From positions 7,510 through 71,509 of the forward strand of contig NZ_JBARVX010000073.1 of the NCBI RefSeq assembly GCF_049646505.1: 64,000 nt of DNA. The letters run 5' to 3'. Source of the DNA: Microcoleus sp. (GTDB lineage Bacteria > Cyanobacteriota > Cyanobacteriia > Cyanobacteriales > Microcoleaceae). Of this stretch, positions 1-64,000 are shown one piece after another. The translations under genes were made by a program, and so were the position numbers. The number at the start of each line of letters is the position of its first letter. The first letter of the stretch is position 1. The notes beneath the pieces are model-generated. The model made no database searches. It saw nothing but the letters and a program-made list of their open reading frames with translations, and was not told where the DNA came from.

Positions 1-1
1 G

Positions 2-124
2 GTAAAAACAGAGCCAGATCATCCTCTATTTCCCAATTTACCCGTGGTTTTGTTTCCCGGAAATGTGGGGGACAGCCATGCTTTGGCTACGGTTTACAAG
101 CGGCTGAGCAAGCGGGCAGATTAA
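2..124 (+). CDS. 3' end of an unidentified CDS (partial, enters from window edge)
   Basis: Frame 2 is open from the window edge to TAA 122-124 (...PNLPVVLFPGNVGDSHALATVYKRLSKRAD*). It is too short for the ORF track. A palindromic hairpin follows. Product not recognised. Confidence 0.3.
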   Translation, partial: VKTEPDHPLFPNLPVVLFPGNVGDSHALATVYKRLSKRAD

Positions 125-149
125 TCTAAAAAAACACAACACCCAGAGC

Positions 150-172
150 CCCGACTTCTTAGAGAAGTCGGG
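150..172. terminator. Perfect 10-bp palindromic hairpin (cccgacttct-tag-agaagtcggg), terminator-like dispersed palindrome
   Basis: Read directly. A degenerate copy (gatccccgacttccctaagaagtcaaggatc) at 27553-27582 abuts the stop codon of the TPR gene, so the element tends to sit at gene 3' ends. There is no clean U-tract. Confidence 0.4.
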
Positions 173-184
173 ACTCTAACATCT

Positions 185-366
185 TTTGCTCGTTACCAGG
201 CTCTGCCTGGTAATGCAGATAGGCGAGGAAGAGCCTCCTTCGTTTGCTCGTTACCAGGCTCTGCCTGGTAATGCAGATAGGCGAGGAAGAGCCTCCTTTG
301 AGGAAAGCAACTTACAGGAGAGAAGACTGTAGGAGGTGTTTAAGTTATTAAGTTTTCGATCCTAAC
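185..366. mobile_element. MITE-like composite repeat, family A (GCAGAGCCTGGTAACGAG core)
   Basis: Two tandem copies of ctcgttaccaggctctgcctggtaatgcagataggcgaggaagagcctcc, then the module aacttacaggagagaagactgtaggaggtgtttaagttattaagttttcgatcc. The same composite recurs in the opposite orientation at 32309, 39337 and 40545. Confidence 0.8.
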
Positions 367-555
367 ATCTTGAAATTTTCATGCCATAGCGTGTCTTGAC
401 AATCCCCTCAAATCAGCCCAATCCTGCAACTCCTGTAAAACTCGCTCTTCAGATTGCGAATAAAACGGCAGCCTCATTTAGAGTTTCTGAACGCATCGAT
501 AAACATTTTTGGTAACACCAGCCCTACAGTTCAAAAACTACAAGTTTTCGAGTTT

Positions 556-1386
556 TCACCGCCCTAAAAGCTTCACCAAACCAATCCCGCCAAAATACAA
601 ACCGAGCACCGCACCTCCCAAAAGACTTTGAGTCAAAGGGTCAGTAGAAGGTGTTAAAACCGCTCCCAAAACGGCGGCTCCCAAAACTACATAGCGCCAG
701 CCGGAGAGCATTTGGTTGGAAGAAACTATGCCTAAAACACCGAGCAAGACTTGGACGATCGGGATTTGAAATGCTAAGCCAGTGCTGAACATTAATAATA
801 AAACAAATTCAAAGTATTTGTCGATCGACCACAACTGCTCTACAACATCGGCTCCATAGGTGACAAAGAAGTTGAGCGCCGCCGGAATCAGAGCGCTGTA
901 AGCAAATACTAACCCGCCCAAAAACAAGAAACTAGAACCGAAGAAAACCGGGCCGAGCAACCCGCGTTCTTTGCGAGTTAAGCCGGGAAGCACAAATAAT
1001 GCTATTTGGTAAAAAATAAACGGACTGGCGATTAGCAAACCGCTGTATCCCGCTACTTTGATTGAGACAAAGAAATACTCTCCGGGAGCTAGTTGCAAAA
1101 ATTTTACTGCTCCTGCGGGTACTTCTAGCAGTTTTACGATCGGTCTGACATATAAAAAGCAGCCGATTATAGCGATTACTACTGCAATTACCGAGTAGAA
1201 AATTCGCAGCCGCAGTTCTTCTAAATGGTCGAACAAAGACATCTCAATTTCGTCGGGGAGTTCGTCGAGAAATTCGTTTTCGAGGTTGCGGCTACGCACC
1301 CCACCGTCGGCGATTGGTGCAATGCTGGGTTCGAGATTGCTGTCGAAATTTTGTTCGGATGTCTCCAAGTCTGAGGGGGCTGTCAT
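556..1386 (-). CDS. tatC: Sec-independent (twin-arginine) protein translocase subunit TatC
   Basis: [17 protein letters not shown]..., multiple TM helices and [10 protein letters not shown] are typical TatC. I moved the start to ATG 1386 (MTAPSDLE...). The 32 upstream codons of ORF 556..1482 are translated GGGAATN heptamer repeats. Confidence 0.9.
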
Positions 1387-1388
1387 AG

Positions 1389-1437
1389 GGAATTGGTAAT
1401 GGGGGATTGGGAATTGGGAATCGGGAATGGGGAATCT
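1389..1437. repeat. STRR-type heptamer array (GGGAATN)n immediately 5' of tatC start
   Basis: gggaattggtaatgggggattgggaattgggaatcgggaatggggaatc, read directly. Confidence 0.8.
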
Positions 1438-1493
1438 GGCCGAAAAGCCTTTGTCTTGATTATTATAACCAATAAATAACAACCAACAACTAA

Positions 1494-1570
1494 CTAATGA
1501 CTAATGACTAATGACTAATGACTAATGACTAATGACTAATGACTAATGACTAATGACTAATGACTAATGA
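1494..1570. repeat. STRR heptamer array (CTAATGA) x11
   Basis: Eleven perfect head-to-tail copies. The array supplies the last 4 codons and the stop codon of the oxidoreductase gene (..VISH*). It carries stop codons in every plus-strand frame. Confidence 0.95.
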
Positions 1571-2516
1571 CTTCTTCAATGACGATCGCAATTTTGCCTG
1601 CAGCGCGCCCTGTTTCGCTGTAAGCGTGGGCTGCGGCTACTTCTGCTAAGCTGTAAGTGCGATCGACAATCGGCTCAACTTTCTCAGATTCTATTAACTC
1701 CCGCAAAAATCCCAAGTCTGCCGGGTTGGCATTGGCTAGAATGAATTTAGCTTTTTTACCAGGTAACAACCAGCTTGTCAACATCGGTGCGAGGTTGTCG
1801 AAACTCGGCAAAGTCGAGATATAAACTCCCTCAGATTGCAGCACTTTTTCGCATTCAGCAAATGTTTTGGTTCCGACAGCATCCAAAATTATATCATACT
1901 TTTCTGACTGTTTAGTAAAGTCAATTTCTGCATAATCCAGAACCAAATCTGCCCCCAAACCCTTGACAAAATCTAGATTCTTTGCGCTGCAAACTCCCGT
2001 TACTTCCGCGTTCATTGCTTTGGCAATTTGCACGGCAAAAGTGCCTACTCCGCCGGAAGCACCGTTAATCAATACTTTGTTTCCGGCTTGAATTTCGCCC
2101 AAATCCCGGAGTGCTTGCAAAGCAGTTAAACCTGCGATGGGTACTGCTGCTGCTTCTGCATGGGTGATGTTTTTAGGTTTAAATCCGGCACTCGATTCGG
2201 GCACGGCAGCGTATTCGGCACAAGCACCGCCATTCACGGGATTTAAAAATGTATAAACTTCGTCTCCCGGTTGAAATTTGGTGACTTCCGGGCCGACTTC
2301 CACGACAACTCCCGATATGTCTGAACCGACAATTCGAGGAAAGTTAAATCCTGTCAAGAGTTGCAGGTGTCCTTGCCGGATTTTCCAGTCTACGGGATTG
2401 ATGCTGCTAGCGCGAATTCGGACTAGCAATTCGTTGGATTTGGCGATCGGCTTTTCCAATTCTCGGTACTGCAATTCTTCGGCTGAACCGTAGCGATCGA
2501 ACGCAACTGCTTTCAT
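1557..2516 (-). CDS. NADPH:quinone oxidoreductase / zinc-type alcohol dehydrogenase superfamily (MDR) protein
   Basis: MKAVAFDRYG...INPVDWKIRQG plus the Rossmann motif GASGGVGTFAVQIAK. 319 aa. Confidence 0.85.
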   Translation of the reverse strand: MKAVAFDRYGSAEELQYRELEKPIAKSNELLVRIRASSINPVDWKIRQGHLQLLTGFNFPRIVGSDISGVVVEVGPEVTKFQPGDEVYTFLNPVNGGACAEYAAVPESSAGFKPKNITHAEAAAVPIAGLTALQALRDLGEIQAGNKVLINGASGGVGTFAVQIAKAMNAEVTGVCSAKNLDFVKGLGADLVLDYAEIDFTKQSEKYDIILDAVGTKTFAECEKVLQSEGVYISTLPSFDNLAPMLTSWLLPGKKAKFILANANPADLGFLRELIESEKVEPIVDRTYSLAEVAAAHAYSETGRAAGKIAIVIEEVISH

Positions 2517-2657
2517 GGCAAATTTTCCGGTCTATTTTCAATTGAACACTCAATCCTGTACAATTATCATAGCAATTTTATTTCGTTTGCGAACATTTTT
2601 TTTGAACCGCAGAGGGCGCTGAGATCGCAGAGAAAGAGAAAACATAGAGATGCAGAA

Positions 2658-3416
2658 ATGATTGATTTAACAGGTAAGGTAATTTTAGTAACGGGCGGCT
2701 CGAAAGGGATTGGTGCAGCGACGGTTCGGACTCTGGTTAATGCTGGGGCCGAGGTGATTTTGCATTACTTTCGCAGTCAGGAAAAAGCTGAAGCGGTAGC
2801 AGCAAGTGTTGCGGGCGATCGCTGTTATTTATTAGCAGCAGATTTGATGCTAGAAAATGCGGCTGCGAGTTTGTGGCGAGATGCTTTAAAATGGCGCGGT
2901 CGTATTGATATTATAGTTAACAATGCCGGGATTATGCAGTCAGCGGGTATCGAGGACGAATTCGATATTTGGTCGTCGGTTTGGCAGCAAACTTTACAAG
3001 TTAATTTAGTTGCTGTTGCTGATTTGTGCCGGGAAGCAATTCTGCATTTCAAAACTCGCAGTGGCGGTACAATTATTAATATAGCAAGTCGCGCTGCTTT
3101 TCGCGGCGATGACCCCAATTATTTGCACTACGCCGCGTCAAAAGGTGCGATTGTTGCTTTAACTCGCAGCATTGCTAGAGGATTTGCAGCCGATCGTATT
3201 TTGGCTTTTACTGTTGCACCGGGATTTGTCAGTACGGAAATGGCAGATAAGTTTATTCGGGAGTTTGGCGAAGCTGAGATTGTTCGCGATATCCCGATCG
3301 GCAAAATCGCTCCTCCTCAAGATGTCGCCAATACGATCGCCTTTTTAGCTTCTGGTTTGGCCCAGCACGCTACCGGGACAACGATCGACATTAACGGCGC
3401 CTCTTACGTCCATTGA
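2658..3416 (+). CDS. SDR family oxidoreductase (3-oxoacyl-ACP reductase-like)
   Basis: TGGSKGIGAAT cofactor motif, NNAG, catalytic YAASK. 252 aa. Confidence 0.9.
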   Translation: MIDLTGKVILVTGGSKGIGAATVRTLVNAGAEVILHYFRSQEKAEAVAASVAGDRCYLLAADLMLENAAASLWRDALKWRGRIDIIVNNAGIMQSAGIEDEFDIWSSVWQQTLQVNLVAVADLCREAILHFKTRSGGTIINIASRAAFRGDDPNYLHYAASKGAIVALTRSIARGFAADRILAFTVAPGFVSTEMADKFIREFGEAEIVRDIPIGKIAPPQDVANTIAFLASGLAQHATGTTIDINGASYVH

Positions 3417-3553
3417 GACAATTACTGGAAAATACCTCTCAAGGCTCACGCTGACATTTTTTAACACTCACTAATTTATCACTTTAGCAAGACGCTAAAA
3501 ACATCATACATGACTTATTGTTAGATGAAAAGATAGTCTGAGGAAAGTTGATT

Positions 3554-4651
3554 ATGACAACAGATAACAATACAAACACCAAACGAGTTGCTATCCTTAT
3601 CGAAAATGGAGTAGAAGATTCGGAATTTTTAGTTCCTTACAACGCCTTAAAACAAGCAGGATTTGAAGTAGTTGTTCTCGGTTCCCGTACTAACGAAAAG
3701 TATGCCGGTAAAAATGGTAAAGTTTCCCAGCAAGCGGACGGAACTACCAGTGAATCGGTAGCAGCAGAATTCGATGCAGTGATAATTCCCGGCGGTATGG
3801 CTCCCGATACAATGCGGACTAATCCGAATACCGTGCAATTTGTCAAAGAAGCATTTGAGCAAGGAAAAATCGTGGCTGCTGTGTGTCACGGGCCGCAAGT
3901 TTTGATTGAAGCCGACTTGCTAAGAGGCAAAAATGCCACAGGTTTCTTGGCAATTAAAACAGACATGATTAATGCCGGAGCTAACTATATCGACGAACCT
4001 TTAGTAGTTGACGGCAACTTAATTACTTCCCGGCAACCGGGGGATTTAGCAATATTTACTACCGCAATTCTGGCTCGCCTCGGTTACGGTGGAAAAGCCG
4101 TCGGTTTGCCCGAAGAAACTGACGAAAATGCCGAATGGTGGAAATTAGCTAATGCTTGGGGAGGCTCCACACAAGGCGATATCGTTCAAGGTGTGAATAC
4201 CGCCCTTGCCGGAGAACGCTATGCTTGCGAAGCTTTTCAAAACTATGCGGAAAAAACTGGAGATAGCGATTTGCGATCGCTCCTGACAGAAATGGTCAAA
4301 AACAAACAGCACCACATCCTCGCCCTTGAAAAGCGCCTCAACGATTTTGGCGAAAAACCCTCAATTCCCGCCCAAATTGCTGACAAATACGCTAAATTAA
4401 AAGCCTCGATGCAAGGAACAGATGAAACGTTCTTGCTGCGGAGCACTCTCGGCGACTTGCAAACAGGCGTTGTCGATATCAACAACTTGCGGGCGAAGTT
4501 CACCGATCCGGTATCAACTGCCATTTTTACACAGATAGAATCGGATTTGTTCAAGTGCGAGCAAGCCGTTGCAAAACTATTCCGCGCCCGTGCAGGAGCG
4601 GAGGAAATTAAGGCGCCAAAACCTTCGACTAGCCCCGCTGTGAAGATGTAA
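3554..4651 (+). CDS. DJ-1/PfpI family domain fused to a four-helix-bundle (DUF2383/PA2169-like, ferritin-like) domain
   Basis: N-terminal half has AAVCHGPQVL (nucleophile elbow Cys-His) and IIPGG. C-terminal ~170 aa is helical (GERYACEAFQNYAEKTGDSDLRSLLTEMVKNKQHHILALEKRL). ATG 3554 is preferred over TTG 3548 because an AGGAAAG Shine-Dalgarno lies just upstream. Confidence 0.8.
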   Translation: MTTDNNTNTKRVAILIENGVEDSEFLVPYNALKQAGFEVVVLGSRTNEKYAGKNGKVSQQADGTTSESVAAEFDAVIIPGGMAPDTMRTNPNTVQFVKEAFEQGKIVAAVCHGPQVLIEADLLRGKNATGFLAIKTDMINAGANYIDEPLVVDGNLITSRQPGDLAIFTTAILARLGYGGKAVGLPEETDENAEWWKLANAWGGSTQGDIVQGVNTALAGERYACEAFQNYAEKTGDSDLRSLLTEMVKNKQHHILALEKRLNDFGEKPSIPAQIADKYAKLKASMQGTDETFLLRSTLGDLQTGVVDINNLRAKFTDPVSTAIFTQIESDLFKCEQAVAKLFRARAGAEEIKAPKPSTSPAVKM

Positions 4652-4669
4652 CAAGCAGGCGGATAAATA

Positions 4670-4735
4670 AGTTTGTAGTTGTGCCGAGGGGTTAAAACCC
4701 CCACCAAGAGCGCAACTACAAATTTGCTGTGCAGT
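4670..4735. repeat. Hairpin repeat (tttgtagttgtgc...gcgcaactacaaa), terminator-like
   Basis: Inverted repeat read directly just 3' of the DJ-1 fusion gene. A related arm (gtttgtagtagtgc) lies at 9137-9150, 3' of the next + strand unit. Confidence 0.5.
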
Positions 4736-4820
4736 AATAAAATATACGCCTTTGCGGTAAAATTAAACCCAAGACTAAAATGCAGACGCTAAATTAACTG
4801 CAAGGTGGAGAGTTTATTAA

Positions 4821-6233
4821 ATGGGTTATATTTTTGTTTCAGCGGGACACGGCGGGTTTGAAGGCAGCTTGCGGGATATGGGGGCGATCGCGCTTGGCAC
4901 AACCGAAGCCCAGGAAATGATCCAAACTCGCGACTTAGTAGTAGCCGAATTGCGGCAGCGAGGCATCAACACTTTCTCCGTGCCCGATACTCTGAGTTTG
5001 GTAGAAACTATCGCTTGGATCAACAACCGCAGCCTCGCCGGAGATGTAGCAGTAGAAATTCACGGCGATGCTTTTTCTAATCCCCAAGTTCGCGGTGCTA
5101 CCGCGTTTTATATTGGCAGCAACCCCAAGCGAAAAGCAGATGCGGAGTTAATTTTAAACGGCTATTTACGCAGGTGCCGAGAAATACCGAATCGCGGCGC
5201 AAAACCAGATACTGAAGCCGGTGTTGGTAGCCTCGCATTTTGTCGGCGCGTGAACATTCCTTCGCTACTGATTGAACTCGGTTTTTTGACCAATCCCGAC
5301 GACTTGCGAATTATTCAAACTCGCCGCCGCGATGTCGCCCTCGGACTCGCTGACGGACTCGAAGCTTGGTTAAAAAATACGGATTTGAAACCCTTGCCAA
5401 CACCGACTCCCGCACCGACTCCCGCACCGACTCCCGCACCCACACCCGCACCCACACCCGCACCAAAACCTTTAGTTTATCCCTTAATTAATATCCAAAT
5501 CAACGGTGTGCCCTACGAAGAAAAAGGCATTTTGGTGAACGGAAATTCCTTTGTCCCTTCCGAAGTTCTAGATTTTCTCAACGTTGAACCAGAGGCAGTC
5601 GATCGCCGAATTACGTACAATGGAGTAGTATTCGTGCGGGCGATCGATTTGCGCGATCGGGATATCTCCGTAGCATGGGATCAGTCTACAACATCAGTAT
5701 TGCTGCGATCGCGCCGCGACATCCTTGCAGGAATTGGCAAAATCATGGGCCGCGGTCAAACTACCGCCCAACAAATGTCAGCATTTCTGACAAAAAACAA
5801 CAGTAAAGCACTGACAAACTTTCCTAATTTACCTCAAATCTACGTGCAAGAATCAGCCGCAGAAGGCGTAAACCACGACGTAGCTTTTTGCCAAATGTGT
5901 TTAGAAACAAACTATCTCAAGTTTGGCATTGCAGTCAAACCAGAACAATTTAACTTTGCCGACATGGGATTCATCAGCCCCACAAATTCCGGCATCTCAT
6001 TTCCCGACGCCCGGACAGGAATTAGAGCACAAATTCAGCACCTAAAAGCTTACGGCAGCACCGAACCCATCGAGCAACCTTTAGTTAAAGAAAACGTGCG
6101 TTTTCGCTTTGTCAAGCGCGGCGTCGCCCCCACCGTCAACGAACTTGTAGGTCGCTGGAATTCTGACCCCTTATACGGACAAAAAATCATCAATATCATC
6201 CGGCTTTTGTACGAAAATGCAGGTTTATTGTAG
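4821..6233 (+). CDS. Bifunctional cell-wall hydrolase: N-acetylmuramoyl-L-alanine amidase (Amidase_3) + (PTPA)n linker + glucosaminidase-like C-terminal domain
   Basis: N-terminus SAGHGG...VEIHGDAF...LIELGFLTNP is Amidase_3-like. Linker is [26 protein letters not shown]-terminus has FCQMCLETNYLKFG...HLKAYGS...RWNSDPLYGQKI, which is glucosaminidase-like. Confidence 0.8.
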   Translation: MGYIFVSAGHGGFEGSLRDMGAIALGTTEAQEMIQTRDLVVAELRQRGINTFSVPDTLSLVETIAWINNRSLAGDVAVEIHGDAFSNPQVRGATAFYIGSNPKRKADAELILNGYLRRCREIPNRGAKPDTEAGVGSLAFCRRVNIPSLLIELGFLTNPDDLRIIQTRRRDVALGLADGLEAWLKNTDLKPLPTPTPAPTPAPTPAPTPAPTPAPKPLVYPLINIQINGVPYEEKGILVNGNSFVPSEVLDFLNVEPEAVDRRITYNGVVFVRAIDLRDRDISVAWDQSTTSVLLRSRRDILAGIGKIMGRGQTTAQQMSAFLTKNNSKALTNFPNLPQIYVQESAAEGVNHDVAFCQMCLETNYLKFGIAVKPEQFNFADMGFISPTNSGISFPDARTGIRAQIQHLKAYGSTEPIEQPLVKENVRFRFVKRGVAPTVNELVGRWNSDPLYGQKIINIIRLLYENAGLL

Positions 6234-6428
6234 TCAGTTGACTGTTGACAGTTGATAGTTGATAGTTGACAGTTGATAGTTGTTATTGGTTAGTTGTTAT
6301 TGGTTAGTTGTTATTGGTTAGTTGTTATTAGCCAACAGCCAACAGTCAACAGCCAACAGTCAACAGTCAACAGTCAACAGTCAACAGCCAACAGTCAACA
6401 GTCAACAGCCAACAGCCAACAGTCAACA
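6234..6428. repeat. Large STRR palindrome: (NAGTTGA / TATTGGT)n arm facing a (CAACAGY)n arm
   Basis: About 14 heptamers per arm. The arms are reverse-complementary in 6 of 7 positions per unit, giving a potential imperfect hairpin with arms of nearly 100 nt between the two cell-wall hydrolase genes. Confidence 0.9.
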
Positions 6429-6456
6429 ATGCCAAATTCCCGATTATTAAATAACT

Positions 6457-8475
6457 ATGGTTTCCAGCACAAATCGCTTCTCAGACATTCAAAATAGTTG
6501 GGCAAAAATATTCATTGACGGCTTAGCAGAACGGGCAGTTATCAGCGGATTTCCCGATCGCACTTTTCGCCCCAACAGCAACCTCACCCGCGCCCAATTT
6601 GCCGCCATTGTCAGCAAAGCCTTTCCCATACCCGACAAACGGCCCTACATTCCCTTTATCGACGTTCCCGCCACCCACTGGGCCGCCGCCGCCATTCAAA
6701 CAGCATACAAAAGAGGGTTTATCTCCGGCTATCCCGACAACCTGTTCAAACCCGAAAACAGGATTACCAGAGCCGAGGCATTAGTTGCCTTAGTTAGCGG
6801 AATATTTGGCTCAAATAGTGTACCAACAAGCAATCTTATCCTATCAAACATTTACCAAGATACCACAGAAATTCCCAACTATGCCAAAAATGCGATCGTC
6901 ATAGCCACCCAATCCGAAATAGTCGTAAACTATCCAAATTTAAACTTATTAAATCCCGCCGGAAGCGCCACCAGAGCCGACATTTCAGCCTGGGTTTATC
7001 AAGCATTAGTGTATCTCAAAAAAGCGCCAGCAATATACAATCAATATATTATAGTTCTCAGCAAAGTTCCCAGACCCCAAGTTTACGTCAACCACCAGCG
7101 AGAATTTCGCGGAGTTTGGATAACATCAGTGTGGAATATTGACTGGCCCTTCAGCAACAAACTCTCAACAGAACAGCAAAAAAACGAAATGCTGAGAATT
7201 CTTGACAGGCTGCAAGAAATGAATTTCAATGCAATTATCCTCCAAATTAGAGCAGCAGGCGACGCCCTTTACGCCTCACAATTAGAACCTTGGAGTTCAT
7301 GGCTGACAGGAACTCAAGGAAAACCACCAGAACCTTATTATGACCCTTTAACATTTGCCGTTGCAGAAAGCCACAAACGCAACATCGAAGTTCACGCTTG
7401 GTTCAATCCCTACCGCGCCAAAGTTTCTTATACCCAAACCCCTCCCAACGTCAGCCCGCACATCTCTGTTACCAATCCCGAATGCGTTTATCCGTGGGGC
7501 GACGACTGGTGGATGGATCCGGGAATTGATTTAGTGTTAGAAAAAACTTACAACGTAATTTTAGACGTAGTAAAGCGCTACGATATAGACGGCGTTCACT
7601 TCGACGATTATTTCTATCCTTATCCAATTGCCGGCAAAGAATTTCCCGACAGCAAGATTTACAATAGTTATGTTTCCCGAGGCGGAAAAATGAATTTAGG
7701 AGATTGGCGTCGGGAAAATGTTAACAAGCTAGTTAAAAGACTAGGAGAAGGAATTCGAGCAGCCAAACCCAACGTTAAATTCGGCATCAGTCCCTTCGGG
7801 ATATATCGCCCCGGCCAGCCGCCCCAAAGTCGCGGTTTAGATGCCTACGAAACACTTTACGCCGATGCCAAAAAATGGTTAGTCTCTGGTTGGGTAGATT
7901 ATCTCAATCCGCAACTTTATTGGCGCATCGACCAAACAGCTCAAAGCTATCCAGTTTTGCTGCAATGGTGGCTAGAAAACAACCCGCAAAACCGACATAT
8001 TTATGTGGGAAATAACTTAGGAAAGCTTGACGGTCAGAAATGGAATGTAGCCGAAATCAACAATCAAATTGAGATTACGCGCAACTCCAAACAAAAGTTA
8101 GCTTTAGGCAATGTTTTCTTCAGCATGAAAGCATTTAGCGACAACCGCCAAAAAATATACGATAATTTCAAATCCACTACATACGCGCAACCCGCACTCG
8201 TTCCCGTGATGCCTTGGCAAAATGGAACGCGGCCAGCCCCTCCCGCATCAGCCGTAGTCCAAAAAGTTGGCAACAGCAATATTTTGCAGTGGAAAAATCC
8301 CGCCGATAAAAACATTCGTTCCTGGACGCTTTATCAAAAAAATGGAGATAGCTGGAAGCTCATCAAAATCCTCAATGCAGACACAGTACAAGTAGCCGTA
8401 GGAACGGGAATTTATGCTTTGTGCGCGGTGAGTATCATGGCTGTAGAAAGTGTAGGAGTTTTCATAGAAATATGA
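6457..8475 (+). CDS. SLH-domain protein with glycoside-hydrolase-like GHL10 (DUF187/YngK-type) catalytic domain
   Basis: Three N-terminal SLH repeats (ISGFPDRTFRPNSNLTRAQFA; ISGYPDNLFKPENRITRAEAL; a third ending TRADISAWVYQAL). These are followed by REFRGVWITSVWNIDWP...HAWFNPYR...DGVHFDDYFYPYP. Confidence 0.85.
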   Translation: MVSSTNRFSDIQNSWAKIFIDGLAERAVISGFPDRTFRPNSNLTRAQFAAIVSKAFPIPDKRPYIPFIDVPATHWAAAAIQTAYKRGFISGYPDNLFKPENRITRAEALVALVSGIFGSNSVPTSNLILSNIYQDTTEIPNYAKNAIVIATQSEIVVNYPNLNLLNPAGSATRADISAWVYQALVYLKKAPAIYNQYIIVLSKVPRPQVYVNHQREFRGVWITSVWNIDWPFSNKLSTEQQKNEMLRILDRLQEMNFNAIILQIRAAGDALYASQLEPWSSWLTGTQGKPPEPYYDPLTFAVAESHKRNIEVHAWFNPYRAKVSYTQTPPNVSPHISVTNPECVYPWGDDWWMDPGIDLVLEKTYNVILDVVKRYDIDGVHFDDYFYPYPIAGKEFPDSKIYNSYVSRGGKMNLGDWRRENVNKLVKRLGEGIRAAKPNVKFGISPFGIYRPGQPPQSRGLDAYETLYADAKKWLVSGWVDYLNPQLYWRIDQTAQSYPVLLQWWLENNPQNRHIYVGNNLGKLDGQKWNVAEINNQIEITRNSKQKLALGNVFFSMKAFSDNRQKIYDNFKSTTYAQPALVPVMPWQNGTRPAPPASAVVQKVGNSNILQWKNPADKNIRSWTLYQKNGDSWKLIKILNADTVQVAVGTGIYALCAVSIMAVESVGVFIEI

Positions 8476-8497
8476 GGATTAAGATATAAATGTAAAA

Positions 8498-9133
8498 ATG
8501 AATATGCAATATATGCAACTTGCCGAACAAAGACGAAAAATTTACCTTGAAATCGCCCTTCGCCGATGCCGTCCCGGTAGCGGCAGCAGCTTAGAATTTC
8601 TCAAAAAAAGAACTTGGAACACTCCCGTGACTAACATTAAAGCTATTATCAAACAAACTCAATTTGTTGTTGTAGGAGGAATTGCTACCAGGCTTTATAT
8701 GCCAGAACGCATGACTGACGATCTAGATATTTTAGTATTAACTGATGATGCCGAAAATCTATATCAAGAATTAGCGGCAACTGGCAGTATAAAAGTTGGA
8801 GAACTCAGCATTGGTGGCAGTAGTTGGCAACTACCAGACGGTAGTATTTTGGATGTTCTTGAATCACAACAACCTTGGGTTACAGAAGCGATCGCCAACC
8901 CCAACATCGCCCCCGATAACTTGCCAATTATCCGATTGCCTTATTTAATTATAATGAAATTGCAAGCCAGTCGCGGTATAGATATGGGCGACTTGACGCG
9001 GATGTTGGGAGGGGCCGACGAAACTGCCTTAGAATTAGTAAGAAATACAGTGAAAACTTACCTTCCCGATGCAGTGGAAGACTTAGAAAGTTTAATTGTA
9101 CTGGGAAAATTAGAAATGGGAGAATTACGTTAA
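8498..9133 (+). CDS. Hypothetical protein with minimal nucleotidyltransferase (pol-beta fold) signature
   Basis: VVGGIATRLYMPERMTDDLDILV fits hG[GS]-x(9-13)-Dh[DE]h. No HEPN or other partner is adjacent. Confidence 0.5.
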   Translation: MNMQYMQLAEQRRKIYLEIALRRCRPGSGSSLEFLKKRTWNTPVTNIKAIIKQTQFVVVGGIATRLYMPERMTDDLDILVLTDDAENLYQELAATGSIKVGELSIGGSSWQLPDGSILDVLESQQPWVTEAIANPNIAPDNLPIIRLPYLIIMKLQASRGIDMGDLTRMLGGADETALELVRNTVKTYLPDAVEDLESLIVLGKLEMGELR

Positions 9134-9270
9134 TCGTTTGTAGTAGTGCTGGGATACCGCCGCACCCACCAAGGTGAAAAAATCAACCATCTTCCTCTAG
9201 ACAGGAGACAGCTTGGCGATAAATACGCTATCCTGTTGCCAATATTTTTGATTTTGAGGAAAAAACGGCT

Positions 9271-9975
9271 GTGGTTCCCTTACGCGACGAAAACCCGATC
9301 AGTATCACTCCCTACGTTACCTACGGGCTGATTGCTGCAAACGTATTAGTATTTTTGTACGAACTCTCCTTGGACGATCGCCAATTAACGGAATTTTTCT
9401 ACTCTTGGGCGGTAGTTCCTTGCCAGCTAAGCAATATGTGTCGGGTAGCGCTGCCAGTTTCGCCATTTCCCGAATGGACTACCCTAATTAGCTCCCAATT
9501 CCTGCACGCAGGCTTTCTCCACATTGCCGGAAATATGTTATTTCTGTGGATTTTTGGCAACAACGTAGAAGAGCGTTTAGGACACATCAAATTTATAATA
9601 TTTTACCTTACCTGCGGCGTTTTAGCATCACTAACTCAGTGGTTTTTTTCCTCAGCATCAGCCATTCCGTCCCTGGGTGCTAGCGGCGCGATCGCAGGCG
9701 TGATGGGCGCATACATTCTCAAATATCCCCAAGCCAAAGTTCTAACACTGCTGCCGTTAGGAATCTTTATTACCACCGTCAGAGTCCCCGCTTTCTTCTT
9801 TCTCGGATTTTGGTTTGCACAGCAAGCACTCAGCGGTTTGGCATCCTTAAATGCCCCGGCAAATGTCGGCATGGAATCCGGGGGAGTTGCCTACTGGGCT
9901 CACGCCGGCGGCTTTGTTTTCGGCGCTATTCTCGGCCCTTTGTTGGGACTTTTTTCTGAGGACGATCGGATTTAG
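9271..9975 (+). CDS. Rhomboid family intramembrane serine protease
   Basis: GTG start giving (M)VPLRDENP. Has HAGFLHIAGNMLFLWIFG, catalytic GASGAIAG and AHAGGF. Confidence 0.9.
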   Translation: MVPLRDENPISITPYVTYGLIAANVLVFLYELSLDDRQLTEFFYSWAVVPCQLSNMCRVALPVSPFPEWTTLISSQFLHAGFLHIAGNMLFLWIFGNNVEERLGHIKFIIFYLTCGVLASLTQWFFSSASAIPSLGASGAIAGVMGAYILKYPQAKVLTLLPLGIFITTVRVPAFFFLGFWFAQQALSGLASLNAPANVGMESGGVAYWAHAGGFVFGAILGPLLGLFSEDDRI

Positions 9976-10026
9976 TTTTTAGTTGGTAGGGGCGGTGGAT
10001 GGTGCGTGCCCGCCCTCTTAGTTGTT

Positions 10027-10162
10027 ATATCGTTTCCGGTTGCATCGGAATGATGTTAACTGTTAACTGTTAACTGTTAACTGTTAAGGAGTGCAACCGG
10101 AATTGATATAACTAATGACCAATGACCAACAACTAATGACCAATGACTAATGACTAATGACT
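10027..10162. repeat. Composite repeat: inverted arms tatatcgtttccggttgca / tgcaaccggaattgatata flanking (GTTAACT)x4, then a (CTAATGAC/CAATGAC) heptamer array
   Basis: Read directly. The left arm recurs at 45628-45656. The array abuts the stop codon of the RTX gene at 10165. Confidence 0.85.
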
Positions 10163-10164
10163 TT

Positions 10165-13125
10165 CTAGATAAAAGTAAAGTCAAATCCCGAAAGAGAAGA
10201 AACCCCAGTTACACCGTTTAACTTCGCCAAAATCTGAGAATCGTTGCCGGTGACGTTATTACCATTGCCGTCATAAATGATGTAAGTATTGCCACCGGAA
10301 TCGTAGGCAAACAAGAAAGCGGTTCCTCCCAAAACATTTGCAGAAACAGTTGTCTGCACGTTCAGTTGAACTTGACTGTTGCCGCTCAGATTCGGGAATC
10401 CGGGGGCAAAATTAAACTGATCCTCGATCGGCACGCCGAGACCGCTAAAATCGGTAATCACATCGTATCCGCCCGTGGCGATCGCAGCACCGATCGCAGC
10501 CGAAGAAGCCGCATCAAACACCGGCCCACCCTCAGCAGGGCTAGTATAGCGGAATTGATTGCTGCCGCCGCCTCCGCTCATCGTATCTGCCCCCTCGCCT
10601 CCGATCAATACATCGTTATCCAAACCGCCATTAATCGTATCGCTGCCGCCTTGCCCGTCAACAGTATCGCTGCCGAGCAAACCGTTCAAATTGTCCGGCA
10701 ACGAGCCTCCAATCAATTTGTTGGGGCCCGTATCGGCCGGCAAGATGCCAACGGTGACAGTACCTACGCCCGGAAGCGTCCCGAATCCGTCGCTGACGCT
10801 GTAGGTGAAAGTAGTGGTACCCGCTACGTTGCCGGGGATGAACTGCACCCGATCGCCCAGATTGACAGCTATGCCCTGTGTTGGCGTACCGACATTGATA
10901 ATGCTCAGCGGCCCTTTTTGCGGGCTCGAATCGTTGGCGAGCACATCGATGAAAGTCGGCAGCAAATTATTCGTACTCGTAAATACGATGCCATCATCGC
11001 CAACAATCGGCGACAGAGTAGTTGGAACAGTTACCGAGGTATCGAAAGAATTGATGTTAATTGCGACTGAGGCTGCCGCCGTGCCGCCTTGGTCGTCAGC
11101 CACGCTGTAGCTGAAAGAGCCCGCTTGCCCGATCGCATCAGCTTTAGGTTGGAACTGCAAGCCCAGCAACTCCTGAACCGTCAATTTTTGGTTGATCGCC
11201 AGCGGACTCGTACCGACAACTACTTGGCCGAAAGTCGGATTGGGGAGTCCAGCTACGCTGACCGACAGCGCTTGGCCCTCCGGGTCACTGGGCGCAGAAA
11301 TGCTCAGAGACAGGGGCAAATTTTGCAAACCAGTCAGCGTCTTGCCAGTTTCCACGATCGGCGGCTCATTAGGAGTCGGAGACGTAAAACTCGGCGGAGT
11401 CGGCCCCCCGCCGAAAGGTGGAGGAGTTGGAGTAGCAGCAGTCGGAGTCGGGACGATGGAAGGACTCGGACTCGGAATTGTCCCGCCCGCAGTCGGTGTC
11501 GGTGTCGGACTCGGAACCTGTGTCGGCAATGTCCCCGGCGACGGAGTTGGACTCGGAGTTGTCCCCGGTGACGGTGATGGAGTCGGACTCGGACTTGTCC
11601 CCGGTGCCGGAGTTGGAGTCGGTGCCGGAGCCGGAGTCGGAGTTGGAGCCGGAGTCGGAGTTGGAGCCGGAGTTGGAGTTGGAGCCGGAGATGGAGTTGG
11701 AGCCGGAGTTGGAGCCGGAGTCGGAGTTGGAGCCGGAGTCGGAGAAGGAGTTGTTCCCGGCGATGGAGTTGGAGAAGGAGTTGTTCCCGCCGGAGTCGGA
11801 GAAGGACTTGTTCCCGTTCCCGGAGTTGGAGAAGGACTTGTCCCCACAATTGTGAAGGGATTGTCCTCTACGCGGGGTATTTGAGCTGTAGTGAACCGAG
11901 ATTCATCTAGCGAGTTCGATCGCACATCCACCAACACCGCCAAAAATTCGCCAGTTTGCCTGTCCCGAATAATCGTGTTGCTAGAATTCGAGCCTTGACC
12001 CTGGAAGATTTCTAACTGTGTAAAGTTTAGACCTCCAGCCAGACCGATCGAATCCTCCGGCTTAAAATCTCTAATTAAATCGGCATCCCCGATGTCGCGG
12101 CCGCCAGTAGTCAGAAACCCGCTGCCACCAGGCGACGTGCCCACCCTACCCAGAACAAAGATATCCGAACCGTCGCCTCCTGTCAGAGTATCAGACCCGC
12201 GATCGCCCGAAAGAATATCATCCCCAGCATCTCCAGACAGAGAATCGTTGTCATCTCCCCCGAATATCAGGTCATCACCCTCACCGCCATCACCAGTATC
12301 ATTACCAACACCACCGCTGATGACATCGCCCCCGTCGCCGCCCAACAAAATATCATTACCCCTAGCGCCGATCAGGCAGTCGTTACCAGTGTCGCCAAAA
12401 ATAGTGTCACTGCCCTTGTCGCCAAAAATCAGGTCATCCTCGGCACCGCCGCGCAGACAGTCATTGCCTTTACCGCCGTACAGCGTGTCGTTACCTTCAG
12501 CACCCAAAACAATATCGTTCCCCTGGTCGCCAAAAGCTGCATCAGCACCAAAGTCCCCAGAAACCAAATCATCGTCTTTGCCGCCCCGCGCCGTGTCATT
12601 GCCGCGCCCGCCTTCAACGATATCTTTACCGGCGCCCCCGTTGAGAGAATCGTCGCCGTCATCGCCCCTGACAATATCGTCCCCGTCCCGACTCAGAATC
12701 GTGTCGTCACCGATATTCCCGGAAATCGTGTCGTTGAACAAACTGCCGACTAAGTAGTTATTCGCCTCGTTTCCCACAACTAAGCCATCGACGAAAACCG
12801 GCTCTGGGGGAGGCGTGGGTACAGTCGGAACTGGCCGCGGCACCGGCGTGACCGAAATCCCCGGACCAGTCCCCGTCATGGTTGGAGAAGTCCCCGTCAT
12901 GGTTGGAGAAGTCCCCGTCATGGTTGGAGAAGTCCCCGTCATGGTTGGAGAAGTCCCCGTCATGGTTGGAGAAGTCCCCGTCATGGTTGGAGAAGTCCCC
13001 GTCATCGTTGGAGAAGTCCCCGTCATGGTTGGAGAAGTCCCCGTCATCGTTGGAGAAGTCCCCGGCGACGGCGTAGGCGAGGTCTCCGGTTCGATAATAA
13101 TATTTAGCGGTACTGCACTCGGCAT
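10165..13125 (-). CDS. Large acidic RTX (hemolysin-type Ca-binding repeat) / cadherin-like secreted or surface protein, oscillin/S-layer-like
   Basis: Two blocks of GGxGxD nonapeptides ([24 protein letters not shown]...; [29 protein letters not shown]). Pro/Thr-rich linkers, Ig/cadherin-like segments ([21 protein letters not shown]) and no Sec signal peptide. AAGGAG lies 7 nt 5' of the ATG. Confidence 0.85.
12869..13057. repeat. Nine near-perfect 21-bp tandem repeats inside the RTX gene (encode TSPTMTG x9)
   Basis: Unit is agtccccgtcatggttggaga. Only two units differ, each by one synonymous G-to-C change. Confidence 0.95.
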
Positions 13126-13163
13126 TGTTTCGACTCCTTGCGACGCTACTCAAAAACTAACTA

Positions 13164-16100
13164 CTAAATAAACTTAAAGTCAGAGGCAGTAATGACGGTG
13201 CTCAGAGCTCCCGGCACTGTAGGAATAGAATTCAAAACTGCCAAATCGAAAGCTGGGAGACTGTCATCCGCCACATTTGGGTCGAACCCGAGAACGTACT
13301 TGTTAAAAGTATTGTTCAGGTAGACGAAGAAAGCTCCAGCTTTGGTCGAACCGTTTTGATTCTTCAACACTGCATTCACTGCTTGAGCGTTGTCAAATTT
13401 AGATTCAAACAAAATGACTGATTGCTTGCTGATATTGTCGCCGCTGCTGCCGATATTTCTGACGATAAAACTGGTGAAATCGTTAGTAGTTCCAGAGTTG
13501 GTTAAACCGGCGAAATTCGCTGACCTGAACAAGAATCTGTCTGTGCCGGTGCCGTTGGCATTAAAGTCGGCAATAATATCCACACCTTCACTCGGAGTTT
13601 CGTAGTAGAAGAAATCATTGCCGGCATCGCCAGTGAGCAAGTCAGAACCGTTTCCGCCACCCAAAATGTCATTGCCGGCACCGCCGGAAAGCGAGTCGTT
13701 GTCATCGCCGCCCAACACCAAGTCGTTGCCGAAAGCGCCGCTGAGACAGTCGCTGCCACCGCCGCCGTCTACGGTGTCGTCGCCCGCTTCGCCGAACAGG
13801 GAGTCGCTGCCGCCCTCGCCCAAAATGTAGTCGTTGCCCGAACCTCCGAGTGCTGTGTCGCTGCCTTCGTTGCCCAAAATTGTGTCTTCGCTGTCGCCGC
13901 CGGAGATGAAATCGTTATTGATGCCGCCGTCTAGCAAGTTTCTGCCGAGGCTGCCGTCGATGATGTCGTCCCCTGCGCCGCCGTCGATGGTGTCGTCGCC
14001 TAAACCGCCCAATAAGGTGTCGGTGCCGGTGCCTCCAAGTATCGAGTCTTCGCCGGCTTCTCCCAATATCGAGTCGTTGCCCGTTCCGCCGTCGATGGTG
14101 TCGCCGTTGTCGCCGCCCTGGATGATGTCGTTGTCGTTGCCGCCGAACATCAGGTCGTTGCCGATTCCGCCGATTAGGGAGTCGATGCCGTCTTCGCCGT
14201 CGATGGTGTCGTTGCCGAGCCCGCCGTCGAGGGTGTCGTTGCCGATCGAACCTAGCAGCGAGTCGTTGCCTCCCTCACCGAATTCGAGGTCGTCGCCGCC
14301 CCTGCCGTCGATAATGTCGTTGCCGTCGCCTCCAGAGAGGGTATCGTTGCCGGCCCCGCCGATGATGAAGTCGCTGAGGTTGCTGCCTGTAAAGCTGCTG
14401 GCAGGGAGTTGGGTGCGATCGACAATGCTGTCAACCACCGTAATGCTGAAGGATGCAGGCCCGATCGTTGCAGATCCGTCGGAAGCTGTAAACGTGAAAC
14501 TGTCGCTGCTGCCTGCCGCCAGCAAGTTGTATTTGACAATGTTGTTGTTGATATCGTCTTGGCTGAATTGGCCGCCGACGTTGAGAAAGGTGGTTCCCCT
14601 TTGGACAAAACCTCTGGTGGCGTCGGGGGCTTTGGTAATTGTGTAAACGATTTCCGACGGCGGGTTGTCGGGATCTGTTACTAACAAATCTGCGGAGGTG
14701 ATTGTCTGGGTGGGAGCACTTTTGGCAACCACCACACCGCCGTTAACTTCTAGCTGCGGCGGGCTGCTGACGTTGATGGTTACTACCGCCTGACTCGTGC
14801 CGCCGCTGCTGTCTGCGATCGAGTAACTGAAGCTGTCAGTACCTGAGAAGCCTGGATTTGGGGTGTATTTGAATAGGCCGCCACCAAAGGGAGTCAGGTT
14901 TCCTTTGGCTGTTGGGGTAAAAGTCGTGACAGTCAAAGAGTCATTCTCCGGATCGGTGTCGTTGAACAGAACGTTGAGACTGAGTTCTTGACCCGAAACC
15001 GTGGTGAAGTTGTCGTTAACTGCTCTGGGCGCCTGATTTGGGAAGGGCAGAGGATTTGGTGTCGGACTCGGTGTCGGTGTCGGTGTCGGACTTGCTGTCG
15101 GCGTCGGGAACATCGGCGTCGGACTCGCTGTCGGCGTCGGGAACATCGGTGTCGGACTCGGTGTCGGCGTCGGACTGTCTGTCGGTGTCGGCGTCGGACT
15201 GTCTGTCGGCGTCGGTGTCGGACTTGCTGTCGGTGTCGGCGTCGGCGTCGGCGTCGGAGAAGGACTCGGCGTGGGTAGGGGCAGCGGGGTGGCGCTGCCG
15301 GGAACTGTAGGGGCAATTACAAAGGAACTGCGTCCCAGGGTTCTGCTGTCAACTCCCGGCAATACTGCTAAAAAGTCGCCGCTGACTCCGTTGCGAATAA
15401 TTGCGCTGCCGGCTTTGCTGTCGGTGCTTTGGAAGATTACCAAATCTTCAAATTTGAGGTCGCCGCTGAGTCCGATCGAATCTTCGCCTTGGCGAAAGTC
15501 TGTGAAAATGTCGGCATCGGCGATATCCGGGCCGCCTGTGGTCACAAATGCCGGGTTAGTGCCGTCGCTGCTGCTGCCGCTGGGGGAACTGAAGCCACCG
15601 ATGACAAAGACATCTCTGCCTTCGCCTCCTGCCACGATGTCTTTGCCTTCGTCGCCCCACAGCACGTCGTTGCCAGCGCCGCCGTCGATGATGTCGTCTC
15701 CTGCACCGCCGAACACGATGTCGTCGCCGTCGCCTGCAAATATTGTGTCCGCACCCGCGTCTCCGTAGAGCCAGTCGCCTCCTTCGTTGCCAAACAGCAA
15801 GTCTTCGCCGTCGCCGCCGAAGAGCGAGTCGTTACCTTCGTCGCCCCACACGATGTCGTCGCCTCGATCGCCCGAAAAGCTATCGTCGCCAGAGCCCCCG
15901 CGCAAGCTGTCGCCGCCTTTGCCGCCGTAAGCCGTGTCTCTGCCTTCGCCTCCGATTACCGTGTCGTTGCCGTCGTTGCCGTACAGGAGGTCGGGGTTGT
16001 TTCCCCCGTCGAGGGAGTCGTTGTTTTTGCCTCCGTAGATGGTATCGAGTCCTGAACCGCCGTCGAGTACGTCGTTGCCGGGCCCGCCGAACAGCAAGTC

Positions 16101-16469
16101 GTCATCCTCGTTGCCAAACAGTAAATCGTCGCCCTCGGATGCTTGCACGGTATCGTTGCCTTGCAGCCCGGAAATCACGTCGGGGCCGATGCTGCCAACT
16201 AAGGAGTCGTTGGTGTCTGTGCCCCGGATCACGCCTCCGAGCGTTGATGGTTGGGTACCCGCGCCTCCGCCCAAGGTGTCGTCAAAGCCGCCAAATGTGT
16301 CGTCGGAGGGAGTGGGGGTGGGAGTTGGAGCGGGAGTTGGAGCCGGAGTGGGAGTGGGAGCCGGAGTTGGAGTTGGAGTTGGCGTCGGCTCCGGTGTTGG
16401 TGTTGGCGTTGGCTCCGGTGTCGGCGTCGGCGTCGGCTCAATTATTACAATTGGTACTGCACTGGGCAT
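13164..16469 (-). CDS. Large acidic RTX / cadherin-like secreted or surface protein (paralogue of 10165..13125)
   Basis: Same N-terminus as its neighbour ([12 protein letters not shown], then a PT-run), two long GGxGxD blocks and cadherin-like modules (AVNDNFTT...[10 protein letters not shown]...[11 protein letters not shown]). The C-terminus ends DFKFI, against DFTFI in the neighbour. AAGGAG Shine-Dalgarno present. Only 38 nt separate the two genes. Confidence 0.85.
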
Positions 16470-16548
16470 TATTTTGGCTCCTTTAAACGACTATCCCGAT
16501 TAACTTTAAGAACTGATTAATATCAGTTTGTTGCCACAAATCTGGCTG

Positions 16549-16695
16549 ATACCAAATCCGGGTAATATACCCCCTTTACGATCGAACTGCGAAGACGCAG
16601 TACGCGAAGCGGCGCGTCAGCGCTAAAGCGCGAAGAGAAGAAGAGTCAAGAGAAGAGTCAGGTGATCGAGGGGATAGCTAACTCGGATTTGGCAT
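16549..16695. mobile_element. MITE-like element, family D (TIR ATACCAAATCCGGGTAA...)
   Basis: Left end ataccaaatccgggtaatatacccc faces right end ggggatagctaactcggatttggcat, matching about 19 of 25 as inverted repeats. A second copy lies at 24075-24189. Confidence 0.7.
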
Positions 16696-16943
16696 TATTA
16701 TTGATTAATAATCTCGATCTTTTCTAGCATACTAAATCAAAATTGCCAGGGCTATAGATATTTCTTAACTCAGGTTTTTTTTGAGCCCAAAATATTAATG
16801 CTTGCAAGTTCTGATGCCTGTTTTGGGTATACTTTAATATCGCTAGATTTGGCTCGAACCTAAAAGTCTGACTTCCAGTCAGCCTGCACTAGCTATCCAG
16901 AGGGGAAAAAAATAAAAATTTTGGCATTCATAATTTTCTTTGC

Positions 16944-19196
16944 TCAAGTTGAATGTCGAATGCCGAATGCCGAATGCCCAATGCCTGACTGCTGACAAGA
17001 AACAGCGCTCTGAATGAGGGGCACAAGTGGCCCGGTTTGCTCTTGTCCGTTGACGGCTAGTTCGCTGTGGCAAAGGTAAAGCACCGAACAGCGACTTAAC
17101 AAATCTACCAGAATTCGCCGCAGCCGCTGTTGGTCGGCCGCGGTTTCGTCTTCGGTTTCCCAGGGACGCCCCAGTTGCGATCGCAAAAATAAGGGAGCTC
17201 CAAACAGTGTCGCCGCACCGCCGCTCAGCCACAGGGGGGAGCCGGCATCGAGCCAAAAGTGCCATTTGTGGGCGCGGCGGCTGCTGCGGTACTGGAAGAT
17301 GTTGGCGAGGGTGACGGTTCGGGCTGCTGGGCCTTCTAGACCAACTGGAAACGGGTTGGCTGTGACGGTTCCTTGGCGCAATAATTGGATGAACTGGGCG
17401 ATGGTTTCTGAGTCGCTGCTGTTTGTTGGTTCTTGGCGCTGCATTCGCCCGTGTATTTCCCAGTAGTGGGCGGCGGTTTCCATTAGTTCCCGCAGGGCTG
17501 CTAGCCGATCGCCCGCTAGGTATCTGTCGCCGATCAGAAATTTCTGGATCGCTCGATCGAGCAGGGCTATTGGACTCGGTAACAGCCGCTCTTGCTGTTG
17601 CAACCGCTGCTGTTCGATCCATTCGACAATCTGCTCGCAGGCCCGAGCGGCTCGGTGTCCCAGTCTGTCCCACCGGGGAAATACTTTAATTTCCAGCAGT
17701 TGAGGTCGATCGACATTTGGACAAAAACAGCTATCGGCGATTAAACCTGCTCTCACTGGATCGATCGATTTGGCGTTTGGGATTTGAGATTTTAGGTGGA
17801 AATTATTGGGCTGGGAATCTTCTGTTTCCACTGCTTCCCGGTGTTTCTGGCTGCCTAAAATTACCAGCATTTCGGCTACTGCGTCTCGATCGACTAAACG
17901 GCCAAGTCCCGGATAAACTAATGCTAACAAAGTCAGCAAAGCTCGAATCTCTGGCGTAGTCGATAGGGGACGCTGATCGTTGAGAGATTCGGTGGCGATA
18001 CCCGATCTGGCTAGAATTTCGGTTAAGCTGTAACGGGCGATCGCGTCCATCCCCGGAGCAATTACGGCGATTTCTTGCGGCTCTACGGCTTGTGATTTCA
18101 CCGCATCTACAATAATTTCGGCGGTTTCTCGCAGCAGTTGAGCGCGGGAAGTTGTTTCGAGCGATCGAACCGATCCTGGCAAAGTCAAGCCTAAAGGATA
18201 AAAACCCTCAGTATTCACTGCTAAACTTACCGCTAAATCTCCAATTTCTAGGGCTAAACCGGCTTTTGCGTCCAAATTTTCCACCCTTTGACACCGGCTT
18301 TCGAGTTGGGCCAGGTATTCGGTGTCGGCCCCCAAACCCAAACGCACTCCTCCATCCCGATTGTAGGAGAACGCCCCCGCTGCGCCTCGATCGAGCATTC
18401 GATCGAACAAATGGCGGCTGATGGCCGGATAATCGTCAACATCATCTGCAATCACAGCTTGGTATCTAGAAGCCAACTGCTGCTGGTAAGCCGGATTTGG
18501 CAACAAATACCGCCAGTAGAGCTCGCAAACAATCCCGTAAGTCAGCAGCCCCCGCGTCAAGCACCATTCCCGCCACCTTTCGAGCAACTCTCCCATGCTC
18601 GTCCACAGGCTGTTCGAGCCGTCTGAGAGAGCAAATCCCTGTTCCAAAATGCTCTTAATTTCTTCTCTGGGCGTACCGCTGACAGCAGCAAGTTGTAATA
18701 AGTCTAGAGTTCGACGCACCATTCGGTTTGGACTTACCCCTGTTTGTTGCAAAATGCCTTCGTCTAATTCGCGACGCCAGAGTCTCGCGGCAAGTTCCAA
18801 TTCTGTTTCAGGTTGCAGCCGCAGGGGAAATTGAGCCTTCAAATCCAGTGACTCAACTAGCAGCGGCCAAAATAGCAATACTTCCTGCTCAAAAAAACCG
18901 AAGGGTGTTGTTGAGTGAAAGGCATATTTTGCTTGGGTAGCTGCAGCGATGCGATCGGCCAATTCCAGCCGATTCTCTCCGTTAGCTGCTAAGACTAAAA
19001 TTGCTGGGGCTGTTTGTCCCGCCCGCCGCCGCCCGGAACGCCCGCGGCTCGAAAGTGTTGCAGGCAAAGACTTGACGGTTTCGCTCCAAAGGCAGAACTG
19101 CTCGACTAAGCGAGCGGTTTTGCCGCTGCGGGCGGCTCCGGCGATCCAAATTGAATTTTCTGCTGGCGTTCCCAATTTATGTAAGTTTGTTAACAT
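16944..19196 (-). CDS. UvrD/AddB-like superfamily-1 helicase-like P-loop protein with degenerate helicase motifs
   Basis: Walker A is IAGAARSGKT. Motif II position reads VIADDVDDYP instead of DExQD. The motif V/VI regions are degenerate (TLANIFQYRS). The last codons (GIGHSAFGIRHST*) are translated GAATGCC heptamer repeats at 16950-16984. Confidence 0.5.
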   Translation of the reverse strand: MLTNLHKLGTPAENSIWIAGAARSGKTARLVEQFCLWSETVKSLPATLSSRGRSGRRRAGQTAPAILVLAANGENRLELADRIAAATQAKYAFHSTTPFGFFEQEVLLFWPLLVESLDLKAQFPLRLQPETELELAARLWRRELDEGILQQTGVSPNRMVRRTLDLLQLAAVSGTPREEIKSILEQGFALSDGSNSLWTSMGELLERWREWCLTRGLLTYGIVCELYWRYLLPNPAYQQQLASRYQAVIADDVDDYPAISRHLFDRMLDRGAAGAFSYNRDGGVRLGLGADTEYLAQLESRCQRVENLDAKAGLALEIGDLAVSLAVNTEGFYPLGLTLPGSVRSLETTSRAQLLRETAEIIVDAVKSQAVEPQEIAVIAPGMDAIARYSLTEILARSGIATESLNDQRPLSTTPEIRALLTLLALVYPGLGRLVDRDAVAEMLVILGSQKHREAVETEDSQPNNFHLKSQIPNAKSIDPVRAGLIADSCFCPNVDRPQLLEIKVFPRWDRLGHRAARACEQIVEWIEQQRLQQQERLLPSPIALLDRAIQKFLIGDRYLAGDRLAALRELMETAAHYWEIHGRMQRQEPTNSSDSETIAQFIQLLRQGTVTANPFPVGLEGPAARTVTLANIFQYRSSRRAHKWHFWLDAGSPLWLSGGAATLFGAPLFLRSQLGRPWETEDETAADQQRLRRILVDLLSRCSVLYLCHSELAVNGQEQTGPLVPLIQSAVSCQQSGIGHSAFGIRHST

Positions 19197-19249
19197 ACCA
19201 TGAATACTTTAATCACTAATGTCTGCACCGGACTAACTAGGTTTTAGTT

Positions 19250-20617
19250 ATGAATACTTCTGCGTGGAACAGGTTTGTAAAATATCTCTACAGCGCTAAC
19301 CAGTGGTACAGAGAAACGCCTGAAAGGGCCTTAGAACAGGCTTATGATGCTGCCTTAGCAATTAAGGCGATCGAAGATGAGCATTTTGGCGGCCAAGGAA
19401 TCTCCGGGCGATCGGGCGATTACGGAGACAGCACCCTGTCTTACTTTAAATCCGAACTGCAAAAATACCTCAAGGTCATCCAAACCAGGATGGTGGAGTT
19501 TAATGCTAGCCGTTCTTTTTTGGAATTGCCCGATCGGGTGGGGGCAAAACCGCAAGCCGGGCAGAACAAGACACAGCGTCACCAGCACGGAGTCGGTTTC
19601 GACAATAGTAAAGAGCGAGCATCTCTTGTATTTGAAAAGCTCGAATTTATTGATAGAGTCATTGGCAAGTATATTAACAACAGTAAATCAACGGCGATCG
19701 TTCCGGTTGTCAACCCTACAAACCAGCAGTTAAAATCTACAGATAGTACCTCTCTAATAAAAGCAAATAAAGGATCGGGCACTTCAATTCAAACTGCGGA
19801 CGGTGAGGTTGACACTCAGTATGAAGAGGTGAATTTATTACCCAGATCGCTGTTGGGAACGTTGAATCGAATTACTAAAGATTTAGACCCGGAAGCGGAA
19901 AAAGACGTAGTTAAGAATTTCCGCAACTCCAAAATAAAAACAGTCATTTCTCTGAGATTTATTTTGCTGTTGATTTTAGTTCCGCTGTTAACGAATCAAA
20001 TTGCCAAAAATTTTGTAGTCGGGCCGATAGTTGACAGTTTTAGAGTCAACCAAAATGCTCCTATTTTCATAAATTTTGAGCTGGAAGAAGAAGCCTTCGG
20101 CAAACTGGAGAGATTTGAGCAGAATCTCAAATTTCAAACGTTGATTGGCATGGCTCCGCCGCTTTCTGCTGAGGAAACGGAAGAGAAGGTTGCCAAAAAA
20201 GCAGTTGAGATAGCAGAGGAATACCGCAGTGAAAGTGGTGGAGCGATTAAAAATATTTTTGCCGATTTAATTGCCTGCGCTGCCTTTGTCGTGGTTATTG
20301 TTACTAGCAAGAAAGAGATTGAGATTTTAAAGTCTTTCATGGACGATCTGATTTACGGGCTCAGCGACAGTGCTAAGGCTTTCATAATTATTTTGTTTAC
20401 TGATGTGTTTGTGGGATTTCACTCGCCTCACGGTTGGGAAATAATTCTCGAAGGTTTATCAAGGCATTTGGGACTGCCAGAAAATAGGCAGTTTATATTT
20501 CTGTTTATTGCGACGTTTCCAGTTATCTTGGATACGGTATTTAAGTATTGGATATTCCGCTATTTGAACCGCAGTTCACCTTCTGCAGTTGCTACTTACA
20601 AGAATATGAACGAGTAA
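19250..20617 (+). CDS. pxcA: Proton extrusion protein PxcA (CemA family)
   Basis: C-terminus FHSPHGWEIILEGLSRHLGLPENRQFIFLFIATFPVILDTVFKYWIFRYLNRSSPSAVATYKNMNE is the hallmark CemA/PxcA sequence. Confidence 0.93.
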   Translation: MNTSAWNRFVKYLYSANQWYRETPERALEQAYDAALAIKAIEDEHFGGQGISGRSGDYGDSTLSYFKSELQKYLKVIQTRMVEFNASRSFLELPDRVGAKPQAGQNKTQRHQHGVGFDNSKERASLVFEKLEFIDRVIGKYINNSKSTAIVPVVNPTNQQLKSTDSTSLIKANKGSGTSIQTADGEVDTQYEEVNLLPRSLLGTLNRITKDLDPEAEKDVVKNFRNSKIKTVISLRFILLLILVPLLTNQIAKNFVVGPIVDSFRVNQNAPIFINFELEEEAFGKLERFEQNLKFQTLIGMAPPLSAEETEEKVAKKAVEIAEEYRSESGGAIKNIFADLIACAAFVVVIVTSKKEIEILKSFMDDLIYGLSDSAKAFIIILFTDVFVGFHSPHGWEIILEGLSRHLGLPENRQFIFLFIATFPVILDTVFKYWIFRYLNRSSPSAVATYKNMNE

Positions 20618-20637
20618 TATCAAATCCGGTAGCATCG

Positions 20638-20688
20638 GATCGAATAAACCGCGAACGCGCTATCAGCGTCTTCGCGGTTTATTCGATC
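20638..20688. terminator. Bidirectional terminator hairpin between convergent pxcA and rodA
   Basis: ggatcgaataaaccgcgaa - 15-nt loop - ttcgcggtttattcgatc, an approximately 18-bp perfect stem. Confidence 0.7.
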
Positions 20689-20725
20689 TTACCACCTATT
20701 ATAGCGGTTATCAAGCGTTGCGAGG

Positions 20726-20830
20726 TATGCCCGATGCCCTGCGCGGGCCGATGCCCTGCGCGGGCCGATGCCCGATGCCCTGCGCGGGCCGATGCCCCAT
20801 GCCCTGTTTGGCCCATGCCCCATGCCCGAC
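20726..20830. repeat. Tandem repeat (gatgccctgcgcgggcc x3 interleaved with CATGCCC/GATGCCC heptamers)
   Basis: Read directly. It is intergenic and generates the spurious ORF 20548..21153. Confidence 0.9.
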
Positions 20831-20860
20831 ATCACCTCATCTTCCTGAGAAATGCTACAT

Positions 20861-22120
20861 CTAATTCCAACGCTTCTTGCGCTGTCGCTGGTTCGCTACC
20901 GATTCCACCAGTCCCAGTCCGAGAAAATTACTCAGCAGCGAGGCATTCCCGTAACTCAGGAAGGGCAGGGGAATTCCCGTTACCGGGGCTAAGCCGATGT
21001 TCATCCCAATATTTACGAATACCTGAAAAATTAACATTGACAGTACGCCGATCGCCAGCAATGAACCAAAATTGTCGTTGGCAGTTTGAGCGATCGTTAC
21101 CAACCGGAAACAAATTACCCAGAACGCCAACAGCACGAGAATGCAGCCAATAAAGCCCAATTCTTCGCCAATCGCCGAAAAGATAAAGTCCGTATGCTGT
21201 TCGGGAATAAAGTTAAGCTGAGTTTGCGTTCCCTGAAACAAACCCCTGCCTTTGAGTTCTCCAGCCCCGATCGCAATCCGAGATTGAATCAAGTGATATC
21301 CGCTACCTAAAGGGTCTTTCTCCGGGTTTAAAAACCCTGTCAGGCGCATTTTTTGATAATCCTGAAGCACACCCCAAAAAAGGTGTCCGACGTGTCCCGA
21401 CACCACGTTCACCAGCACAGCAGCGAAAGTCCCCAACCAAGGCCAAGGTAGGCTTCGCCAAGCGATAATCCCCGCAACGACTACCCAAGCGATCCAAATC
21501 GGTGTAGACAAGTTGTTTAACAGAACGGAGATTAGAGGAGAAAACAGCAATATCAGCCAGCCGGGATTGACATTACCCCAGTAAAACATCCCCATTGTGA
21601 TCGCGCCAAACACCAGAGAAGTACCTAAATTTGGTTCAGCAAAGATCAATCCCCAGGGTAGGGCCATAATCGCCAGCATCTTCAACATATCCCTGACTGT
21701 GGGGACAGTTTTGTCGTGCAGGAGAGCTGCTAAAGTGATAATCATCCCTACCTTGGCAAATTCTGACGGTTGCAGGTAAAAGCCGCCGATATTGATCCAC
21801 CGCTGGGCACCGAGCCCTGTAGTACCGATAAATCGAACTGCGATCAGTGACAAATTGATGATGATGTAAATCGGCCATTTCCACTGAATCAGTATCTCGT
21901 AGCGGCAGCGGGAAATGATGATGGCTAGGAACAAACCGACTGCGCCAGTTACCCAGTGCCGCCACCAGTCGATCGAAGCCTGGTTCATTTCGACGCTGCG
22001 GATCATGATTCCGCCCAAGATGGTGAGGGTTATGCAGGCGGCAAACAGCCAAGGATCTGATTCTTCCCAGGGTTTGAAGATGGATTTCCAGCGGTTTCTG
22101 CTTTGTATTCTCTGCAACAT
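20861..22120 (-). CDS. rodA: Rod shape-determining protein RodA (SEDS family peptidoglycan polymerase)
   Basis: QRWINIGGFYLQPSEFAK, FIPEQHTDFIFSAIGEELGFIG, about 10 TM helices. The N-terminus resembles cyanobacterial RodA rather than FtsW. Confidence 0.88.
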   Translation of the reverse strand: MLQRIQSRNRWKSIFKPWEESDPWLFAACITLTILGGIMIRSVEMNQASIDWWRHWVTGAVGLFLAIIISRCRYEILIQWKWPIYIIINLSLIAVRFIGTTGLGAQRWINIGGFYLQPSEFAKVGMIITLAALLHDKTVPTVRDMLKMLAIMALPWGLIFAEPNLGTSLVFGAITMGMFYWGNVNPGWLILLFSPLISVLLNNLSTPIWIAWVVVAGIIAWRSLPWPWLGTFAAVLVNVVSGHVGHLFWGVLQDYQKMRLTGFLNPEKDPLGSGYHLIQSRIAIGAGELKGRGLFQGTQTQLNFIPEQHTDFIFSAIGEELGFIGCILVLLAFWVICFRLVTIAQTANDNFGSLLAIGVLSMLIFQVFVNIGMNIGLAPVTGIPLPFLSYGNASLLSNFLGLGLVESVANQRQRKKRWN

Positions 22121-22124
22121 GAGG

Positions 22125-22152
22125 ATTTTAGATTTTAGATTTTAGATTTTAG
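22125..22152. repeat. STRR heptamer array (ATTTTAG x4) abutting the rodA start codon
   Basis: On the coding strand it reads CTAAAATCTAAAATCTAAAATCTAAAATCCTC-ATG. Confidence 0.9.
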
Positions 22153-22582
22153 ATTATCGAACCGATGTTCGGAAGTTGTGGATATATTTCCGATTCTGAG
22201 CTTACACCGTACTGCGCGAGCATTGGTGTCAGTACGTCACTTTATTCGGCGAGTTGTACGGATGTTCCGGGCCTTCAGCTACGGGCTTTTGCTGATTCGT
22301 ACCAATCCCGTGGCGTGTGCATTCCGCACCAATCTAGGGCTTAATTATTTCGCGTTCCGATTTTTTCATTAGTTAAAGCCCAAAAAATTGCTTGGGGGAT
22401 CTTGGTTTTACAATCAAAACGCCCAAACGCCTATCGACAGGCGATTTCCACTGGCAAACAAAGTCAACACTAAGCGCAGCGCACGCGCTAGAAACCCTGC
22501 ACAGAAACCAATCTTCACCTAGGGTGGGCCGGGGGCGCACCTTACCCGGATTTAATAGCCGATCGCCCCCCAAGCCCTAAAA

Positions 22583-22936
22583 TCATCCTTTGGCGGGTTC
22601 GTAAAGATACTCAAAACCGTTACCGTCGAGGTCTCTGCCGTAAAAAGAGGCTGTACCGTCGCGGTGTTCGTGAATGTGGGTGACGGAAACACCTTCGGAT
22701 TTAAGCTGTTCGTAGGCGGATTCCATTTCGGTGCGATCGTCAAACACAAAGCCAAAATGCGGCCCTGCTTGGTCGTAACTCGGACTCAACAGCGCCAAGC
22801 CGTCCTCTCCGGCTTTCAAGTAAGCCCAGTCTGGATCTTTCCAGACTAACTCCATACCCAAATTTCGGTAGAATTCAGCAGATTTTTCGATGTCTTGCAC
22901 GCAGACGGCTACGTGTCCCAATCGTTTTAGTTTCAT
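22583..22936 (-). CDS. VOC (glyoxalase/bleomycin resistance/dioxygenase) family protein
   Basis: 117 aa. MKLKRLGHVAVCVQDIEKSAEFYRNLGMEL...HFGFVF...YGRDLDGNGFEY. Confidence 0.8.
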   Translation of the reverse strand: MKLKRLGHVAVCVQDIEKSAEFYRNLGMELVWKDPDWAYLKAGEDGLALLSPSYDQAGPHFGFVFDDRTEMESAYEQLKSEGVSVTHIHEHRDGTASFYGRDLDGNGFEYLYEPAKG

Positions 22937-22984
22937 GTCTAAAAATTTGATGGTTGTGATTTGAGTTTATTGTATCTTTTTTCT

Positions 22985-23818
22985 GATTTGTTTTTCGGTT
23001 AATTAGGTATTTTTTGAGATTGTTTGGTGCGAGCTAACTGTACCTTTTCTACTTGTTTGCTGGCATTCATTGGGCTGAACAGTTTAATTGCGCGATCGAA
23101 TTTTTCTTGGGCTGTATCGATGTTACCAAGTTATTGTTCTGTCAGGGCTAGTTGATAGCAAGCTTCGGCTCGGTTTAATTTGTTGGAGCGATCGAGTATT
23201 TGGATTGCTTCAGCTAGGTGCTGCAGCGCTGTGTCAAATTCTCCCCTTCTTTTTTGACTCCCACACAGGAGTTGAGGAAAGCGAACCCGACATCGATCGC
23301 ACAACCGTTAATCCCCATTTCCTCCCTCGATTTTTTGAGCTTGACAAATATCTCCATAGCTGCGTCTAATTCCCACAGTTCTATTTGACAAAAACCTATA
23401 TTAATCGCAGCATTAACTTTCCAAAATTCCAGATTAGCTTGTTTGCCATTTTCTTCTTCGCTACTTTTAGCTAGATTTTGCAAACATTTAGTTGACTTTA
23501 TTTCCGAGATTTGGTGACATTCTACGGCTTGATTAATCTCGCATAAGATCCGGCAAGCAACACCTAATATACTGTATAATCCGCTCAAATAATCAGAATT
23601 CACATTGTTGAGTGTGCGAGTAGTTGCTGAAACTATTGACTGTAAAGACCTAATTTATACAGCGCTCTGCAGAGCTGATAATCTTTAGCAAACTGAATAT
23701 TGATTTTTTTGAGGATGATGCTAGCGGCCTGCTCGAAACAGCTAATAGCCACATAGTTGAAGCGTAGTTGGGAAACAATCAAGTAGCTGGGGAGCGATCG
23801 GCAGGCACTTAGACCCAA
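22985..23818 (-). pseudogene. Decayed TPR-repeat protein gene (frameshift plus in-frame stop)
   Basis: Three consecutive minus-strand TPR-like reading segments: 23633..23818, 23214..23603, then, after a frame change, LQHLAEAIQILDRSNKLNRAEACYQLALTEQ*LGNIDTAQEKFDRAIKLFSPMNASKQVEKV. No N-terminal region remains. Confidence 0.6.
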
Positions 23819-24074
23819 GCGCGAGCTTTAGTAGTCCCAAAAATCAGCAAAACCTATCTTCAATAGCCATTCATCATGTCTGTCAACTATGTTGAAAAAG
23901 CCAGTTTTTGCCGATCCCTAACTTAATCCAAACATATATTTAGGAGCCAGGAATCATGTTTTTTAACTATTTTGAAGAAGCAATTATTGCAGAATAAAAT
24001 TAACCTGAATCCGGTCGCATCCGTTTTCAAAAGTGAAACGAAGCATCTCGCTCGATGCTTCGCCCAAGTGCGTA

Positions 24075-24189
24075 ATACCAAATCCGGGTTTTGGAGATTC
24101 TTTACGAACCAGTCGGCCGAGGCCGACTTTGTTTGTGCAAACCTGGTTTCAACCGCCCGTAAAGGGGGTATGTTACCTAGATTTGGCAT
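24075..24189. mobile_element. MITE-like element, family D
   Basis: Ends ataccaaatccgggtt... and ...cgtaaagggggtatgttacctagatttggcat match the TIRs of the copy at 16549. It accounts for ORFs 23923..24189 and 23972..24265. Confidence 0.7.
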
Positions 24190-24194
24190 AAGTC

Positions 24195-25070
24195 CTATTT
24201 TTCATAACGGGCTAGAAGATGCCAGAGAAAGATATCCGGGTCGTCATGATCGATCATCTCTTTAAACATCGAAACAAAAGGCTCATAGTCCAAAAACTGC
24301 ATCTCCAAACTGAGTTGCTTTAATCCCGCTTCTTTAAAGATGCGATTTAACCGCAAGGGAGTGTAATAAATTTGGACTGTTTGCCACTCAGCATCCCAAA
24401 CTTTATTGCCGTAGACATCGATAAATCCCTCTGTAACACAGTGAGCGTGTTTGCGACTGAAATAGGCAATTTCTAAGAAGCATAAGGTTGTTGGGAAATA
24501 TCCGTATATCTTACCACCTGGTTTAAGAACTTTACCAAATTCCCGAATCATCTCGCGGTTGGTTTTATCCTCACTGGAAACCACGGAATTTGCGAGTAGG
24601 ACGTAATCAAATTTCTCGTTCCACTCCGGTTTTTGTTCGGTGATTCGCGTGGAGTCTACTTCCTCAAACACGATTTGCCGATTGTTAAGTCGGGAATCTC
24701 CATCTGCTGTTTTCCAGTCTACTTGTGCTTTTTCAATGGCTGTTTTGGAAAAATCGGTACAGTAGATTTGTCCAATTTGGGGGCAAAATTCTAGTAAAGT
24801 TTTCTGAAGATAAATTTCCGAGCCGCAACCGGGAATTAGGACTTTGATATCAGGTGAGTTGGGAATATCATAGCCGGGAGAACGCTCTGGACGGATTAAG
24901 TTTTTGCAGATTTTGGGGTCTTGGGTGATGCTGAAAGCGGTGTTGGTATAATCTTCGTGGCTTTTATCCCAGATATCTTTCTCTTCTTCAAGAGATTTCG
25001 AGCCTAGGTTTTGAGAAGAGGGAATTAGCCATTTGTAATCATTTATGCCGGTCATAAATTTTAACTCCAA
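24195..25070 (-). CDS. Class I SAM-dependent methyltransferase
   Basis: Motif I-like VLIPGCGSE, acidic loop CTDFS, post-II LKPGGKIYGYF. Substrate unknown. Confidence 0.7.
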   Translation of the reverse strand: MELKFMTGINDYKWLIPSSQNLGSKSLEEEKDIWDKSHEDYTNTAFSITQDPKICKNLIRPERSPGYDIPNSPDIKVLIPGCGSEIYLQKTLLEFCPQIGQIYCTDFSKTAIEKAQVDWKTADGDSRLNNRQIVFEEVDSTRITEQKPEWNEKFDYVLLANSVVSSEDKTNREMIREFGKVLKPGGKIYGYFPTTLCFLEIAYFSRKHAHCVTEGFIDVYGNKVWDAEWQTVQIYYTPLRLNRIFKEAGLKQLSLEMQFLDYEPFVSMFKEMIDHDDPDIFLWHLLARYEK

Positions 25071-25130
25071 AATATTCAGTACAGGTCAAATCTGCGTGTC
25101 ATACCAATTTAATGTGAAGTTGCACATATC

Positions 25131-25215
25131 TCGATCCCCCTAAATCCCCCTTAAGAAGGGGGACTTTGAGCGGAATCTTGTCCCCCCCTTATTAAGGGGG
25201 GCTAGGGGGGATCGG
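25131..25215. repeat. Palindromic repeat family B (gatccccctaaatcccccttaa-aagggggactttgag...ccccccttattaaggggggctaggggggatc)
   Basis: Read directly. Further copies lie at 28162-28365 (inside a CDS) and 32128-32300. Confidence 0.85.
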
Positions 25216-25244
25216 ATTCTACGGGGCCTCATAAAAAATTGGTG

Positions 25245-26912
25245 TCAACCGCTAACAACCAAGCTGCCGTTTTCCATCACGTAAGTGACATCCGCGCGCA
25301 AGGCATTAGCTATGCGGTGGGTGATGAAAATCACGGTGCGTTCTTTGCTAATACGCTCGATGGTGGTGAGGATTTTGGCTTCCGTCGAGGGGTCGAGGGC
25401 GGATGTGGCTTCATCGAGAATCAGAATGGCTGGATTTCTCACCAAAGCTCTAGCTAAGGCGATTCTTTGCCGTTGTCCCCCTGATAACTGTCCGCCCCTG
25501 TCACCCACAGGCGTGTCATAACCTTGAGGTAAGGACAAAATAAATTTGTGAATCTCGGCGGCTTTGGCTGCGGCTTCGACTTGTTCGTCAGTGGCTTGTA
25601 GATAGCCCATGCGGATGTTTTCTCGCACCGAGCAATTAAAGAGAATTACATCCTGAGAAACGAGTCCAATTTGAGAACGGAGGGAGCGTACTGTTGCATG
25701 ACGCAAATCAATTCCATCAAACAGAATGCGTCCTTTATCCGGGTTATAAAATCGCGTCAGCAAGCTGACAATTGTACTTTTGCCTGCTCCACTTTGACCG
25801 ACAAATACCGCGAATTCTCCTTGGCGAATCTTCAGGGATAGATTTTTAACTCCTCCTCTATCTTGGGAGTAGCTAAAGGTAACATTTTCAAAGTTAATAT
25901 CGCTGAAAAAGTGAGGTAAATCGATCGCATCCGGTGCATCCTGAATCGCAGGAGTTTCTGATAAAATATCGCTGATGCGTTGCAGCCCTGCTACTCCATC
26001 AATAAATGCAGGCAGTGACGAAGTTAAGCCGAGGATATTGAGATTCAATCCTAGCATTAAAACTTGAAAGGATGCAAGGGTGCCTACGGAAATGATATTC
26101 TGGTATGTCATGACAGCACCGATACTTAAAACGATAAGCTGCGTCATGACAAAACCAATCATGGGAACTTTCTGCACTAAGTAGGAGAGAAAGGTTGCCC
26201 GGACATAAACCTGTTTTAAGTCATTCAAATCGCTGGCAAAATCCTCAGTCATTTGGTTCTCCAGCCCGAATATCTTGACAACGGTTTGCGAGAGGATATT
26301 CTCTTCGATAACGCTGGCAATCTGTCCTTCTTTTTGCAGCAAATTATAGCCGACTTCGGTGGCAAGGCTGGCAATTTTTGCTGGGGCAATGGTACAGATA
26401 GTTAAACCGATTAAACTCAGCAGGGCTAATTGCCAGTTGAGGAGGAAGAGGAAAACCATAGAAAATAGGAAGTTAGACAGTTCTAAAACAACGACTGTCA
26501 GCCCCATTGTAATTACACCATTTTCCACCTTTTGGACATCGGCGATGAGACAATTGACAATATCCCCGGCTGAACGCCGTCCAAAAAACTCCATTGAAAG
26601 GCTTTGGAGATGCTGGAATAGAGAGTGTCGGATATTGTTGGTGATTAAAATGCCCAAACGCGCTCCGAGGAAAATTCCTAGCAAGCCGATGCAGGCATAT
26701 AGAATTGCTCCGACAACTAGCAATGACAGGATTAGAACCAGAAGACTATAGTTTTGGGGAACGATGGCGGCATCGATGATAAATTTTAAGCTGGCTCGGA
26801 AGACTGAATCAAAGGCTGCGTCGAATATCAGGCAGGTAAAGAGTAAAATGAATTGCCATTTGTAGGAGGCAATGTATTTGTTGAGGGTTTTAAAGAACCA
26901 AATCAGTTCCAT
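25245..26912 (-). CDS. ABC exporter, fused permease/ATPase (MsbA/type I exporter-like)
   Basis: Six-TM N-terminal half, Walker A GQSGAGKST, signature LSGGQRQRIALARAL, Walker B ILILDEATS. Confidence 0.9.
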   Translation of the reverse strand: MELIWFFKTLNKYIASYKWQFILLFTCLIFDAAFDSVFRASLKFIIDAAIVPQNYSLLVLILSLLVVGAILYACIGLLGIFLGARLGILITNNIRHSLFQHLQSLSMEFFGRRSAGDIVNCLIADVQKVENGVITMGLTVVVLELSNFLFSMVFLFLLNWQLALLSLIGLTICTIAPAKIASLATEVGYNLLQKEGQIASVIEENILSQTVVKIFGLENQMTEDFASDLNDLKQVYVRATFLSYLVQKVPMIGFVMTQLIVLSIGAVMTYQNIISVGTLASFQVLMLGLNLNILGLTSSLPAFIDGVAGLQRISDILSETPAIQDAPDAIDLPHFFSDINFENVTFSYSQDRGGVKNLSLKIRQGEFAVFVGQSGAGKSTIVSLLTRFYNPDKGRILFDGIDLRHATVRSLRSQIGLVSQDVILFNCSVRENIRMGYLQATDEQVEAAAKAAEIHKFILSLPQGYDTPVGDRGGQLSGGQRQRIALARALVRNPAILILDEATSALDPSTEAKILTTIERISKERTVIFITHRIANALRADVTYVMENGSLVVSG

Positions 26913-26974
26913 GAGTTAGGGGAGTTTGTATACAGGCACGATTTATACTTTGAGGTAGCATTTATCCAGCTTTG

Positions 26975-27095
26975 GATTGGATTCAGTTGCTCTTTTTTTG
27001 AGGCTGCATCCTTTTTATGTCTCTATCATGACTCCCCTACCTTGCTTTTGTCAGTCGGAAAAGTCGGATCGTAAAGTCGGAAAAGTCGAATCTTT
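26975..27095. promoter_or_regulatory. 121-nt upstream block shared with the ECF sigma gene; contains four GTCGGA hexamers and a proximal CAACTGAA-N16-ATAAAT promoter-like arrangement
   Basis: Gap-free hand alignment to 30374-30494 gives about 110 of 121 identical positions. It lies 63 nt 5' of the ABC exporter ATG on the coding (minus) strand. Confidence 0.5.
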
Positions 27096-27582
27096 TAAGC
27101 AATTTCTGAATTTTTCGAGTTAGAGGCTGTTTTTTCCTAAATCGATGCACCCCATGAAACCTACCTCAAACACGAGAGCTCTAATTTCCTCCGATTGCAC
27201 AAGATTGTGTCATTGAATTAAGGTCGGCAACAAAAGATGTAGGGTGGGCGCTGACGGCAGTACCTACCCTACATCTATTTTCAATTACTGATGTTCAATG
27301 ACTGATTAATTTTCTATCAGAATTGATTTTTGATGTTAGAATCTTCTGGGGCGCCACATAATTATTTTTATCCTTTTTGCTAGTTTTAGTTGTTGTTTAT
27401 GATTGAGGTTTTATCCTCAATCTTGTTCGAGATTAGTCGAGACGAAATTGTATTTTTGTCTCTACACCTATAAGACGAATCCAGAGGTCATTTTCTGAAT
27501 TTTTCGAGTTAGAGGCTGTTTTTTCCCAACTCAATGCACTCTGAGAGGTTCAGATCCCCGACTTCCCTAAGAAGTCAAGGAT

Positions 27583-29406
27583 CTACGCTTTAGCCCGATC
27601 GCCCTTTCGCCTCTTACCTTTCAGCCGTTTCACAGCCTCCTCAACCTCCCCGCGAAAAGGGTAGAACAACCGCCGACTCAGCGCACTTCGATAAGCCTCC
27701 ACAGCCTCCGTCACATCCCCCAAGCCCAACAACCCTCTCCCTTGCCAGTAACCAGCCATCGCCGGGTCAAACTCCATCAATTCCCGGAACTGACAAGCCT
27801 TTTCCAACCATTTCCGACTCGCCACCTCATCCCCCAACACTCGATAACTCTCCCCCAGCCACACCGCAGCAGACACAGATTGCAGATAACTCCCATCTTC
27901 TGGTAACAACTGCCATCCTTGCGCCAAAGCCTCCACCGCTTCCCGGTGTTTCCCCGCCAGCGCCAACACCCGCCCGTGACCAAACCAAGCATCAGGTAAC
28001 TGCGGTTCAAGTTGCGTCCCCTTCGCAGAAACACTACACCCCCGATCGATTTCCTGAAAACTTTCCACCAACACCCGCCCCGCCGTTGTCCAAACACTCC
28101 AGCGATCGGGAAAACGATCGAGCATCTCTTCTACTATGGATGCAAGGGTTACTTGATTGTTCGATCGCCCTAAATCCCACATAAAAAGGGGGACTTTGAG
28201 AGGACGGTTCGAGCCCTCTACATCCCCATTGACTTTGAGACGGCGGTTCGATCCCCCTAAATCCCCCTTAAAAAGGGGGACTTTGAGAGGAGTTCCCCCC
28301 TTGTCATTAGAAGGCTTTGCCTCCTCTAGCTCCCCCCTTTTTAAGGGGGGCTGGGGGGGATCGAGAGGGGCTGGGGGAGAGGCAGCAGGCAAAATCTCAC
28401 ACAACGCCCGATAAATTTCACAATCCTGGGGATACAGACGATAAGCTTTCAGCATCGCCTCAGCCGCTTTCTGATATTCCCCCGTGTGGAACAAGCACCG
28501 CCCATAGGAATACCAACCCCTAGGATGATTCGGGTGTTCCTCAGTAAACCGTTCCAACACCCCAATCCCGTTAGCCGACTCCCCTCGGAATAGGTGATAA
28601 TAGGCCAGCAACTCGCGGGCATCCGCCGCATCGGGAGCCAGTTGCAGCACAGAACTAATTATCTGTTTAGTCTGTTTGCCTTCCTCACCCGATACCAATC
28701 TCATCCGGCAACGAGTATCCGCCAGTCGTTTGAGCGATCGGAAATCACCCGGAGCCACCTCTAGCACTTTGCTCAACCTGCGCTGCGCTTGGCGCACATT
28801 CCCCACCGCCTGACTCGCGTCGTAGCTGTCTATCAGCGCTACAACATCATCCGGGTTCAGTGACAAAACGGCATCGAACGCTCGCAAAGCTGCAACCGCA
28901 TCCCCTCTCCCCCTTTGCACCTGCCCCAACGCCAGCCAGTGAGCCGCATTATCTGGTTCTAGGGAAGCCGCCGACTCAAAAGCCAGTATCGCTGCCTGAG
29001 TGTCACCTTTACAGAGTGCGATCGATCCGCTGATATGCTGTCGAGTCGCCTCATTGCGTGCATTGGCCGAGGCATTTTCATAAACTGCTACTGCCTCAAC
29101 CTCTTGTCCCATAAGCTGCAAGAGTTTTGCCAATTGCAAGTGGACGGCGATCGATGGTGGTTGCTGCCGATCGATTACTTGGCGATACTGCTCAACCGCC
29201 TGCTCAATACGACCCATTGCATACAGCAAATTCGCCAATTCCAACCGTTTCTTCCAGCCAGAGGGATACTGCTGCACGTACTCACTTAATGTTTTCAGCT
29301 TCTGGTCAATTCGGGCTGGCTTTTCGTCTAAAACTAGGTAAGCATTCAGTTCCACCCCAGAGGACTGAGTGAGCGATACCACCCGGAGTGTATGGTTTCT
29401 AGACAT
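27583..29406 (-). CDS. TPR repeat protein encoded immediately downstream of (and overlapping) the ECF sigma gene; possible sigma-factor partner
   Basis: Multiple TPR units (LELANLLYAMGRIEQAVEQYRQVI; HWLALGQVQRGRGDAVAALRAFDAVLSLNPDD, and others). No TM segment or zinc anti-sigma motif seen. A family-B repeat is inserted in-frame at 28162-28365. Confidence 0.75.
   Translation of the reverse strand: MSRNHTLRVVSLTQSSGVELNAYLVLDEKPARIDQKLKTLSEYVQQYPSGWKKRLELANLLYAMGRIEQAVEQYRQVIDRQQPPSIAVHLQLAKLLQLMGQEVEAVAVYENASANARNEATRQHISGSIALCKGDTQAAILAFESAASLEPDNAAHWLALGQVQRGRGDAVAALRAFDAVLSLNPDDVVALIDSYDASQAVGNVRQAQRRLSKVLEVAPGDFRSLKRLADTRCRMRLVSGEEGKQTKQIISSVLQLAPDAADARELLAYYHLFRGESANGIGVLERFTEEHPNHPRGWYSYGRCLFHTGEYQKAAEAMLKAYRLYPQDCEIYRALCEILPAASPPAPLDPPQPPLKRGELEEAKPSNDKGGTPLKVPLFKGDLGGSNRRLKVNGDVEGSNRPLKVPLFMWDLGRSNNQVTLASIVEEMLDRFPDRWSVWTTAGRVLVESFQEIDRGCSVSAKGTQLEPQLPDAWFGHGRVLALAGKHREAVEALAQGWQLLPEDGSYLQSVSAAVWLGESYRVLGDEVASRKWLEKACQFRELMEFDPAMAGYWQGRGLLGLGDVTEAVEAYRSALSRRLFYPFRGEVEEAVKRLKGKRRKGDRAKA
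28162..28365. repeat. Family B palindromic repeat (1.5-2 copies) inserted in-frame in the TPR gene
   Basis: The repeat sequence is translated as ...PPLKRGELEEAKPSNDKGGTPLKVPLFKGDLGGSNRRLKVNGDVEGSNRPLKVPLFMWDLGRS... without any stop codon. Confidence 0.85.
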
Positions 29407-30257
29407 ATTGCTGTTACCTGATAATTTATTGTCTCGCCAATGTTTTGAGGGATGGGGGCGATCGTTTCATCGGATTGTCGGGGCAATCCCCCCGCCCCAG
29501 AATCTTGACGGGGTAGGCACGGGGGCACTACCCCTACAGTAAATTCATTTGCGATCGCCCCAGAATCTTGACGGGGTAGGCACGGGGGCACTACCCCTAC
29601 AGTAAATTCATCGCCGATCGAGGCAACGTCCCCCTTTTGAGACGACTCCGAGGAATCTAACAAAGCATCATCCAACCCTGACAAATACCTGCTCAAACGC
29701 TTTTGCAGAATTTCTCGCGCCTGTTGGATGCGCTTGTAAACGTTATCGAGCGAGAGAGCAAGTTGTTGGGCAATATCTTGATAGGCAATCTGGTGGCAGT
29801 AACGCAGGATAAACGGAGTTCGCAGTCGAGAAGGAAGAGTATCAATAGCGCGGCGAATGTATTTCCCCAACTCATGATGCAGAAGTGCCTCTTCAGGAGA
29901 GTCCAAACCAGAAATAAATGCTGAATTTTTTGTAGCAGCTATTTCTTCAATATCCTCCATTTGTATTGCTTTGCGGCGGCGTTCTCGGTGTATATCGATA
30001 CATAGATTATGGGTTAAGCGGGCGAGCCAAGCTCGGAGGTTGGTGATTTTTTCGGCATAGTCTGGCAATTTTTCCCAAGCTTTGAGCATGGCGCGACTGA
30101 GCACCTCTTCGGCATCAGTAGGATTCCCATCCATCCACCTGAGACAGCAACGGTAAAGATCATCTCGGTTTTGCTGCCATAGCTGCCAAAATGCTTGCTC
30201 TATATTTTCAGGACAACTCCGAAAGTCTGCTGCAATAACGGATTGAGAATTGGACAT
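29346..30257 (-). CDS. ECF-type RNA polymerase sigma-70 family factor with ~110-aa C-terminal extension
   Basis: Region 2 is DDLYRCCLRWMDGNPTDAEEVLSRAMLKAWEKL. Region 4 HTH is LPSRLRTPFILRYCHQIAYQDIAQQLALSLDNVYKRIQQAR. The extension contains a 63-nt tandem duplication. The 3' end overlaps the TPR gene by 61 nt. Confidence 0.85.
   Translation of the reverse strand: MSNSQSVIAADFRSCPENIEQAFWQLWQQNRDDLYRCCLRWMDGNPTDAEEVLSRAMLKAWEKLPDYAEKITNLRAWLARLTHNLCIDIHRERRRKAIQMEDIEEIAATKNSAFISGLDSPEEALLHHELGKYIRRAIDTLPSRLRTPFILRYCHQIAYQDIAQQLALSLDNVYKRIQQAREILQKRLSRYLSGLDDALLDSSESSQKGDVASIGDEFTVGVVPPCLPRQDSGAIANEFTVGVVPPCLPRQDSGAGGLPRQSDETIAPIPQNIGETINYQVTAICLETIHSGWYRSLSPLGWN
29493..29618. repeat. 63-nt (21-codon) tandem duplication inside the sigma-factor extension
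   Basis: cgccccagaatcttgacggggtaggcacgggggcactacccctacagtaaattcat occurs twice at a 63-nt period. It encodes EFTVGVVPPCLPRQDSG twice and has an internal ggggta..tacccc hairpin. Confidence 0.9.
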
Positions 30258-30373
30258 GACTTAAAAAATGGTGAAAGATAAATGTGAAGGAACATTCCTC
30301 TGTTGCTTTTTTCGTTGCACCCCAATCCCGGAAATATCTAGCTCAGTGTGGTCTCAGTATTTATGCGGATAAA

Positions 30374-30494
30374 GATTGGATTCAGTTGCTCTTTTTTTGA
30401 GGCTGTATCTTTTCCGTATCTCTATCATGGCTCCCCTACCTTGCTCTTGTCAGTCGGAAAAGTCGGATCTTAAAGTCGGAAAAGTCGGATCTTT
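30374..30494. promoter_or_regulatory. 121-nt upstream block shared with the ABC exporter gene (second copy)
   Basis: See 26975-27095. It lies 117 nt 5' of the sigma-factor ATG on the minus strand and about 390 nt 5' of the divergent response-regulator gene. Confidence 0.5.
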
Positions 30495-30883
30495 ATCAAA
30501 AAAATGGGCGCAGCGGAGGGGCTACAATTCCGTCTTTCTAGGACGGCTTTAAGTTGAAATTGGGAAAAGTCGCGATGGGACATCGCCACAACGCTTCGGC
30601 TTCGATCGGTGCGCCACCTCCAAACAAACAAGCAAAGAAGGCGACAAGCAACTTAAAAGCCTTGCAGTTAAAGGATACAAGCCGATCGCCCTCACAAAGA
30701 ATTAGGCTGGCGATCGCTAGTTTTGCTTCGACAAGGTAAAATGAGAATCGGGGGCGATCGCTACCATCGTAATTGTCAATAAGTCTGTCATAATAGTTAT
30801 CAGAAAGTTCTCCGCCGACTTGCAGTGCATAACTCAAAATAAGGGTGTAAAACTGGACAAACCTTAGCCGATGGGATGTGTAT

Positions 30884-32056
30884 ATGACTTTTGAAGAAGC
30901 CCTAGAATTTATCGAATCAGCCTTAGAGTCCAAAACCAGTAAACCCTTAAGTTTGCTTGAAAAAAAAATCTTAGAAGCTGCTTGGCAAAACGCAACTTAT
31001 AGTGTAATTGCTGACAGTTTGTACCTGAGCACAGGACATATCAAAGATTTAGCTGCCGTCCTGTGGCAGCGCCTTTCAGACGTAATGGGAGAAAAAGCTA
31101 CTAAGAATAACTTCCGCTCTCTACTAGAGAAGCAAAGCAGCACAAGTGCTGGTGCCTTTACTCAAAGCGATCGCCAATTTGTATATCAGTCTCAAGAAAG
31201 TGACATCAATGAATTAGAAAATTCCCCAGGCAACATTTTAATTGTGGATGACCTTCCAGAAAATCTGCGTTTTCTAACAGAAATTCTCACAAAACATGGG
31301 TATAAAGTTCGCTGCGTTACCAATGGTACGATGGCTTTGAGGACAGTTCGCAATCATCTCCCCGATGCTATATTGCTGGATATTAAAATGCCAGACATGG
31401 ACGGCTATCAAGTCTGCGAAGCCCTCAAAAATGATGAAAAAACCTCAGAAATTCCGATTATTTTCTTAAGCGCACTTGACCAAGTTTTTGATAAAGTTAA
31501 AGCTTTTAAGGTAGGGGGAGTTGACTACATCTCTAAACCTTTTCAGCCGGAAGAAGTGCTAGTTCGCCTCGAAACTCAGGTCACTATCGGGCACCAAAAA
31601 CGGCAGCTTAAAGAAGCAATCGAGCGACACCAGCAAACCGCAGAAATTGCCTACCAATCTCGCGCCCTCTTGGCAAATTTGCTCAACTCATCTTTAGATG
31701 GAATAGCCGCAGTGGAGGCGGTGAGGGCAGATATGGCTGGAGAAATTGAAGATTTTCGCTGCTTGGTAGTTAACCCTGTCTTTGCCAGACTGTTAGGCAA
31801 AAAACGCACAGAATTAGCGGGCGAACCCGTTCTGAAAAAACTGCTCGATAGATTGATTCCACAATTATTTGAGTTATTAGTAGAGGTTGTGGAGACTGGA
31901 GAATCACTTGCCGGAGAGGTGCATCTAGAAAGCGATGACATTGGCAAATGCTGTTATGTAACTGCTGTGAAATTGGGAGACGGTTGCTCAATTACCATCC
32001 GCGATATTACAAAGTTAAAACAGTCGCCCCTAAACTCAATGATTGAAGTGAATTAA
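30884..32056 (+). CDS. Response regulator: N-terminal helical (HTH-like) domain + receiver + C-terminal PAS domain
   Basis: Receiver motifs ILIVDDLPENLRFL...LLDIKMPDMDGYQVC...IFLSAL...KPF. The N-terminal ~90 aa (MTFEEALEFIESAL...ILEAAWQNATYSVIADSLYLSTGHIKD) resemble a domain common at N-termini of cyanobacterial signalling/STAND proteins. The C-terminus is PAS-like. ATG 30884 is preferred to GTG 30878. Confidence 0.8.
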   Translation: MTFEEALEFIESALESKTSKPLSLLEKKILEAAWQNATYSVIADSLYLSTGHIKDLAAVLWQRLSDVMGEKATKNNFRSLLEKQSSTSAGAFTQSDRQFVYQSQESDINELENSPGNILIVDDLPENLRFLTEILTKHGYKVRCVTNGTMALRTVRNHLPDAILLDIKMPDMDGYQVCEALKNDEKTSEIPIIFLSALDQVFDKVKAFKVGGVDYISKPFQPEEVLVRLETQVTIGHQKRQLKEAIERHQQTAEIAYQSRALLANLLNSSLDGIAAVEAVRADMAGEIEDFRCLVVNPVFARLLGKKRTELAGEPVLKKLLDRLIPQLFELLVEVVETGESLAGEVHLESDDIGKCCYVTAVKLGDGCSITIRDITKLKQSPLNSMIEVN

Positions 32057-32127
32057 GTCACCCCCACAATCGTTCGGCGGTTGAAATCGCTACTATTTTT
32101 ATACCATTTTTCTTTCATATGTGCTAC

Positions 32128-32300
32128 TACCCCCCCCACTCCCCCCCGAAATAAGGGGGGGTTGGGGGGGTAATATCTAGCGCTACTTTATGAAATTGGT
32201 ATTAGCTGAGTTTATATCCCCCTAAATTGCCCTTAAAAAGGGAGACTTTGAATACTCTTGTCCCTCCCCTTCTTAAGGGGGCGGTTACGGGGGATAGAAC
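32128..32300. repeat. Family B palindromic repeats (two degenerate copies)
   Basis: ccccccgaaataagggggggttggggggg and cccctaaattgcccttaaaaagggagactttgaa...cccttcttaagggggcggttacggggga. Confidence 0.8.
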
Positions 32301-32308
32301 GATAATTT

Positions 32309-32425
32309 AGGATCGAAAACTTAATAACTTAAACACCTCCTACAGTCCTCTCTCCTGTAAGTTGCCAGATAAAAGGAGGCAGAGCCTCGCCTATCTGCAT
32401 TACCAGGCAGAGCCTGGTAACGAGC
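32309..32425. mobile_element. MITE-like composite repeat, family A
   Basis: ggatcgaaaacttaataacttaaacacctcctacagtcctctctcctgtaagttgcc...ggaggcagagcctcgcctatctgcattaccaggcagagcctggtaacgag. Confidence 0.85.
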
Positions 32426-32483
32426 AATGGCGGTTAGGGGGGATCGATCGAGAGTTTACTTCATAAACCTGCAATCTTCTGTA

Positions 32484-35400
32484 TCAATGTTCACCAACCA
32501 AGGGTTCAGTTAAATCCAGAATCTTCTCAAACTGAAACTGATTCACCCAACCTCTGAGAGTCTGAAGTTCTAGAACTTGGAAATCAGGAATTTCCTCAAG
32601 CAGTTGAGACACTAATTCTAAATCCGCGTCAAGAGCTGCTTCATGCAATTTGACAATCCATATTTGTGACATGGTTGCTAATAAATCTGTTAAATTTAAG
32701 GGTTCTCCCGTCACATTATCAGCCGAAGACGATAGCTGTTGCTCCTCATAAATATAACTGACTCCCAAATGTTTAGCCATGATGTCAAAGATGGCTTGTG
32801 TGGGGAAAGGTTTTCGCACAAAATCATCACAACCAGCCGATAAAATAACTGCTTTTTCTTCTTCCCACACGCTAGCTGTCAAAGCAATAACAGCAGTAGT
32901 TTGACCTTTAGTTGTACTTTTAATCTGTCTTGTTGCTTCGTAACCATCCATAACGGGCATTCTCATATCCATCCAGATCAGGTGCGGTGAGTATGAATCC
33001 CAAATTTCAAGTGCTTCCATACCGTTACTCGCTTCTTGCACTTCAAAACCAACAGGTTTGAGGAGTTTAATTAACAGTTGCCGATTGTCATCTTTATCGT
33101 CCACCACTAGGATGCGATATTGGGGTTGGTTAGGTGCTAGGGCAACGACGCGACGATTGTAGGGTTGGTTTTGAATTGCGCTGGCATCAGCGATGCCCAC
33201 AGGAATGTCAAATTTAAATGTTGTACCCGTTGTCTCTTCTAACAATTCCTTGAGAGGCATTCCAGGAGTGAAAGCTTTACCGCCACTAATCACAGTTATT
33301 TCACCTCCCATCAAGCGGACAAATTGACGGCTAATCGTCAGCCCCAATCCCGTTCCTTGCTGCACTTTTTGACCGGATGCTGTTTGCACGAAGGGTTGGA
33401 ATAGTTTCTCCAGTTCGTCTGCGGCGATGCCAAGTCCGGTATCTTTGACTTCAAAGGTAATGGTTGTTTGTTGTTGGTTGTTGGTTATTTGTGTTTCATC
33501 TTCGCTGTTACCTTTTGTCTTGTGCAGAGGTTTCACCGAAACGTCTCTACTTCTACAGACACGCTTCCAGTTACCTTTTGTCTTGTGCAGCAGACGTTTC
33601 ACCGAAACGTCTCTACTAACTTCTACAGACACGCTTCCAGAAGAGGTAAACTTAACGGCATTACTTATCAAGTTAATCAGCACTTGCCGCAACTTAACTT
33701 CATCAGCGTAGATTTTTTTAGGAACATCGGCAGCACATTCAAATCGTAGTTGTAAGCTGGGAGCGTTTGCTTTCAATGCAAACATATCCTCGATATCAGC
33801 TAATAAGTGATGGAGATCGAAATTATTTTCTGATAGCGTCATGCGTCCCGCTTCAACTTTGGAAAGGTCAAGTACCTGATTAATAAGAGATAATAAATTC
33901 TCTCCACTGCGCTGAATGATGTTGAGGTTTTCTTTTTGTTCATTTAACAGATTTGTATCCTGATTCATCAGTTGGGAAAAGCCGAGAATGGCGTTCAGGG
34001 GAGTTCGCAATTCGTGGCTCATGTTGGCAAGGAAAGTGCTTTTGGCGAGGTTGGCTGCAACGGCTGCTTCTTTAGCCTGTTCGAGTTCTGCTTCGGCAAT
34101 TTTGCGATCGCTAATTTCCTGTTCTAAACGGACGTTTTCGATGAGGGTTTTTTCGGCTTGTTTGCGATCGCTAATATCTTGAAAAGCTGCGATCGCATAT
34201 TCTACATTACCCGTCTCATCAAAAATTGGCGTACTGGTTGATTCTACAGAAACAATCCGCTCGTTTTGATATAGTTCCAAGTCATCCGCCTGTGCTTTTT
34301 CTCCGCTTAGCGATCGCACTACGGGCAACTGTTCCACTGGATACATCTCCGCCGTACCTGCCCGATAAATGCCGTAGGTTTCTGATAGTTGCTGGGTTGC
34401 GGCTTTTGGTAAATCTTGAATATTCAGCAACTGCTGGGCAAGTTGATTGGTGTAGATGATTTGTCCTTTAGCGTCGTGCACCGAGATGCCCAGGGGTATG
34501 GCATTGAGGAATTTATTCAGGCGATTTTGGGTCGATCGCACTTCGGTATAGAGTCTGGCGTTGGTAAGGGCGATCGCCGCTTGTGTTGACAGCAATTGTA
34601 TCAGTTGCAGGCGATCGGATGTAAACACGCCATCTGCTAAATTATTTTCTAAGTAAACAATCCCAATTAATTGCCCTTGATTCAGCAGAGGAGCGCAAAG
34701 AATTGACTTAGGTTGCTGGGTTTTAATATAAGCATCTTGAGTAAACCTGCCTTCGCGGGTGACATTAGTTTCAATCAATCCTTCCTGAGTTCTTTCAACA
34801 TAGTTAATTACCGATAAAGGCAGGCAGTTTTCTATGGGAGTCGAGGGCAACACGATCGCCCGATCTGAGCTAGCCTCGCCTGACGCTTCTACTCGCAGTT
34901 GTCCTTGAGATTCTAAAATGAGATAGCCAATTTGGGCACCGCTGCATTCCAGCAGCGTTCTCATCAAAGTTTTGAGAAGTTTATCGAGTTCAATTTCGCT
35001 GGAAATTGCCTGAGACGCTTTCATTAATGCTGCTAAATCCAGAAGTTCTGCCGCAGAACTGTCAGAGTTTTCCGACAAGCTGCTGCGCGATTTATCGGAG
35101 TTTCTGACTGTGATAAAACGCTTTAAAAGTTGCGGGTACTTTTGTTCCAAATCCGTGAGTTTCGCTGTAGCACCCCAGCGCAAATAGCAGTAGTAAGCAT
35201 TGCTCATATAGACTTCGGCAATTTGCTCTTTTCCCCAAGCGAGGTAAAACTTGGCTGCCAATTCATTGGCCAAAGCCTCTTCGTTGATGTATTCGTGTTC
35301 TTTGGCTGAGGCAATAGCGCGATCGTAATAGTCTATAGCGAGAGTGGTTTCACCCAACACTTGATATCGCTCTGCCTCCACGAGATAGAATTTATGCAGG

Positions 35401-38400
35401 TGAGTCATCGGAGCAAAATGCGCCCATTTTTTGATTTTTTTCTGGTTGGCTTTCACCTTCTGGAGGATGAGTTTTTGCTCGGATTTGGATGCCTCAGAAT
35501 ATATAGCCAGATAAAGTAAAGAATTGTAGAAATGGTACAAAGGAATAGTACCTACAGCACTATCGCTATATTTTTCGGCTAAAGTAACATTTTCCAGAGC
35601 TTGCTGATAGTCTTGAAAAAGATAGCAGAGAAATAGCTTGTAAAAATAAAGAGATCGACAAATGTTTTTAGCATTTGCCTCTTGATGCAGGGGTAACATT
35701 TTTACTTCATCATAGCTTTCACCAACTAAACGGCACTTATCTTCAGCCTGTCCCATCAAATTTAATACAACCTGTCGATTGAGTTGGTTGTAGTAAAATG
35801 ATGTTTCTTGCTTTAGTTGGCTGAGCGTATTACTGTACATTGCCATATCCGACTCAACTTTTGGCAATTCCTTGCCCAATACATAGGAATGGTAAGAGTA
35901 TACGCAAACGGCATAAGCTGCATATTCTAAGTCTCCTGTTTCTAGGGCGATCGAGTAAGCATTTTGCAAAGGGTTTAAGGTTTCCCTAAGATGCTCTTTC
36001 CAATGTTTGACAAAGTAATTAACAATAAATATGGTTCGGGCTTTGAGTTCTTTAGTGTTAAACTTATCGAGCAACAAAAGAGCAAGTTGCCCAAATTGAT
36101 AGCCAGTCTCAATATCTCCTACGTTTTCTCCAGACAAAATCAATCCGTAAGTAGCATAGGCACAAGAAGATACAGAAGTATTCCCATATTTAATTGATAA
36201 TCTTACCTGTTTGAACACCATTAGCGGCAAAAGTTCAGGTGCGGCTAAATGGGCAGCAGAAACTACAGTTGATAGAATACGCATCGCTGCTAGCTTATCG
36301 GGGTTTGTCATCACTGGTAGGTCGATTAAAGCCTGAATTTGCTGGCCTGCTAAACTTAACTTGGTTTTCACCAGTTCCGTAAAAAGATTTAGTTTTGTTG
36401 GTTGTTTGGGAAAGCGAATCCCCAACAATTTCAATACTGAAAGTGCGGTATTAATCGCTGCCAGAGGTTTATTTTGTGCTGTATAGGCTTGAATTTTGAC
36501 TTCATAGACTTTTACTTTGTCTAGCAATGAAGTAGCTTGTTGAAGCACAATGTCAGCCAATTTTTCCATTTCCTCAACGCGGTTGCTCAAGATGGCAGCT
36601 TCTACTGTTTCCACGTACAGTGCCAAAGTTAGGTCATACTTACGAAGCCAACTATCTGCACTCAAGCAATTTATACCAAATTGTAAGTAATTCCAGGTAG
36701 GTTTCCAAGCTGCTGATGCCTTCGCTTTTTGGGCAGCAATCAGATTTAATTGAGCAAGTTTATCTTTTTCTAACTGAACGTCAACTGCTTCAATGCCTAA
36801 GTTAAGTTGATTGACAATATCAAAAATATTTTGTTTGAGATTCTGTGGCGGTGTATTTTGCAATAACAGTTGCCCGACTTGCCAGTGAATGACTTGCTTC
36901 TCGCCTGGGGGAATTAAGGAATAGGCTGCTTGCTGGATGCGATCGTGAGCAAATTTATAAGTAATTTTTAATTGCTTTGTCTCTAAGTCGGTTTTCAGGA
37001 ATTTGTAATCATCGCCGACAGGTAATATCAATCCCGATTGCATGGCATCCCACAATTCATTTGCCGCTGCTTTTGGAGAACTTTCATTAAGAATTGAAAG
37101 GGTTAGCAAATCAAATCGGTTGCCAAGACAAGCGGCTAATTGTAAGATTTTTTGTGCTGGTTCTGATAAGGTTTGAATTTTATCGGCCATAAACTCAACA
37201 ACATTATCAGTAATATTTCTAGTAATGATTTGTTCTAAATTCCAATTCCAAGCCCAAGCATTAGTATCAAAATTCAGTAGTTTTTCTTGATAAAGTGACT
37301 TGAAAAATTCTTTAATAAAAAAGGGATTTCCCTGCGTTTTTTGCCAAGCCAACTCGGCTAATTTTTGCGTAGAGATGCGATCGGTTTTCAGCGTGTCGGC
37401 AATGAATTCATTAACCTGGTTTAAATTTAAGTGTCCCAGGGAAATATAATTAATTCTTGTTCCCTGCTTTTTGAGTTCAGATAAATTCAGCATTAAAGGA
37501 TGAGTTGGACTGACTTCGTTATCTCGATAAGCTCCGATTACCAGCAGATGTTGAGTAGTAAAATCGGTGATTATCAACTGAAGTAATTGCAGCGTAGCGC
37601 TGTCTGTCCACTGCAAGTCGTCTAGAAATAGGACGAGGGGATGCTCTTTTTTGCAAAAGACTTGAAGAAATTGTTTAAATACTAAATTAAACCGATTTTG
37701 TGCTTCTGCTGGAGGTAATTCTGGGACGGGATGCTGTTTGCCAACAATCAGTTCTACTTCGGGAATAATATCAATAATAATTTGTCCGTTGCTGCCTAAT
37801 GCCTGTCGAATCTTATCTTGCCACTGCTGTAATTCGGGTTGAGATTCGGTGAGCAATTGCCCTACCAATTCTTGGAAGGCAGCGACTAATGCTTGATAGG
37901 GAATATCGCGCTGGAATTGGTCAAATTTACCTGCAATAAAATAACCCCGTTTTTGAGTGATTATCTTATACAATTCCTGAACTAAAGCAGATTTACCGAT
38001 GCCAGAGTATCCGGAAATAAGCACGAGTTCAGTTTGTCCGTGTACGGGACAATTTTGTGACTGAGTTGTGGTTGCGTTGCTTGTCGCTACTTGCTGCTTT
38101 TCAGGAGAAGTTACGCGCATAAATGCAGCCAATAAGGACTCTATCTGCGATTCTCTGCCGTACAGTTTTTGAGGGAGTTGCAATTGAGGAGAAATATCTC
38201 GGTATCCCAAGGGAAAAATTTTGATTTTATTAGTTAGATATTGTTCCAGGCAAGTTGCTAAATCTGCCTCGATTCCCCAAGCACTCTGATATCTATTTTC
38301 TGCCATTTTTGCCATTAATTTTATGACAATTCCTGAAAGGTTTAAGGGTATTTTGGGATTGATTTCATGAGGCGGGATGGGTTGTTTGGCAATATGACAA

Positions 38401-39056
38401 TGGACTAATTCCAGGGCATCGACTGATTCAAAAGGCAACTGATTGGTTAGCAGTTCGTAGAAGGTAACGCCAAGTGAATAGAAATCGGTGCGGTAGTCGA
38501 GCAAGCGATTCATCCTTCCTGTTTGTTCGGGAGAAATATAAGCTAATGTTCCTTCTATAAGATGAGGATTTTTGAGACCTGGATTTTCTTGGGATAAGAT
38601 GGTAGATAAGCCAAAGTCAATGATTTTTAATTGTTCGGTTTGAGTATTCAAGACAAGGTTAGATGAATTGATATCTTGGTGAATAACTTTTTTTTTGTGA
38701 ATTTTACCTAACGCCTTGGTAGTTTGGATGGCGATGCGGAGAAACTCCGATACTGAAAATGTACGGTGTTTGAGAATTATTTTTAATGATTCTCCGCCAA
38801 AATCTTCTAATAAGATTAGTTGAGTATTTTGGTGTTTTCTCAACTCGTAAGCTTTAATTGTTTCTTCTAGGTTGAGATTGCAAGTGATTTCGTATTCCTG
38901 CTGGTAGCGGTAGAGTTCGGCTGGTGTGGGGTAATCTTCTTTGAGGAGTTTCAAAATCACTGGTTGCCGATTTTGATTAATTATGCCCCGGTATACGAGG
39001 GAATTAGCGCTTTCGTAGATTTGGTTGAGAATTGTGATGTCGGGCAGTGAAATCAT
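32484..39056 (-). CDS. Giant multidomain sensor: Ser/Thr protein kinase + AAA/STAND-type ATPase + TPR-like helical region + GAF + PAS + histidine kinase + receiver (HstK-type)
   Basis: Kinase loop IHQDINSSNLVL, DFG (IIDFGLST) and YISPEQ. P-loop ISGYSGIGKSALV. GAF region (LIGIVYLENN). H-box ANMSHELRTPLNAILG. G-boxes VKDTGLGI and GTGLGLTIS. Receiver ILVVDDKDDN...MDMRMPVMDGYEAT...KPF. Confidence 0.9.
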   Translation of the reverse strand: MISLPDITILNQIYESANSLVYRGIINQNRQPVILKLLKEDYPTPAELYRYQQEYEITCNLNLEETIKAYELRKHQNTQLILLEDFGGESLKIILKHRTFSVSEFLRIAIQTTKALGKIHKKKVIHQDINSSNLVLNTQTEQLKIIDFGLSTILSQENPGLKNPHLIEGTLAYISPEQTGRMNRLLDYRTDFYSLGVTFYELLTNQLPFESVDALELVHCHIAKQPIPPHEINPKIPLNLSGIVIKLMAKMAENRYQSAWGIEADLATCLEQYLTNKIKIFPLGYRDISPQLQLPQKLYGRESQIESLLAAFMRVTSPEKQQVATSNATTTQSQNCPVHGQTELVLISGYSGIGKSALVQELYKIITQKRGYFIAGKFDQFQRDIPYQALVAAFQELVGQLLTESQPELQQWQDKIRQALGSNGQIIIDIIPEVELIVGKQHPVPELPPAEAQNRFNLVFKQFLQVFCKKEHPLVLFLDDLQWTDSATLQLLQLIITDFTTQHLLVIGAYRDNEVSPTHPLMLNLSELKKQGTRINYISLGHLNLNQVNEFIADTLKTDRISTQKLAELAWQKTQGNPFFIKEFFKSLYQEKLLNFDTNAWAWNWNLEQIITRNITDNVVEFMADKIQTLSEPAQKILQLAACLGNRFDLLTLSILNESSPKAAANELWDAMQSGLILPVGDDYKFLKTDLETKQLKITYKFAHDRIQQAAYSLIPPGEKQVIHWQVGQLLLQNTPPQNLKQNIFDIVNQLNLGIEAVDVQLEKDKLAQLNLIAAQKAKASAAWKPTWNYLQFGINCLSADSWLRKYDLTLALYVETVEAAILSNRVEEMEKLADIVLQQATSLLDKVKVYEVKIQAYTAQNKPLAAINTALSVLKLLGIRFPKQPTKLNLFTELVKTKLSLAGQQIQALIDLPVMTNPDKLAAMRILSTVVSAAHLAAPELLPLMVFKQVRLSIKYGNTSVSSCAYATYGLILSGENVGDIETGYQFGQLALLLLDKFNTKELKARTIFIVNYFVKHWKEHLRETLNPLQNAYSIALETGDLEYAAYAVCVYSYHSYVLGKELPKVESDMAMYSNTLSQLKQETSFYYNQLNRQVVLNLMGQAEDKCRLVGESYDEVKMLPLHQEANAKNICRSLYFYKLFLCYLFQDYQQALENVTLAEKYSDSAVGTIPLYHFYNSLLYLAIYSEASKSEQKLILQKVKANQKKIKKWAHFAPMTHLHKFYLVEAERYQVLGETTLAIDYYDRAIASAKEHEYINEEALANELAAKFYLAWGKEQIAEVYMSNAYYCYLRWGATAKLTDLEQKYPQLLKRFITVRNSDKSRSSLSENSDSSAAELLDLAALMKASQAISSEIELDKLLKTLMRTLLECSGAQIGYLILESQGQLRVEASGEASSDRAIVLPSTPIENCLPLSVINYVERTQEGLIETNVTREGRFTQDAYIKTQQPKSILCAPLLNQGQLIGIVYLENNLADGVFTSDRLQLIQLLSTQAAIALTNARLYTEVRSTQNRLNKFLNAIPLGISVHDAKGQIIYTNQLAQQLLNIQDLPKAATQQLSETYGIYRAGTAEMYPVEQLPVVRSLSGEKAQADDLELYQNERIVSVESTSTPIFDETGNVEYAIAAFQDISDRKQAEKTLIENVRLEQEISDRKIAEAELEQAKEAAVAANLAKSTFLANMSHELRTPLNAILGFSQLMNQDTNLLNEQKENLNIIQRSGENLLSLINQVLDLSKVEAGRMTLSENNFDLHHLLADIEDMFALKANAPSLQLRFECAADVPKKIYADEVKLRQVLINLISNAVKFTSSGSVSVEVSRDVSVKRLLHKTKGNWKRVCRSRDVSVKPLHKTKGNSEDETQITNNQQQTTITFEVKDTGLGIAADELEKLFQPFVQTASGQKVQQGTGLGLTISRQFVRLMGGEITVISGGKAFTPGMPLKELLEETTGTTFKFDIPVGIADASAIQNQPYNRRVVALAPNQPQYRILVVDDKDDNRQLLIKLLKPVGFEVQEASNGMEALEIWDSYSPHLIWMDMRMPVMDGYEATRQIKSTTKGQTTAVIALTASVWEEEKAVILSAGCDDFVRKPFPTQAIFDIMAKHLGVSYIYEEQQLSSSADNVTGEPLNLTDLLATMSQIWIVKLHEAALDADLELVSQLLEEIPDFQVLELQTLRGWVNQFQFEKILDLTEPLVGEH
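33507..33640. repeat. Two tandem copies of a palindrome-bearing repeat inserted in-frame in the HATPase domain
   Basis: Unit is gttaccttttgtcttgtgcag..gtttcaccgaaacgtctctac..ttctacagacacgcttccag, with core palindrome agacgtttc-acc-gaaacgtct. It is translated as SRDVSVKRLLHKTKGNWKRVCRSRDVSVKPLHKTKGN between the N-box and G1-box. Confidence 0.85.
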
Positions 39057-39336
39057 GTTGGGAATTACTGCTGTCTAAAAGGGTTGGTATATTAATAAAT
39101 ATAACATGGGGATGAGGGGGTGAGGGGGCTGTAAATTGGCTCGGAATATAAATTATTGCGTTGCGCACTGCAACTTCCGATCTTTTATTGTTACTTTTTG
39201 GCTCTGAAATTACTTGCGCTGTATGTAGCGTACAATCTTAAGCTGTGGTGCATTTAAATTATGTGTTGAGGGCGGGGTTGCGGGGCCGCTTCGCCAGATT
39301 GAAAGTTTGTTCTACCAGATAGTTTAAATGCGGATT

Positions 39337-39452
39337 GGGATCGAAAACTTAATAACTTAAACACCTCGTACAGTCTTCTCTCCTGTAAGTTGCCAGATAA
39401 AAGGAGGCAGAGCCTCCGGATCTGCATTACCAGGCAGAGCCTGGTAACGAGT
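39337..39452. mobile_element. MITE-like composite repeat, family A
   Basis: Same two-module sequence as 32309-32425, with a few substitutions. Confidence 0.85.
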
Positions 39453-39638
39453 AATTAAATTCTAAGTTATTAAATTTTCATTCCTTAGCTTGCTGGCGCA
39501 GCTTCTAGCTACTGGGCATCGCCCGAACTTAAAAATCTCGGAACGCACAATAATTAATGATAAAATAGCTTAAGGATTCAGGGCCTTAATTGTGATAATC
39601 TGAGAAGAGTCCACTTTCATTCTCGATCGAGTGCAGCT

Positions 39639-40340
39639 ATGCGAATCGGTAAAAAAATACAAAAATTTCTGCTGTTAACTGTAGCGTTTTTTTTTGCAGC
39701 TACTGTGTTAATTAACGTTACTAATTTTCACAATTATTTCGGTATCAACCGCGCCGATACCGGAGAGAAAGTTGTTGCCCTCACCTACGACGACGGCCCC
39801 TATCCTCCTTATACAAATCAGCTTTTAGATATTTTAGACCGCTATCAAGTTAAAGCGACTTTTTTTGAAATCGGCCGCAATATTGAGAAACATCCAGAAA
39901 TTGTGAAAGCGATCGCCGCCAGGGGAGATGAGTTGGCAAATCATTCTTATTCTCACAAGGATATGATGTTTAAACCCCGCGAGTATCTGCTGTCGGAAAT
40001 TGAAAAAACTGATAAACTTTTGCTGGAATTGGGCGTTAAGCAGGACAGTATTAGTTTTCGGCCTCCTTGGGGACGGAGATTTATAGGTTTGTCTTATTTG
40101 GTTTCCCAAATGCACAAACAATTGATTATGTGGGATGTTGATTCTCAAGATTATGAGAAAACTCACACGGTAGATGATATCGCAAATCAGGTGATTGACA
40201 ATGTGCGATCGGGTTCGATTGTGGTGATGCACGACGGCGGGGGCGATCGCTCGAAAACGGTAGCAGCAACTGAGATAATTGTCAAGACTTTGCAGTCGAA
40301 AGGTTACTCGTTTAAGACTGTTTCTGAGCTGTTGAAATAA
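39639..40340 (+). CDS. Polysaccharide deacetylase (NodB homology domain) family protein, N-terminally membrane-anchored
   Basis: LTYDDGP, FFEIGRN, HSYSH and RPPWG motifs, plus an N-terminal hydrophobic helix. Confidence 0.88.
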   Translation: MRIGKKIQKFLLLTVAFFFAATVLINVTNFHNYFGINRADTGEKVVALTYDDGPYPPYTNQLLDILDRYQVKATFFEIGRNIEKHPEIVKAIAARGDELANHSYSHKDMMFKPREYLLSEIEKTDKLLLELGVKQDSISFRPPWGRRFIGLSYLVSQMHKQLIMWDVDSQDYEKTHTVDDIANQVIDNVRSGSIVVMHDGGGDRSKTVAATEIIVKTLQSKGYSFKTVSELLK

Positions 40341-40544
40341 TAGAGGATTTGATTAAACCGCAGAGGAAGCTGAGAAAGAAAAGAGAGAATTGAATGATGC
40401 TGATGCTAACTGATACCAAAGTGCAGGCGCGGTTTCAACTGCCGAATCATCTTAGGCTAGAACATTTGTCACAGTTTGCAGAAATGACAAAAATTCGGTT
40501 GTGGAGATTTTATGCGTGCAGGATTGTGGTTGCGATTTATTTTA

Positions 40545-40745
40545 GGATCGAAAACTTAATAACTTAAACACTTCTTACATTCCTTTCTCTTGTAAGTTGC
40601 TTTCCTCAAAGGAGGCAGAGCCTCGCCTATCTGCATTACCAGGCTCTTCCTGGTAACGAGCAGCGAGCAGTAGCGCACTCCGACTAAAGAAAAAAGGAGG
40701 CAGAGCCTCCGGATCTGCATTACCAGGCAGAGCCTGGTAACGAGC
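40545..40745. mobile_element. MITE-like composite repeat, family A (with duplicated core module)
   Basis: The ggatcgaaaacttaataacttaaacac... module is followed by two copies of the ggaggcagagcctc..ctgcattaccagg...cctggtaacgag core. Confidence 0.85.
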
Positions 40746-40776
40746 AAAAACCCGGTTTCTGACTACCCATATTGCT

Positions 40777-41994
40777 CTAATTTAGATATTTTGCGATGTA
40801 ATTAGCAATTTTGAGGCTGCCTCCTGGTGGGCCCATTCTTTCTAAACCGTTTTTTACGGAAGTTTCTAAATATTTACGATCTTGCAATGTACGATCGACT
40901 GTCAAAGCAGCTTTGTGAAGAATGTCAGGATTTGCTGGTTGCGTGCCAATAACCTGTAGGGAATCACCTAACAGCCGATTTTGAGCTTCCGCAAACCGAT
41001 AGGTAAATGATGGGCCGTTGCCGGGGATGGTAATTACGGGTTTTCCCAAGCCGACTGCTTGTTCGATCGCACTTCCTGTCATCCCGATTACTAAATTCGA
41101 CTGCTGCACAATGTCGGCGAAAGCGTCTGAATAACAAATTACTTCCACGGTTTCTGCTTCTTCGCTATTCTGCTGTTTGATTCCTGAAAAAATGAGTTTT
41201 GTCGATCGCGCTTGCCACCCAGCTCGCACCGCGATATCATCTAATTCAAGCATCAAACTCGGAACCAAAGCCGCCCGAAACTGCACCGGTACAGTAGAGT
41301 TAGTAGCAATTTCTTTCGCCAATTCCAGCAGCAAAACGAGGTTGTGGGTGGCTTCCGGGAGGCGAGAACCGGGGAGAAGGGCGATCGTCCGAAATCCAGG
41401 TATTAATTGCAAATCTTGGCCTGTAGAATTGAGGTTGTCCATCACAGGATTCCCCACAAACTCAGCTTTCTTTAAACCCTGTCGGTTTAAGTCAGCCGCA
41501 GTCAAAGCATCTCTAGTAAAAACAGCTACACAGTTCTCTGAGGCAAGCAACTGCCACAAGATTAAACCTAAGTTGACTCGCCCTTCGTAATAACTAGAAT
41601 GAGCTGACAGAAAAATTATATAGGGGCGCGACGTTGAATGGGCGATCGCCGCGGCGACAATATCTCCAGTGGCCACCACCAAATCGCAGCGGCGCGAATG
41701 CGTCCAAACAGCCTGCAATTGCTGCCAAGTCAAGGCAATTAGCCCCGCCCCAACATCTTTGAGGAAAAACAGGGGATTCATGTAAAAAACTCCCCCAGAC
41801 GGCATTTGACTGGTGGGCCCAATAATGGGCGCGGCCGATCGCGCGTAAGCAGCGCCGTCACCGACAATCGGCATCGCCGAAACATCAACACCGGCAGCAG
41901 ATGCTCTCAAAGCTTCGATAATTTGACAGTTAATCGCGTCTTCCCCGTGTCCGTTGCTGAGGAAAAGTACCCGCTTCGATTTCATAGAGTCCAA
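40777..41994 (-). CDS. Lipid-A-disaccharide synthase-related protein (LpxB-like glycosyltransferase family conserved in cyanobacteria)
   Basis: KRVLFLSNGHGEDAINCQIIEAL N-terminus and overall GT-B-like layout. The start may be the MKSK ATG at 41985. Confidence 0.75.
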   Translation of the reverse strand: MDSMKSKRVLFLSNGHGEDAINCQIIEALRASAAGVDVSAMPIVGDGAAYARSAAPIIGPTSQMPSGGVFYMNPLFFLKDVGAGLIALTWQQLQAVWTHSRRCDLVVATGDIVAAAIAHSTSRPYIIFLSAHSSYYEGRVNLGLILWQLLASENCVAVFTRDALTAADLNRQGLKKAEFVGNPVMDNLNSTGQDLQLIPGFRTIALLPGSRLPEATHNLVLLLELAKEIATNSTVPVQFRAALVPSLMLELDDIAVRAGWQARSTKLIFSGIKQQNSEEAETVEVICYSDAFADIVQQSNLVIGMTGSAIEQAVGLGKPVITIPGNGPSFTYRFAEAQNRLLGDSLQVIGTQPANPDILHKAALTVDRTLQDRKYLETSVKNGLERMGPPGGSLKIANYIAKYLN

Positions 41995-42093
41995 TCAATA
42001 TCAGGTTTTTTCAACTGATTTGTGCGCTCGCGACCTGCCGGCAGGCTACGATTTTGTTACTCTAATTTAAATACATTGTGGAAGTGAAACAGC

Positions 42094-43257
42094 GTGAATA
42101 TTGAAATTGGGCGGGGCAAAAGCGCTCGCAGAGCTTACGGCATAGATGAAATCGCGCTGGTACCCGGACAGCGCACCCTCGATCCGAGTTTGGCTGATAC
42201 CAAGTGGCAGATTGGCGGGATCGATCGAGAAATCCCAATTATTGCTAGCGCGATGGATGGAGTTGTCGATGTGCGGATGGCGATTTTGCTGTCGGAATTG
42301 GGAGCAATGGGCGTGCTCAACCTAGAAGGAATTCAAACCCGCTATGCCGACCCCCAACCAATATTAGAGCGCATCGCGAGTGTCGGGAACCACGAATTTG
42401 TTTCCCTGATGCAGCAACTCTATGCAGAACCCATTAAGCCCGAATTAATCGAGCTCAGAATTAAAGAAATTAAAGCTGGAGGAGGGATTGCTGCTGTCAG
42501 CGGTACACCGGCTGCCGCGAGCAAATACGGCCTGGCGGTTGCTAAATCGGGAGCAGATATATTTTTTGTACAGGCTACTGTAGTCTCGACAGCTTTTCTT
42601 TCTCCAGAGTCGATCGAATCCTTAGACTTGACCCAGTTCTGTCAAGAGATGCCAATACCAGTAATTTTGGGCAACTGCGTGACCTACGAAGTCGCCCTGA
42701 ATTTAATGAAAACCGGCGCTGCAGGCATTCTCGTGGGCATCGGGCCGGGGGCTGCTTGCACGTCTAGGGGCGTATTGGGTGTCGGCGTTCCTCAAGCCAC
42801 AGCGGTAGCAGACTGCGCCGCGGCGCGGGACGACTACTATCGCGAAACTGGCAAATATGTATCGGTGATTGCTGACGGCGGTTTAATTACCGGCGGCGAT
42901 ATCTGCAAGTGCATTGCTTGCGGTGCCGATGGAGTGATGATTGGTTCGCCCTTTGCTAGGGCCGCCGAAGCTCCAGGCCGGGGCTTCCACTGGGGGATGG
43001 CGACTCCGAGCCCGGTTTTGCCGCGGGGTACTCGGATTCGTGTCGGGACTACGGGTACTGCGGAGCAAATTTTGCGGGGGCCGGCCCTGCTAGATGACGG
43101 CACGCACAACTTGCTCGGAGCTCTGAAAACTAGCATGGGCACTCTGGGTGCGAAGGATATTAAGGAGATGCAGCAAGTGGAAGTGGTGATTGCTCCTTCT
43201 CTGCTGACTGAGGGTAAAGTCTATCAAAAAGCTCAGCAGTTGGGCATGGGTAAGTAG
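42094..43257 (+). CDS. GuaB3-family IMP dehydrogenase-related protein
   Basis: GTG start. MNIEIGRGKSARRAYGIDEIALVPGQRT...IIASAMDGVVD...GIGPGAACTSRGVLGVG. No CBS insert. Confidence 0.88.
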   Translation: MNIEIGRGKSARRAYGIDEIALVPGQRTLDPSLADTKWQIGGIDREIPIIASAMDGVVDVRMAILLSELGAMGVLNLEGIQTRYADPQPILERIASVGNHEFVSLMQQLYAEPIKPELIELRIKEIKAGGGIAAVSGTPAAASKYGLAVAKSGADIFFVQATVVSTAFLSPESIESLDLTQFCQEMPIPVILGNCVTYEVALNLMKTGAAGILVGIGPGAACTSRGVLGVGVPQATAVADCAAARDDYYRETGKYVSVIADGGLITGGDICKCIACGADGVMIGSPFARAAEAPGRGFHWGMATPSPVLPRGTRIRVGTTGTAEQILRGPALLDDGTHNLLGALKTSMGTLGAKDIKEMQQVEVVIAPSLLTEGKVYQKAQQLGMGK

Positions 43258-43357
43258 ATTTACCGATCGAATCCCAGCAGACCTTGACAAAATTTGTTCG
43301 AGAGTCTCGAAATTTACAGAATATTGTGGAATTATCGAAAAGGAGATGTCACAATAG

Positions 43358-43435
43358 AGGAAGCGGAGACAAATGTTTCCGTTCACTCCTCACACCACAC
43401 TCCGCCCGGACTACTGTTCGGGCGGTTCCTTTTGT
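43358..43435 (+). ncRNA. yfr1: Yfr1 small regulatory RNA
   Basis: The ultraconserved single-stranded core ACTCCTCACAC (43385-43395) is flanked by a 5' stem-loop (aagcggaga-caaatg-tttccgtt) and a 3' intrinsic terminator (ccgcccg-N10-cgggcgg + ttccttttgt, 43402-43435). It sits in the guaB-trxA spacer where Yfr1 is reported in many cyanobacteria. The 5' end is approximate. Confidence 0.75.
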
Positions 43436-43731
43436 AGTGCCGGCGCTCTTGTTTGCTTGCGGGGTACGGGGTTAAGGCTGTTTGCTCCGGGTGGTCGGGG
43501 AGATTGGGGAGAGCGGTTTTAAGTTTTGAGGTGAAAGTATCTCTAATTCTGCGCCGTACCCGATCGCCCCAGCACGAATGTCTTGCGCCCTTAACATCAA
43601 TCCTTTCGATCGGTTAAATCCGTTACAACAGTCGTTGCCGAACTTCGTTCTATTAAAATCCTTGATGCAAGTGGTTACACTATTTGCTAAACTTGTTAAC
43701 CAAGAAATAGTATTTACAAGGATGGCTAGGG

Positions 43732-44055
43732 ATGTCAGCAGCCGCGCAAGTAACCGACTCTTCCTTTAAGCAGGAAGTGCTCGATAGCGAAGTTCCAGTT
43801 CTAGTGGATTTTTGGGCTCCTTGGTGCGGGCCCTGTCGGATGGTGGCACCCGTCGTAGAGGAAATTGCCCAGCAATATGAAGGCCAGGTGAAGGTAGTAA
43901 AAGTTAATACCGACGAAAATCCTAACGTCGCCAGCCAATACGGTATCCGCAGCATTCCGACGCTGATGATATTTAAGGGCGGTCAGCGGGTTGATATGGT
44001 GGTTGGGGCAGTTCCCAAAACTACTCTGGCCAACACTCTGGAAAAGTACATTTAA
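43732..44055 (+). CDS. trxA: Thioredoxin
   Basis: 107 aa. [16 protein letters not shown] active site, [14 protein letters not shown]. Confidence 0.95.
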
Positions 44056-44313
44056 CCCAACAGAAAAGCACCATTGTCAATAAGCTTTTTAGGGACGGGC
44101 AGGATGCCCATCCCACAAGAAATTCACTCTTTGTGGAACGGGCTTCTAGCCCGTTGCTGACAATGGTGCAAGATATGAGTTTAACCCAACAGAAAAGCAC
44201 CATTGTCAATAAACCTTTGACGGGCGGGCTCTCCTGCCCACCCCACAACGAAAATTCATCTTTTGTGGAACAGGCATCTTGCCTGTTCTTGACAATGGTG
44301 CAGGATGTAAGTT
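44051..44313. mobile_element. Two tandem ~130-bp copies of a nested-hairpin MITE (family C core ggacgggc..gcccatcc / gtggaacgggc..gcccgtt; arms caccattgtcaa / ttgacaatggtg)
   Basis: The unit starts tttaacccaacagaaaagcaccattgtcaataa and repeats at 44181. It begins at the trxA stop codon. Confidence 0.8.
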
Positions 44314-44502
44314 TAACCGAACTGCGAGCCGTTTAGCGCTGTTTTTTTTGCAGCGAAAGCCGCGCTCGCTTCAGAACGGGGCAAAGCTACTGGAAAAGTT
44401 ATTAGCGGCCAGCAGGGCGATTTGCTGGTGGCTGTGCTTCTAAAATTTGGCTTGCCCCTTAATTTTTTATAGTGACAAATTGTTACCGTTTCGGAAAAAT
44501 TC

Positions 44503-45564
44503 ATGGTTCCTTCTGGTCAAGGTTTTGAATCCCTCCAAGCTGATGTGATCGAATCCATCGCTCGCCTGCCAATGTTGAAGCACTCAGAGTGGATCGAACG
44601 ATCGCTCTCTACTATAGTGCAAATGGCCGGAGAGGATTTCGACCGCCTTGACTGGAAAATTATCTCGTCGTCTCTGCGAGATATGGAAAAGGCTTTCTCC
44701 ATGTTTTATCCTTACCGCCACGTTCGCAAAATAGTGATTTTTGGTTCGGCGAGGGTGTCCCCGGAATCGCCGGAATATTTGATGGCCAGAGATTTTGCGC
44801 GGGCGATCGCCCAGCAGGGATTTATGGTGATTACTGGCGGCGGCGGGGGGATCATGCAGGCGGGGAACGAAGGGGCGACTGCGGAACGTTCTTTTGGCCT
44901 AAATATTCAGTTGCCTTTCGAGCAAGGTTCCAATCCTTTTGTTGCAGGCGACTCCAAGTTGCTCAATTTTAAATATTTTTTCACTCGCAAGCTATTCTTT
45001 CTCCGGGAGAGCGATGCTTTGGCTTTGTTTCCGGGCGGTTTCGGCACTCTGGACGAGGCTTTTGAGTGTCTGACTTTGACTCAAACAGGCAAGTTCGGGC
45101 CTGCTCCTTTGGTATTGCTCGATCGACCGGGAGGAGATTATTGGCTTGACTGGAATACTTTTGTGCAAAAACAATTGCGAGACCGGGGTTTTATTTCAGC
45201 CAACGATCGCAGCCTGTATACGATTACTGACGATGTAAACGTGGCTTGCGAGGCGATCGCAAGTTTTTATCTGGTTTATCACTCCTGCCGCTACGTGCGC
45301 GAAAAACTGGTAATTCGCTTGAAAACTGAGCTTTCTGAGGAAAATGTCGATCGGCTAAATACTGATTTTAGCGATATTGTCGTCACCGGAAAAATCGAAA
45401 AAAGTCAAGCTCTGCCTCCAGAAATAGGAGATGAAACCTTTGATTTACCTCGCCTAGTTTTGCATTTCAACCAGCGGGATTCGGGGCGGCTTTATCAGCT
45501 AATTGCTGCTATCAATGAAATGGGGGCGACTTCGCCAGCGGCGGCTCATCCAGAAAAAAAATAG
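44503..45564 (+). CDS. LOG family (TIGR00730-type Rossmann fold, cytokinin riboside 5'-monophosphate phosphoribohydrolase-like) protein, long form
   Basis: IVIFGSAR, TGGGGGIMQAGNEGA and PGGFGTLDEAFE motifs, plus a C-terminal extension of ~120 aa. Confidence 0.8.
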   Translation: MVPSGQGFESLQADVIESIARLPMLKHSEWIERSLSTIVQMAGEDFDRLDWKIISSSLRDMEKAFSMFYPYRHVRKIVIFGSARVSPESPEYLMARDFARAIAQQGFMVITGGGGGIMQAGNEGATAERSFGLNIQLPFEQGSNPFVAGDSKLLNFKYFFTRKLFFLRESDALALFPGGFGTLDEAFECLTLTQTGKFGPAPLVLLDRPGGDYWLDWNTFVQKQLRDRGFISANDRSLYTITDDVNVACEAIASFYLVYHSCRYVREKLVIRLKTELSEENVDRLNTDFSDIVVTGKIEKSQALPPEIGDETFDLPRLVLHFNQRDSGRLYQLIAAINEMGATSPAAAHPEKK

Positions 45565-45892
45565 TCAGTAGTCATTAGTCATTGGTAATTAATGTATGGC
45601 TTACAGCGACTTCAGTTTCTACTTGTTATATCGTTTTCGGTTGCATCGGAATGATTTAACCACAGAGAACACAGAGAACACAGAGAGAAATGAATACAGG
45701 ACGATGAAGAGAGGAATTGATATTACCAGGCTCTGCCTGGTAACGAGTAGAACGAGTAAATCACTTAGGATTTCTATATCAGCCAAAATATTAAACAACC
45801 TGCCATTGATACTGTTGCACATTTTTGGAAAAATAATCTAACTCAGGCGACAAATAAACCCGCCCCTTTGATTGAGATAAAATTTAGATAAA

Positions 45893-45914
45893 TTTGACAG
45901 GCTGTCTTTTGACA
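45893..45914 (+). promoter_or_regulatory. Operator/promoter motif TTTGACAggctGTCTTTTGACA upstream of the DsbD_2-ferric reductase operon
   Basis: The second TTGACA sits 18 nt before TATTAT, a good -35/-10 pair. The dyad GTCT-TT-TGAC overlaps the -35. A near-identical motif lies at 53019-53040, in the same orientation relative to mbnP. It is 92 nt 5' of ATG 46006. Confidence 0.55.
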
Positions 45915-46005
45915 AAATCGAGAGGCTGCATTTATTATTGTCAGCAGTCATCCATCAATCAGCAGTTAAAAAACTAATGACGTGAAAGCTAACTACTGAC
46001 TCAAA

Positions 46006-47211
46006 ATGCTAGACCTCCTGCTAATTAGCACTGTCGGATTTCTCGGCAGTTTCGGACACTGCGCGGGAATGTGCGGCCCGCTGACAGTGGCGTTTTCCCT
46101 GTCGGCGACTGGCAAACAAAAAGCTGCTTCCCTGCGCTTTCACCTGCTATTAAATGCGGGAAGAATTGCGGCCTACGCCTTAGTTGGTGCTGCAATTGGC
46201 GGACTGGGTTCGGTATTAATTGCTGGCGGACAAATGGCTGGGACTGGTAGCGGATGGCGGCGGGCGATCGCACTTCTAACAGGTACAATGCTGATTTGGT
46301 TCGGCACAGTCCAAATTAAACCAGATTTGCTGCCCAGATTGCCGCTGTTGCACCCAATTTCGCACGATCGAGTCGGACAAGCAATGAACAAGCTTTCGGC
46401 GCAAAAAAAATGGTGGGTGCCCGTCGCTTTGGGCTTGCTTTGGGGTTTAATTCCCTGCGGTTTCCTCTACGCCGCCCAAATTAAAGCAGCAGAAACCGGA
46501 AATGCGGTTTTGGGCGCGGCAACCATGCTGGCTTTCGGATTGGGAACACTCCCAACCATGCTGGGAGTAGGTTTTTTCGCCGGCAGGTTGAGCGCTGACA
46601 CGCGCAGTCAACTGTTTCGGATGGGCGGCTGGGTGACGGTGGCGATCGGGATTATTACCCTGCTGCGAACCGACGAAATGGTCGATTTGACCGGCCACGC
46701 AGCCCTGCTGTGCTTGATGCTAGCACTGTTGGCGCGTCCCGTTAGCAAGTTTTTGCCGGCACTGCTGCGCTACCGCCGCGCTGTGGGTGTCGGCGCGTTT
46801 ATCCTAGCAGTCGCCCACACGTTTTATATGCTGGATCATACGCTGAAGTGGAATTTTGATGCCGTGTCTTTCATGTTGCCGCAGCATCAGTGGGGAATCC
46901 TAGCTGGGATGCTGTCGCTGCTGTTGATGGTACCTGCAGCGGTAACAAGTGTCGATCGCCTTCAACATTATTTAGGCAAACTCTGGCGAATGCTTCACCT
47001 GTTAACCGTCCCCGCTTTTTTGCTGTCCGCTGTACACGCAGCCCTCATCGGTTCCCACTATTTCGGCGGCTTTGAATCGAAGTTGCACCATCAACTGCTG
47101 ACCGCCGTTTTAGCCGTAGTTGCAGTATTAGTTTTGTGCGTGCGATCGCGCTTATTTTGGTCAATTTTATCACTGGAGAATTTTTATGTTGCGCCTGTCA
47201 AACCAAAATAA
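46006..47211 (+). CDS. Fusion membrane protein: DsbD_2/TauE-like domain (HCxxMCGP) + ferric-reductase-like (MsrQ/YedZ-type, di-His heme b) transmembrane domain
   Basis: N-terminus LGSFGHCAGMCGPLTVAF. C-terminal half has FILAVAHTFYML and LHLLTVPAFLLSAVHAALIG, which are conserved His-bearing helices. About 12 TM segments in total. Confidence 0.7.
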   Translation: MLDLLLISTVGFLGSFGHCAGMCGPLTVAFSLSATGKQKAASLRFHLLLNAGRIAAYALVGAAIGGLGSVLIAGGQMAGTGSGWRRAIALLTGTMLIWFGTVQIKPDLLPRLPLLHPISHDRVGQAMNKLSAQKKWWVPVALGLLWGLIPCGFLYAAQIKAAETGNAVLGAATMLAFGLGTLPTMLGVGFFAGRLSADTRSQLFRMGGWVTVAIGIITLLRTDEMVDLTGHAALLCLMLALLARPVSKFLPALLRYRRAVGVGAFILAVAHTFYMLDHTLKWNFDAVSFMLPQHQWGILAGMLSLLLMVPAAVTSVDRLQHYLGKLWRMLHLLTVPAFLLSAVHAALIGSHYFGGFESKLHHQLLTAVLAVVAVLVLCVRSRLFWSILSLENFYVAPVKPK

Positions 47212-47659
47212 AATTTTGGGAATATTAGTTTTTTTAGGATTGCTCATTGAAGCAGCAATTCCCACAGCACCACACTTCAATTCAACTTCTGTTCTGGCCC
47301 ACGAAGTCGAAGTTTCCGGCGATGTAGCCGCTACCTTTCACCTAGAACCCAACCACAACCCCCGCGCCGGAGAAACCGCCAGAGTTTGGTTTGCCCTGAC
47401 TCGCAGGGGCGGTCAAATAATCCCACTAGAGCAGTGTAACTGCAAATTAGCGGTATATCCGAAACAACACAAACAGGGGGATAAGCCCCTGATGCAGCCG
47501 CCTCTTAAAGCCATATCTGCCGAGAAATACAGAGGCATTCCGGGAGCCGATATCGTATTTCCCAAAGCTGGCATTTACGAACTTCAATTGAGCGGAACAG
47601 CAAAAACCGCAGCTAATTTTAAACCCTTCAAACTGAGTTATACAGTCACAGTTCGCTAA
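47186..47659 (+). CDS. Small exported protein, possible metal (Cu)-binding beta-sandwich (YcnI/CopC/FixH-like; tentative)
   Basis: Signal-peptide-like N-terminus ending VLA|HEVEV would expose an N-terminal His. HLEPNHNP and CNC motifs present. GGAG Shine-Dalgarno 7 nt upstream. Overlaps the preceding gene by 26 nt. Confidence 0.55.
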   Translation: MLRLSNQNKILGILVFLGLLIEAAIPTAPHFNSTSVLAHEVEVSGDVAATFHLEPNHNPRAGETARVWFALTRRGGQIIPLEQCNCKLAVYPKQHKQGDKPLMQPPLKAISAEKYRGIPGADIVFPKAGIYELQLSGTAKTAANFKPFKLSYTVTVR

Positions 47660-47985
47660 GATCCTCTTTCCATCACCGAACATAAATATTGTAGGGGCGG
47701 GTAAACCTGCCAATAAACGCCTAAAACCCAAAATCTCATAAACCCGCCCCACCCAACCTTCGGTAATATCATATACCATCTTCATCAGAATTATTCGTCT
47801 CTCTCTTCTCTTTCTCTGCGTTCTCTGCGTTCTCTGCGGTTAAATAATTCCGATCAAATCTGTATAAAACCTTAAAAATTGCCAACCCTACAAAATGTCA
47901 CAAATTTTTACATTACATTATAACCAGTGTCAATTCTGGAAATTGTTCAAACTAACCTCTCTTGAACTGACTAAAGGATATAACA

Positions 47986-49428
47986 ATGGATATCTTATCA
48001 AACACCGTCGCGCTGTCGCGGATGCAATTTGCGCTAACGGCAATATTCCATATGCTGTGGCCAGTTCTGACTACCGGAATGGGGATTTATCTGGTAATTG
48101 TTGAAGGAATGTGGCTGAAAACTCGCAATCCCGAATACTACCACCACGCTCGTTTTTGGTCGAAACTCTACGTCCTCAACTTCGGGATTGGAGTAGCTTC
48201 CGGGATTCCGATGGAATTTCAATTCGGCACAAACTGGGCCCCATTTTCGGAAGCTGTTGGTGACTTTTTTGGCAGCATTTTAGGCTTTGAAGCTTCAATG
48301 GCATTTATGCTAGAAGCAGGCTTTTTAGGAATTATGCTATTCGGTTGGGAGCGCGTTCACCCGATCGTCCATTATTTCGCTACAATCATGGTAGCCTTCG
48401 GCGCAAACCTTTCCACAGTCTGGATTTTAGTCGCCAACTCTTGGCTGCAAACTCCAGCGGGCGGAGAAATGGTCAACGGGAAGTTCATTGTCAGCGATTA
48501 CTTTCAAGCAATTCTCAACCCCTTCGCATTAAACAGCATTCTGCATATGTTTTTTGCGACGTTAGAAACTTCACTGTTTGTAATTGGCGGGATTAGCGCT
48601 TGGTACATTCTTAACAAGCGCAACCAAGCCTTTTTTTCCAAATCATTAAAAATTGCCATAGCCACAGCAATCGCCGTTGCACCTTTGCAGATATTCATCG
48701 GACATTTGAGCGCCGAACAAGTTTATCGCTATCAACCCACCAAATTAGCTGCGATTGAAGCTAAGTGGGAAACCTCCCCAGCCGGAGAGTCAGCCGATTG
48801 GACTTTGCTGGCTTTACCTAACGAAAAAGCTCAAAAAAATGACTGGGAAATTAAGATTCCCAATGGCTTAGGATACGTTCTGGAATTCAAAGAAAAACTA
48901 TCCGAACCAGTTCTCGGATTAAAAGAATGGAAGCCCGAAGATAGACCCCGAATGGTGGGTTTAATCTACTATTCTTTCCGCATCATGTCCGGGATTGGAT
49001 TCTTTTTTCTAGGATTGATGCTATTCAGTATAATTCAGTGGATGCGAGGCAAACTTTCGCCCGAAAATATTAGCAATCAAGCTTGGCTGATGCGCGCTTG
49101 GGTATTAGCTGCGCCGCTGGGATATATTGCTGTAGAATCCGGTTGGATAGTGCGCTGTGTCGGCCGACAGCCCTGGGTTTTATACGGGCAAATTCGCACT
49201 GCTGATGGTGTATCGAACATCCCCGCTAGCAATGTTTTAACTTCCCTCATCTGCTTTGCCGTTATCTACAGCTTTTTGTTTGTTTGTGCCTTGTATTTTG
49301 GCAGCAGAATTATCCGCAAAGGGCCGAATTTAAATCTACCTGTGCCGGGATTAGAGAATGAACCCGCCATCGAAACTCAACCCGCAGAACATATTCCCAA
49401 TCAACGTCCAGCAGAAGCACAACAATAG
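47986..49428 (+). CDS. cydA: Cytochrome bd quinol oxidase subunit I
   Basis: MDILSNTVALSRMQFALTAIFHMLWPVLT... plus a Q-loop region. Typical CydA. Confidence 0.93.
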   Translation: MDILSNTVALSRMQFALTAIFHMLWPVLTTGMGIYLVIVEGMWLKTRNPEYYHHARFWSKLYVLNFGIGVASGIPMEFQFGTNWAPFSEAVGDFFGSILGFEASMAFMLEAGFLGIMLFGWERVHPIVHYFATIMVAFGANLSTVWILVANSWLQTPAGGEMVNGKFIVSDYFQAILNPFALNSILHMFFATLETSLFVIGGISAWYILNKRNQAFFSKSLKIAIATAIAVAPLQIFIGHLSAEQVYRYQPTKLAAIEAKWETSPAGESADWTLLALPNEKAQKNDWEIKIPNGLGYVLEFKEKLSEPVLGLKEWKPEDRPRMVGLIYYSFRIMSGIGFFFLGLMLFSIIQWMRGKLSPENISNQAWLMRAWVLAAPLGYIAVESGWIVRCVGRQPWVLYGQIRTADGVSNIPASNVLTSLICFAVIYSFLFVCALYFGSRIIRKGPNLNLPVPGLENEPAIETQPAEHIPNQRPAEAQQ

Positions 49429-49436
49429 GAGATTTT

Positions 49437-50447
49437 ATGCAAGCTTTGGAGCATTTTCTCCCGCAAGTTTGGTTTATAGTCTTGGCTCTATTTCTACTCC
49501 TTTACGTCATGCTAGACGGTTTTGATTTGGGAGTTGGAATTTTGTCTTTGACTGCTGACGATGAGGAACGCAGGGGCATTTTAATGACCAGTCTGGGCAA
49601 CGTTTGGGATGCTAACGAAACTTGGCTGGTTTTAATGGGAGGCGCTTTATTTGGGGCATTTCCCCTCGCTTACGGCACGATTTTGACTGCTTTGTACATA
49701 CCGATTTGCATGATGCTTTTTGGTTTGATATTTCGGGCTGTCGCCTTTGAATTTCGCGAGCATTCTAACCGGAAAAAATTCTGGAATTATGCTTTTGGTG
49801 CCGGCAGTTTCTTAGCTGCTTTAGCTCAAGGATTTGCCCTCGGTGCGGTGCTCGAAGGCATTGCGGTGGATGAGGCCGGGCATTTTGTGGGGACAACTTG
49901 GGATTGGCTGGATTGGCGATCGATCTTGGTGGCTTTGACGCTGGTTCAAGGCTATGTTTTGATCGGTTCCACCTATCTAATTATGAAGACTGACGGAGAA
50001 CTGCAAACAAATCACTATCGCACTGCTAAAATTGCAGCAGTGACGACTTTAATCGGAGCAGTTTTAATTACGATCGCCACTCCGATTTTTTACGAAAGTA
50101 CCAGGGAGAAATTGTTTGAAAAACCGCTAGTTTATGTGTTTGTAGCGATTCCTTTGCTGGGATTGCTGCTGGTGGGAATGCTGCTAAAAAGTTTGGCAAA
50201 AAAAGAAGAAAAAACGCCGTTCGTGTGGACAATATTGATTTTCCTGCTTACTTTCCTGGGCTTGGGATTAATTGTTTTTCCATACATTATTCCGACCAAA
50301 ATTACGATTTACCAAGCTGCGGCTTCCCCCAGCGCGCTGGTATTTATGATTGTGTTCATCGGCTTCCTTATCCCGATCATGATTTTTTACAACATCTACA
50401 ATTACATTGTATTTCGGGGTAAGGTTACTGGCGGCTACGGCGAATAA
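49437..50447 (+). CDS. cydB: Cytochrome bd quinol oxidase subunit II
   Basis: LPQVWFIVLALFLLLYVMLDGFDLGVGIL is the CydB hallmark. It starts 8 nt after cydA. Confidence 0.93.
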   Translation: MQALEHFLPQVWFIVLALFLLLYVMLDGFDLGVGILSLTADDEERRGILMTSLGNVWDANETWLVLMGGALFGAFPLAYGTILTALYIPICMMLFGLIFRAVAFEFREHSNRKKFWNYAFGAGSFLAALAQGFALGAVLEGIAVDEAGHFVGTTWDWLDWRSILVALTLVQGYVLIGSTYLIMKTDGELQTNHYRTAKIAAVTTLIGAVLITIATPIFYESTREKLFEKPLVYVFVAIPLLGLLLVGMLLKSLAKKEEKTPFVWTILIFLLTFLGLGLIVFPYIIPTKITIYQAAASPSALVFMIVFIGFLIPIMIFYNIYNYIVFRGKVTGGYGE

Positions 50448-50485
50448 AATAGGTTGGTAGTGAGGACTGAACTCCTCCTAAAAAT

Positions 50486-51715
50486 TTAAGGAATCAAGTC
50501 TTCACTGCGAACGAATGGGTCGATAAAAGCAGGATTTGTAATAAAAGCTTCATCAGTTAAACTGTGCAAAAAAGCCAACAAATCGCGCTGTTCTTGCACG
50601 TTGAGTTTGAAGCCAGAAACAAAGTTACTTTTGAGCGGATTTTCGCTACCTATTCCCGCAAATTCTCCTTTTTTAATAGTTCTGCCACCCGCTTTGTAGT
50701 GGCCGATAACTTCTGGCAAGGTTTTGATACTTCCGTCGTGCATATAAGGTGCTGTCAAAGCAATATTTCGCAGGGTTGGTGCTTTGAATTTGCCCATGTC
50801 CGAGGGTTCGCTGGTGATTTCGTATACTCCAGTATTTTTGGGCGGATAAGCGCCTTTGCCGTCAAGATTGTACAATCCTGTATTGTGAAAGGCTATTTCT
50901 TTGAAAGCTAGGCGATCGTGCGCGATCGAATCTGAGAAGTTTAGTCCGCCGTGGCAGTGAAAGCATTCTAAACGTTCGCTGTTAAATAATTCTTCGCCCC
51001 GCTTGGCTGAAGCTGAAATCGCACCGGAGTCGCCGTTGTAGCGGTATCTGTCGTAGGGAGAAGTCAGGGAAATTAAAGTGCGTTCAAAAGAGGCGATCGC
51101 CTTTGCTAAATTGCTAATATTAATAGGATTGGGTTCTTGACTAAAAGCTGCTGCAAACATTTTTTGGTATTGAGAATCCGATCGCAATATTAGCAAAAGT
51201 TCCTGTTCTTTCCCTACCATTCCCATTTCTACGGGGTGTTCGCCAAACAAAGGTACTAATAGCTGAGATTCTAGTTTATTTTGTAGCGGATTTGCCCAAG
51301 TTAGCACGGAATTGTAACCAATGTTGGCTAAACTCATAGCATTGCGCGGGTGTTTTTCTCCGGTTGCGCCGACTCCTACTGTTTTGCCATCGGTGAAAGC
51401 TTTCGCTTGAATGTGACAGGAAGCGCAGGAAAATTCTCCTGTGACTGACAGGCGTTTTTCGTAGAAAAGATATCTGCCTAATTCAACTTTTTCTTGGCTG
51501 ATTGGGTTGTCGGCTGGTACAATTGGTTTTGGTATTCCAGCGGGAATGTTCCAATTGTAAGTAGGATCGGGTGGATTTGCTAAACTGGAATTTGTGGAGG
51601 ATAATACTGCACTCAAACTCATTGCTAGGAAGCATGATAAAATGCAGATAATAGTCAGAGTTGATAATTTTTTCCGCTTCATTTGATGTTTTGTAAGTAG
51701 CCGGCGGTTTGACAA
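50486..51715 (-). CDS. mbnH: MbnH-family di-haem cytochrome c peroxidase/MauG-like enzyme
   Basis: Two CxxCH motifs (CASCHIQ, CFHCHGG) and [17 protein letters not shown]. The likely true start is the MKRKKL ATG near 51679, which is followed by a signal peptide. Confidence 0.85.
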
Positions 51716-51743
51716 TTACATAGAGATTGAGGTGTGTCATAAA

Positions 51744-51794
51744 CAGAGGCAGAGCCTCCGGATCTGCATTACCAGGCAGAGCCTGGTAACGAGC
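51744..51794. repeat. Family A core repeat (solo) between mbnP and mbnH
   Basis: gaggcagagcctccggatctgcattaccaggcagagcctggtaacgag. It is followed by a ccgcagag-type repeat and a 14-bp inverted-repeat element (ggcgttgctga...tcagcaacgcc, 51867-51981). Confidence 0.85.
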
Positions 51795-52003
51795 AATTTC
51801 ACATTACCACAAGACCTCTCTTCCCTCTTCTCTCTGCGCCAAGAGCGCCCTCTGCGGTAAAAAAAAGGCGTTGCTGATTCATGGTATGAATCAACTTTGC
51901 GCTTGATGTTACAAAGCTCACCATACTTGGCTTATAGCAATTGGGAAATCTTGAATTCATATTTGTATTCAGCAACGCCGCAATTTCAATGCGCGACAGC
52001 TTA

Positions 52004-52954
52004 TTACTTAACTTGAAAGAAAGTTTGTCCCGCAGCAGGTTTATTTCCAAATGGCAAACCTAAGTTTTTCATAATTCCGGCGCAGTCGCCGTCATTCGGT
52101 TCCGACATACATCCGGGCGGAGTATTGGCTTGATTTGCTGTTAAATTAGTTTGAGAAACTAGGGATTTTAGGTCAGCAATAACTGTATTGTTTGTCGGAT
52201 CGAAATTGCTAAAAATTACTTGGGATGTGTTAGGAATTGCACAAATATTCGGCTTTTGATTGTTGCCTTCAGCTTTGCATCCCGTGCTGCCTAAATGAAT
52301 CATAAAACCCTGCAATCCGCCACCGTGACTGCCGCCGCGATTGCCTGCGCTGTGAGCAATTTGACTGCTTTCTTTGCCAGATTTGCTGCCGGGATTTTGG
52401 TCAGCAATTTGATTTTTTATGTCAATCCTCAGAAATTTGTAGCCGCCGCGCCAGTTCCACCACAGGGATGTGAGATTGAGGGGCGAAGGTGCGAGACTTG
52501 CGTCTTCGTGATTGAGGCTAAAAGGTACGCCGAGGGTGAATTGCAGGCCTTTGTAGTTGCCTTTAGGTATTGTGCCGATTACTCGATCGCGAATTTCGGC
52601 TGTTCCGTTAGCGCAAGCACCGGATTTGTTCTCAAAATCTAGCAAAGCGACGTTTTGATGCTGCCATTTGCCGTCTTGTTTGAGAGTGAGCGGTACTGCT
52701 TTGCCGCTACCGTCAATTAAACCAACTTCGGATATATAAAAGCGGAAATCTGTAGGGGTAACGGTAGCAGCAGAAGTGCCTAAATTGCTGTAGCTTTCGC
52801 CACAGTTAAAGGATTTTTCACCTACCGCTGCGCTAAATTTAATTTCGATTTCTTGAGTTTCTGCGGCTGTGGCTTGATGCCTGTCAATCGCCCAAAAGCT
52901 GCCCAAAATAGCTGTGCCTGCAAAGGTTGAGGCCAAGATTAGTTGTTTTTTCAT
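52004..52954 (-). CDS. mbnP: MbnP-family periplasmic copper-binding protein (the four-Cys partner of the metallo-mystery pair)
   Basis: Signal peptide present. FRFYISEVGLID, GACANGT and LTSLWWNWRGGYKFLRIDI (the Trp-rich motif holding the Trp converted to kynurenine in characterised MbnP), plus paired Cys. Adjacent to mbnH on the same strand. Confidence 0.85.
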   Translation of the reverse strand: MKKQLILASTFAGTAILGSFWAIDRHQATAAETQEIEIKFSAAVGEKSFNCGESYSNLGTSAATVTPTDFRFYISEVGLIDGSGKAVPLTLKQDGKWQHQNVALLDFENKSGACANGTAEIRDRVIGTIPKGNYKGLQFTLGVPFSLNHEDASLAPSPLNLTSLWWNWRGGYKFLRIDIKNQIADQNPGSKSGKESSQIAHSAGNRGGSHGGGLQGFMIHLGSTGCKAEGNNQKPNICAIPNTSQVIFSNFDPTNNTVIADLKSLVSQTNLTANQANTPPGCMSEPNDGDCAGIMKNLGLPFGNKPAAGQTFFQVK

Positions 52955-53018
52955 TTAGGGATACTTAAAATACCAACTCAGGTAATTCCGGCCTGATTTT
53001 TACACTTTTTGCTGCAAC

Positions 53019-53040
53019 TGTCAAATGACGGCTTGTCAAA
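53019..53040 (-). promoter_or_regulatory. Operator/promoter motif TTTGACAagccGTCATTTGACA upstream of mbnP
   Basis: On the minus strand, the second TTGACA lies 16-17 nt before TAAAAA/AAAAAT. The perfect dyad GTCA-TT-TGAC (plus-strand coordinates 53020-53029) overlaps the -35. It is 65 nt 5' of ATG 52954. Confidence 0.55.
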
Positions 53041-53133
53041 CTTGTAAATAGCAAAGTTTATGATTAAGCCTTTCTAAAGAAACGGTCGATAAAAAGCCTT
53101 GATGATGTATTGTCGATCGATAATTAATTACAT

Positions 53134-53255
53134 TAGACCTCTTGCAAAAGTCCTTTTAATCAAATTTTGGGACGGGCTAGAAGCCCATCCCACAAGAAAA
53201 AAGATTTTTATGGGATGGCTTCTAGCCGGTCCTAACTATTTTTGCAAGAAGTCTA
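53134..53255. mobile_element. MITE, family C (TIR TAGACCTCTTGCAAAA; core gggacgggctagaagcccatccc)
   Basis: tagacctcttgcaaaag...ttttgcaagaagtcta terminal inverted repeats with nested hairpins. It sits between the mbnP promoter and the blaI-like gene. Confidence 0.8.
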
Positions 53256-53261
53256 TTATCC

Positions 53262-53289
53262 CTAAAATCTCAAACCTAAAATCTAAAAT
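53262..53289. repeat. STRR heptamers (CTAAAAT) abutting the BlaI-like start codon
   Basis: ctaaaatctcaaacctaaaatctaaaatcct-ATG. The last 17 nt are identical to those preceding rodA. Confidence 0.9.
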
Positions 53290-53292
53290 CCT

Positions 53293-53715
53293 ATGAATCC
53301 TCTGCCGAATTACCGCCCCAAGCAACTTTCTCTCGGCCCTTTGGAGGCTGAGATTTTAAATATAGTTTGGGAGCTAGAAATTGCTACAGTCAAAGACGTG
53401 CACGATCGCATTTTAGCCGATCCCGATCGCGAATTGGCCTACGCTTCAGTCACAACAGTGCTGCGGCGCTTGACGGAGAAGGGTTGGCTGGTTTGTAACA
53501 AAAGCGAAAGGACATTCACTTGGCAACCTTTAGTTTCTGGCGAAGAAGCCCGATCGCTGTTTGCTTGCGATCGCTTGCAGAAGTTCCTAGCAGTTAGCAA
53601 TCCCGATATTGTAGCAGCATTTGCTGACAGCCTCGACCAAGCAACAGTCGAACAATTACAAGAAATTTCCCTTCGCATTCAAGCTGTCCGCCAAGCTAGA
53701 AAGGAGAAAAAATAA
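53293..53715 (+). CDS. BlaI/MecI/CopY-family winged-helix transcriptional repressor (PetR-like)
   Basis: 140 aa. LGPLEAEILNIVWELEIATVKDVHDRI...YASVTTVLRRLTEKGWL is the family signature. The stop overlaps the start of the next gene (TAATG). Confidence 0.85.
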   Translation: MNPLPNYRPKQLSLGPLEAEILNIVWELEIATVKDVHDRILADPDRELAYASVTTVLRRLTEKGWLVCNKSERTFTWQPLVSGEEARSLFACDRLQKFLAVSNPDIVAAFADSLDQATVEQLQEISLRIQAVRQARKEKK

Positions 53716-54554
53716 TGCACTTAATCCTAATTTTATCGGCGTTGATTGCTGCTAGCAGTATGAGAATTAGATGGTCTGTTCATTCAGGAAATTGGGCCCG
53801 CCGCTGGCAGCGATCGCTCTTATTTTTCTTGTTTCCACCGCTGCTGTTGCTCGCGACAGCTATCGCAGTGATTTTTATGGGAACTCAGGGACAAATGGTA
53901 AGATTTTGGGACGGATGGTTTAGCTATTTTCTAGCTGTAACTTTTTTGAGCGTAGCTGCAATTTTGTGCGTCAAGCTAGCGGTAGACGGCCATCTATTTT
54001 TAAAGCAAATTCGCACCTGTCCTCAAAAAAAGATAGCCGGAAAAAATATCAGAATTCTCGACACGCCTGCTCTATTTTCTGCTATAATTGGTTTTTGGAA
54101 AACCGAATTTGCAGTCAGTACGGGATTGTTGAAAACCCTCGACTCAGCTCACCTGCAAGCAGTAATTGCTCACGAACAAGCGCACTACTATTATCGCGAT
54201 ACGTTCTGGTTTTTCTGGCTGGGATGGCTGCGAAAAATTACTTTGTGGCTGCCGAATACACAAGCTTTGTGGGAAGAGTTATTAACGCTGCGGGAATTGC
54301 GGGCTGATGCCAAGGCGGCGGCGGGAGTGGATGGTTTATTGTTAGCAGAAGCTTTGCTGTTAGTGGCGAGTTATCCGCACCGAAATTTTGATGTAGATTG
54401 CGTGGTTGGTGCTGTCGGTTCGCAAAATAGATTGGGAGAGAGGATAGAGGCGCTGTTGGCAGAACCTGAATTAGTTTTAAAGGTAAATAAGTGGTTTTTT
54501 GGTTGGTTGATTTTAACGCTTTTGCCTTTATTGACTGTGCCGTTTCACAGTTGA
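53715..54554 (+). CDS. M56-family (BlaR1-like) membrane zinc metalloprotease without penicillin-binding sensor domain (PetP-like)
   Basis: HEQAH zinc motif (AVIAHEQAHYYYRD) with 4-5 TM helices. Only 279 aa, so there is no extracellular PBP domain. Confidence 0.85.
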   Translation: MHLILILSALIAASSMRIRWSVHSGNWARRWQRSLLFFLFPPLLLLATAIAVIFMGTQGQMVRFWDGWFSYFLAVTFLSVAAILCVKLAVDGHLFLKQIRTCPQKKIAGKNIRILDTPALFSAIIGFWKTEFAVSTGLLKTLDSAHLQAVIAHEQAHYYYRDTFWFFWLGWLRKITLWLPNTQALWEELLTLRELRADAKAAAGVDGLLLAEALLLVASYPHRNFDVDCVVGAVGSQNRLGERIEALLAEPELVLKVNKWFFGWLILTLLPLLTVPFHS

Positions 54555-54639
54555 TTGCAGTGGCGACGATGGAAGAAACAACTGGTTTTTAGGCGCTGAC
54601 GCTCTTGAGCTAATGTCAGTTGCTGCATTGCCTCGGCAC

Positions 54640-54738
54640 AGGATTAGGTGGGCTCTGCCTCGCCTGTGTGTCTTGTCAGGCAGAAATGGAGGCAGAGCCT
54701 CCGGATCTGCGTTACTTTCGCAGAGCCTGGTAACGAGT
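54640..54738. repeat. Family A repeat, degenerate
   Basis: gggctctgcctcgcc...ggaggcagagcctccggatctgcgttactttcgcagagcctggtaacgag. Confidence 0.7.
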
Positions 54739-54762
54739 AATTATGTCTGCAAGACACATTTT

Positions 54763-57042
54763 TCATAGCGGAAGCTCGATCGCAAATTCCGTCCCTTCAC
54801 CCAAAACCGAAGTGCAACTCAAGGCTCCGCCGTGTTTTTCAACAACAATTCGGTAGCTGATGGATAACCCTAAACCGGTGCCTTTACCCATCGGTTTTGT
54901 AGTGAAAAATGGGTCAAACAATTGGAGGCGCACGTCTTCTGTCATGCCGGTTGCATTATCGGCAATCCTGATGCAAATACTATTTTCGTTAAGGGCTTCG
55001 GTGCGAATGCTGATAGTTGGTTTCCAGTCGCCGCCCGTTAGCGCAGCCTTCGGAGAGGAACGCTTTTTTTGGTTGCAAGCATCTTCTAGAGCGTCAATGC
55101 TGTTGCTCAGCAGATTCATAAATACCTGATTTAGCTGACCTGCATAACATTCAATTGAGGGAACTTCGCCGTAATTTTTAATTACTTTTATTTCTGGAAA
55201 TTCTGCTCTGGCTCGCAGTTTGTTATGCAAAATTAGCAGCGTGCTGTCTATACCTTCGTGAATGTTGGTAGACTTCTTTACCGAGTCGTCTAAACGCGAG
55301 AAATTTCGCAAACTCAAAACTATTTCTCGAATTCTATCGGCTCCCATTTTCATCGAAGATAATATTTTTATTAAGTCTTCTCTCAGAAATTCTAAATCGA
55401 TGTTTTCAATGTATTCTTGAACTTCTACCGTTGGCTGAGGATAGTATTTTTGATAGAGTTCCACAAGCTGCAGCAAGTCTTTCATGTATTGGGTGGCGTA
55501 GGAAATATTGCCGTAGATAAAACTGACAGGGTTGTTGATTTCGTGAGCCACTCCCGCTACCATTTGACCGAGACTTGACATTTTTTCGGTATGAATTAGA
55601 TGAGATTGGGTTTCTCGGAGTTCTTTGAGAGCGATTTCTAGCTGTTGGGCTCTGTTGTTGGCGATCGCCTCGGAGAGCCGCAAAGCATCCTCCGCTACTT
55701 TGCGCTCTGTGATGTCAAAAATAGCGCCGTTGAGCGATAAAATTTGACCTGCTGCGTTGAAAATGGCTTGACCTTTTTCTGCAACCCACCGCACGTTTCC
55801 GTCGCTGTGAATCAGGCGATATTCGATCGCGTAAGGTTGTTTTGTCTTAATCGCCCGATCGATAATTTGCTCGCTCGGCTCCGCGTCATCGGGATGAACT
55901 AGACTAGAAAAATCCTGCACCGGTTGAATCATAAAGTTAGCTGCCGGATAGCCGGCAATAGCTTCTATGCCGCTGCTGATAAACGTTACGCTCGATCGCC
56001 CTGCCGCGCTGCAACGATAAACTGCACCGGGAATGTTAGAAACTAAGGATCTAAATTCTTGTTCTCTTTCCCGCAAAGCTGCTTCAATTTGCTTGCGGTC
56101 GCTAATGTCGCGAGCAAAGGCGCACTGATATTCTTTACCGTTAAATTCCAAATGGTCGATCGTAATTTCCACCGGAAAAACTCGACCGTACTTAGTGAGG
56201 TGGTGAACTTCAATATTAACCGAACCGCAGCGTTTTAAGACTTTCCAGTGCAAACTCCAAGCTGTTTCGGGAAAATCTGGATTGATGTCGTGCACAGTCA
56301 TCTCGAGCAATTCTGCCGCCGAATATCCCAAGGAAGAGCAAGCAGCGTCGTTGACGTACAAAAATTTACCGTCGGAACCCATCCAGAATACCGCATCTGC
56401 CGATCGGTCGATCGCCAGTTGAGTCAGTTGCAACTTTTCTTCAACCCGCTGGCGGTCGGCAATTTCTTTTTCTAACTGTTCTTCAAGCGAATTGATAGCT
56501 AAAGCGCGATCGACAATAGTGTCTGCAGTGGCAAGGGCGATCGATTGTTTTGACAATTCTCCTGTCTGAAGATCGGGATTTTCCCCATGTTCTTCTAGTT
56601 GTTTTAACGGCAGTTGTTGCAGATTTTCTGTTGGATTAAAACCAGATTCGGCAAGTGCTTTCGGCATCAGGAAGATCGCCACTGCGGCTGAGAACAAAAA
56701 AATCGCCGCACTTGCAGCTTTGAGAGTTACCGACAGCCAATAAATAGAATGCCAAAGCGCCCAAACTTGCGTCAATTCAGCCGCGCCGCAGGCAAAAAAA
56801 CCAACAGCAAACAGCCGTCCAATCTTGCTGCGATCGCCCTGGCGGGTAAAATAAACCAAAGATAGCGCCACAGAGAAATAAGCCAGTGCCGCCAGCGAGT
56901 CAAAAACAGCGTACAGTCGCAACTCCTGCGGCGCGTCGCAGCCGACTGCGGCAGATACAGGAAGTGTTGAAAAAAAAATTGTTAATTGTTCTTGCATAAA
57001 GTTCAAGAAAAAAGTTATTTGCACCAAGGCAAACCCCATCAA
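54763..57042 (-). CDS. Sensor histidine kinase: ETR1-like (ethylene-binding-domain-like) transmembrane module + coiled coil + 2-3 PAS domains + HisKA/HATPase
   Basis: TM region AYFSVALSLVYF...FFACGAAELTQVW parallels Arabidopsis ETR1 AYFSIPLELIYF...IVLCGATHLINLW (from memory). PAS S-boxes present. H-box AGVAHEINNP. G-box GTGLGLSISY. Confidence 0.85.
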   Translation of the reverse strand: MMGFALVQITFFLNFMQEQLTIFFSTLPVSAAVGCDAPQELRLYAVFDSLAALAYFSVALSLVYFTRQGDRSKIGRLFAVGFFACGAAELTQVWALWHSIYWLSVTLKAASAAIFLFSAAVAIFLMPKALAESGFNPTENLQQLPLKQLEEHGENPDLQTGELSKQSIALATADTIVDRALAINSLEEQLEKEIADRQRVEEKLQLTQLAIDRSADAVFWMGSDGKFLYVNDAACSSLGYSAAELLEMTVHDINPDFPETAWSLHWKVLKRCGSVNIEVHHLTKYGRVFPVEITIDHLEFNGKEYQCAFARDISDRKQIEAALREREQEFRSLVSNIPGAVYRCSAAGRSSVTFISSGIEAIAGYPAANFMIQPVQDFSSLVHPDDAEPSEQIIDRAIKTKQPYAIEYRLIHSDGNVRWVAEKGQAIFNAAGQILSLNGAIFDITERKVAEDALRLSEAIANNRAQQLEIALKELRETQSHLIHTEKMSSLGQMVAGVAHEINNPVSFIYGNISYATQYMKDLLQLVELYQKYYPQPTVEVQEYIENIDLEFLREDLIKILSSMKMGADRIREIVLSLRNFSRLDDSVKKSTNIHEGIDSTLLILHNKLRARAEFPEIKVIKNYGEVPSIECYAGQLNQVFMNLLSNSIDALEDACNQKKRSSPKAALTGGDWKPTISIRTEALNENSICIRIADNATGMTEDVRLQLFDPFFTTKPMGKGTGLGLSISYRIVVEKHGGALSCTSVLGEGTEFAIELPL

Positions 57043-57284
57043 ATATCATTATTTGATTTCGGTGGTTGAAATATTTACATAATTATATACTTTTTTCATT
57101 TTTTAGGAAACAGCTATTTTTTCAGGGAATCTGAAAACTGTGTCGGCCGATCCCCGGCAAGCTTTCCCCAAGTACGAGCGATTGCTTTCCGGTGGCTGGC
57201 AATGCTTACTTGCCGGGAAGTGAGGGAATACATAAATTTGCCTGCTTGTTGTTTCGGGAAAAATTATTTTTTCAATTATGATAA

Positions 57285-57365
57285 TAGACCTCTTGCAAAA
57301 ATAATTAGGACGGGCTCTCCGGCCCGTCCGATCAATTGATGAAAAGGATTTTTGCAAGAGGTCTA
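57285..57365. mobile_element. MITE, family C (minimal copy)
   Basis: tagacctcttgcaaaaa...ggacgggctctccggcccgtcc...tttttgcaagaggtcta, with perfect 17-bp TIRs. Confidence 0.85.
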
Positions 57366-57608
57366 ATAGAGTTTTATTTTACAGTCGCAGACCCATAAAT
57401 TTTATTGTATGTAAGCTCCCAGGTACGCTGCGCCTGACTTTGATTGCTGAGAACTTGCATTCCGATCGAACTAATCTAATTCTTGTAGTTTTAGCGGACA
57501 GAAACTCAATCGGCGATCCAGGGGTTTCGTACCCCTGGAATATTGATGCACTAGCGGACTTTCACAGCAGCGAAAAAATCAATTTACGCGCCAACAATCC
57601 ACAATTAA

Positions 57609-59087
57609 TTAAGCGCCGCCCAGCGCCCAGTGCACCAAAGTCCGAACTCCAAAACCAGTGGCTCCGGGGCCGTTGTAACCGTTTTCTTTCTCGATCCAAA
57701 CCGGGCCGGCAATATCTAAATGCGCCCAAGGAGTATCCTTGACAAACTGCTTCAAGAATAGCGCCGCCGTAATCGAACCGCCGGGACGCGGCCCAGTGTT
57801 TTTCATGTCAGCGTGCAATGCTTTCAATCCCTCAAAATATTTCTCTTCCATCGGCATCCGCCAAAACTTTTCGCCTGCCAATTCTGAGGCGGCGACTATT
57901 TCGGCGGCGACGCTATCTTGAGGACTCCACAAACCTGCGATATCGTCGCCCAAAGCAATTACGCAAGCACCGGTCAGAGTTGCTAAATCGACAATTGCGT
58001 CAACTCCCAATTTATCAGCAAATACCAAAGCGTCAGCCAGGGTTAAACGGCCTTCTGCGTCGGTATTGTTGACTTCAATTGTTTTGCCGTTGGAAGCTGT
58101 AAGGATGTCTCCAGGGCGCATGGCGCGGCCGCTAATCATGTTTTCGGTGACGGCGCTGATAAAGTGAACTTCGACATCTGGTTTGATGTGTCCGATCGCC
58201 TTTGCGGCCCCAAAAGTAGCAGCAGCGCCGCCCATGTCTACTTTCATGATTTCGATGCCGCTACCCGTTGGCTTGATGTTCAAACCGCCGGAATCAAAGG
58301 TTAATCCTTTGCCGACAATCGCAATTTTGCGGCGCGGTGTACCTTCGGGTTTGTAAGTTAAATGGATGAATTTAGGCGGCAAATCGGATGCTAGGGCAAC
58401 GCCGAGAAAGGCTCCCATGCCGAGTTTTTCACAGTCTTCCCGCTCCAGTATTTCTAATTCTAAACCGCATTCTGCAGCTAGAGTTTGAGCGGTTTCGGCC
58501 ATTGTAATTGGGGTGACATAATTTGCCGGCGCTGCGACTAATTCCCGTGCTAAAATGACTCCGGCAGTGATTTTGCGGGCGCGGGCGATCGCGCTTTCGG
58601 TACCGGCAAAACCGAGCAAGTGAATTTGTTCGACCTGCGGGGTTTTATCGTCGGGTTCCGATTTGAAACGGTTGTCTTGATGCAGGGAGAGTTCTACACC
58701 TTCGGCGATCGCGCTTGCTGTAGCTTCCGGGGCGTTTTTCCAGACAGGAAAGCTAATTCCGAGGGTTTTACATTTCTCTTTTTTGGCTAACTTGGCGCAA
58801 ACGCCCGCAGCTTGCCGCACGGTGTCTAATTTTAAGTCCTCTGTTTTGCCCAAACCGACGATCGCAATTTTGCGGATCGGATTGTTGCCGCCGACTCTGG
58901 CGATCGCGCTGGTGCCCGTTTTGCCCTTAAAATCTACTTCCTGAATCAGCTCTTTCAAAGTGCCTGCCAGTTGTCGATCTAATTGTGCCAAGTCGCCTGT
59001 GAGTTCCACGGCGTCCTCAAACAGACCAATTGCCAGAGCATCTCCCGTCCAAGCAGAGCGGGGTTTATCGGTGACTAGAAATTCCAT
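57609..59087 (-). CDS. pepA: Leucyl aminopeptidase (M17)
   Basis: [29 protein letters not shown] and ATLTGA motifs. Confidence 0.93.
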
Positions 59088-59333
59088 GTTTTGATTTACA
59101 CTTTAGATTTGAGATTTTTGATTGTACTTTGTCATTGGTGGTTTGTGCTTGTTTTGCAGGTGCGGGTAAATATGTCGGCCGCACAAATTCCACGCTCCAC
59201 ATCAAAATAAATTCTGGTACTATATCAGCGTGGAACGAGTTCGATGCCTGCGATGGCGTGGAACACCCCTCCTGGCTGTGATGGCTCTTGACAAGAGATC
59301 GATTTTCTATTCTTAATTATCTGAAATTTTCCC

Positions 59334-61541
59334 ATGCTAAAGCAACGTAAAACCCAACTTTCTATTTTAATCAGCGTTTCAGTTTGCGTGATGGTGCTCG
59401 GCTCTTTGGTGGCGGCAGCAAAATTGATGGGTGTCGGCCCGTTCCAGAAGGCTCAGCAGCCCCTAGATGCAGGGAATTCCGCATCGTCGTCGGTTAAGAT
59501 GCTCGTATCGCTCTCACCGGGCGAGCGATCGGCGAAATTAGTTGAACTCGCAGCCCTGCAGCCTGCAAGTACCAATCCCCAGCAGGAAGTCTCCCCTCAA
59601 AGCCGCGCCCGCTACCTGCTTGCCAGCGATTTAATCCAGCAAGGAGATGCCACCAAAGCATTAAAATTATTGGACAATTTAGAGCAACAATATCCTATTT
59701 TAGCTTCTCATATTGCCAAAAAACGCGCCCGAGCTTACGAATTAAGCGGGGACAAAGGCAAAGCACAAAAAGCTTGGGAAGAACTGCTAAAAAATTATCC
59801 CGACGACCCAGTAGCTGCGGAAGCTTTATATGTTTTAGGCAAGTCAAAATCGGAATATTGGCAGCAGGCAACTACTAAATTTCCCGCTCATCCCCGCAGC
59901 GTAGAAATTGCCATGAGCGAGTTAAAACAAAATCCAAACCAACCAAAGTTAATGCTGTTAGTAGCAAAACACGGTCATTATGTCAAAGATTACGGTACAT
60001 TATTAGAACAACTGGTACAGCAAAACAGCGCTAGTTTGAAACCAGAAGATTGGGAAGAAATTGCCTTTGGGTATTGGGAAAAACAGGATTACGGCAAAGG
60101 AGCTATTGCTTACGGAAAAGCTCCCCGCACCCCCCAAAATCTTTACCGAAAAGCTCGCGGTTTGTGGCTGGGCGGCAAAATTCCGGAATCGAGAATTGCC
60201 TATCAAGAATTAGTGCGGGAGTTTCCCGATGCCGAAGATAGTGGTTTGGGTTTAATTCGGCTGTCGCGCCTGAGCGAACCCAAGGATGCGATGGTTTATC
60301 TCGATCGGGCAATTAGCAAATTTCCCAATTATGCCCCCGAAGCTTTGCTAGACAAATCCAAACTTCTCGACAAAGCAGGCAGCGCTCAATCCGCCTCAGA
60401 TACCCGCAAATTGCTATTGACAAAATACAGCAATTCTGATAAAGCCGGCGAACTCCGTTGGGCGATCGCCCAACAATATGCCAAAGCCGGAGATTTAAAA
60501 TCAGCTTGGCAGTGGGCGCGAGAACTAACCACCAACAATCCAGACAGCGAACAAGCTCCAGAAGCAGCATTTTGGGTAGGGAAATGGGCAAAGCAACTCG
60601 GCCGCGAACAAGATGCCAAAACAGCATTTGAATACACAATTTTACGCTATCCAGAATCATATTTTGCGTGGCGTTCGGCCGTATTTCTCGGCTGGCCAGT
60701 AGGCGACTTCACCACAGTCCGAGATTTGTCTCCCAAAGTAGTAAGACCCCCCCAGCGCCCCGAACCAACCGCCGGTTCTCCAGCCTTAAAAGAACTCTAT
60801 CAATTAGGTCAAGATCGAGATGCTTGGACGCTGTGGCAAACAGAATTTACCAACCGCCTAGAACCGACTGTTGCCGAACAGTTTACCGACGGTTTAATGC
60901 GAGTTGGAGTCGGAGACAATTTAGACGGTTTGTGGATGGTTGGGAGCCTGCGGCAGCGCGAAAAACCCGACGATAGAACCGAATACCTCGCTCTCAGACA
61001 GCAACCAGTTTACTGGCAAGCACTTTATCCTTTTCCTTACTTGGAAAACATAGTCAAATGGTCTCAAGAACGCCAAATTAATACAGTATTAGTAACAGCA
61101 TTGATCCGGCAAGAATCGCGGTTTATGCCTGCTATTAAATCAGTAGTTGGCGCGACAGGTTTAATGCAAGTAATGCCAGAAACAGGAGAGTGGGTAGCTG
61201 AAAAAATCGGTCTCAAAAAATATTCATTGGAGAATGTGGACGACAATATTAAACTCGGTACGTGGTATTTGGATCACACTCACGACGAATACAAGAATAA
61301 CTCGATGTTGGCTGTGGCGAGTTACAATGCCGGGCCGAATGCAGTAGCAGATTGGTTGAAGAGGTTTGATTTTAGCGATCCGGATGCTTTTGCAGAAAAG
61401 ATTCCGTTTCCTGAAACGAAAGGATACGTGAAATCGGTGTTTGAGAATTACTGGAATTATCTGCGGATTTACAATCCAGAAGTTAATCAGTTAATGAGCG
61501 AGCATTATGAAGCTTCACAGAAAAAAGCAAAGCCTCAGTAA
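59334..61541 (+). CDS. Soluble lytic murein transglycosylase (Slt70-like: superhelical TPR-like N-domain + SLT catalytic domain)
   Basis: Catalytic ALIRQESRFMP...GATGLMQVMP...VASYNAGPNAV. N-terminal signal/anchor present. Confidence 0.88.
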   Translation: MLKQRKTQLSILISVSVCVMVLGSLVAAAKLMGVGPFQKAQQPLDAGNSASSSVKMLVSLSPGERSAKLVELAALQPASTNPQQEVSPQSRARYLLASDLIQQGDATKALKLLDNLEQQYPILASHIAKKRARAYELSGDKGKAQKAWEELLKNYPDDPVAAEALYVLGKSKSEYWQQATTKFPAHPRSVEIAMSELKQNPNQPKLMLLVAKHGHYVKDYGTLLEQLVQQNSASLKPEDWEEIAFGYWEKQDYGKGAIAYGKAPRTPQNLYRKARGLWLGGKIPESRIAYQELVREFPDAEDSGLGLIRLSRLSEPKDAMVYLDRAISKFPNYAPEALLDKSKLLDKAGSAQSASDTRKLLLTKYSNSDKAGELRWAIAQQYAKAGDLKSAWQWARELTTNNPDSEQAPEAAFWVGKWAKQLGREQDAKTAFEYTILRYPESYFAWRSAVFLGWPVGDFTTVRDLSPKVVRPPQRPEPTAGSPALKELYQLGQDRDAWTLWQTEFTNRLEPTVAEQFTDGLMRVGVGDNLDGLWMVGSLRQREKPDDRTEYLALRQQPVYWQALYPFPYLENIVKWSQERQINTVLVTALIRQESRFMPAIKSVVGATGLMQVMPETGEWVAEKIGLKKYSLENVDDNIKLGTWYLDHTHDEYKNNSMLAVASYNAGPNAVADWLKRFDFSDPDAFAEKIPFPETKGYVKSVFENYWNYLRIYNPEVNQLMSEHYEASQKKAKPQ

Positions 61542-61559
61542 TTCTGGTTTATGCTGTCA

Positions 61560-61895
61560 GGAACAGGCAAGAGCCCCGTTCCACAAAAAAGTTGATTTGT
61601 TGTATTTATTGATTGTGGGGTGGGCTTCTAGCCCGCCCTAAACGGGCAAGAGAGCCCGTTCCACAAAAAAGTTGATTTGTTGTAAGCTGTCGCGCAAACA
61701 AACATTGCATATTCAGGGCGGGCTAGAAGCCCACCCCACAAGAGCTTTATTGTTTTTTGACATACAGTATAAATGCTCCCACAGCTTATTGATTGATTGT
61801 GGGGTGGGCTTCTAGCCCGCACTTAAACAGTTGTAGGGTGCGTCAGCAGCGCGTTATTTTATCAATAATTGACGGTTGAAAGCTGACGCACCTAC
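61560..61895. repeat. Cluster of family C-type hairpin cores (gtggaacgggc..., gtggggtgggcttctagcccgcc x3) plus a tagggtgcgtcagc...gctgacgcacctac hairpin
   Basis: Read directly. It fills the whole gap between the convergent slt-like and Uma2 genes. Confidence 0.8.
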
Positions 61896-61898
61896 TAA

Positions 61899-62807
61899 CT
61901 AATGGAGTTCATCGGGATCGATATTTAACTCGCGAAGTTTTGCTGCTAGTCTTTGAGCTCGCTGTTCAGATTCAGCCGCTCGCTGTTCAGATTCAGCCGC
62001 TCGCTGTTCAGATTCGGCCGCTCGCTGTTCAGATTCGGCCGCTCGCTGTTCAGATTCGGCCGCTCGCTGTTCAGATTCAGCCGTTTGTTGTTCAGCTTCA
62101 GCCGCTTGTTGTTCAGATTCCTCTTGCGGAGTCAGAATTAACTCCCCTTCGAGTGTAAACCAGCGCAACCAAGTGCGATCGATCTTTTCATAAATTCCCT
62201 GCCACAAACCCAAACTCAATCCTAACTGAGGAATTGGCAAACATCCGCCGATAAGTTCTGCCTGTTCGTAAACGCCAGCCACCAAGCGAAATCCTAAAAT
62301 TTCATTGGTTGTGCCACTAAAAACAACGTAATAAGGAACGCGCAGAATCTGCTCATAAACATACCATTTTGTCGGTGGTCTTCCTGCTTGGCTAACTGTA
62401 CGACCTAAATCTTCATCTGCCGTACTTGAAGATAGCAATTCAACTATAACAAACGGGCTAACTTGCTCTTGCCACATCACGTAACTGAGACGAAGATTTT
62501 CACCTTCGTAGAGTCTCGAAACGCCCAAAACAGCAAACCAATCAGGACGTTTGTACCAATTGGAATGTTGCCAATCGTAATAAAGATTGAGGTCAATACC
62601 AACAAAAACCCGATCTAAATCAACATTGACAGGCCGAAAAGTGTGCCGCAATAAAGGCGACTGGTAGCAATGATATTCGTCAGGCAAACCAGGTTCCTCC
62701 GGGTCTTCGCTTGGTAAATCATACATTGTAGGCAGAATTTGCCGTGGCGAAAGTGGCGGGTCAGTCTGAGGAAAAAAACGAGTTTTTTCAATCATATTTG
62801 CACTCAT
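61899..62807 (-). CDS. Uma2-family (DUF820) putative restriction-endonuclease-like protein with C-terminal heptad-repeat tail
   Basis: PFVIVELLSSST...D...YYVVF core typical of Uma2. The C-terminus carries AESEQRA x6 encoded by 21-bp tandem repeats. Confidence 0.8.
   Translation of the reverse strand: MSANMIEKTRFFPQTDPPLSPRQILPTMYDLPSEDPEEPGLPDEYHCYQSPLLRHTFRPVNVDLDRVFVGIDLNLYYDWQHSNWYKRPDWFAVLGVSRLYEGENLRLSYVMWQEQVSPFVIVELLSSSTADEDLGRTVSQAGRPPTKWYVYEQILRVPYYVVFSGTTNEILGFRLVAGVYEQAELIGGCLPIPQLGLSLGLWQGIYEKIDRTWLRWFTLEGELILTPQEESEQQAAEAEQQTAESEQRAAESEQRAAESEQRAAESEQRAAESEQRAAESEQRAQRLAAKLRELNIDPDELH
61957..62124. repeat. 21-bp tandem repeats (6 near-perfect + 2 degenerate) inside the Uma2 gene
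   Basis: Unit is gctcgctgttcagattcRgcc. Confidence 0.9.
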
Positions 62808-62870
62808 AACTCATAATTTGACTGCTCTCCAAATTTAGAACTTGCCAATGATTGGCAAGCACTAAATAAA

Positions 62871-63368
62871 TCAGCGGCATCCCAAGGAATCGCGAGTAGA
62901 AATCCCTGTTTGAGAATTAATTCCGCTGGCTTTCGCGCACAATTCTTTAACTTGTGCGCCATCCATAATTGCGTCAGTAAAATCAGCGCCGGTGATATCA
63001 ACTCCATCAAAAGTAGAGCGCAACAAAATTGTTTCTGTTAAATTTGCATCGCTTAAATCTGCCTTAGTAAATTTAATTTGATCGATCATGGCATTAGTTA
63101 AATTTGCTCCGTGCAAATTTGCCTGAGTCATCACCGAAGCGCTCATAATTGCTCCCCGCAAATCGGCATTAGAAAAATTAGTTGAGTCCATCTTAGCGTT
63201 AGAAAACTCAGCGGCCCGCAGCATTTGACCGGAAAAATCGCGTCTGCTAAGTTCGGCGTTGCTAAAGGACAGCGGGGGATCGTAATATTTAGATTGAGCC
63301 AGTGCTGGCCGCGGGAGGATGAAGATAGTTAGCGCTAAGAGGAATGCTGCTAGTTGCCGGAGTTTCAT
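62871..63368 (-). CDS. Pentapeptide-repeat protein with signal peptide (thylakoid-lumen/periplasmic type)
   Basis: Start set at MKLRQLAAFLLALTIFILPRPALA (ATG 63368), followed by A(D/N)LxX repeats (FSNAELSRRDFSGQMLRAAEFSNAKMDSTNFSNADLRGA...). The 155 upstream codons of ORF 62871..63833 are antisense to the next gene. Confidence 0.85.
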   Translation of the reverse strand: MKLRQLAAFLLALTIFILPRPALAQSKYYDPPLSFSNAELSRRDFSGQMLRAAEFSNAKMDSTNFSNADLRGAIMSASVMTQANLHGANLTNAMIDQIKFTKADLSDANLTETILLRSTFDGVDITGADFTDAIMDGAQVKELCAKASGINSQTGISTRDSLGCR

Positions 63369-63477
63369 AAGTCTGATATTCTCACAAGGTGGGTATTTTG
63401 TAGTGTATCCCGAACTTGGGTCGATCGACCAAACAGTTACAATCTCAATTAATAGTGATGGAGATGAAAAAAACGAT

Positions 63478-63846
63478 ATGCTAAGTTTTTTCTTAACTTG
63501 GATAGTAGCCGCAGTTTCGCTCGTGATTACAGCTAACATTGTACCAGGTATTGCGGTAGTTAGCTTTCCGGCGGCGATGGTGGCTGCTGTGGTTATCGGA
63601 TTGGTGAACGCGGTTGTCAGGCCGATCCTGACACTGCTGACGCTGCCTTTGACTATTATTACTTTAGGTTTGTTTTTGTTTGTTGTGAATGCAATCTCGC
63701 TTTCTCTAGCTTCCTGGTTGGCGGGTGCGTTCAGTATCGGCTTTGCGGTTAACGGTTTTTGGCCGGCTTTGTTTGGTTCGATTGTTTTGTCATTTGTTTC
63801 TGGTTTGATCGGTCGATTTGTGAATGCCGACACTTTGTCTCAGTAA
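63478..63846 (+). CDS. Small 4-TM membrane protein, phage-holin-4 (DUF360)-like family
   Basis: Start set at MLSFFLTWIVAAVSLVITANIVPG... (ATG 63478). Has VIGLVNAVVRPIL and LPLTIITLGLFLFVVNA, typical of the family. Confidence 0.75.
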   Translation: MLSFFLTWIVAAVSLVITANIVPGIAVVSFPAAMVAAVVIGLVNAVVRPILTLLTLPLTIITLGLFLFVVNAISLSLASWLAGAFSIGFAVNGFWPALFGSIVLSFVSGLIGRFVNADTLSQ

Positions 63847-64000
63847 TAGATTATCCCAGATACTCGATCGGGCAAACAGCAACCGCTACTGTAACAGAGC
63901 CTAGGTTTTTTTGCGGTCGAAAGATTTTTTTGGGAACTAAGAGGGGATGGGAAACAGCCCCAAACGCAGATAAACGCGGATGACTGATGGATATCTGCGT

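Follow-up and report, generated by a model that had tools for sequence, protein, structure and literature searches.

Two petJ-type PetR operators in a Microcoleus locus point to PetR/PetP control of mbnPH and of a ferric-reductase fusion

Genes at the locus

The window, i.e. the whole stretch of Microcoleus sp. DNA that was analysed, is 64,000 nucleotides (64 kb) long, and the features described here occupy some 11 kb of it (Table 1). This segment contains nine open reading frames in five or six transcription units, arranged as two independently conserved blocks that lie side by side. The families that a first-pass annotation had proposed for the nine reading frames all hold in Pfam and NCBIfam searches.

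Table 1. Features of the locus, with positions counted from the first nucleotide of the window.
Feature	Position	Strand	Description
petJ-type PetR operator 5′ of the fusion gene	45893..45913	+	TTTGACaggctgtctTTTGAC; matrix score 36.5 bits
DsbD_2/Ferric_reduct fusion	46006..47211	+	Pfam DsbD_2 1e-47, Ferric_reduct 1.2e-10
Exported 157-aa protein	47186..47659	+	Ig-like β-sandwich; 26-nt overlap with the 3′ end of the fusion gene
cydA	47986..49428	+	CydA PF01654 5.7e-158
cydB	49437..50447	+	CydB PF02322 2.1e-96
mbnH	50486..51715	-	TIGR04039 525 bits (cut-off 363)
mbnP	52004..52954	-	TIGR04052 303 bits (cut-off 140)
petJ-type PetR operator 5′ of mbnP	53020..53040	-	TTTGACaagccgtcaTTTGAC; matrix score 38.4 bits
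petR	53293..53715	+	BlaI/CopY-family regulator; Penicillinase_R PF03965 8.2e-28, 97.5 bits (cut-off 22.6)
petP	53715..54554	+	Membrane M48/M56-type HEXXH protease without a sensor domain
Histidine kinase	54763..57042	-	ETR1_N 62 bits (cut-off 27), two PAS, HisKA, HATPase

The fusion protein joins a DsbD_2 (UreH-like) membrane domain to a ferric-reductase haem-b domain of the YedZ/MsrQ-like type; in NCBIfam it matches MsrQ and MamZ. Among homologues of 58–64% identity, residues H18, C19, M22, C23, H46, H116 and C151 and five histidines of the reductase domain are invariant. In 2004 von Rozycki and co-workers reportedly noted cyanobacterial fusions of a YedZ-type domain to transporters. The overlapping gene encodes a 157-aa protein that has no Pfam match and belongs to a family of 814 representatives. 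Within this family H39, which directly follows the signal-peptide site, is near-invariant, and H52 and C86 are invariant. After cleavage of the signal peptide the mature protein is predicted to start with a histidine, as had been suggested for an exported partner of the fusion, and this N-terminal histidine together with the second invariant histidine and the cysteine suggest a metal site. In its AlphaFold model (pLDDT 87.7) the protein most resembles the copper-binding periplasmic proteins CrdA and FetP/P19 among PDB folds, the matches being weak (TM-score ~0.5, E ~1e-4 to 1e-5).

The mbnH gene lies downstream of mbnP, separated from it by a 288-bp spacer that small palindromic repeats occupy, and the two assignments, already made in the first pass, exceed their curated cut-offs. 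MbnP aligns with PDB entry 7L6G at an E-value of 7.5e-38, with its WNW placed on the WxW motif of 7L6G, a copper-binding MbnP structure. The product is predicted to be a periplasmic copper-binding protein. The mbnH product, a di-haem MauG-like enzyme that would modify MbnP, shows two CxxCH motifs in its translation.

The petR stop codon overlaps the petP start codon at position 53715, and petP is the next gene after petR in 79 of the 80 genome loci, the exception (L076) being a contig that ends 256 nt past petR. Cyanobacterial PetR homologues, all adjoining petP, are 70–96% identical to the PetR of the window, and across cyanobacterial orders the identity is 70–75%. F98, the phenylalanine at the BlaI-type cleavage site, is invariant in the homologue alignment, and the translated PetR C-terminus contains no CxC motifs of a CopY cysteine cluster. 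PetP, with 279 residues, ends in a hydrophobic helix and has no C-terminal sensor domain. Its HEQAH sequence represents an HExxH motif found in the PetP of all 77 loci (77/77), and the methionines M55 and M61 (MGTQGQM; MGxxGxM), located in the loop that connects membrane helices 2 and 3, are kept in 74 of the 77. Cytochrome c6 genes at orthologous petRP loci are preceded by the same operator motif as is found in the window. Judged by its architecture, its conserved residues and the operator at the orthologous petJ loci, the pair, noted before as resembling PetR/PetP and as BlaI/BlaR1-like, is a PetR/PetP orthologue. At the family level the Penicillinase_R assignment of the regulator stands and the protease passes Peptidase_M48 (29 bits, cut-off 20.3), whereas Peptidase_M56, the family proposed earlier, stays under its cut-off (23.5 vs 31 bits).

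The assignment of cydAB to cytochrome bd subunits is supported by TIGR00203 (153.8 bits vs a cut-off of 117.3). Set against the ETR1 sequence, the histidine kinase keeps Cys65 but has Glu in place of His69 (CGAAE vs CGATH) and Ala in place of Pro36.

Operators and their conservation

The promoters of the fusion gene and of mbnP have the motif TTTGAC-N5-GTC-N-TTTGAC in common. With at most one mismatch allowed, the 64 kb window contains exactly two copies against 0.00 expected (no match in any of 100 dinucleotide-preserving shuffles), and these two sites are also the only position-weight-matrix matches above 8 bits. In both cases the second TTGACA of the operator forms the -35 box of a sigma-70-like promoter-like site, with the -10 box 17–18 nt past it: TTGACA-18-TATTAT at 45909–45938 for the fusion gene, and TTGACA-17-AAAAAT with an extended TG at 53024–52996 for mbnP. 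At both sites the operator core lies ~38–44 nt from the predicted start of transcription and 73–105 nt from the ATG; at petJ these distances are 37 and 75 nt (Garcia-Canas et al. 2021). The PetR motif supported by gel shifts in the same study has the core GACN5GTC and, in its petJ form, reads TTTGAC-N9-TTTGAC. By sequence and geometry the operator-like motif that had been noticed in the two promoters is this published petJ-type PetR operator. The presence of a consensus -35 box under the operator could also mean repression.

The operator is kept upstream of mbnP in ~20 Microcoleaceae loci, in Oscillatoriales USR001 and Halomicronema, and in metagenome loci. Likewise, it precedes the fusion gene in the relatives of the window, in one Thermosynechococcaceae genome and in a further locus (L056). 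In Oscillatoria nigro-viridis PCC 7112 and UBA9251 the fusion gene is unlinked from petRP, yet the operator is kept. The pairing of the fusion with the 157-aa gene is itself conserved. Conservation, which the first-pass annotation had proposed to examine for the neighbourhood, is thus seen for the combinations of operator with mbnPH and of operator with fusion, which recur across many genomes, some of them distant or with the targets unlinked from petRP.

A census in which metagenome contigs were scanned for the operator and the first reading frame downstream was read covers at least 120 loci and 132 sites. Among the matches listed, petJ follows the operator at 47 sites, the fusion gene at 12 (58–64% identity to the fusion of the window), a TonB-dependent receptor at 8, and PepSY_TM, ExbB and a His-rich 150-aa protein at 6 each, while the 157-aa family accounts for 4 sites and mbnP for 3. 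Parts of ABC transporters are also located behind the same operator in other cyanobacteria. Iron uptake is an equally typical setting for TonB-dependent receptors, ExbB, PepSY_TM and ferric-reductase domains.

Predicted regulation of the mbnPH and fusion units

The operators point to a model, to which a probability of about three in four is assigned, in which the PetR/PetP switch activates the mbnPH and fusion units under copper starvation and shuts them off when copper returns. When copper is scarce, PetP would be inactive and PetR would accumulate, bind the two petJ-type operators, each overlapping a -35 box, and activate both units as at petJ. In the mbnP-mbnH unit, MbnH would turn a tryptophan of MbnP into kynurenine, upon which MbnP could bind periplasmic copper. 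The fusion unit would combine a Cys/Met/His-rich DsbD_2 (UreH-like) channel, a YedZ-like haem-b reductase and the exported Ig-like protein with its N-terminal histidine, and probably reduces and hands on periplasmic copper. On return of copper, PetP would degrade PetR, and both units would be switched off. The fusion is accordingly named here as a putative PetR-activated periplasmic metal reductase/transporter; copper is its presumed substrate and the presumed metal of the 157-aa protein as well, and the copper dependence of both units in Microcoleus sp. is likewise a prediction.

The direction of control is deduced by analogy with petJ, and activation at both units is the probable mode. It is very unlikely that PetR instead represses mbnPH and the fusion, so that they are made when copper is present, for handling or storage. 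Such an arrangement would suit an operator that covers a -35 box close to consensus and accompanied by a good -10 box, a position from which BlaI-family proteins mostly repress, but the direct-repeat form and the spacing are those of petJ and slr0601, both PetR-activated. Moreover, the form at the repressed petE is different, GACA-N3-TGTC, and lies between the -35 and -10 boxes, and the genes targeted alongside them in other genomes serve uptake.

A different question is which metal is served. With the same PetR wiring, the fusion and its 157-aa partner, together with the TonB/ExbB/PepSY targets elsewhere, might contribute to iron or haem supply or to maturation of c-type cytochromes, backing a copper-starvation shift to cytochrome c6 and di-haem MbnH rather than importing copper. 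Iron handling is where such domains are typically met (Ferric_reduct, with its similarity to MsrQ and MamZ), TonB-dependent receptors, ExbB and PepSY_TM belong to the classical equipment of siderophore uptake, Pfam labels DsbD_2 a cytochrome c biogenesis membrane region, and the iron-uptake partners FetP/P19/FtrA are among the fold matches of the 157-aa protein. FetP/P19 proteins, however, bind copper themselves, as has been shown experimentally for the co-regulated MbnP family; the invariant HCxxMC and the Cys and Met set of the membrane domain suit Cu(I), and the PetR/PetP sensor answers to copper, not to iron. A role in iron or haem supply or in cytochrome maturation is considered unlikely, and acquisition of copper under copper starvation, activated by PetR, is most likely.

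The first-pass annotation had joined the entire 11-kb stretch, including cydAB as a copper-sparing switch and the ETR1-like kinase, into a single copper-limitation module governed by the repressor/protease pair. All units are indeed adjacent in the window and in its closest relatives (L002–L005 and L013), cytochrome bd works without copper, and no terminator-like hairpin was found between the 157-aa gene and cydA, so that read-through is possible. In Halomicronema, cydAB lies beside mbnHP-petRP, with a core GACAACTTGTC 62–78 nt upstream of cydA; this site, however, is of the petE (repressor) type and predicts less cydAB at low copper. In the matrix scan no operator above 8 bits was found upstream of cydA and none upstream of the kinase gene. 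The cydAB genes have their own upstream region and promoter, separately conserved within Microcoleaceae, and their linkage is confined to this family and the one Halomicronema locus; in distant lineages the fusion has no cydAB beside it. In many Microcoleus genomes, as in PCC 7112, the two blocks are not linked. For the kinase, synteny does not extend beyond Microcoleaceae, and the position of the copper-ligand His69 of ETR1 is taken by Glu. A single module is quite improbable on these grounds: what stands of the original proposal is the repressor/protease pair and the operator-bearing mbnPH and fusion units, while the inclusion of cydAB and of the kinase and the unity of the locus are not supported. 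As candidate regulon members, cydAB and the kinase were both set aside as neighbours.

Because the operator precedes TonB, ExbB, PepSY_TM and ABC genes elsewhere, PetR appears to govern a regulon for copper acquisition under starvation that extends beyond petE and petJ. A bolder version, given somewhat less than even odds, would make PetR/PetP the master regulator of copper-starvation acquisition across cyanobacteria. The second most frequent target after petJ would then be a previously uncharacterised uptake pathway formed by the fusion with its N-terminal-His protein, reducing Cu(II) and importing Cu(I) alongside MbnPH and TonB-dependent uptake.

Relation to known systems

The closest known system is PetR/PetP (Slr0240/Slr0241) of Synechocystis sp. 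PCC 6803, with a regulon of four genes only, petE, petJ and slr0601-0602 (Garcia-Canas et al. 2021). The two systems share the overlap of a BlaI/CopY-type regulator gene with the gene of a sensor-less M48/M56 protease, the HEXXH motif, the two loop methionines, the GACN5GTC core and a TTTGAC-N9-TTTGAC centred on the -35 box, and orthologous loci carry the same operator at petJ. Unlike in Synechocystis, the operators of the window front mbnPH and the fusion with the exported His protein as predicted targets, and other cyanobacteria have the operator 5′ of TonB/ExbB/PepSY/ABC uptake genes. In the searchable literature the PetR targets are only petE, petJ and slr0601-0602, and no paper found there describes PetR control of mbnPH or of the fusion. 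To this extent the wiring, earlier put forward as undescribed, appears new.

Like the methanotroph MbnP/MbnH system (PDB entry 7L6G), the mbnPH unit pairs a di-haem MauG-like enzyme with a WxW periplasmic protein, which is strongly similar in sequence to the copper-binding MbnP of that entry. It differs in that no methanobactin biosynthesis genes or MbnT receptor are found nearby in the window. Methanobactin operons are controlled by a sigma/anti-sigma system, whereas control by PetR is proposed here.

YedZ/MsrQ-type haem-b membrane reductases and their fusions (von Rozycki et al. 2004, cited in PMC3591440) are a further related system. The C-terminal half of the present fusion resembles these reductases in being a six-helix ferric-reductase domain with conserved histidines, but here this domain is joined to a DsbD_2/UreH-like one whose HCxxMC is invariant, and an MsrP-like molybdoenzyme is absent. 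The 157-aa protein is an exported β-sandwich like the Ig-like copper proteins H. pylori CrdA and FetP/P19/FtrA, and its predicted mature N-terminal histidine recalls the sites of CopC and YcnI. In contrast to these periplasmic copper-binding proteins it has no detectable sequence similarity to them, weak fold scores, a putative ligand set and a family without a Pfam model. The FetP/P19 proteins among its fold matches are partners in iron transport.

Regulator pair and gene content

Nine open reading frames make up the region, and their families as named in the first-pass annotation were matched by profile searches. By its close homologues the host is a member of the Microcoleaceae, with Microcoleus and Tychonema as near relatives. 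The 64-kb window contains neither a plastocyanin nor a cytochrome c6 gene.

Positions of genes, operators and repeats in the window
Feature	Position	Strand	Remarks
DsbD_2 + Ferric_reduct fusion	46006-47211	+	
157-aa ORF	47186-47659	+	overlaps 3' end of fusion; no Pfam match
cydA	47986-49428	+	
cydB	49437-50447	+	
mbnH	50486-51715	-	TIGR04039, 525 bits (cut-off 363)
mbnP	52004-52954	-	TIGR04052, 303 bits (cut-off 140)
petR	53293-53715	+	Penicillinase_R regulator
petP	53715-54554	+	HEXXH membrane protease; start overlaps petR stop; above M48, below M56 threshold
Histidine kinase	54763-57042	-	ETR1_N, two PAS, kinase core
Fusion operator	45893-45913	+	TTTGACaggctgtctTTTGAC; 92 nt 5' of fusion ATG
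mbnP operator	53020-53040	-	TTTGACaagccgtcaTTTGAC; 65 nt 5' of mbnP ATG
Core-motif repeat	15065-15231		seven GACTNNNTGTC matches in ORF 13164-16469
MITE-like element	53132-53260; 57280-57367		termini TAGACCTCTTGCAAAA and inverse; 5' of petR and of kinase
21-nt palindrome	193; 251; 32400; 39427; 40636; 40720; 45723; 51769		TTACCAGGC(TCT/AGA)GCCTGGTAA; one mismatch at 40636, others exact
Companion repeat	51738; 54681		GAGGCAGAGCCTCCGGATCTGC
9-mer tandem repeats	45661-45690; 47804-47840		CACAGAGAA x3 and TTCTCTGCG x3
mbnP-mbnH spacer	51716-52003		288 bp

The published Synechocystis PetR/PetP system consists of a BlaI/CopY-type regulator gene whose stop codon overlaps the start of a gene for a BlaR1-like protease. 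In PetR, the BlaI cleavage site has a conserved Phe and the CopY cysteine cluster is missing, while PetP lacks the beta-lactam sensor domain and has two conserved methionines in the loop joining membrane helices 2 and 3. All these features are present in the window's pair, with an invariant Phe98 in PetR (alignment of 12 homologues) and the motifs HEQAH and, in the loop, MGTQGQM in PetP. Homologues in other cyanobacterial orders share 70–75% identity with the window's PetR. Among 80 loci from species-representative genomes petP directly follows petR in 79, the sole exception (L076) lying on a contig that ends 256 nt past petR; HExxH is found in 77 of 77 PetP sequences and MGxxGxM in 74 of 77. 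The 80 loci include no Synechocystis locus, and Slr0240 was compared by its published description. Judged by these sequence features, the pair at 53293–54554 is PetR/PetP.

The PetR operator and its conservation

The PetR paper gives an invariant core, GACN5GTC. At petJ, a gene activated by PetR, the operator reads TTTGAC-N9-TTTGAC and has its centre at the -35 box, with 37 nt to the transcription start and 75 nt to the ATG. With at most one mismatch allowed, the operator occurs in the 64 kb only 5' of the fusion and of mbnP, and in none of 100 shuffles. A matrix derived from 44 distinct sites gives the two 36.5 and 38.4 bits, respectively, and detects no other site of 8 bits or more in the window. 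The second TTGACA of either site forms the consensus -35 hexamer of its promoter, with a predicted -10 box (TATTAT or TG-extended AAAAAT) 17–18 nt further on. This geometry, with the operator on the -35 box, is that of Synechocystis petJ. On sequence and position, the motif common to both promoters is the PetR operator.

The core motif alone is uninformative as a marker, with 13 matches in the window against 7.6 expected. Most of these (7/13) belong to a coding repeat with a spacing of 18–33 nt inside a large ORF, in the stretch of the window with the highest GC content (0.59).

To follow the wiring across genomes, tblastn was run with the window's proteins against the 80 petRP loci. The mbnP-mbnH genes lie divergent from petRP in about 20 Microcoleaceae genomes, in Oscillatoriales USR001 (at 2.5 kb from petRP) and in Halomicronema. 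The window's complete gene order is found only in its closest relatives (L002–L005 and L013), and mbnPH is absent from locus L014. The block IMPDH-thioredoxin-LOG-fusion-157-aa gene-cydAB is located away from petRP in two genomes, Oscillatoria nigro-viridis PCC 7112 and Microcoleaceae UBA9251, where the fusion promoters keep the operator with one mismatch. Independently, the fusion and its operator lie beside petRP in locus L056 and in L052, from a Thermosynechococcaceae genome, where the 157-aa gene is next to the fusion. In ten cases in the same locus set the operator precedes a cytochrome c6 gene, which ties the motif to the PetR family. The best 120 matches of a fusion homologue search were all Microcoleus-type proteins, and taxonomic breadth was taken from an operator census instead.

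Operator targets and a proposed model of copper control

For the census, metagenome contigs were scanned for AAGTTTGACN5GTCNTTTGAC, which gave at least 120 loci with 132 sites, and the first downstream ORF was taken for each site.

First ORF downstream of 132 operator sites, among the matches listed
Downstream ORF	Sites
Cytochrome c6 (petJ)	47
Fusion, 58–64% identical to the window's	12
TonB-dependent receptor	8
Small membrane protein with His-rich tail	7
PepSY_TM	6
ExbB	6
His-rich protein, ~150 aa	6
157-aa family	4
mbnP, 49–63% identical	3
ABC ATPase	2
ABC permease	1
Non-ribosomal peptide synthetase	1
TPR protein	1
Short/unclear ORFs or no ORF	remainder

From these ORFs, the petJ-type operator marks a gene set dominated by envelope uptake functions. 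The identities of the census fusions point to distant lineages. In at least 11 loci the 157-aa gene comes next after the fusion and, among the matches listed, mbnH comes after mbnP in two.

Other genes, too, stand behind the operator. Seven operator-headed genes (L117, L140, L200–L202, L204 and L205) encode glycine-zipper membrane proteins of 104–120 aa with His-rich C-terminal tails and Pfam GLTT repeats, possibly corresponding to Synechocystis Slr0601. An exported His-rich protein of ~150–170 aa with weak Pfam hints recurs in L061 (position 1512; N-terminus HESGHSHPPEGHSH), L109, L114, L123, L141, L143 and L194, its gene lying 5' of the fusion in the same orientation in L114 and L194. The operator also precedes a non-ribosomal peptide synthetase gene (L203, 1656–1679) and ABC transporter ATPase and permease genes (L104, L186 and L147), a possible sign of a copper-regulated metallophore in certain cyanobacteria.

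The window's MbnP matches the copper-binding MbnP structure 7L6G (E 7.5e-38) and keeps the kynurenine-supplying WNW motif. Sequence searches of solved structures gave no match for the fusion or the 157-aa protein. In the fusion, the DsbD_2 half keeps H18-C19-x-x-M22-C23, H46, H116, C151 and several Met in distant homologues, and the reductase half, which is similar to MsrQ/YedZ and MamZ, keeps five His. Database annotations of the fusion vary between sulfite exporter, UreH-like and ferric reductase. The 157-aa family has 814 representatives at 50% clustering and no Pfam model. In 36 aligned members a near-invariant H39 directly follows an AxA-type signal-peptide site, H52 and C86 are invariant, and many members continue into a linker and membrane anchor at the C-terminus. 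Cleavage at VLA|H is plausible in the window's protein, where an unusually long stretch between hydrophobic core and site makes the prediction less certain than in homologues. A mediocre single-sequence model (pLDDT 69) was replaced by an alignment-based one (pLDDT 87.7, domain >95), which in the PDB comes closest to H. pylori CrdA, DUF4426 and the copper-binding FetP/P19/FtrA/HftA, all weak matches (E 4e-5 to 1e-3, TM-score ~0.5).

The best-supported reading is that PetR activates mbnPH and the fusion operon at low copper and that PetP reverses this. At low copper PetP would be inactive and PetR would accumulate, bind both operators and activate transcription as at petJ; on return of copper, proteolysis of PetR by PetP would reverse the activation. 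What the sequences establish is family membership and the identity, position and conservation of the operator. We infer the direction of control and the copper response of the host, and both the fusion and the 157-aa protein would have copper as their substrate. In the main rival the wiring is unchanged, and the fusion branch would supply iron or haem, or serve the maturation of c-type cytochromes, in support of the cytochrome c6 state. Repression by PetR, at promoters built like that of the activated petJ, is less likely.

Less likely, too, is the single 11-kb copper-limitation module of the first-pass annotation, which had included cydAB and the kinase. The matrix scan found no operator at cydAB in the window, and cydA is absent from all of the at least 120 census loci among the matches listed. 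The 130 nt upstream of cydAB are conserved as a separate unit within the Microcoleaceae, the only group in which cydAB is linked to the fusion. There is no terminator-like hairpin between the 157-aa gene and cydA, so that read-through is possible. In Halomicronema (L029), where cydAB adjoins mbnHP-petRP, a petE-type PetR core (GACAACTTGTC, 5042–5058, 17 bits) with one flanking half-site lies 62–78 nt upstream of cydA; if functional, this site speaks for repression of cydAB when copper is low, contrary to what a copper-sparing switch would need. The kinase likewise has no operator and no adjacent response-regulator gene, and its synteny, shared with an aminopeptidase gene 3' of it, is limited to the Microcoleaceae. 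Compared with Arabidopsis ETR1, its ETR1_N domain keeps Cys65 and has Pro36 replaced by Ala and His69 by Glu, the latter making canonical Cu(I)/ethylene binding doubtful.

The 2020/2021 PetR/PetP study restricts the regulon to petE, petJ, slr0601 and slr0602, and no PetR targets are added in a 2021 commentary, a 2025 copper review and a 2026 regulation review. Only comB and petJ were reported near petRP in a genomic-context paper, and for cyanobacterial copper import recent reviews name only CtaA and non-specific routes. Our search, with most subscription-journal papers outside it, found no literature linking PetR to mbnPH, the fusion or TonB genes; most matches to "PetR" and TonB that were checked are author names. 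The conserved operator before mbnPH, the fusion, TonB-dependent receptors, ExbB and PepSY provides concrete candidates for copper import at scarcity, with an experimental handle in copper addition or removal and petR/petP mutants. If the proposed control is true, MbnPH biology reaches past methanotrophs and two protein families without assigned function gain a physiological setting.

Repeats and mobile elements

The palindromic MITE-like element, present in only two copies in the window, brackets petRP and the kinase. It was considered as a second operator and rejected; close relatives lack it at both places, and it is therefore read as a mobile repeat, probably without operator function. The 9-mer arrays stand on either side of the fusion and 157-aa genes and are oppositely oriented, the second being absent in loci L014 and L082. 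The 21-nt palindrome occurs in eight copies against 0 expected. Small repeats of this type and hairpins fill the mbnP-mbnH spacer, which could affect mbnH-mbnP coupling; in relatives it measures 26 bp (L013) or the genes overlap (L029).

Follow-up and report, generated by a model that had tools for sequence, protein, structure and literature searches.

A probable petJ-type PetR box precedes the mbnP-mbnH and DsbD_2-ferric reductase genes of a Microcoleus-type cyanobacterium

The window analysed here, a stretch of 64,000 nucleotides of Microcoleus sp. DNA, contains two groups of genes preceded by the same 22-nt element, together with a regulator-protease gene pair divergent from one of them (Table 1). 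The first element, TTTGACAGGCTGTCTTTTGACA, lies 92 nt 5' of the start codon of a gene for a DsbD_2-ferric reductase fusion (DsbD_2-FRD), the end of which is overlapped by orf157, so that the two genes probably form one operon. The AF2 model of the orf157 product displays weak fold matches to periplasmic copper or metal proteins. The second element, TTTGACAAGCCGTCATTTGACA, is located on the minus strand 65 nt 5' of the ATG of mbnP, which is presumably co-transcribed with mbnH. MbnP binds copper through a kynurenine made by MbnH (PMC11951088). WWNW is invariant in MbnP, and the mbnP-mbnH pair is kept in all related loci. Re-reading of the sequence placed both 22-mers exactly where the initial annotation had reported them, each pointing the same way as the gene behind it.

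Table 1. Genes, boxes and predicted promoter elements discussed in the text.
Feature	Coordinates	Strand	Basis or remarks
PetR box, petJ-type, TTTGAC-N9-TTTGAC around GACAGGCTGTC, DsbD_2-FRD promoter	45893..45914	+	Sequence, pattern match, relatives
Core inverted repeat GACA-N3-TGTC, GACAGGCTGTC; predicted centre about -44	45896..45906	+	Published core GAC-N5-GTC
Predicted promoter: -35 TTGACA (second repeat), 18-nt spacer, -10 TATTAT at 45933-45938	45909..45938	+	
Membrane protein fusing DsbD_2 to a ferric-reductase-like (MsrQ/YedZ-type) part, with GHCxGMCGP as N-terminal motif; first gene behind the box	46006..47211	+	Pfam, NCBIfam
orf157, 157-aa exported beta-sandwich protein, family unassigned	47186..47659	+	AF2 model
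mbnH, MbnH-family di-haem enzyme, 3' partner of mbnP; start codon putative	50486..51715	-	TIGR04039 525 bits (cut-off 363)
mbnP, MbnP-family copper-binding protein, WxW motif	52004..52954	-	Pfam MbnP 137 bits; TIGR04052 303 bits (cut-off 140)
Predicted promoter: -35 TTGACA, 17-nt spacer, TG-extended -10 AAAAAT at 53001-52996	52996..53024	-	
PetR box, petJ-type, mbnP promoter, TTTGACAAGCCGTCATTTGACA	53019..53040	-	Sequence, pattern match, mbnP loci
Core GAC-N5-GTC, GACAAGCCGTC; predicted centre about -43	53027..53037	-	
petR-like regulator, 140 aa, Penicillinase_R / BlaI-CopY family, divergent from mbnP	53293..53715	+	PF03965 97.5 bits (cut-off 22.6)
petP-like M48/M56 membrane protease, 279 aa	53715..54554	+	HEQAH, no sensor domain, start overlaps petR stop

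The regulator-protease pair displays the published hallmarks of PetR/PetP, namely a Penicillinase_R domain, an HEXXH protease, overlap of the petP ATG with the petR stop at 53715, and a methionine pair (Met55/Met61) in the loop between TM2 and TM3, where about four transmembrane helices were judged by eye. Homologues of the pair adjoin box promoters in at least 18 loci, in divergent arrangement with petJ, PepSY_TM, TonB-dependent receptor, GLTT, SOD-orf157-DsbD_2-FRD or mbnP genes, and those beside petJ promoters share 57-90% identity with the window proteins. The assignment of the 53293-53715 protein as a PetR orthologue is based on these hallmarks and on this linkage, and the protein is very probably the one that binds both boxes. 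Scored as a CopY/TcrY repressor (TIGR02698) it reached 41.9 bits where the cut-off is 121.95, and it also fell below the cut-offs of the BlaI and MecI equivalogs. A CopY-type Cys motif was not found in its C-terminus, ...RIQAVRQARKEKK. A histidine kinase gene (54763-57042) adjoins petP.

The pattern TTTGAC-N5-GTC-N-TTTGAC is present at both window sites with 0 mismatches, and the GAC-N5-GTC core is intact at each. The second TTTGACA supplies the -35 hexamer TTGACA at both, so that the motif does overlap the -35 as first described, and the distance of 16-18 nt initially given to a -10-like hexamer was measured as 18 nt (TATTAT) and 17 nt (AAAAAT). Counted from the predicted -10 hexamers and predicted transcription start sites, the 3' end of the dyad would lie at -38/-39 and its centre at -43/-44. 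When up to 3 mismatches to the 22-mer pattern were allowed, 3 matches were obtained in the window against 0.28 expected, a count reached by 0 of 100 shuffles, and with up to 2 mismatches to TTTGAC-N5-GTC-N-TTTGAC there were 3 matches against 0.19 expected. The sole further match to the 22-mer pattern (616-637, minus strand, 3 mismatches) falls inside a coding sequence and is regarded as accidental, which upholds the original statement that the window holds no third copy. Both promoters share a single cis-element that overlaps the -35 and is not random.

This element is identical in layout to a published operator. In Synechocystis, the petJ-type PetR box consists of a GAC-N5-GTC core inside TTTGAC-N9-TTTGAC, the petJ core lying 37 bp from the transcription start site, and EMSA shows PetR bound to the promoters of petJ, petE and slr0601 (Garcia-Canas et al. 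2021, PNAS; bioRxiv 10.1101/2020.07.31.226407). In a petR mutant petJ and slr0601 are silent, a petP mutant expresses both constitutively, and petE, where the site is situated between the -10 and the -35, is repressed by PetR (Garcia-Canas et al. 2021). The window agrees with the system of Synechocystis sp. PCC 6803 in the core, the direct repeats and the adjacent petR-petP genes, and also in that many cyanobacteria carry the box 5' of cytochrome c6. The predicted position, at or just 5' of the -35 with the 3' end of the dyad at -38/-39, would likewise be close to the 37 bp of petJ. It differs in its targets, which here are mbnP-mbnH and DsbD_2-FRD/orf157 instead of petJ, petE and slr0601-0602, and in the organism, a filamentous cyanobacterium of Microcoleus/Tychonema-like type. 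The initial annotation had listed a TGAC-N5-GTCA dyad as an additional feature; its secondary rank has to be reversed, since GAC-N5-GTC is the conserved dyad and the published PetR core.

The distribution of the element was followed by scanning 185,579 species genomes for TTTGACA-N4-GTC-N-TTTGACA, which returned at least 120 loci, and approximately 99 of the 120 matches listed are cyanobacterial. A genome-wide search near copper genes had been proposed with the original observation, and the multi-species scan placed the box 5' of cytochrome c6 at no fewer than 19 sites among the matches listed, 6 of which adjoin petRP. In Elainella the 22-mer ahead of cytochrome c6 is identical to that of the DsbD_2-FRD site; petJ itself was not found in the 64-kb window. 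The same set of matches has the exact box 5' of at least 16 DsbD_2-FRD orthologues in other species, a frequency biased by the preference of the scan for perfect sites, as well as about 15 TonB-dependent receptors, 7 small GLTT-repeat membrane proteins and 5 PepSY_TM proteins. In 12 of these 16 loci an orf157 homologue comes next after DsbD_2-FRD, and a member of its family stands directly behind the box in 3 loci, again among the matches listed. Thus distributed, the box heads mbnPH, TonB-dependent receptor, PepSY_TM and DsbD_2-FRD/orf157 operons in many cyanobacterial orders, often beside petRP. At one listed locus (L068) a Cu/Zn superoxide dismutase gene lies behind the box, which is a poor fit to a copper-starvation regulon.

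Composition of the listed matches indicates which letters of the motif are held. At position 11, T, the letter that completes GACA-N3-TGTC, occurs in 86% of cyanobacterial sites against 24% of non-cyanobacterial matches, so that the dyad usually takes this longer form, and the palindromic pairing A7/T11 is conserved even though the search pattern placed no constraint on it. In most listed sites a -10-like hexamer follows the box at 17-18 nt. The listed non-cyanobacterial matches display neither the position-11 T bias nor a consistent downstream gene. Position 15, assessed at 104 cyanobacterial sites among the matches listed, is T in 89, A in 8 and G in 7. Conservation is also evident at closer range: at the DsbD_2-FRD promoter of five close relatives fetched by protein (79-84% identity), the block TGAC.G.CTGTCTTTTGACAAAA is invariant with diverged flanks, and the box and the -10 region form a conserved island in an otherwise diverged upstream spacer.

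An unbiased test was provided by mbnP loci fetched by protein, 37 cyanobacterial-like and 38 non-cyanobacterial, in which the box was defined by at most 2 of 15 mismatches. The box stands directly 5' of mbnP in the same orientation in 17 of the 37 cyanobacterial-like loci, and in 9 more it lies ahead of a co-directional gene preceding mbnPH, mostly a TonB-dependent receptor. The total, 26/37 against 0/38 non-cyanobacterial loci (Fisher p about 1e-6), compares with a chance expectation of about 5e-4 per region, and all reverse-strand and coding controls of the mbnP loci were free of the box at ≤2 mismatches. In the remaining 11 of 37 no box was found at ≤2 mismatches, some of these loci ending early upstream. 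The reverse strand of one non-cyanobacterial locus (L192) reaches 4 mismatches. The footprinting of orthologous mbnP promoters suggested at the outset has yielded a box heading the mbnPH string, and orthologous promoters retain it where protein identity is as low as about 50%.

From this evidence we consider it likely that the copper-responsive PetR/PetP switch acts through both 22-mers, as operators of the PetR-activated class represented by petJ and slr0601. The motif is a known operator type, most likely placed at further members of the regulon, and its binding by the PetR encoded in the window is predicted. When copper is scarce, the protease PetP would be inactive and PetR would accumulate, bind the box and switch on mbnP-mbnH and DsbD_2-FRD/orf157. 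On the return of copper, PetP would degrade PetR and transcription would drop. At the promoter, PetR would occupy the GAC(A)-N3-(T)GTC repeat near -43/-44, directly followed by the second TTTGACA at the -35. Activation of both operons by PetR under copper scarcity is the most likely outcome, and probably they share a copper-starvation regulon with cytochrome c6, serving periplasmic copper capture and reduction.

A different role for the neighbouring BlaI/CopY-type protein was implied initially, namely that of a classical repressor acting on a GTCA-nn-TGAC dyad over the -35 and blocking RNA polymerase, so that expression of mbnPH and DsbD_2-FRD would need the repressor to be removed in the presence of copper. 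BlaI, MecI and CopY all repress, as PetR does at petE, and the perfect TTGACA with a fair -10 might make a strong promoter without an activator, at which a bound protein could repress. The 4-2-4 dyad had been ascribed to both sites; it is perfect at the mbnP site (GTCA-TT-TGAC) but imperfect at the DsbD_2-FRD site, which reads GTCT-TT-TGAC. The position-15 A that this geometry needs is the minority letter counted above (8 of 104 cyanobacterial sites among the matches listed), and the BlaI/CopY-type geometry is accordingly abandoned. Furthermore, the layout of the 22-mer is that of the PetR-activated, petJ-type box and not that of petE, Synechocystis genetics has PetR activating at such promoters, and identical boxes precede cytochrome c6, a protein produced under copper deficiency with PetR in place. 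Induction of copper-acquisition genes by copper sufficiency would also make little physiological sense. Repression of this kind is accordingly regarded as unlikely. Somewhat less likely still is that the TTTGACA direct repeat is read by another factor, an OmpR-type regulator of a copper two-component system or an alternative sigma, with PetR uninvolved. Response regulators typically bind direct repeats, and the histidine kinase gene beside petP could fit such a system. OmpR-type sites, however, usually have a direct-repeat period of 10-11 nt, and the period here is 15 nt. The conserved A7/T11 pairing and the linkage of petRP to box promoters in at least 18 loci also speak against another reader, as does the binding of PetR in vitro to promoters with such a box (Garcia-Canas et al. 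2021). That the two sites are alike by mere coincidence, as tandem -35-like hexamers lacking a common regulator, is of negligible probability. The sigma-70 -35 consensus does account for part of the motif, as an early caveat noted, but this reading is already refuted by the shuffles, the cyanobacterial restriction of approximately 99 of the 120 matches listed, the recurrent gene set and the retention of the box at orthologous promoters with its absence from controls.

PetR-dependent activation, the preferred reading, can be set beside other known systems. CopY, BlaI and MecI operators are likewise recognized by winged-helix regulators of the Penicillinase_R superfamily, and their half-sites share ACA/TGT with the box (TACA..TGTA against GACA...TGTC). 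As with BlaI and BlaR1, inactivation of the regulator would fall to a cognate M56-type membrane protease. The conserved dyad, however, has 3 nt between its halves here (4-3-4) and not 2, the -35 is provided by a third half-site in direct repeat, and the predicted outcome is activation instead of repression. Class II-type activation by CRP/FNR (about -41.5) offers a functional analogy only, in that the predicted dyad centre adjoins or overlaps the -35; CRP/FNR belong to an unrelated protein family, and the site here contains a consensus -35. Genes for TonB-dependent transporters, PepSY_TM and MbnPH occur in copper-repressed operons of proteobacteria (PMC9426467). The methanobactin mbnT-P-H and Bordetella bp2923-bfrG-bp2921 sets (PMC9426467) resemble the cyanobacterial loci in the TonB-dependent transporter beside mbnPH, in PepSY_TM and in the association with low copper. 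They differ in being without the DsbD_2-FRD/orf157 pair, and the Bordetella operon has a DUF2946 upstream ORF as its regulatory device where a PetR box is present here.

Reviews up to 2026 give only petE and petJ as targets of PetR/PetP, and the discoverers of the system described the cyanobacterial copper import system as unidentified. Boxes ahead of probable copper-acquisition genes suggest that PetR may control more than the four known genes. Against a wider regulon stands the Synechocystis RNA-seq, which recorded only four PetR-dependent genes (Garcia-Canas et al. 2021). The box is of practical interest because copper-regulated promoters serve as cyanobacterial genetic tools, and its promoters form a natural set for studying transcription activation by a BlaI-family protein. 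The operons that it heads are candidates, open to experimental test, for the genes by which starved cells acquire copper. The broader proposal, about as likely to be true as not, is that PetR is more than a switch between two electron-carrier proteins and in many cyanobacteria would act as master activator of a regulon for copper starvation, including an envelope-spanning route of copper acquisition. If true, this route would consist of TonB-dependent receptors, MbnP with its maturase MbnH, PepSY_TM proteins and the DsbD_2-ferric reductase fusion with orf157, and these parts would be components of the cyanobacterial high-affinity copper import system.

The two 22-nt motifs proposed in the initial annotation, one upstream of the DsbD_2-FRD gene and one upstream of mbnP, are both present and oriented as the gene that follows. 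The product of the former gene (401 aa) combines a DsbD_2 and a Ferric_reduct domain, and the MbnP-family gene is followed by one for an MbnH-family di-haem enzyme. Both sites are perfect petJ-type boxes, in which TTTGAC is followed by 9 nt holding the remainder of GAC-N5-GTC and then by a second TTTGAC. In Synechocystis, the copper-responsive regulator PetR (Slr0240) binds the petE, petJ and slr0601 promoters, across which GAC-N5-GTC is completely conserved (Garcia-Canas et al., bioRxiv 10.1101/2020.07.31.226407; PNAS 2021). Promoters activated by PetR carry an extended motif of two direct repeats, TTTGAC-N9-TTTGAC, at -35, and the repressed petE promoter has GACA-N3-TGTC located between -10 and -35 (bioRxiv 10.1101/2020.07.31.226407). 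As had been claimed, the distal TTGACA of the two window sites is spaced like a -35 element from a -10-like hexamer, by 18 nt (TATTAT) and 17 nt (TG-extended AAAAAT), respectively. The predicted -10 hexamers imply TSSs near 45945 (+) and 52989 (-), which centre the dyad at -44/-43 and put its 3' end at -39/-38; for Synechocystis petJ, 37 bp from the TSS is given for the site (bioRxiv 10.1101/2020.07.31.226407). Chance does not explain the site pair: with three mismatches allowed, three matches occur in the window against 0.28 expected, none of 100 shuffles reaches three, and a looser form of the pattern gives the same outcome. The sole other match, with three mismatches, lies within a coding sequence and was taken as chance, so that the earlier statement that the window holds no third copy stands. 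A second GACA-N3-TGTC, within the final codons of an ORF and lacking the direct repeats, was also rejected.

Positions of the boxes and neighbouring features in the window
Feature	Position	Strand or orientation	Details
Box, DsbD_2-FRD promoter	45893-45914	+	reads TTTGACAGGCTGTCTTTTGACA; 92 nt before ATG 46006
Box, mbnP promoter	53019-53040	-	reads TTTGACAAGCCGTCATTTGACA; 65 nt before ATG 52954
Penicillinase_R (BlaI/CopY-family) protein	53293-53715	divergent from mbnP	140 aa
M48/M56 protease	53715-54554	divergent from mbnP	279 aa; start codon overlaps the regulator's stop
orf157	47186-47659	+	157-aa exported protein
cydAB	47986-50447		downstream of orf157
Nested inverted repeats	53134-53255		arms of 16, 19 and 14 nt
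Histidine kinase	54763-57042	-	convergent with the protease gene
Rejected third match	616-637	-	coding sequence ending ...GLVKLLGR (stop)
Rejected GACA-N3-TGTC	63829-63839		
21-nt palindrome, eight copies	193-213, 251-271, 32400-32420, 39427-39447, 40636-40656, 40720-40740, 45723-45743, 51769-51789		

The genome-wide pattern search suggested at the outset was run with TTTGACA-N4-GTC-N-TTTGACA (perfect sites) on one genome per species, covering 185,579 species and 596 Gb. It returned at least 120 loci, and among the matches listed about 99 of 120 are cyanobacterial, with recurrent genes downstream. By our own arithmetic, the 17 specified bases would give about 70 chance matches in 596 Gb, only a few of them cyanobacterial on the assumption that cyanobacteria account for a few percent of the collection. 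The first substantial ORF after each site was taken as the downstream gene, and the products were clustered and representatives annotated. Cytochrome c6 follows the box at at least 19 sites, which independently reproduces the published association; in Elainella (locus L014 of the scan) the 22-mer before this gene is identical to that of the window DsbD_2-FRD site. Orthologues of the window DsbD_2-FRD gene follow it in at least 16 species, from Nostocales to Tychonema, and further classes are TonB-dependent receptors (at least about 15), small GLTT-repeat membrane proteins (at least seven), PepSY_TM proteins (at least five) and the orf157 family (at least three). Three box-linked TonB receptors were typed, and no specific equivalog cut-off was reached by any of them; one passed only the generic cut-off of the TonB-dependent siderophore-receptor subfamily and a second fell just below it. 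Two of the 21 non-cyanobacterial loci listed are probably mis-binned cyanobacterial contigs, namely a Flavobacteriales MAG (L008), in which the box precedes a TonB receptor clustering with that of L101, and a Gracilibacteria MAG (L059), in which it precedes a TPR protein clustering with those of L083, L088 and L096.

Base counts can be read without bias at five positions, because these were left free in the search pattern. Among the matches listed, 89 of 104 cyanobacterial sites (86%) have T at position 11, vs 5 of 21 others, and with this T the palindrome GACA-N3-TGTC is complete. At position 15, the 104 sites comprise 89 with T, seven with G and only eight with A. The dyad GTCA-nn-TGAC, which the initial annotation had put forward as a BlaI/CopY-type operator, requires A15 and is imperfect at the window DsbD_2-FRD site; it is therefore no conserved feature among the matches listed and was rejected as the operator. 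In most sites among the matches listed, a -10-like hexamer (at least four of six matches) stands 17-18 nt past the box. Several promoters carry two boxes in tandem, 58-300 nt apart before one gene, which suggests cooperative or graded control: cytochrome c6 in Microcystis (L056, L058, L084), Spirulina L098 and L111, and a TonB-dependent receptor in Calothrix L051. Separately, a Nostocales group (L009, L024, L036, L072, L081, L092, L100, L115; also L052, L080) shares the identical site AATGTTTGACAGACTGTCTTTTGACA. No ORF of at least 50 aa occurs within 450 nt downstream of it; a conserved block about 250 nt downstream resembles the end of a convergent gene, and the site may drive a small or antisense RNA or a tiny ORF.

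Footprinting of orthologous promoters, also suggested at the outset, located the box again. For mbnP, 80 metagenomic loci were fetched by MbnP protein similarity, blind to the motif, and a box was called at no more than 2 of 15 mismatches. It lies directly 5' of mbnP, in the gene's orientation and 80-310 nt upstream, in 17 of the 37 loci with at least 50% identity and usable upstream sequence; in nine more it precedes a co-directional gene, mostly for a TonB-dependent receptor, that itself precedes mbnP-mbnH. At this threshold no box was detected on reverse strands, in coding controls or in the 38 lower-identity, high-GC (non-cyanobacterial) loci, the chance expectation being about 5e-4 per region (Fisher tests, p ~1e-6). 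The footprint of the DsbD_2-FRD promoter covers Microcoleaceae, because the protein searches with DsbD_2-FRD and orf157 listed close relatives, all of at least 77% identity. Four loci were retrieved through the protein at 79-84% identity, one of them from Oscillatoria nigro-viridis PCC 7112. Their spacers barely align, apart from the -10 region, the 5' leader and an invariant block, TGAC.G.CTGTCTTTTGACAAAA.

The box is also linked to the genes for its presumed regulator. Among the matches listed, petR occurs within 14 of about 99 cyanobacterial 8-kb loci, a frequency far exceeding that of random 8-kb pieces of a multi-megabase genome. Homologues of petRP are divergent from box-bearing petJ (L007, L014, L075, L076, L098, L111), PepSY_TM (L021), a TonB-dependent receptor (L006), GLTT-repeat proteins (L082, L086, L087), an SOD-orf157-DsbD_2-FRD string (L068) and mbnP (the window, L047, L121, L122, L148, L155). 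The window protease matches the published hallmarks of Synechocystis PetP (HEXXH-type protease, no sensor domain, loop Met), with HEQAH, hydrophobic N- and C-terminal helices, Met55/Met61 in a short loop after the second helix and no extra sensor domain. The window regulator scores far under the NCBIfam cut-offs for CopY/TcrY, BlaI and MecI and has no C-terminal cysteine motif; it is therefore a superfamily member belonging to none of these three. The best named relatives of the window proteins are from Tychonema and Microcoleus, and a sequence search for solved structures returned none for PetR, just distant BlaI/MecI relatives. Autoregulation of the putative petR via the canonical core was rejected for the window, where 53041-53292 holds no GAC-N5-GTC. 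The nested inverted repeats between the mbnP promoter and petR make up a hairpin of some 120 nt, and the predicted petR -35 (TTTGCA) falls in its outer arm; the repeats may separate the divergent promoters as an insulator or terminator, or represent an inserted palindromic element. In Alkalinema (L079, 61-1111) about 340 nt separate a box from a petP-like gene downstream. The gap fits a petR-sized gene, tblastn detected none there, and the box may reflect direct autoregulation of a divergent petRP-like pair. The histidine kinase convergent with petP has PAS domains and an ETR1_N ethylene-receptor-like N-terminal domain, a type which in plants uses a copper cofactor; its position adjoining the copper switch could be meaningful or fortuitous.

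On sequence grounds, the best-supported reading is that the window boxes are PetR boxes of the activating class. Activation is favoured as the direction because the box is built like those of petJ and slr0601, two genes with no expression when PetR is missing and constitutive expression when PetP is missing (bioRxiv 10.1101/2020.07.31.226407), because identical boxes precede genes for cytochrome c6, a product made under copper lack, and because the cargo suits copper acquisition. Regarding the latter, MbnP binds copper via an MbnH-generated kynurenine (PMC11951088), and in proteobacteria the genes for TBDT, PepSY_TM and MbnPH form copper-repressed operons (PMC9426467). PetR could possibly repress by occlusion from the same box, because its second repeat doubles as a consensus -35. 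Under activation, PetP, a copper-activated protease that degrades PetR in Synechocystis (bioRxiv 10.1101/2020.07.31.226407), would be inactive when copper is scarce; PetR would then accumulate, bind the box and switch on mbnPH and DsbD_2-FRD/orf157. On the return of copper, PetR would be proteolysed and activation reversed.

Among the matches listed, an orf157 homologue directly follows DsbD_2-FRD in 12 of 16 loci, so that box, DsbD_2-FRD and orf157 represent a conserved unit. The first helix of DsbD_2-FRD contains the motif GHCxGMCGP, rich in His, Cys and Met, and the protein also has a haem-b reductase domain of MsrQ/YedZ-like type; a sequence search retrieved no solved structure for it or for orf157. 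The orf157 model is an exported beta-sandwich, with a good domain model and weak Foldseek matches (E about 1e-3, TM about 0.5) to generic Ig-like folds and periplasmic copper/metal proteins (CrdA, FetP/P19, Zcp, PmoD), and kinship to the periplasmic copper proteins is only suggestive. Together, the two proteins may carry out cupric reduction and copper transfer. In Tumidithrix elongata (L068, 3012-5520) the box is followed by a gene resembling Cu/Zn superoxide dismutase and then by orf157 and DsbD_2-FRD homologues; one would not expect a copper enzyme in a regulon presumed to serve copper starvation. It was also considered that cydAB is a conserved member of the operon, through which a copper-free bd oxidase would spare copper. 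This was rejected, as cydAB follows only in Microcoleus and Tychonema; the Nostocales unit is DsbD_2-FRD with orf157, and the arrangement is unconserved in Nostoc. As a side observation, Microseira (L108) and Dolichospermum (L052) have cydAB divergent from a box-bearing promoter. The genes are thus box-adjacent in three lineages in total, which could reflect copper sparing of the haem-copper oxidase. The window also contains eight copies, against none expected, of a 21-nt perfect palindrome, TTACCAGGC(WSW)GCCTGGTAA, which resembles a dispersed hairpin element of the REP or MITE kind. All copies viewed in context are intergenic, one of them 150 nt upstream of the DsbD_2-FRD box and one in the mbnP-mbnH gap.

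Neither the operator type nor the regulator is new. The PetR regulon comprises four genes according to the original paper (bioRxiv 10.1101/2020.07.31.226407; PNAS 2021) and its commentary, and in reviews of 2025 and 2026 petE and petJ are the only targets named. No literature was found linking PetR to mbnPH/MbnP, DsbD_2-FRD, TonB receptors, PepSY_TM or a wider regulon, and the cyanobacterial copper importer is called unidentified in the literature. The finding is a useful and directly testable lead, not a new mechanism; what is new is the predicted target genes of a known operator type.

Follow-up and report, generated by a model that had tools for sequence, protein, structure and literature searches.

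The membrane part of the sensor histidine kinase encoded on the minus strand at 54763–56997 of the window (i.e., the whole 64,000-nucleotide stretch of Microcoleus sp. DNA that was analyzed) is, by profile and pairwise comparison, genuinely related to the ethylene-binding domain (EBD) of plants and cyanobacteria, and probably provides this PAS-PAS histidine kinase with a membrane anchor and relay module that is copper-free and ethylene-blind. From the residues at the ligand site and from the evolutionary rates of the domain, we infer that the binding of both copper and ethylene has been lost.

The gene encodes 744 amino acids followed by a stop codon, as established from the ORF list, Pfam and a translation check, and its product is identical to the database protein P0001; the orthologues are 729–757 amino acids long. 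From the N- to the C-terminus, Pfam places an EBD-like transmembrane (TM) domain, a linker, two PAS domains, HisKA and HATPase_c. The first PAS domain comprises about residues 193–300 (56098–56421, minus strand; PAS_9/PAS at residues 208–315 of the 759-residue ORF) and the second about residues 338–425 (55723–55986, minus strand; PAS_3 at residues 353–440 of the same ORF). The kinase core occupies 54766–55572 (minus strand, Pfam) and carries the H-box AHEINNP with the phospho-acceptor His485 (codon 55543–55545, minus strand). HisKA and HATPase_c scored 29.7 and 74.6 bits, respectively (Pfam), which identifies the protein as a two-component histidine kinase; the NCBIfam histidine-kinase matches all fell under their own cut-offs. 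The 744-residue protein starts at an ATG (MQEQ...), where its orthologues also begin, while an upstream TTG start gives the listed 759-residue ORF. The 15 residues added by the TTG start (MMGFALVQITFFLNF) contain neither Cys nor His and were rejected as a source of an extra ligand. Between pepA and the kinase gene is a 611-bp gap holding a GC-rich, terminator-like hairpin followed by a T-run (57308–57329, minus strand; found by consensus scan only), which makes co-transcription with pepA unlikely and suggests that the kinase gene forms its own transcription unit.

The first-pass annotation had proposed an ETR1-like ethylene-binding module, and the profile search bore this out. The Pfam ETR1_N profile (PF25487) matched residues 41–131 of the 759-residue ORF over positions 3–96 of its 97, with 62.1 bits for the whole protein (E 6e-17), 66 bits for the N-terminal piece alone (E 4e-18) and 67 bits in the genome scan, compared to a curated gathering cut-off of 27 bits. 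BLASTP of the kinase N-terminal domain against ETR1 residues 1–133 gave E 9e-7, with a residue pairing that agrees with a MAFFT alignment of the kinase, ETR1, four paralogues from its own genome and 68 orthologues. The numbering of the ETR1 sequence used agrees with the published C65, H69, D25 and K91; for cyanobacteria, the comparison used three canonical copies from the same genome. The degenerate domain (residues 24–117; 56647–56928, minus strand) is predicted to comprise three TM helices at residues 24–52, 59–83 and 85–117, with Arg52, Lys58 and Arg61 in the cytoplasmic loop between helices 1 and 2. These boundaries are from the secondary structure of an AF2 monomer model of residues 1–146, built with 29 orthologues, whose low confidence (pLDDT 52, pTM 0.25) makes it usable for helix boundaries only and not for side-chain geometry. 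Kyte-Doolittle windows above 1.5 covered residues 28–50 and 87–118, corresponding to helices 1 and 3, and no window in helix 2 reached 1.5. Compared with the sequences in the PDB, the TM domain gave a chance match only (chymosin, E 0.64) and no solved homologue; to our knowledge, the ethylene-binding domain is still structurally unsolved.

In ETR1, His69 and Cys65 are implicated in copper binding, and Ile35, Pro36 and Ile62 are required for ethylene binding (PMC10266040 and PMC6682694, PMC6586836 for the former; PMC6682694, PMC6586836 for the latter). Asp25 contributes to copper binding, natural Asp25Asn variants being functional at lower affinity, and the pair Asp25-Lys91 has been proposed to relay the output (PMC10266040). 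Both MAFFT and BLASTP paired Asp33 of the kinase with D25 (GAC, 56899–56901) and Tyr40 with Y32, both on helix 1, Cys70 with C65 (TGC, 56788–56790), Glu74 with H69 (GAA, 56776–56778) and Lys93 with K91 (AAA, 56719–56721), all codons being on the minus strand. The reading that Asp, Tyr and the Cys65 equivalent are kept and that Glu replaces His69 was therefore correct, as were the Cys and Glu codons first assigned. Three more differences had gone unnoticed: Ile35 is replaced by Val43, Pro36 by Ala44 (GCG, 56866–56868, minus strand) and Ile62 by Phe67 (TTT, 56797–56799, minus strand). Thus, the equivalents of Cys65, Asp25, Tyr32 and Lys91 of functional receptors are present and those of His69, Ile35, Pro36 and Ile62 are absent; three of the seven ethylene-binding residues are changed non-conservatively (Pro36, Ile62 and His69), while the change of Ile35 to Val is conservative. 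The only His within residues 1–130 is His83, at the turn between helices 2 and 3. It was rejected as a substitute ligand: it lies 13 residues past Cys70, occurs alongside His69 in canonical copies, and gives way to Tyr in the Phorm-46 clade. Of the two outcomes named beforehand as fatal to an EBD-like module with Glu in place of His, neither was observed, as the profile places the region in the family and no neighboring His is available.

The same genome encodes three canonical receptors (G000 contigs C630, C480 and C269) with all seven ethylene-binding residues plus Lys91 (D-Y-I-P-I-C-H-K). They belong to the same domain family, have kinase outputs like the protein studied here and score 136–151 bits with ETR1_N, versus 67 for the kinase. 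Like ETR1 and SynEtr1/GeiEtr1-2, which it resembles at a significant profile score, the kinase combines an N-terminal three-helix TM domain with cytoplasmic signaling domains and retains the equivalents of Asp25, Tyr32 and Lys91 and, in this protein, Cys65. It also shares the turn motif WxLWHxxYWLS with the canonical copies, and its H-box region resembles that of the C630 copy (SEKMSSLGQ..AGVAHEINNP). It differs from the ETR1/SynEtr1 type, however, in carrying Glu for His69, Ala for Pro36, Phe for Ile62 and Val for Ile35, in a loop between helices 1 and 2 that is three residues shorter, and in a Cys that is not conserved across its orthogroup; the N-terminal HGHCYLW motif of the canonical cyanobacterial copies is missing. 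Could the kinase nonetheless be a low-affinity receptor for ethylene or copper, with Cys70, Asp33 and either the backbone or a water molecule as ligands? Consistent with such a site are the Cys kept in this protein and, in ETR1, both the aid that Asp25 gives to copper binding and the lower-affinity function of Asp25Asn variants (PMC10266040). With His69, Pro36 and Ile62 all replaced, the Cys missing in most orthologues as well, and ethylene sensing already covered by the three canonical receptors of the same genome, we regard this as extremely improbable.

Other degenerate EBD paralogues occur in the Oscillatoriales, i.e., the C308 family of the same genome, G016:C1:4160551 and G017:C60:15518, which match ETR1_N and have one copper ligand gone, either Cys (now Arg or Gly, with His still present) or His (now Arg, with Cys still present). 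They differ from the kinase in orthogroup, in architecture (642–1159 amino acids) and in the residues lost, and the His69 position is not Glu in any of them. Given that each of these paralogues is missing one ligand, the copper site has been lost repeatedly.

Members of the kinase's orthogroup come from Microcoleus, Tychonema and related filamentous cyanobacteria. Among 40 species-representative genomes, the residue at the His69 position was Lys in 31, Gln in eight and Glu in one, with the genome studied here as an additional Glu bearer, and that at the Cys65 position was Trp in 25 and Cys in 15. Across the 68 orthologue clusters the His69 position was Q, K or E and the Cys65 position C, W, D or G, while the Pro36 position was always Ala. 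The 29-sequence orthologue alignment showed no change at Asp33 or Lys93 and hardly any at Tyr40, while Cys70 and position 74 varied; one Glu replaced Asp33 among the 40 species loci, and Lys93 was invariant across the orthogroup. The Cys/Glu variant whose frequency the first-pass annotation had asked about thus exists but is rare, the other bearer being Tychonema sp. LEGE 07203. In the tree, the three Cys/Glu rows form a single tip clade (SH-aLRT 98) inside the Cys/Gln rows, and the codon at position 74, GAA here, is CAA in four orthologues, a one-base change. All of the 150 nearest 50%-identity representatives, drawn from 1.84 billion proteins, have the Cys and 147 also have the His, which is missing only in the three closest to the kinase. 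Cys and His of the EBD are described as highly conserved, with Asp25Asn variants known (PMC10266040), and no His-less EBD variant was described in the literature searched. Since Glu is restricted to a tip clade derived from Gln and the Cys is mostly Trp, Glu74 is best read as a recent, lineage-specific one-base substitution at a position freed from ligand-binding constraint, and not as part of a novel Cys/Glu site for a metal.

The TM domain is also the fastest-evolving structured part of the kinase, only the short linker being as fast. Its dN/dS was 0.37–0.73, compared with 0.11–0.24 where the same genes encode the PAS and kinase regions (0.11–0.18 for HisKA/HATPase_c), a constraint three to four times weaker than that on PAS/kinase and no stronger than that on the unstructured linker. 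In contrast, the EBD is the slowest part of the canonical paralogue, with a median dN/dS of 0.14 versus 0.26 elsewhere in seven same-genus genomes; the C630 orthogroup, where the EBD value is about 0.14, is the sole canonical one measured. These are pairwise Nei-Gojobori estimates from five (this kinase) and seven (canonical) related sequences, so the pairs are not independent. By these ratios, the TM domain is under relaxed constraint. Given a dN/dS below 1 and the conservation of Asp33, Tyr40 and Lys93, it is nevertheless still constrained and could have an unrecognized sensing role.

Such a role might be that of a copper-free domain repurposed to sense a membrane-borne signal (a lipid, a hydrophobic small molecule, membrane state or pH) through Asp33/Tyr40/Lys93 and the polar position 74. 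Position 74 lies mid-membrane and carries Q, K or E throughout, with no hydrophobic residue, a hint that the site has kept some function; the near or complete invariance of the other three residues, the dN/dS below 1 and the adjacency of the orthogroup to pepA in 40 of 40 species loci point in the same direction. The weak constraint, linker-like in strength, argues against it, a charge that switches between clades (K, Q, E) is hard to fit to one defined ligand, and the gene context yields no candidate ligand; we therefore consider this reading unlikely. Unlikely, too, is a further proposal, in which a copper-ligand-free EBD lineage with an Asp25-Lys91 relay and a polar His69 position would be an intramembrane non-metal sensor, or a ligand-blind mixed-dimer partner that tunes the three canonical receptors. 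Mixed dimers of this kind would resemble the interacting receptor isoforms of plants.

The copper-themed neighborhood first noticed beside the gene is real and comprises MbnP, a di-haem MauG/MbnH-like peroxidase and a BlaI/BlaR1-like (PetR/PetP-like) pair, a type known as a copper-responsive regulator (bioRxiv 10.1101/2020.07.31.226407). It was on this locus that the first-pass annotation based its suggestion that a Cys/Glu variant could sense a different metal, oxidation state or ligand. Spelled out, Cys70 and Glu74 would make up a variant site, perhaps together with Asp33, that suits another ligand or a harder ion such as Cu(II), Zn(II) or Fe(II), and the kinase would be a sensor tied to the adjacent copper locus. 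Cys and Glu do stand at i and i+4 of helix 2, in the places of the ETR1 copper ligands, Asp33 is retained, and the PetR/PetP-like pair and MbnP/MbnH are about 200 bp from the gene in this genome. However, the kinase and petP-like genes are convergent and are thus not co-transcribed, and the cassette has a copper-responsive regulator type of its own (bioRxiv 10.1101/2020.07.31.226407). While pepA is upstream of the kinase gene in 40 of 40 species loci, only 10 of the 40 had PetR/PetP-like genes in the 4.2 kb downstream of it; this was the extent of the flank examined, and the cassette may sit farther away where other genes fill the flank, as in L009. In Tychonema LEGE 07203 (L055), the nearest Glu-bearing relative, as in L054, L088 and L011, cydBA directly follows the kinase gene and the cassette is lacking; in L010, also lacking the cassette, cydBA is one gene past the kinase. 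Neither conserved adjacency nor conserved co-orientation of the kinase with PetR/PetP and MbnP/MbnH was found. With Glu confined to a tip clade that arose from Gln (this genome and one of the 40 species genomes), Lys at its position and Trp in place of Cys (25 of 40) in most species, relaxed constraint on the domain and a cassette that is both unconserved and convergent, the suggested sensor is left without support, and we judge it very improbable. Although a counterpart of the PetR/PetP (BlaI/BlaR1-type) copper switch of Synechocystis adjoins the kinase here, that switch is a separate, self-contained protease/repressor system, convergent with the kinase and variable in its adjacency among relatives. 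By gene order, the copper cassette is a variable insertion; it is probably under its own PetR/PetP-type control and functionally separate from the kinase, which on present evidence should stay outside the candidate copper regulon.

For the preferred reading, that of a copper-free and ethylene-blind anchor and relay module, we propose the following. The N-terminus would descend from a cyanobacterial ethylene-binding domain whose Cu(I)/ethylene site was lost, the orthogroup keeping the three-helix scaffold and the equivalents of Asp25, Tyr32 and Lys91 while Pro36 and Ile62 were replaced. His69 would have changed first to Gln and later to Lys in one large clade and to Glu in the Tychonema-like tip clade, and Cys65 to Trp in most species. 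The domain would anchor and dimerize the kinase in the membrane, and the Asp33-Lys93 pair may still transmit conformational state. The two well-conserved cytoplasmic PAS domains most likely read the signal, which would lead to autophosphorylation at His485 and then to signaling through an unlinked response regulator. The neighboring copper genes would be controlled by their own PetR/PetP-type pair, with no functional tie to the kinase.

A Pfam ETR1_N match alone is insufficient to call a protein an ethylene receptor. Given that Microcoleus-type genomes contain several degenerate paralogues beside the canonical copies, counts of cyanobacterial "ethylene receptors" will come out too high if the seven residues go unchecked. 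With the copper ligands gone and Asp25-Lys91 kept, the orthogroup constitutes a natural experiment that could help to separate ligand binding from signal relay.

The sensor histidine kinase gene (54763..56997, minus strand) encodes a 744-aa protein identical to the database entry P0001. The longest frame of its ORF, 759 aa, starts from a TTG at 57042; because P0001 and all the orthologues begin at the ATG giving MQEQLTIFF, residues are numbered here from that Met. The Pfam domain order is ETR1_N (in the 5' part of the gene), two PAS, HisKA and HATPase_c, while NCBIfam gave only generic histidine-kinase and PAS matches, every one under its family cut-off. The ETR1_N model (PF25487; gathering score 27) matched the whole kinase with 62 bits and its N-terminal 161 residues with 66 bits, covering profile positions 3-96 of 97. 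For the MAFFT alignment of the region, residues 1-133 of Arabidopsis ETR1 were combined with the 68 orthologues and with four paralogues encoded in the same genome. Residue numbers in the ETR1 reference agree with those published for Cys4/Cys6, Asp25, Cys65, His69 and Lys91. BLASTP of the kinase against this reference (E 9e-7) returned the same register, in which Asp33, Tyr40, Val43, Ala44, Phe67, Cys70, Glu74 and Lys93 of the kinase correspond to Asp25, Tyr32, Ile35, Pro36, Ile62, Cys65, His69 and Lys91 of ETR1, respectively. The kinase N-terminus is homologous to the ethylene-binding domain (EBD) and belongs to the ETR1_N fold family, as the first-pass annotation had proposed, and formal alignment to ETR1 and the genome's own canonical copies also upheld its reading that the Asp, the Tyr and Cys65 are kept while the copper ligand His69 is replaced by Glu. 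Both codons lie where it had placed them (TGC for Cys70 at 56788-56790; GAA for Glu74 at 56776-56778).

What had been missed is that the Pro36 and Ile62 positions are replaced too (Ala44 and Phe67), both of which belong to the seven residues needed for ethylene binding in ETR1 (PMC6682694; PMC6586836). Compared with a functional ethylene receptor, the kinase domain shares the fold family but differs at His69, Pro36 and Ile62, and with these replacements residual low-affinity ethylene sensing is very improbable. No His ligand is supplied from a neighbouring position: residues 1-130 contain a single His, His83, which sits 13 residues past Cys70 in the turn between helices 2 and 3 (LWHSIYW) and which we rejected as a compensating ligand because its equivalent occurs in canonical cyanobacterial EBD copies with His69 and is Tyr in one orthologue clade of the kinase. 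A PDB sequence search found no solved homologue of the transmembrane (TM) domain, and the AF2 monomer built on an alignment of 29 orthologues is, at pLDDT 52 and pTM 0.25, good for three helices only (24-52, 59-83 and 85-117).

With residues 20-160 as query, a word-indexed search gave 68 orthologue clusters of 628-757 aa (mostly 729-757) with the same architecture, whose named members were only Microcoleus, Tychonema, 'Lyngbya sp. CCAP 1446/10' and the filamentous cyanobacterium 'Phorm 46'. In their MAFFT alignment, the His69 position held Gln in 50, Lys in 15 and Glu in three (our genome and two Tychonema sp. LEGE 07203 entries); the Cys65 position held Cys in 52, Trp in 13, and Asp, Gly and Ala in one each, the Ala being that of P0068, where the neighbouring residue is Gly; and the Pro36 position held Ala in 68/68. 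When one genome per GTDB species was scanned, 40 orthologous kinase loci were found, with Lys (31), Gln (8) or Glu (1) at the His69 position, Trp (25) or Cys (15) at the Cys65 position, Asp (39) or Glu (1) at the Asp25 position, and Lys at the Lys91 position in all 40. In the ML tree of full-length proteins, the three Cys/Glu rows formed a single tip clade (SH-aLRT 98) within the Cys/Gln rows, and the Trp/Lys rows formed a separate derived group. The position-74 codon is GAA in our genome and CAA in the four orthologues whose DNA was compared, so that Gln to Glu differs by one base. Glu74 is thus a tip-specific change from Gln, and the orthogroup can dispense with the Cys.

Pairwise Nei-Gojobori dN/dS, a simple method applied to five orthologous kinase genes that are few and related, was 0.37-0.73 for the TM domain and 0.41-1.10 for the linker, compared to 0.15-0.24 for the PAS domains and 0.11-0.18 for the kinase core. 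The reverse was seen in the control, another gene from seven same-genus genomes: in this canonical C630-type kinase (named after its contig) the EBD was the most constrained part (median dN/dS of 0.14 vs. 0.26 for the rest). This demonstrates that constraint on the TM domain of the kinase orthogroup is clearly relaxed, though still present. Invariant in the 29-sequence alignment of this domain were Phe32, Asp33, Ala37, Ala44, Leu47, Val48, Arg52, Lys58, Trp79, Trp87, Ser89 and Lys93, while Cys70 and position 74 were variable.

The copper-themed locus reported beside the kinase is present in the window, but it is not a conserved neighbour. The kinase is convergent with a BlaI/BlaR1-like pair on the plus strand (53293-54554; ORF list and domain matches), whose two genes are translationally coupled and which may correspond to PetR/PetP, the copper switch of Synechocystis (bioRxiv 10.1101/2020.07.31.226407). 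Next come MbnP and a MauG/MbnH-like di-haem peroxidase, followed by cydAB and a fusion of DsbD_2 and ferric reductase. No response regulator adjoins the kinase in the window. Upstream on the same strand is pepA, across a 611-bp spacer with a strong terminator-like hairpin (57308-57329, minus strand; GGACGGGC...GCCCGTCC plus a T-run); the spacer also holds spurious ORFs of 84-100 aa. Whereas pepA lies upstream in 40/40 species loci, the PetR/PetP-like pair lies downstream in only 10/40 (within the visible 4.2 kb). In L055 (Tychonema sp. LEGE 07203, the only other Glu bearer) and three other loci (L054, L088 and L011), cydBA directly follows the kinase without the cassette; in L010 one DUF4058 gene separates the two, and in L009 (Microcoleus sp. 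S36b_A3) a 1791-aa Ser/Thr-kinase/AAA_16/GAF/HATPase (HK) gene (10350-15725) lies between kinase and cassette. The order SLT-pepA-kinase-cydBA is thus the conserved backbone, into which the copper cassette is variably inserted, so that its adjacency to the kinase in the window does not support functional coupling. The idea that a Cys/Glu site might sense another metal, oxidation state or ligand is therefore improbable: the Glu, found in 3/68 clusters and 1/40 species loci, is confined to a tip clade, the Cys is dispensable, constraint is relaxed and the cassette is variable.

The stretch at 50486-54554 (PetR/PetP-like pair plus MbnP/MbnH) acts as a cassette that some Microcoleus/Tychonema genomes carry between kinase and cydBA and others lack (L010, L011, L054, L055 and L088 compared); at locus L086 the regulator pair occurs but MbnP/MbnH do not. 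A very large gene of the L009 type, >2098 aa long, lies near kinase and cassette at L012:6271-11409, and no such gene is present in the window. A 157-aa ORF (47186-47659, plus strand) without a Pfam match overlaps the end of the DsbD_2/ferric-reductase fusion gene; given that L011 has a 157-aa gene at the same position, it is a conserved partner.

The ETR1_N model gave eight matches in the whole-genome scan. Those on contigs C630, C480 and C269 scored 136-151 bits and have all seven ethylene-binding residues, Lys91 and the N-terminal HGHCYLW motif, so that the genome already holds three canonical candidate ethylene receptors besides the kinase, which scored 67 bits and is its most divergent intact EBD copy. 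The C308 copy (L004; G000:C308:5012-5287; 1159-aa ORF; 87 bits) has lost Tyr32, Cys65 and Lys91 and kept His69; its lineage lost the copper site independently of the kinase lineage. Its residue pattern is D-D-I-P-F-R-H-A, that of its orthologues in relatives D-Y-I-P-F-G-H-A. Two short ETR1_N fragments (L006/L007; G000:C269:15200-15495), scoring 30-34 bits, lie a little way upstream of the canonical copy at C269:14314-14601; one of them is interrupted by a TGA and has Arg in place of His69 (..CCGITRVIEIWTLRHPN). They look like a pseudogenised tandem duplicate; the corresponding place in G003:C20, G010:C37 and G011:C162 of related genomes holds two intact tandem EBD genes. The remaining match, below the cut-off with 20 bits (L008; G000:C636:7339-7512), is N-terminal in a very long protein with multiple PAS domains and includes a TM helix bearing SCALGH, a C-x3-H motif; it could reflect either distant kinship with the EBD or chance.

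When 1.84 billion representatives were searched exhaustively with phmmer, 2514 proteins matched at E≤0.001. Among the best 150 of these 2514, Cys was present in 150 and His as well in 147, the exceptions being the three proteins closest to the kinase, in agreement with the high conservation of both over 1,221 EBD sequences (PMC10266040). Related genomes nonetheless show independent losses of one ligand in further paralogue lineages (Cys to Arg/Gly in the C308 family, Cys to Gly in G016, His to Arg in G017). No description of His-less, often Cys-less EBD lineages was found in the literature searched. The kinase domain is a new degenerate variant within ETR1_N and no new type of system.

Taken together, the sequence comparisons make it quite likely that the EBD-like domain is blind to copper and ethylene and serves a PAS-driven kinase as membrane anchor and dimerisation module. 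It would no longer bind Cu(I) or ethylene, while an Asp33-Lys93 relay, like the Asp25-Lys91 relay proposed for ETR1 (PMC10266040), may still operate; signals probably enter through the two PAS domains, both strongly conserved, and output would pass via His485 to an unlinked response regulator. The main alternative, that the copper-free domain now senses some other cue within the membrane, is consistent with the always polar residue at position 74 and the invariant Asp33 and Lys93, but we consider it rather unlikely. The kinase domain is of interest chiefly as a reminder to annotate 'ethylene receptors' in cyanobacteria with care, and as a natural case in which ligand site and relay residues have come apart.
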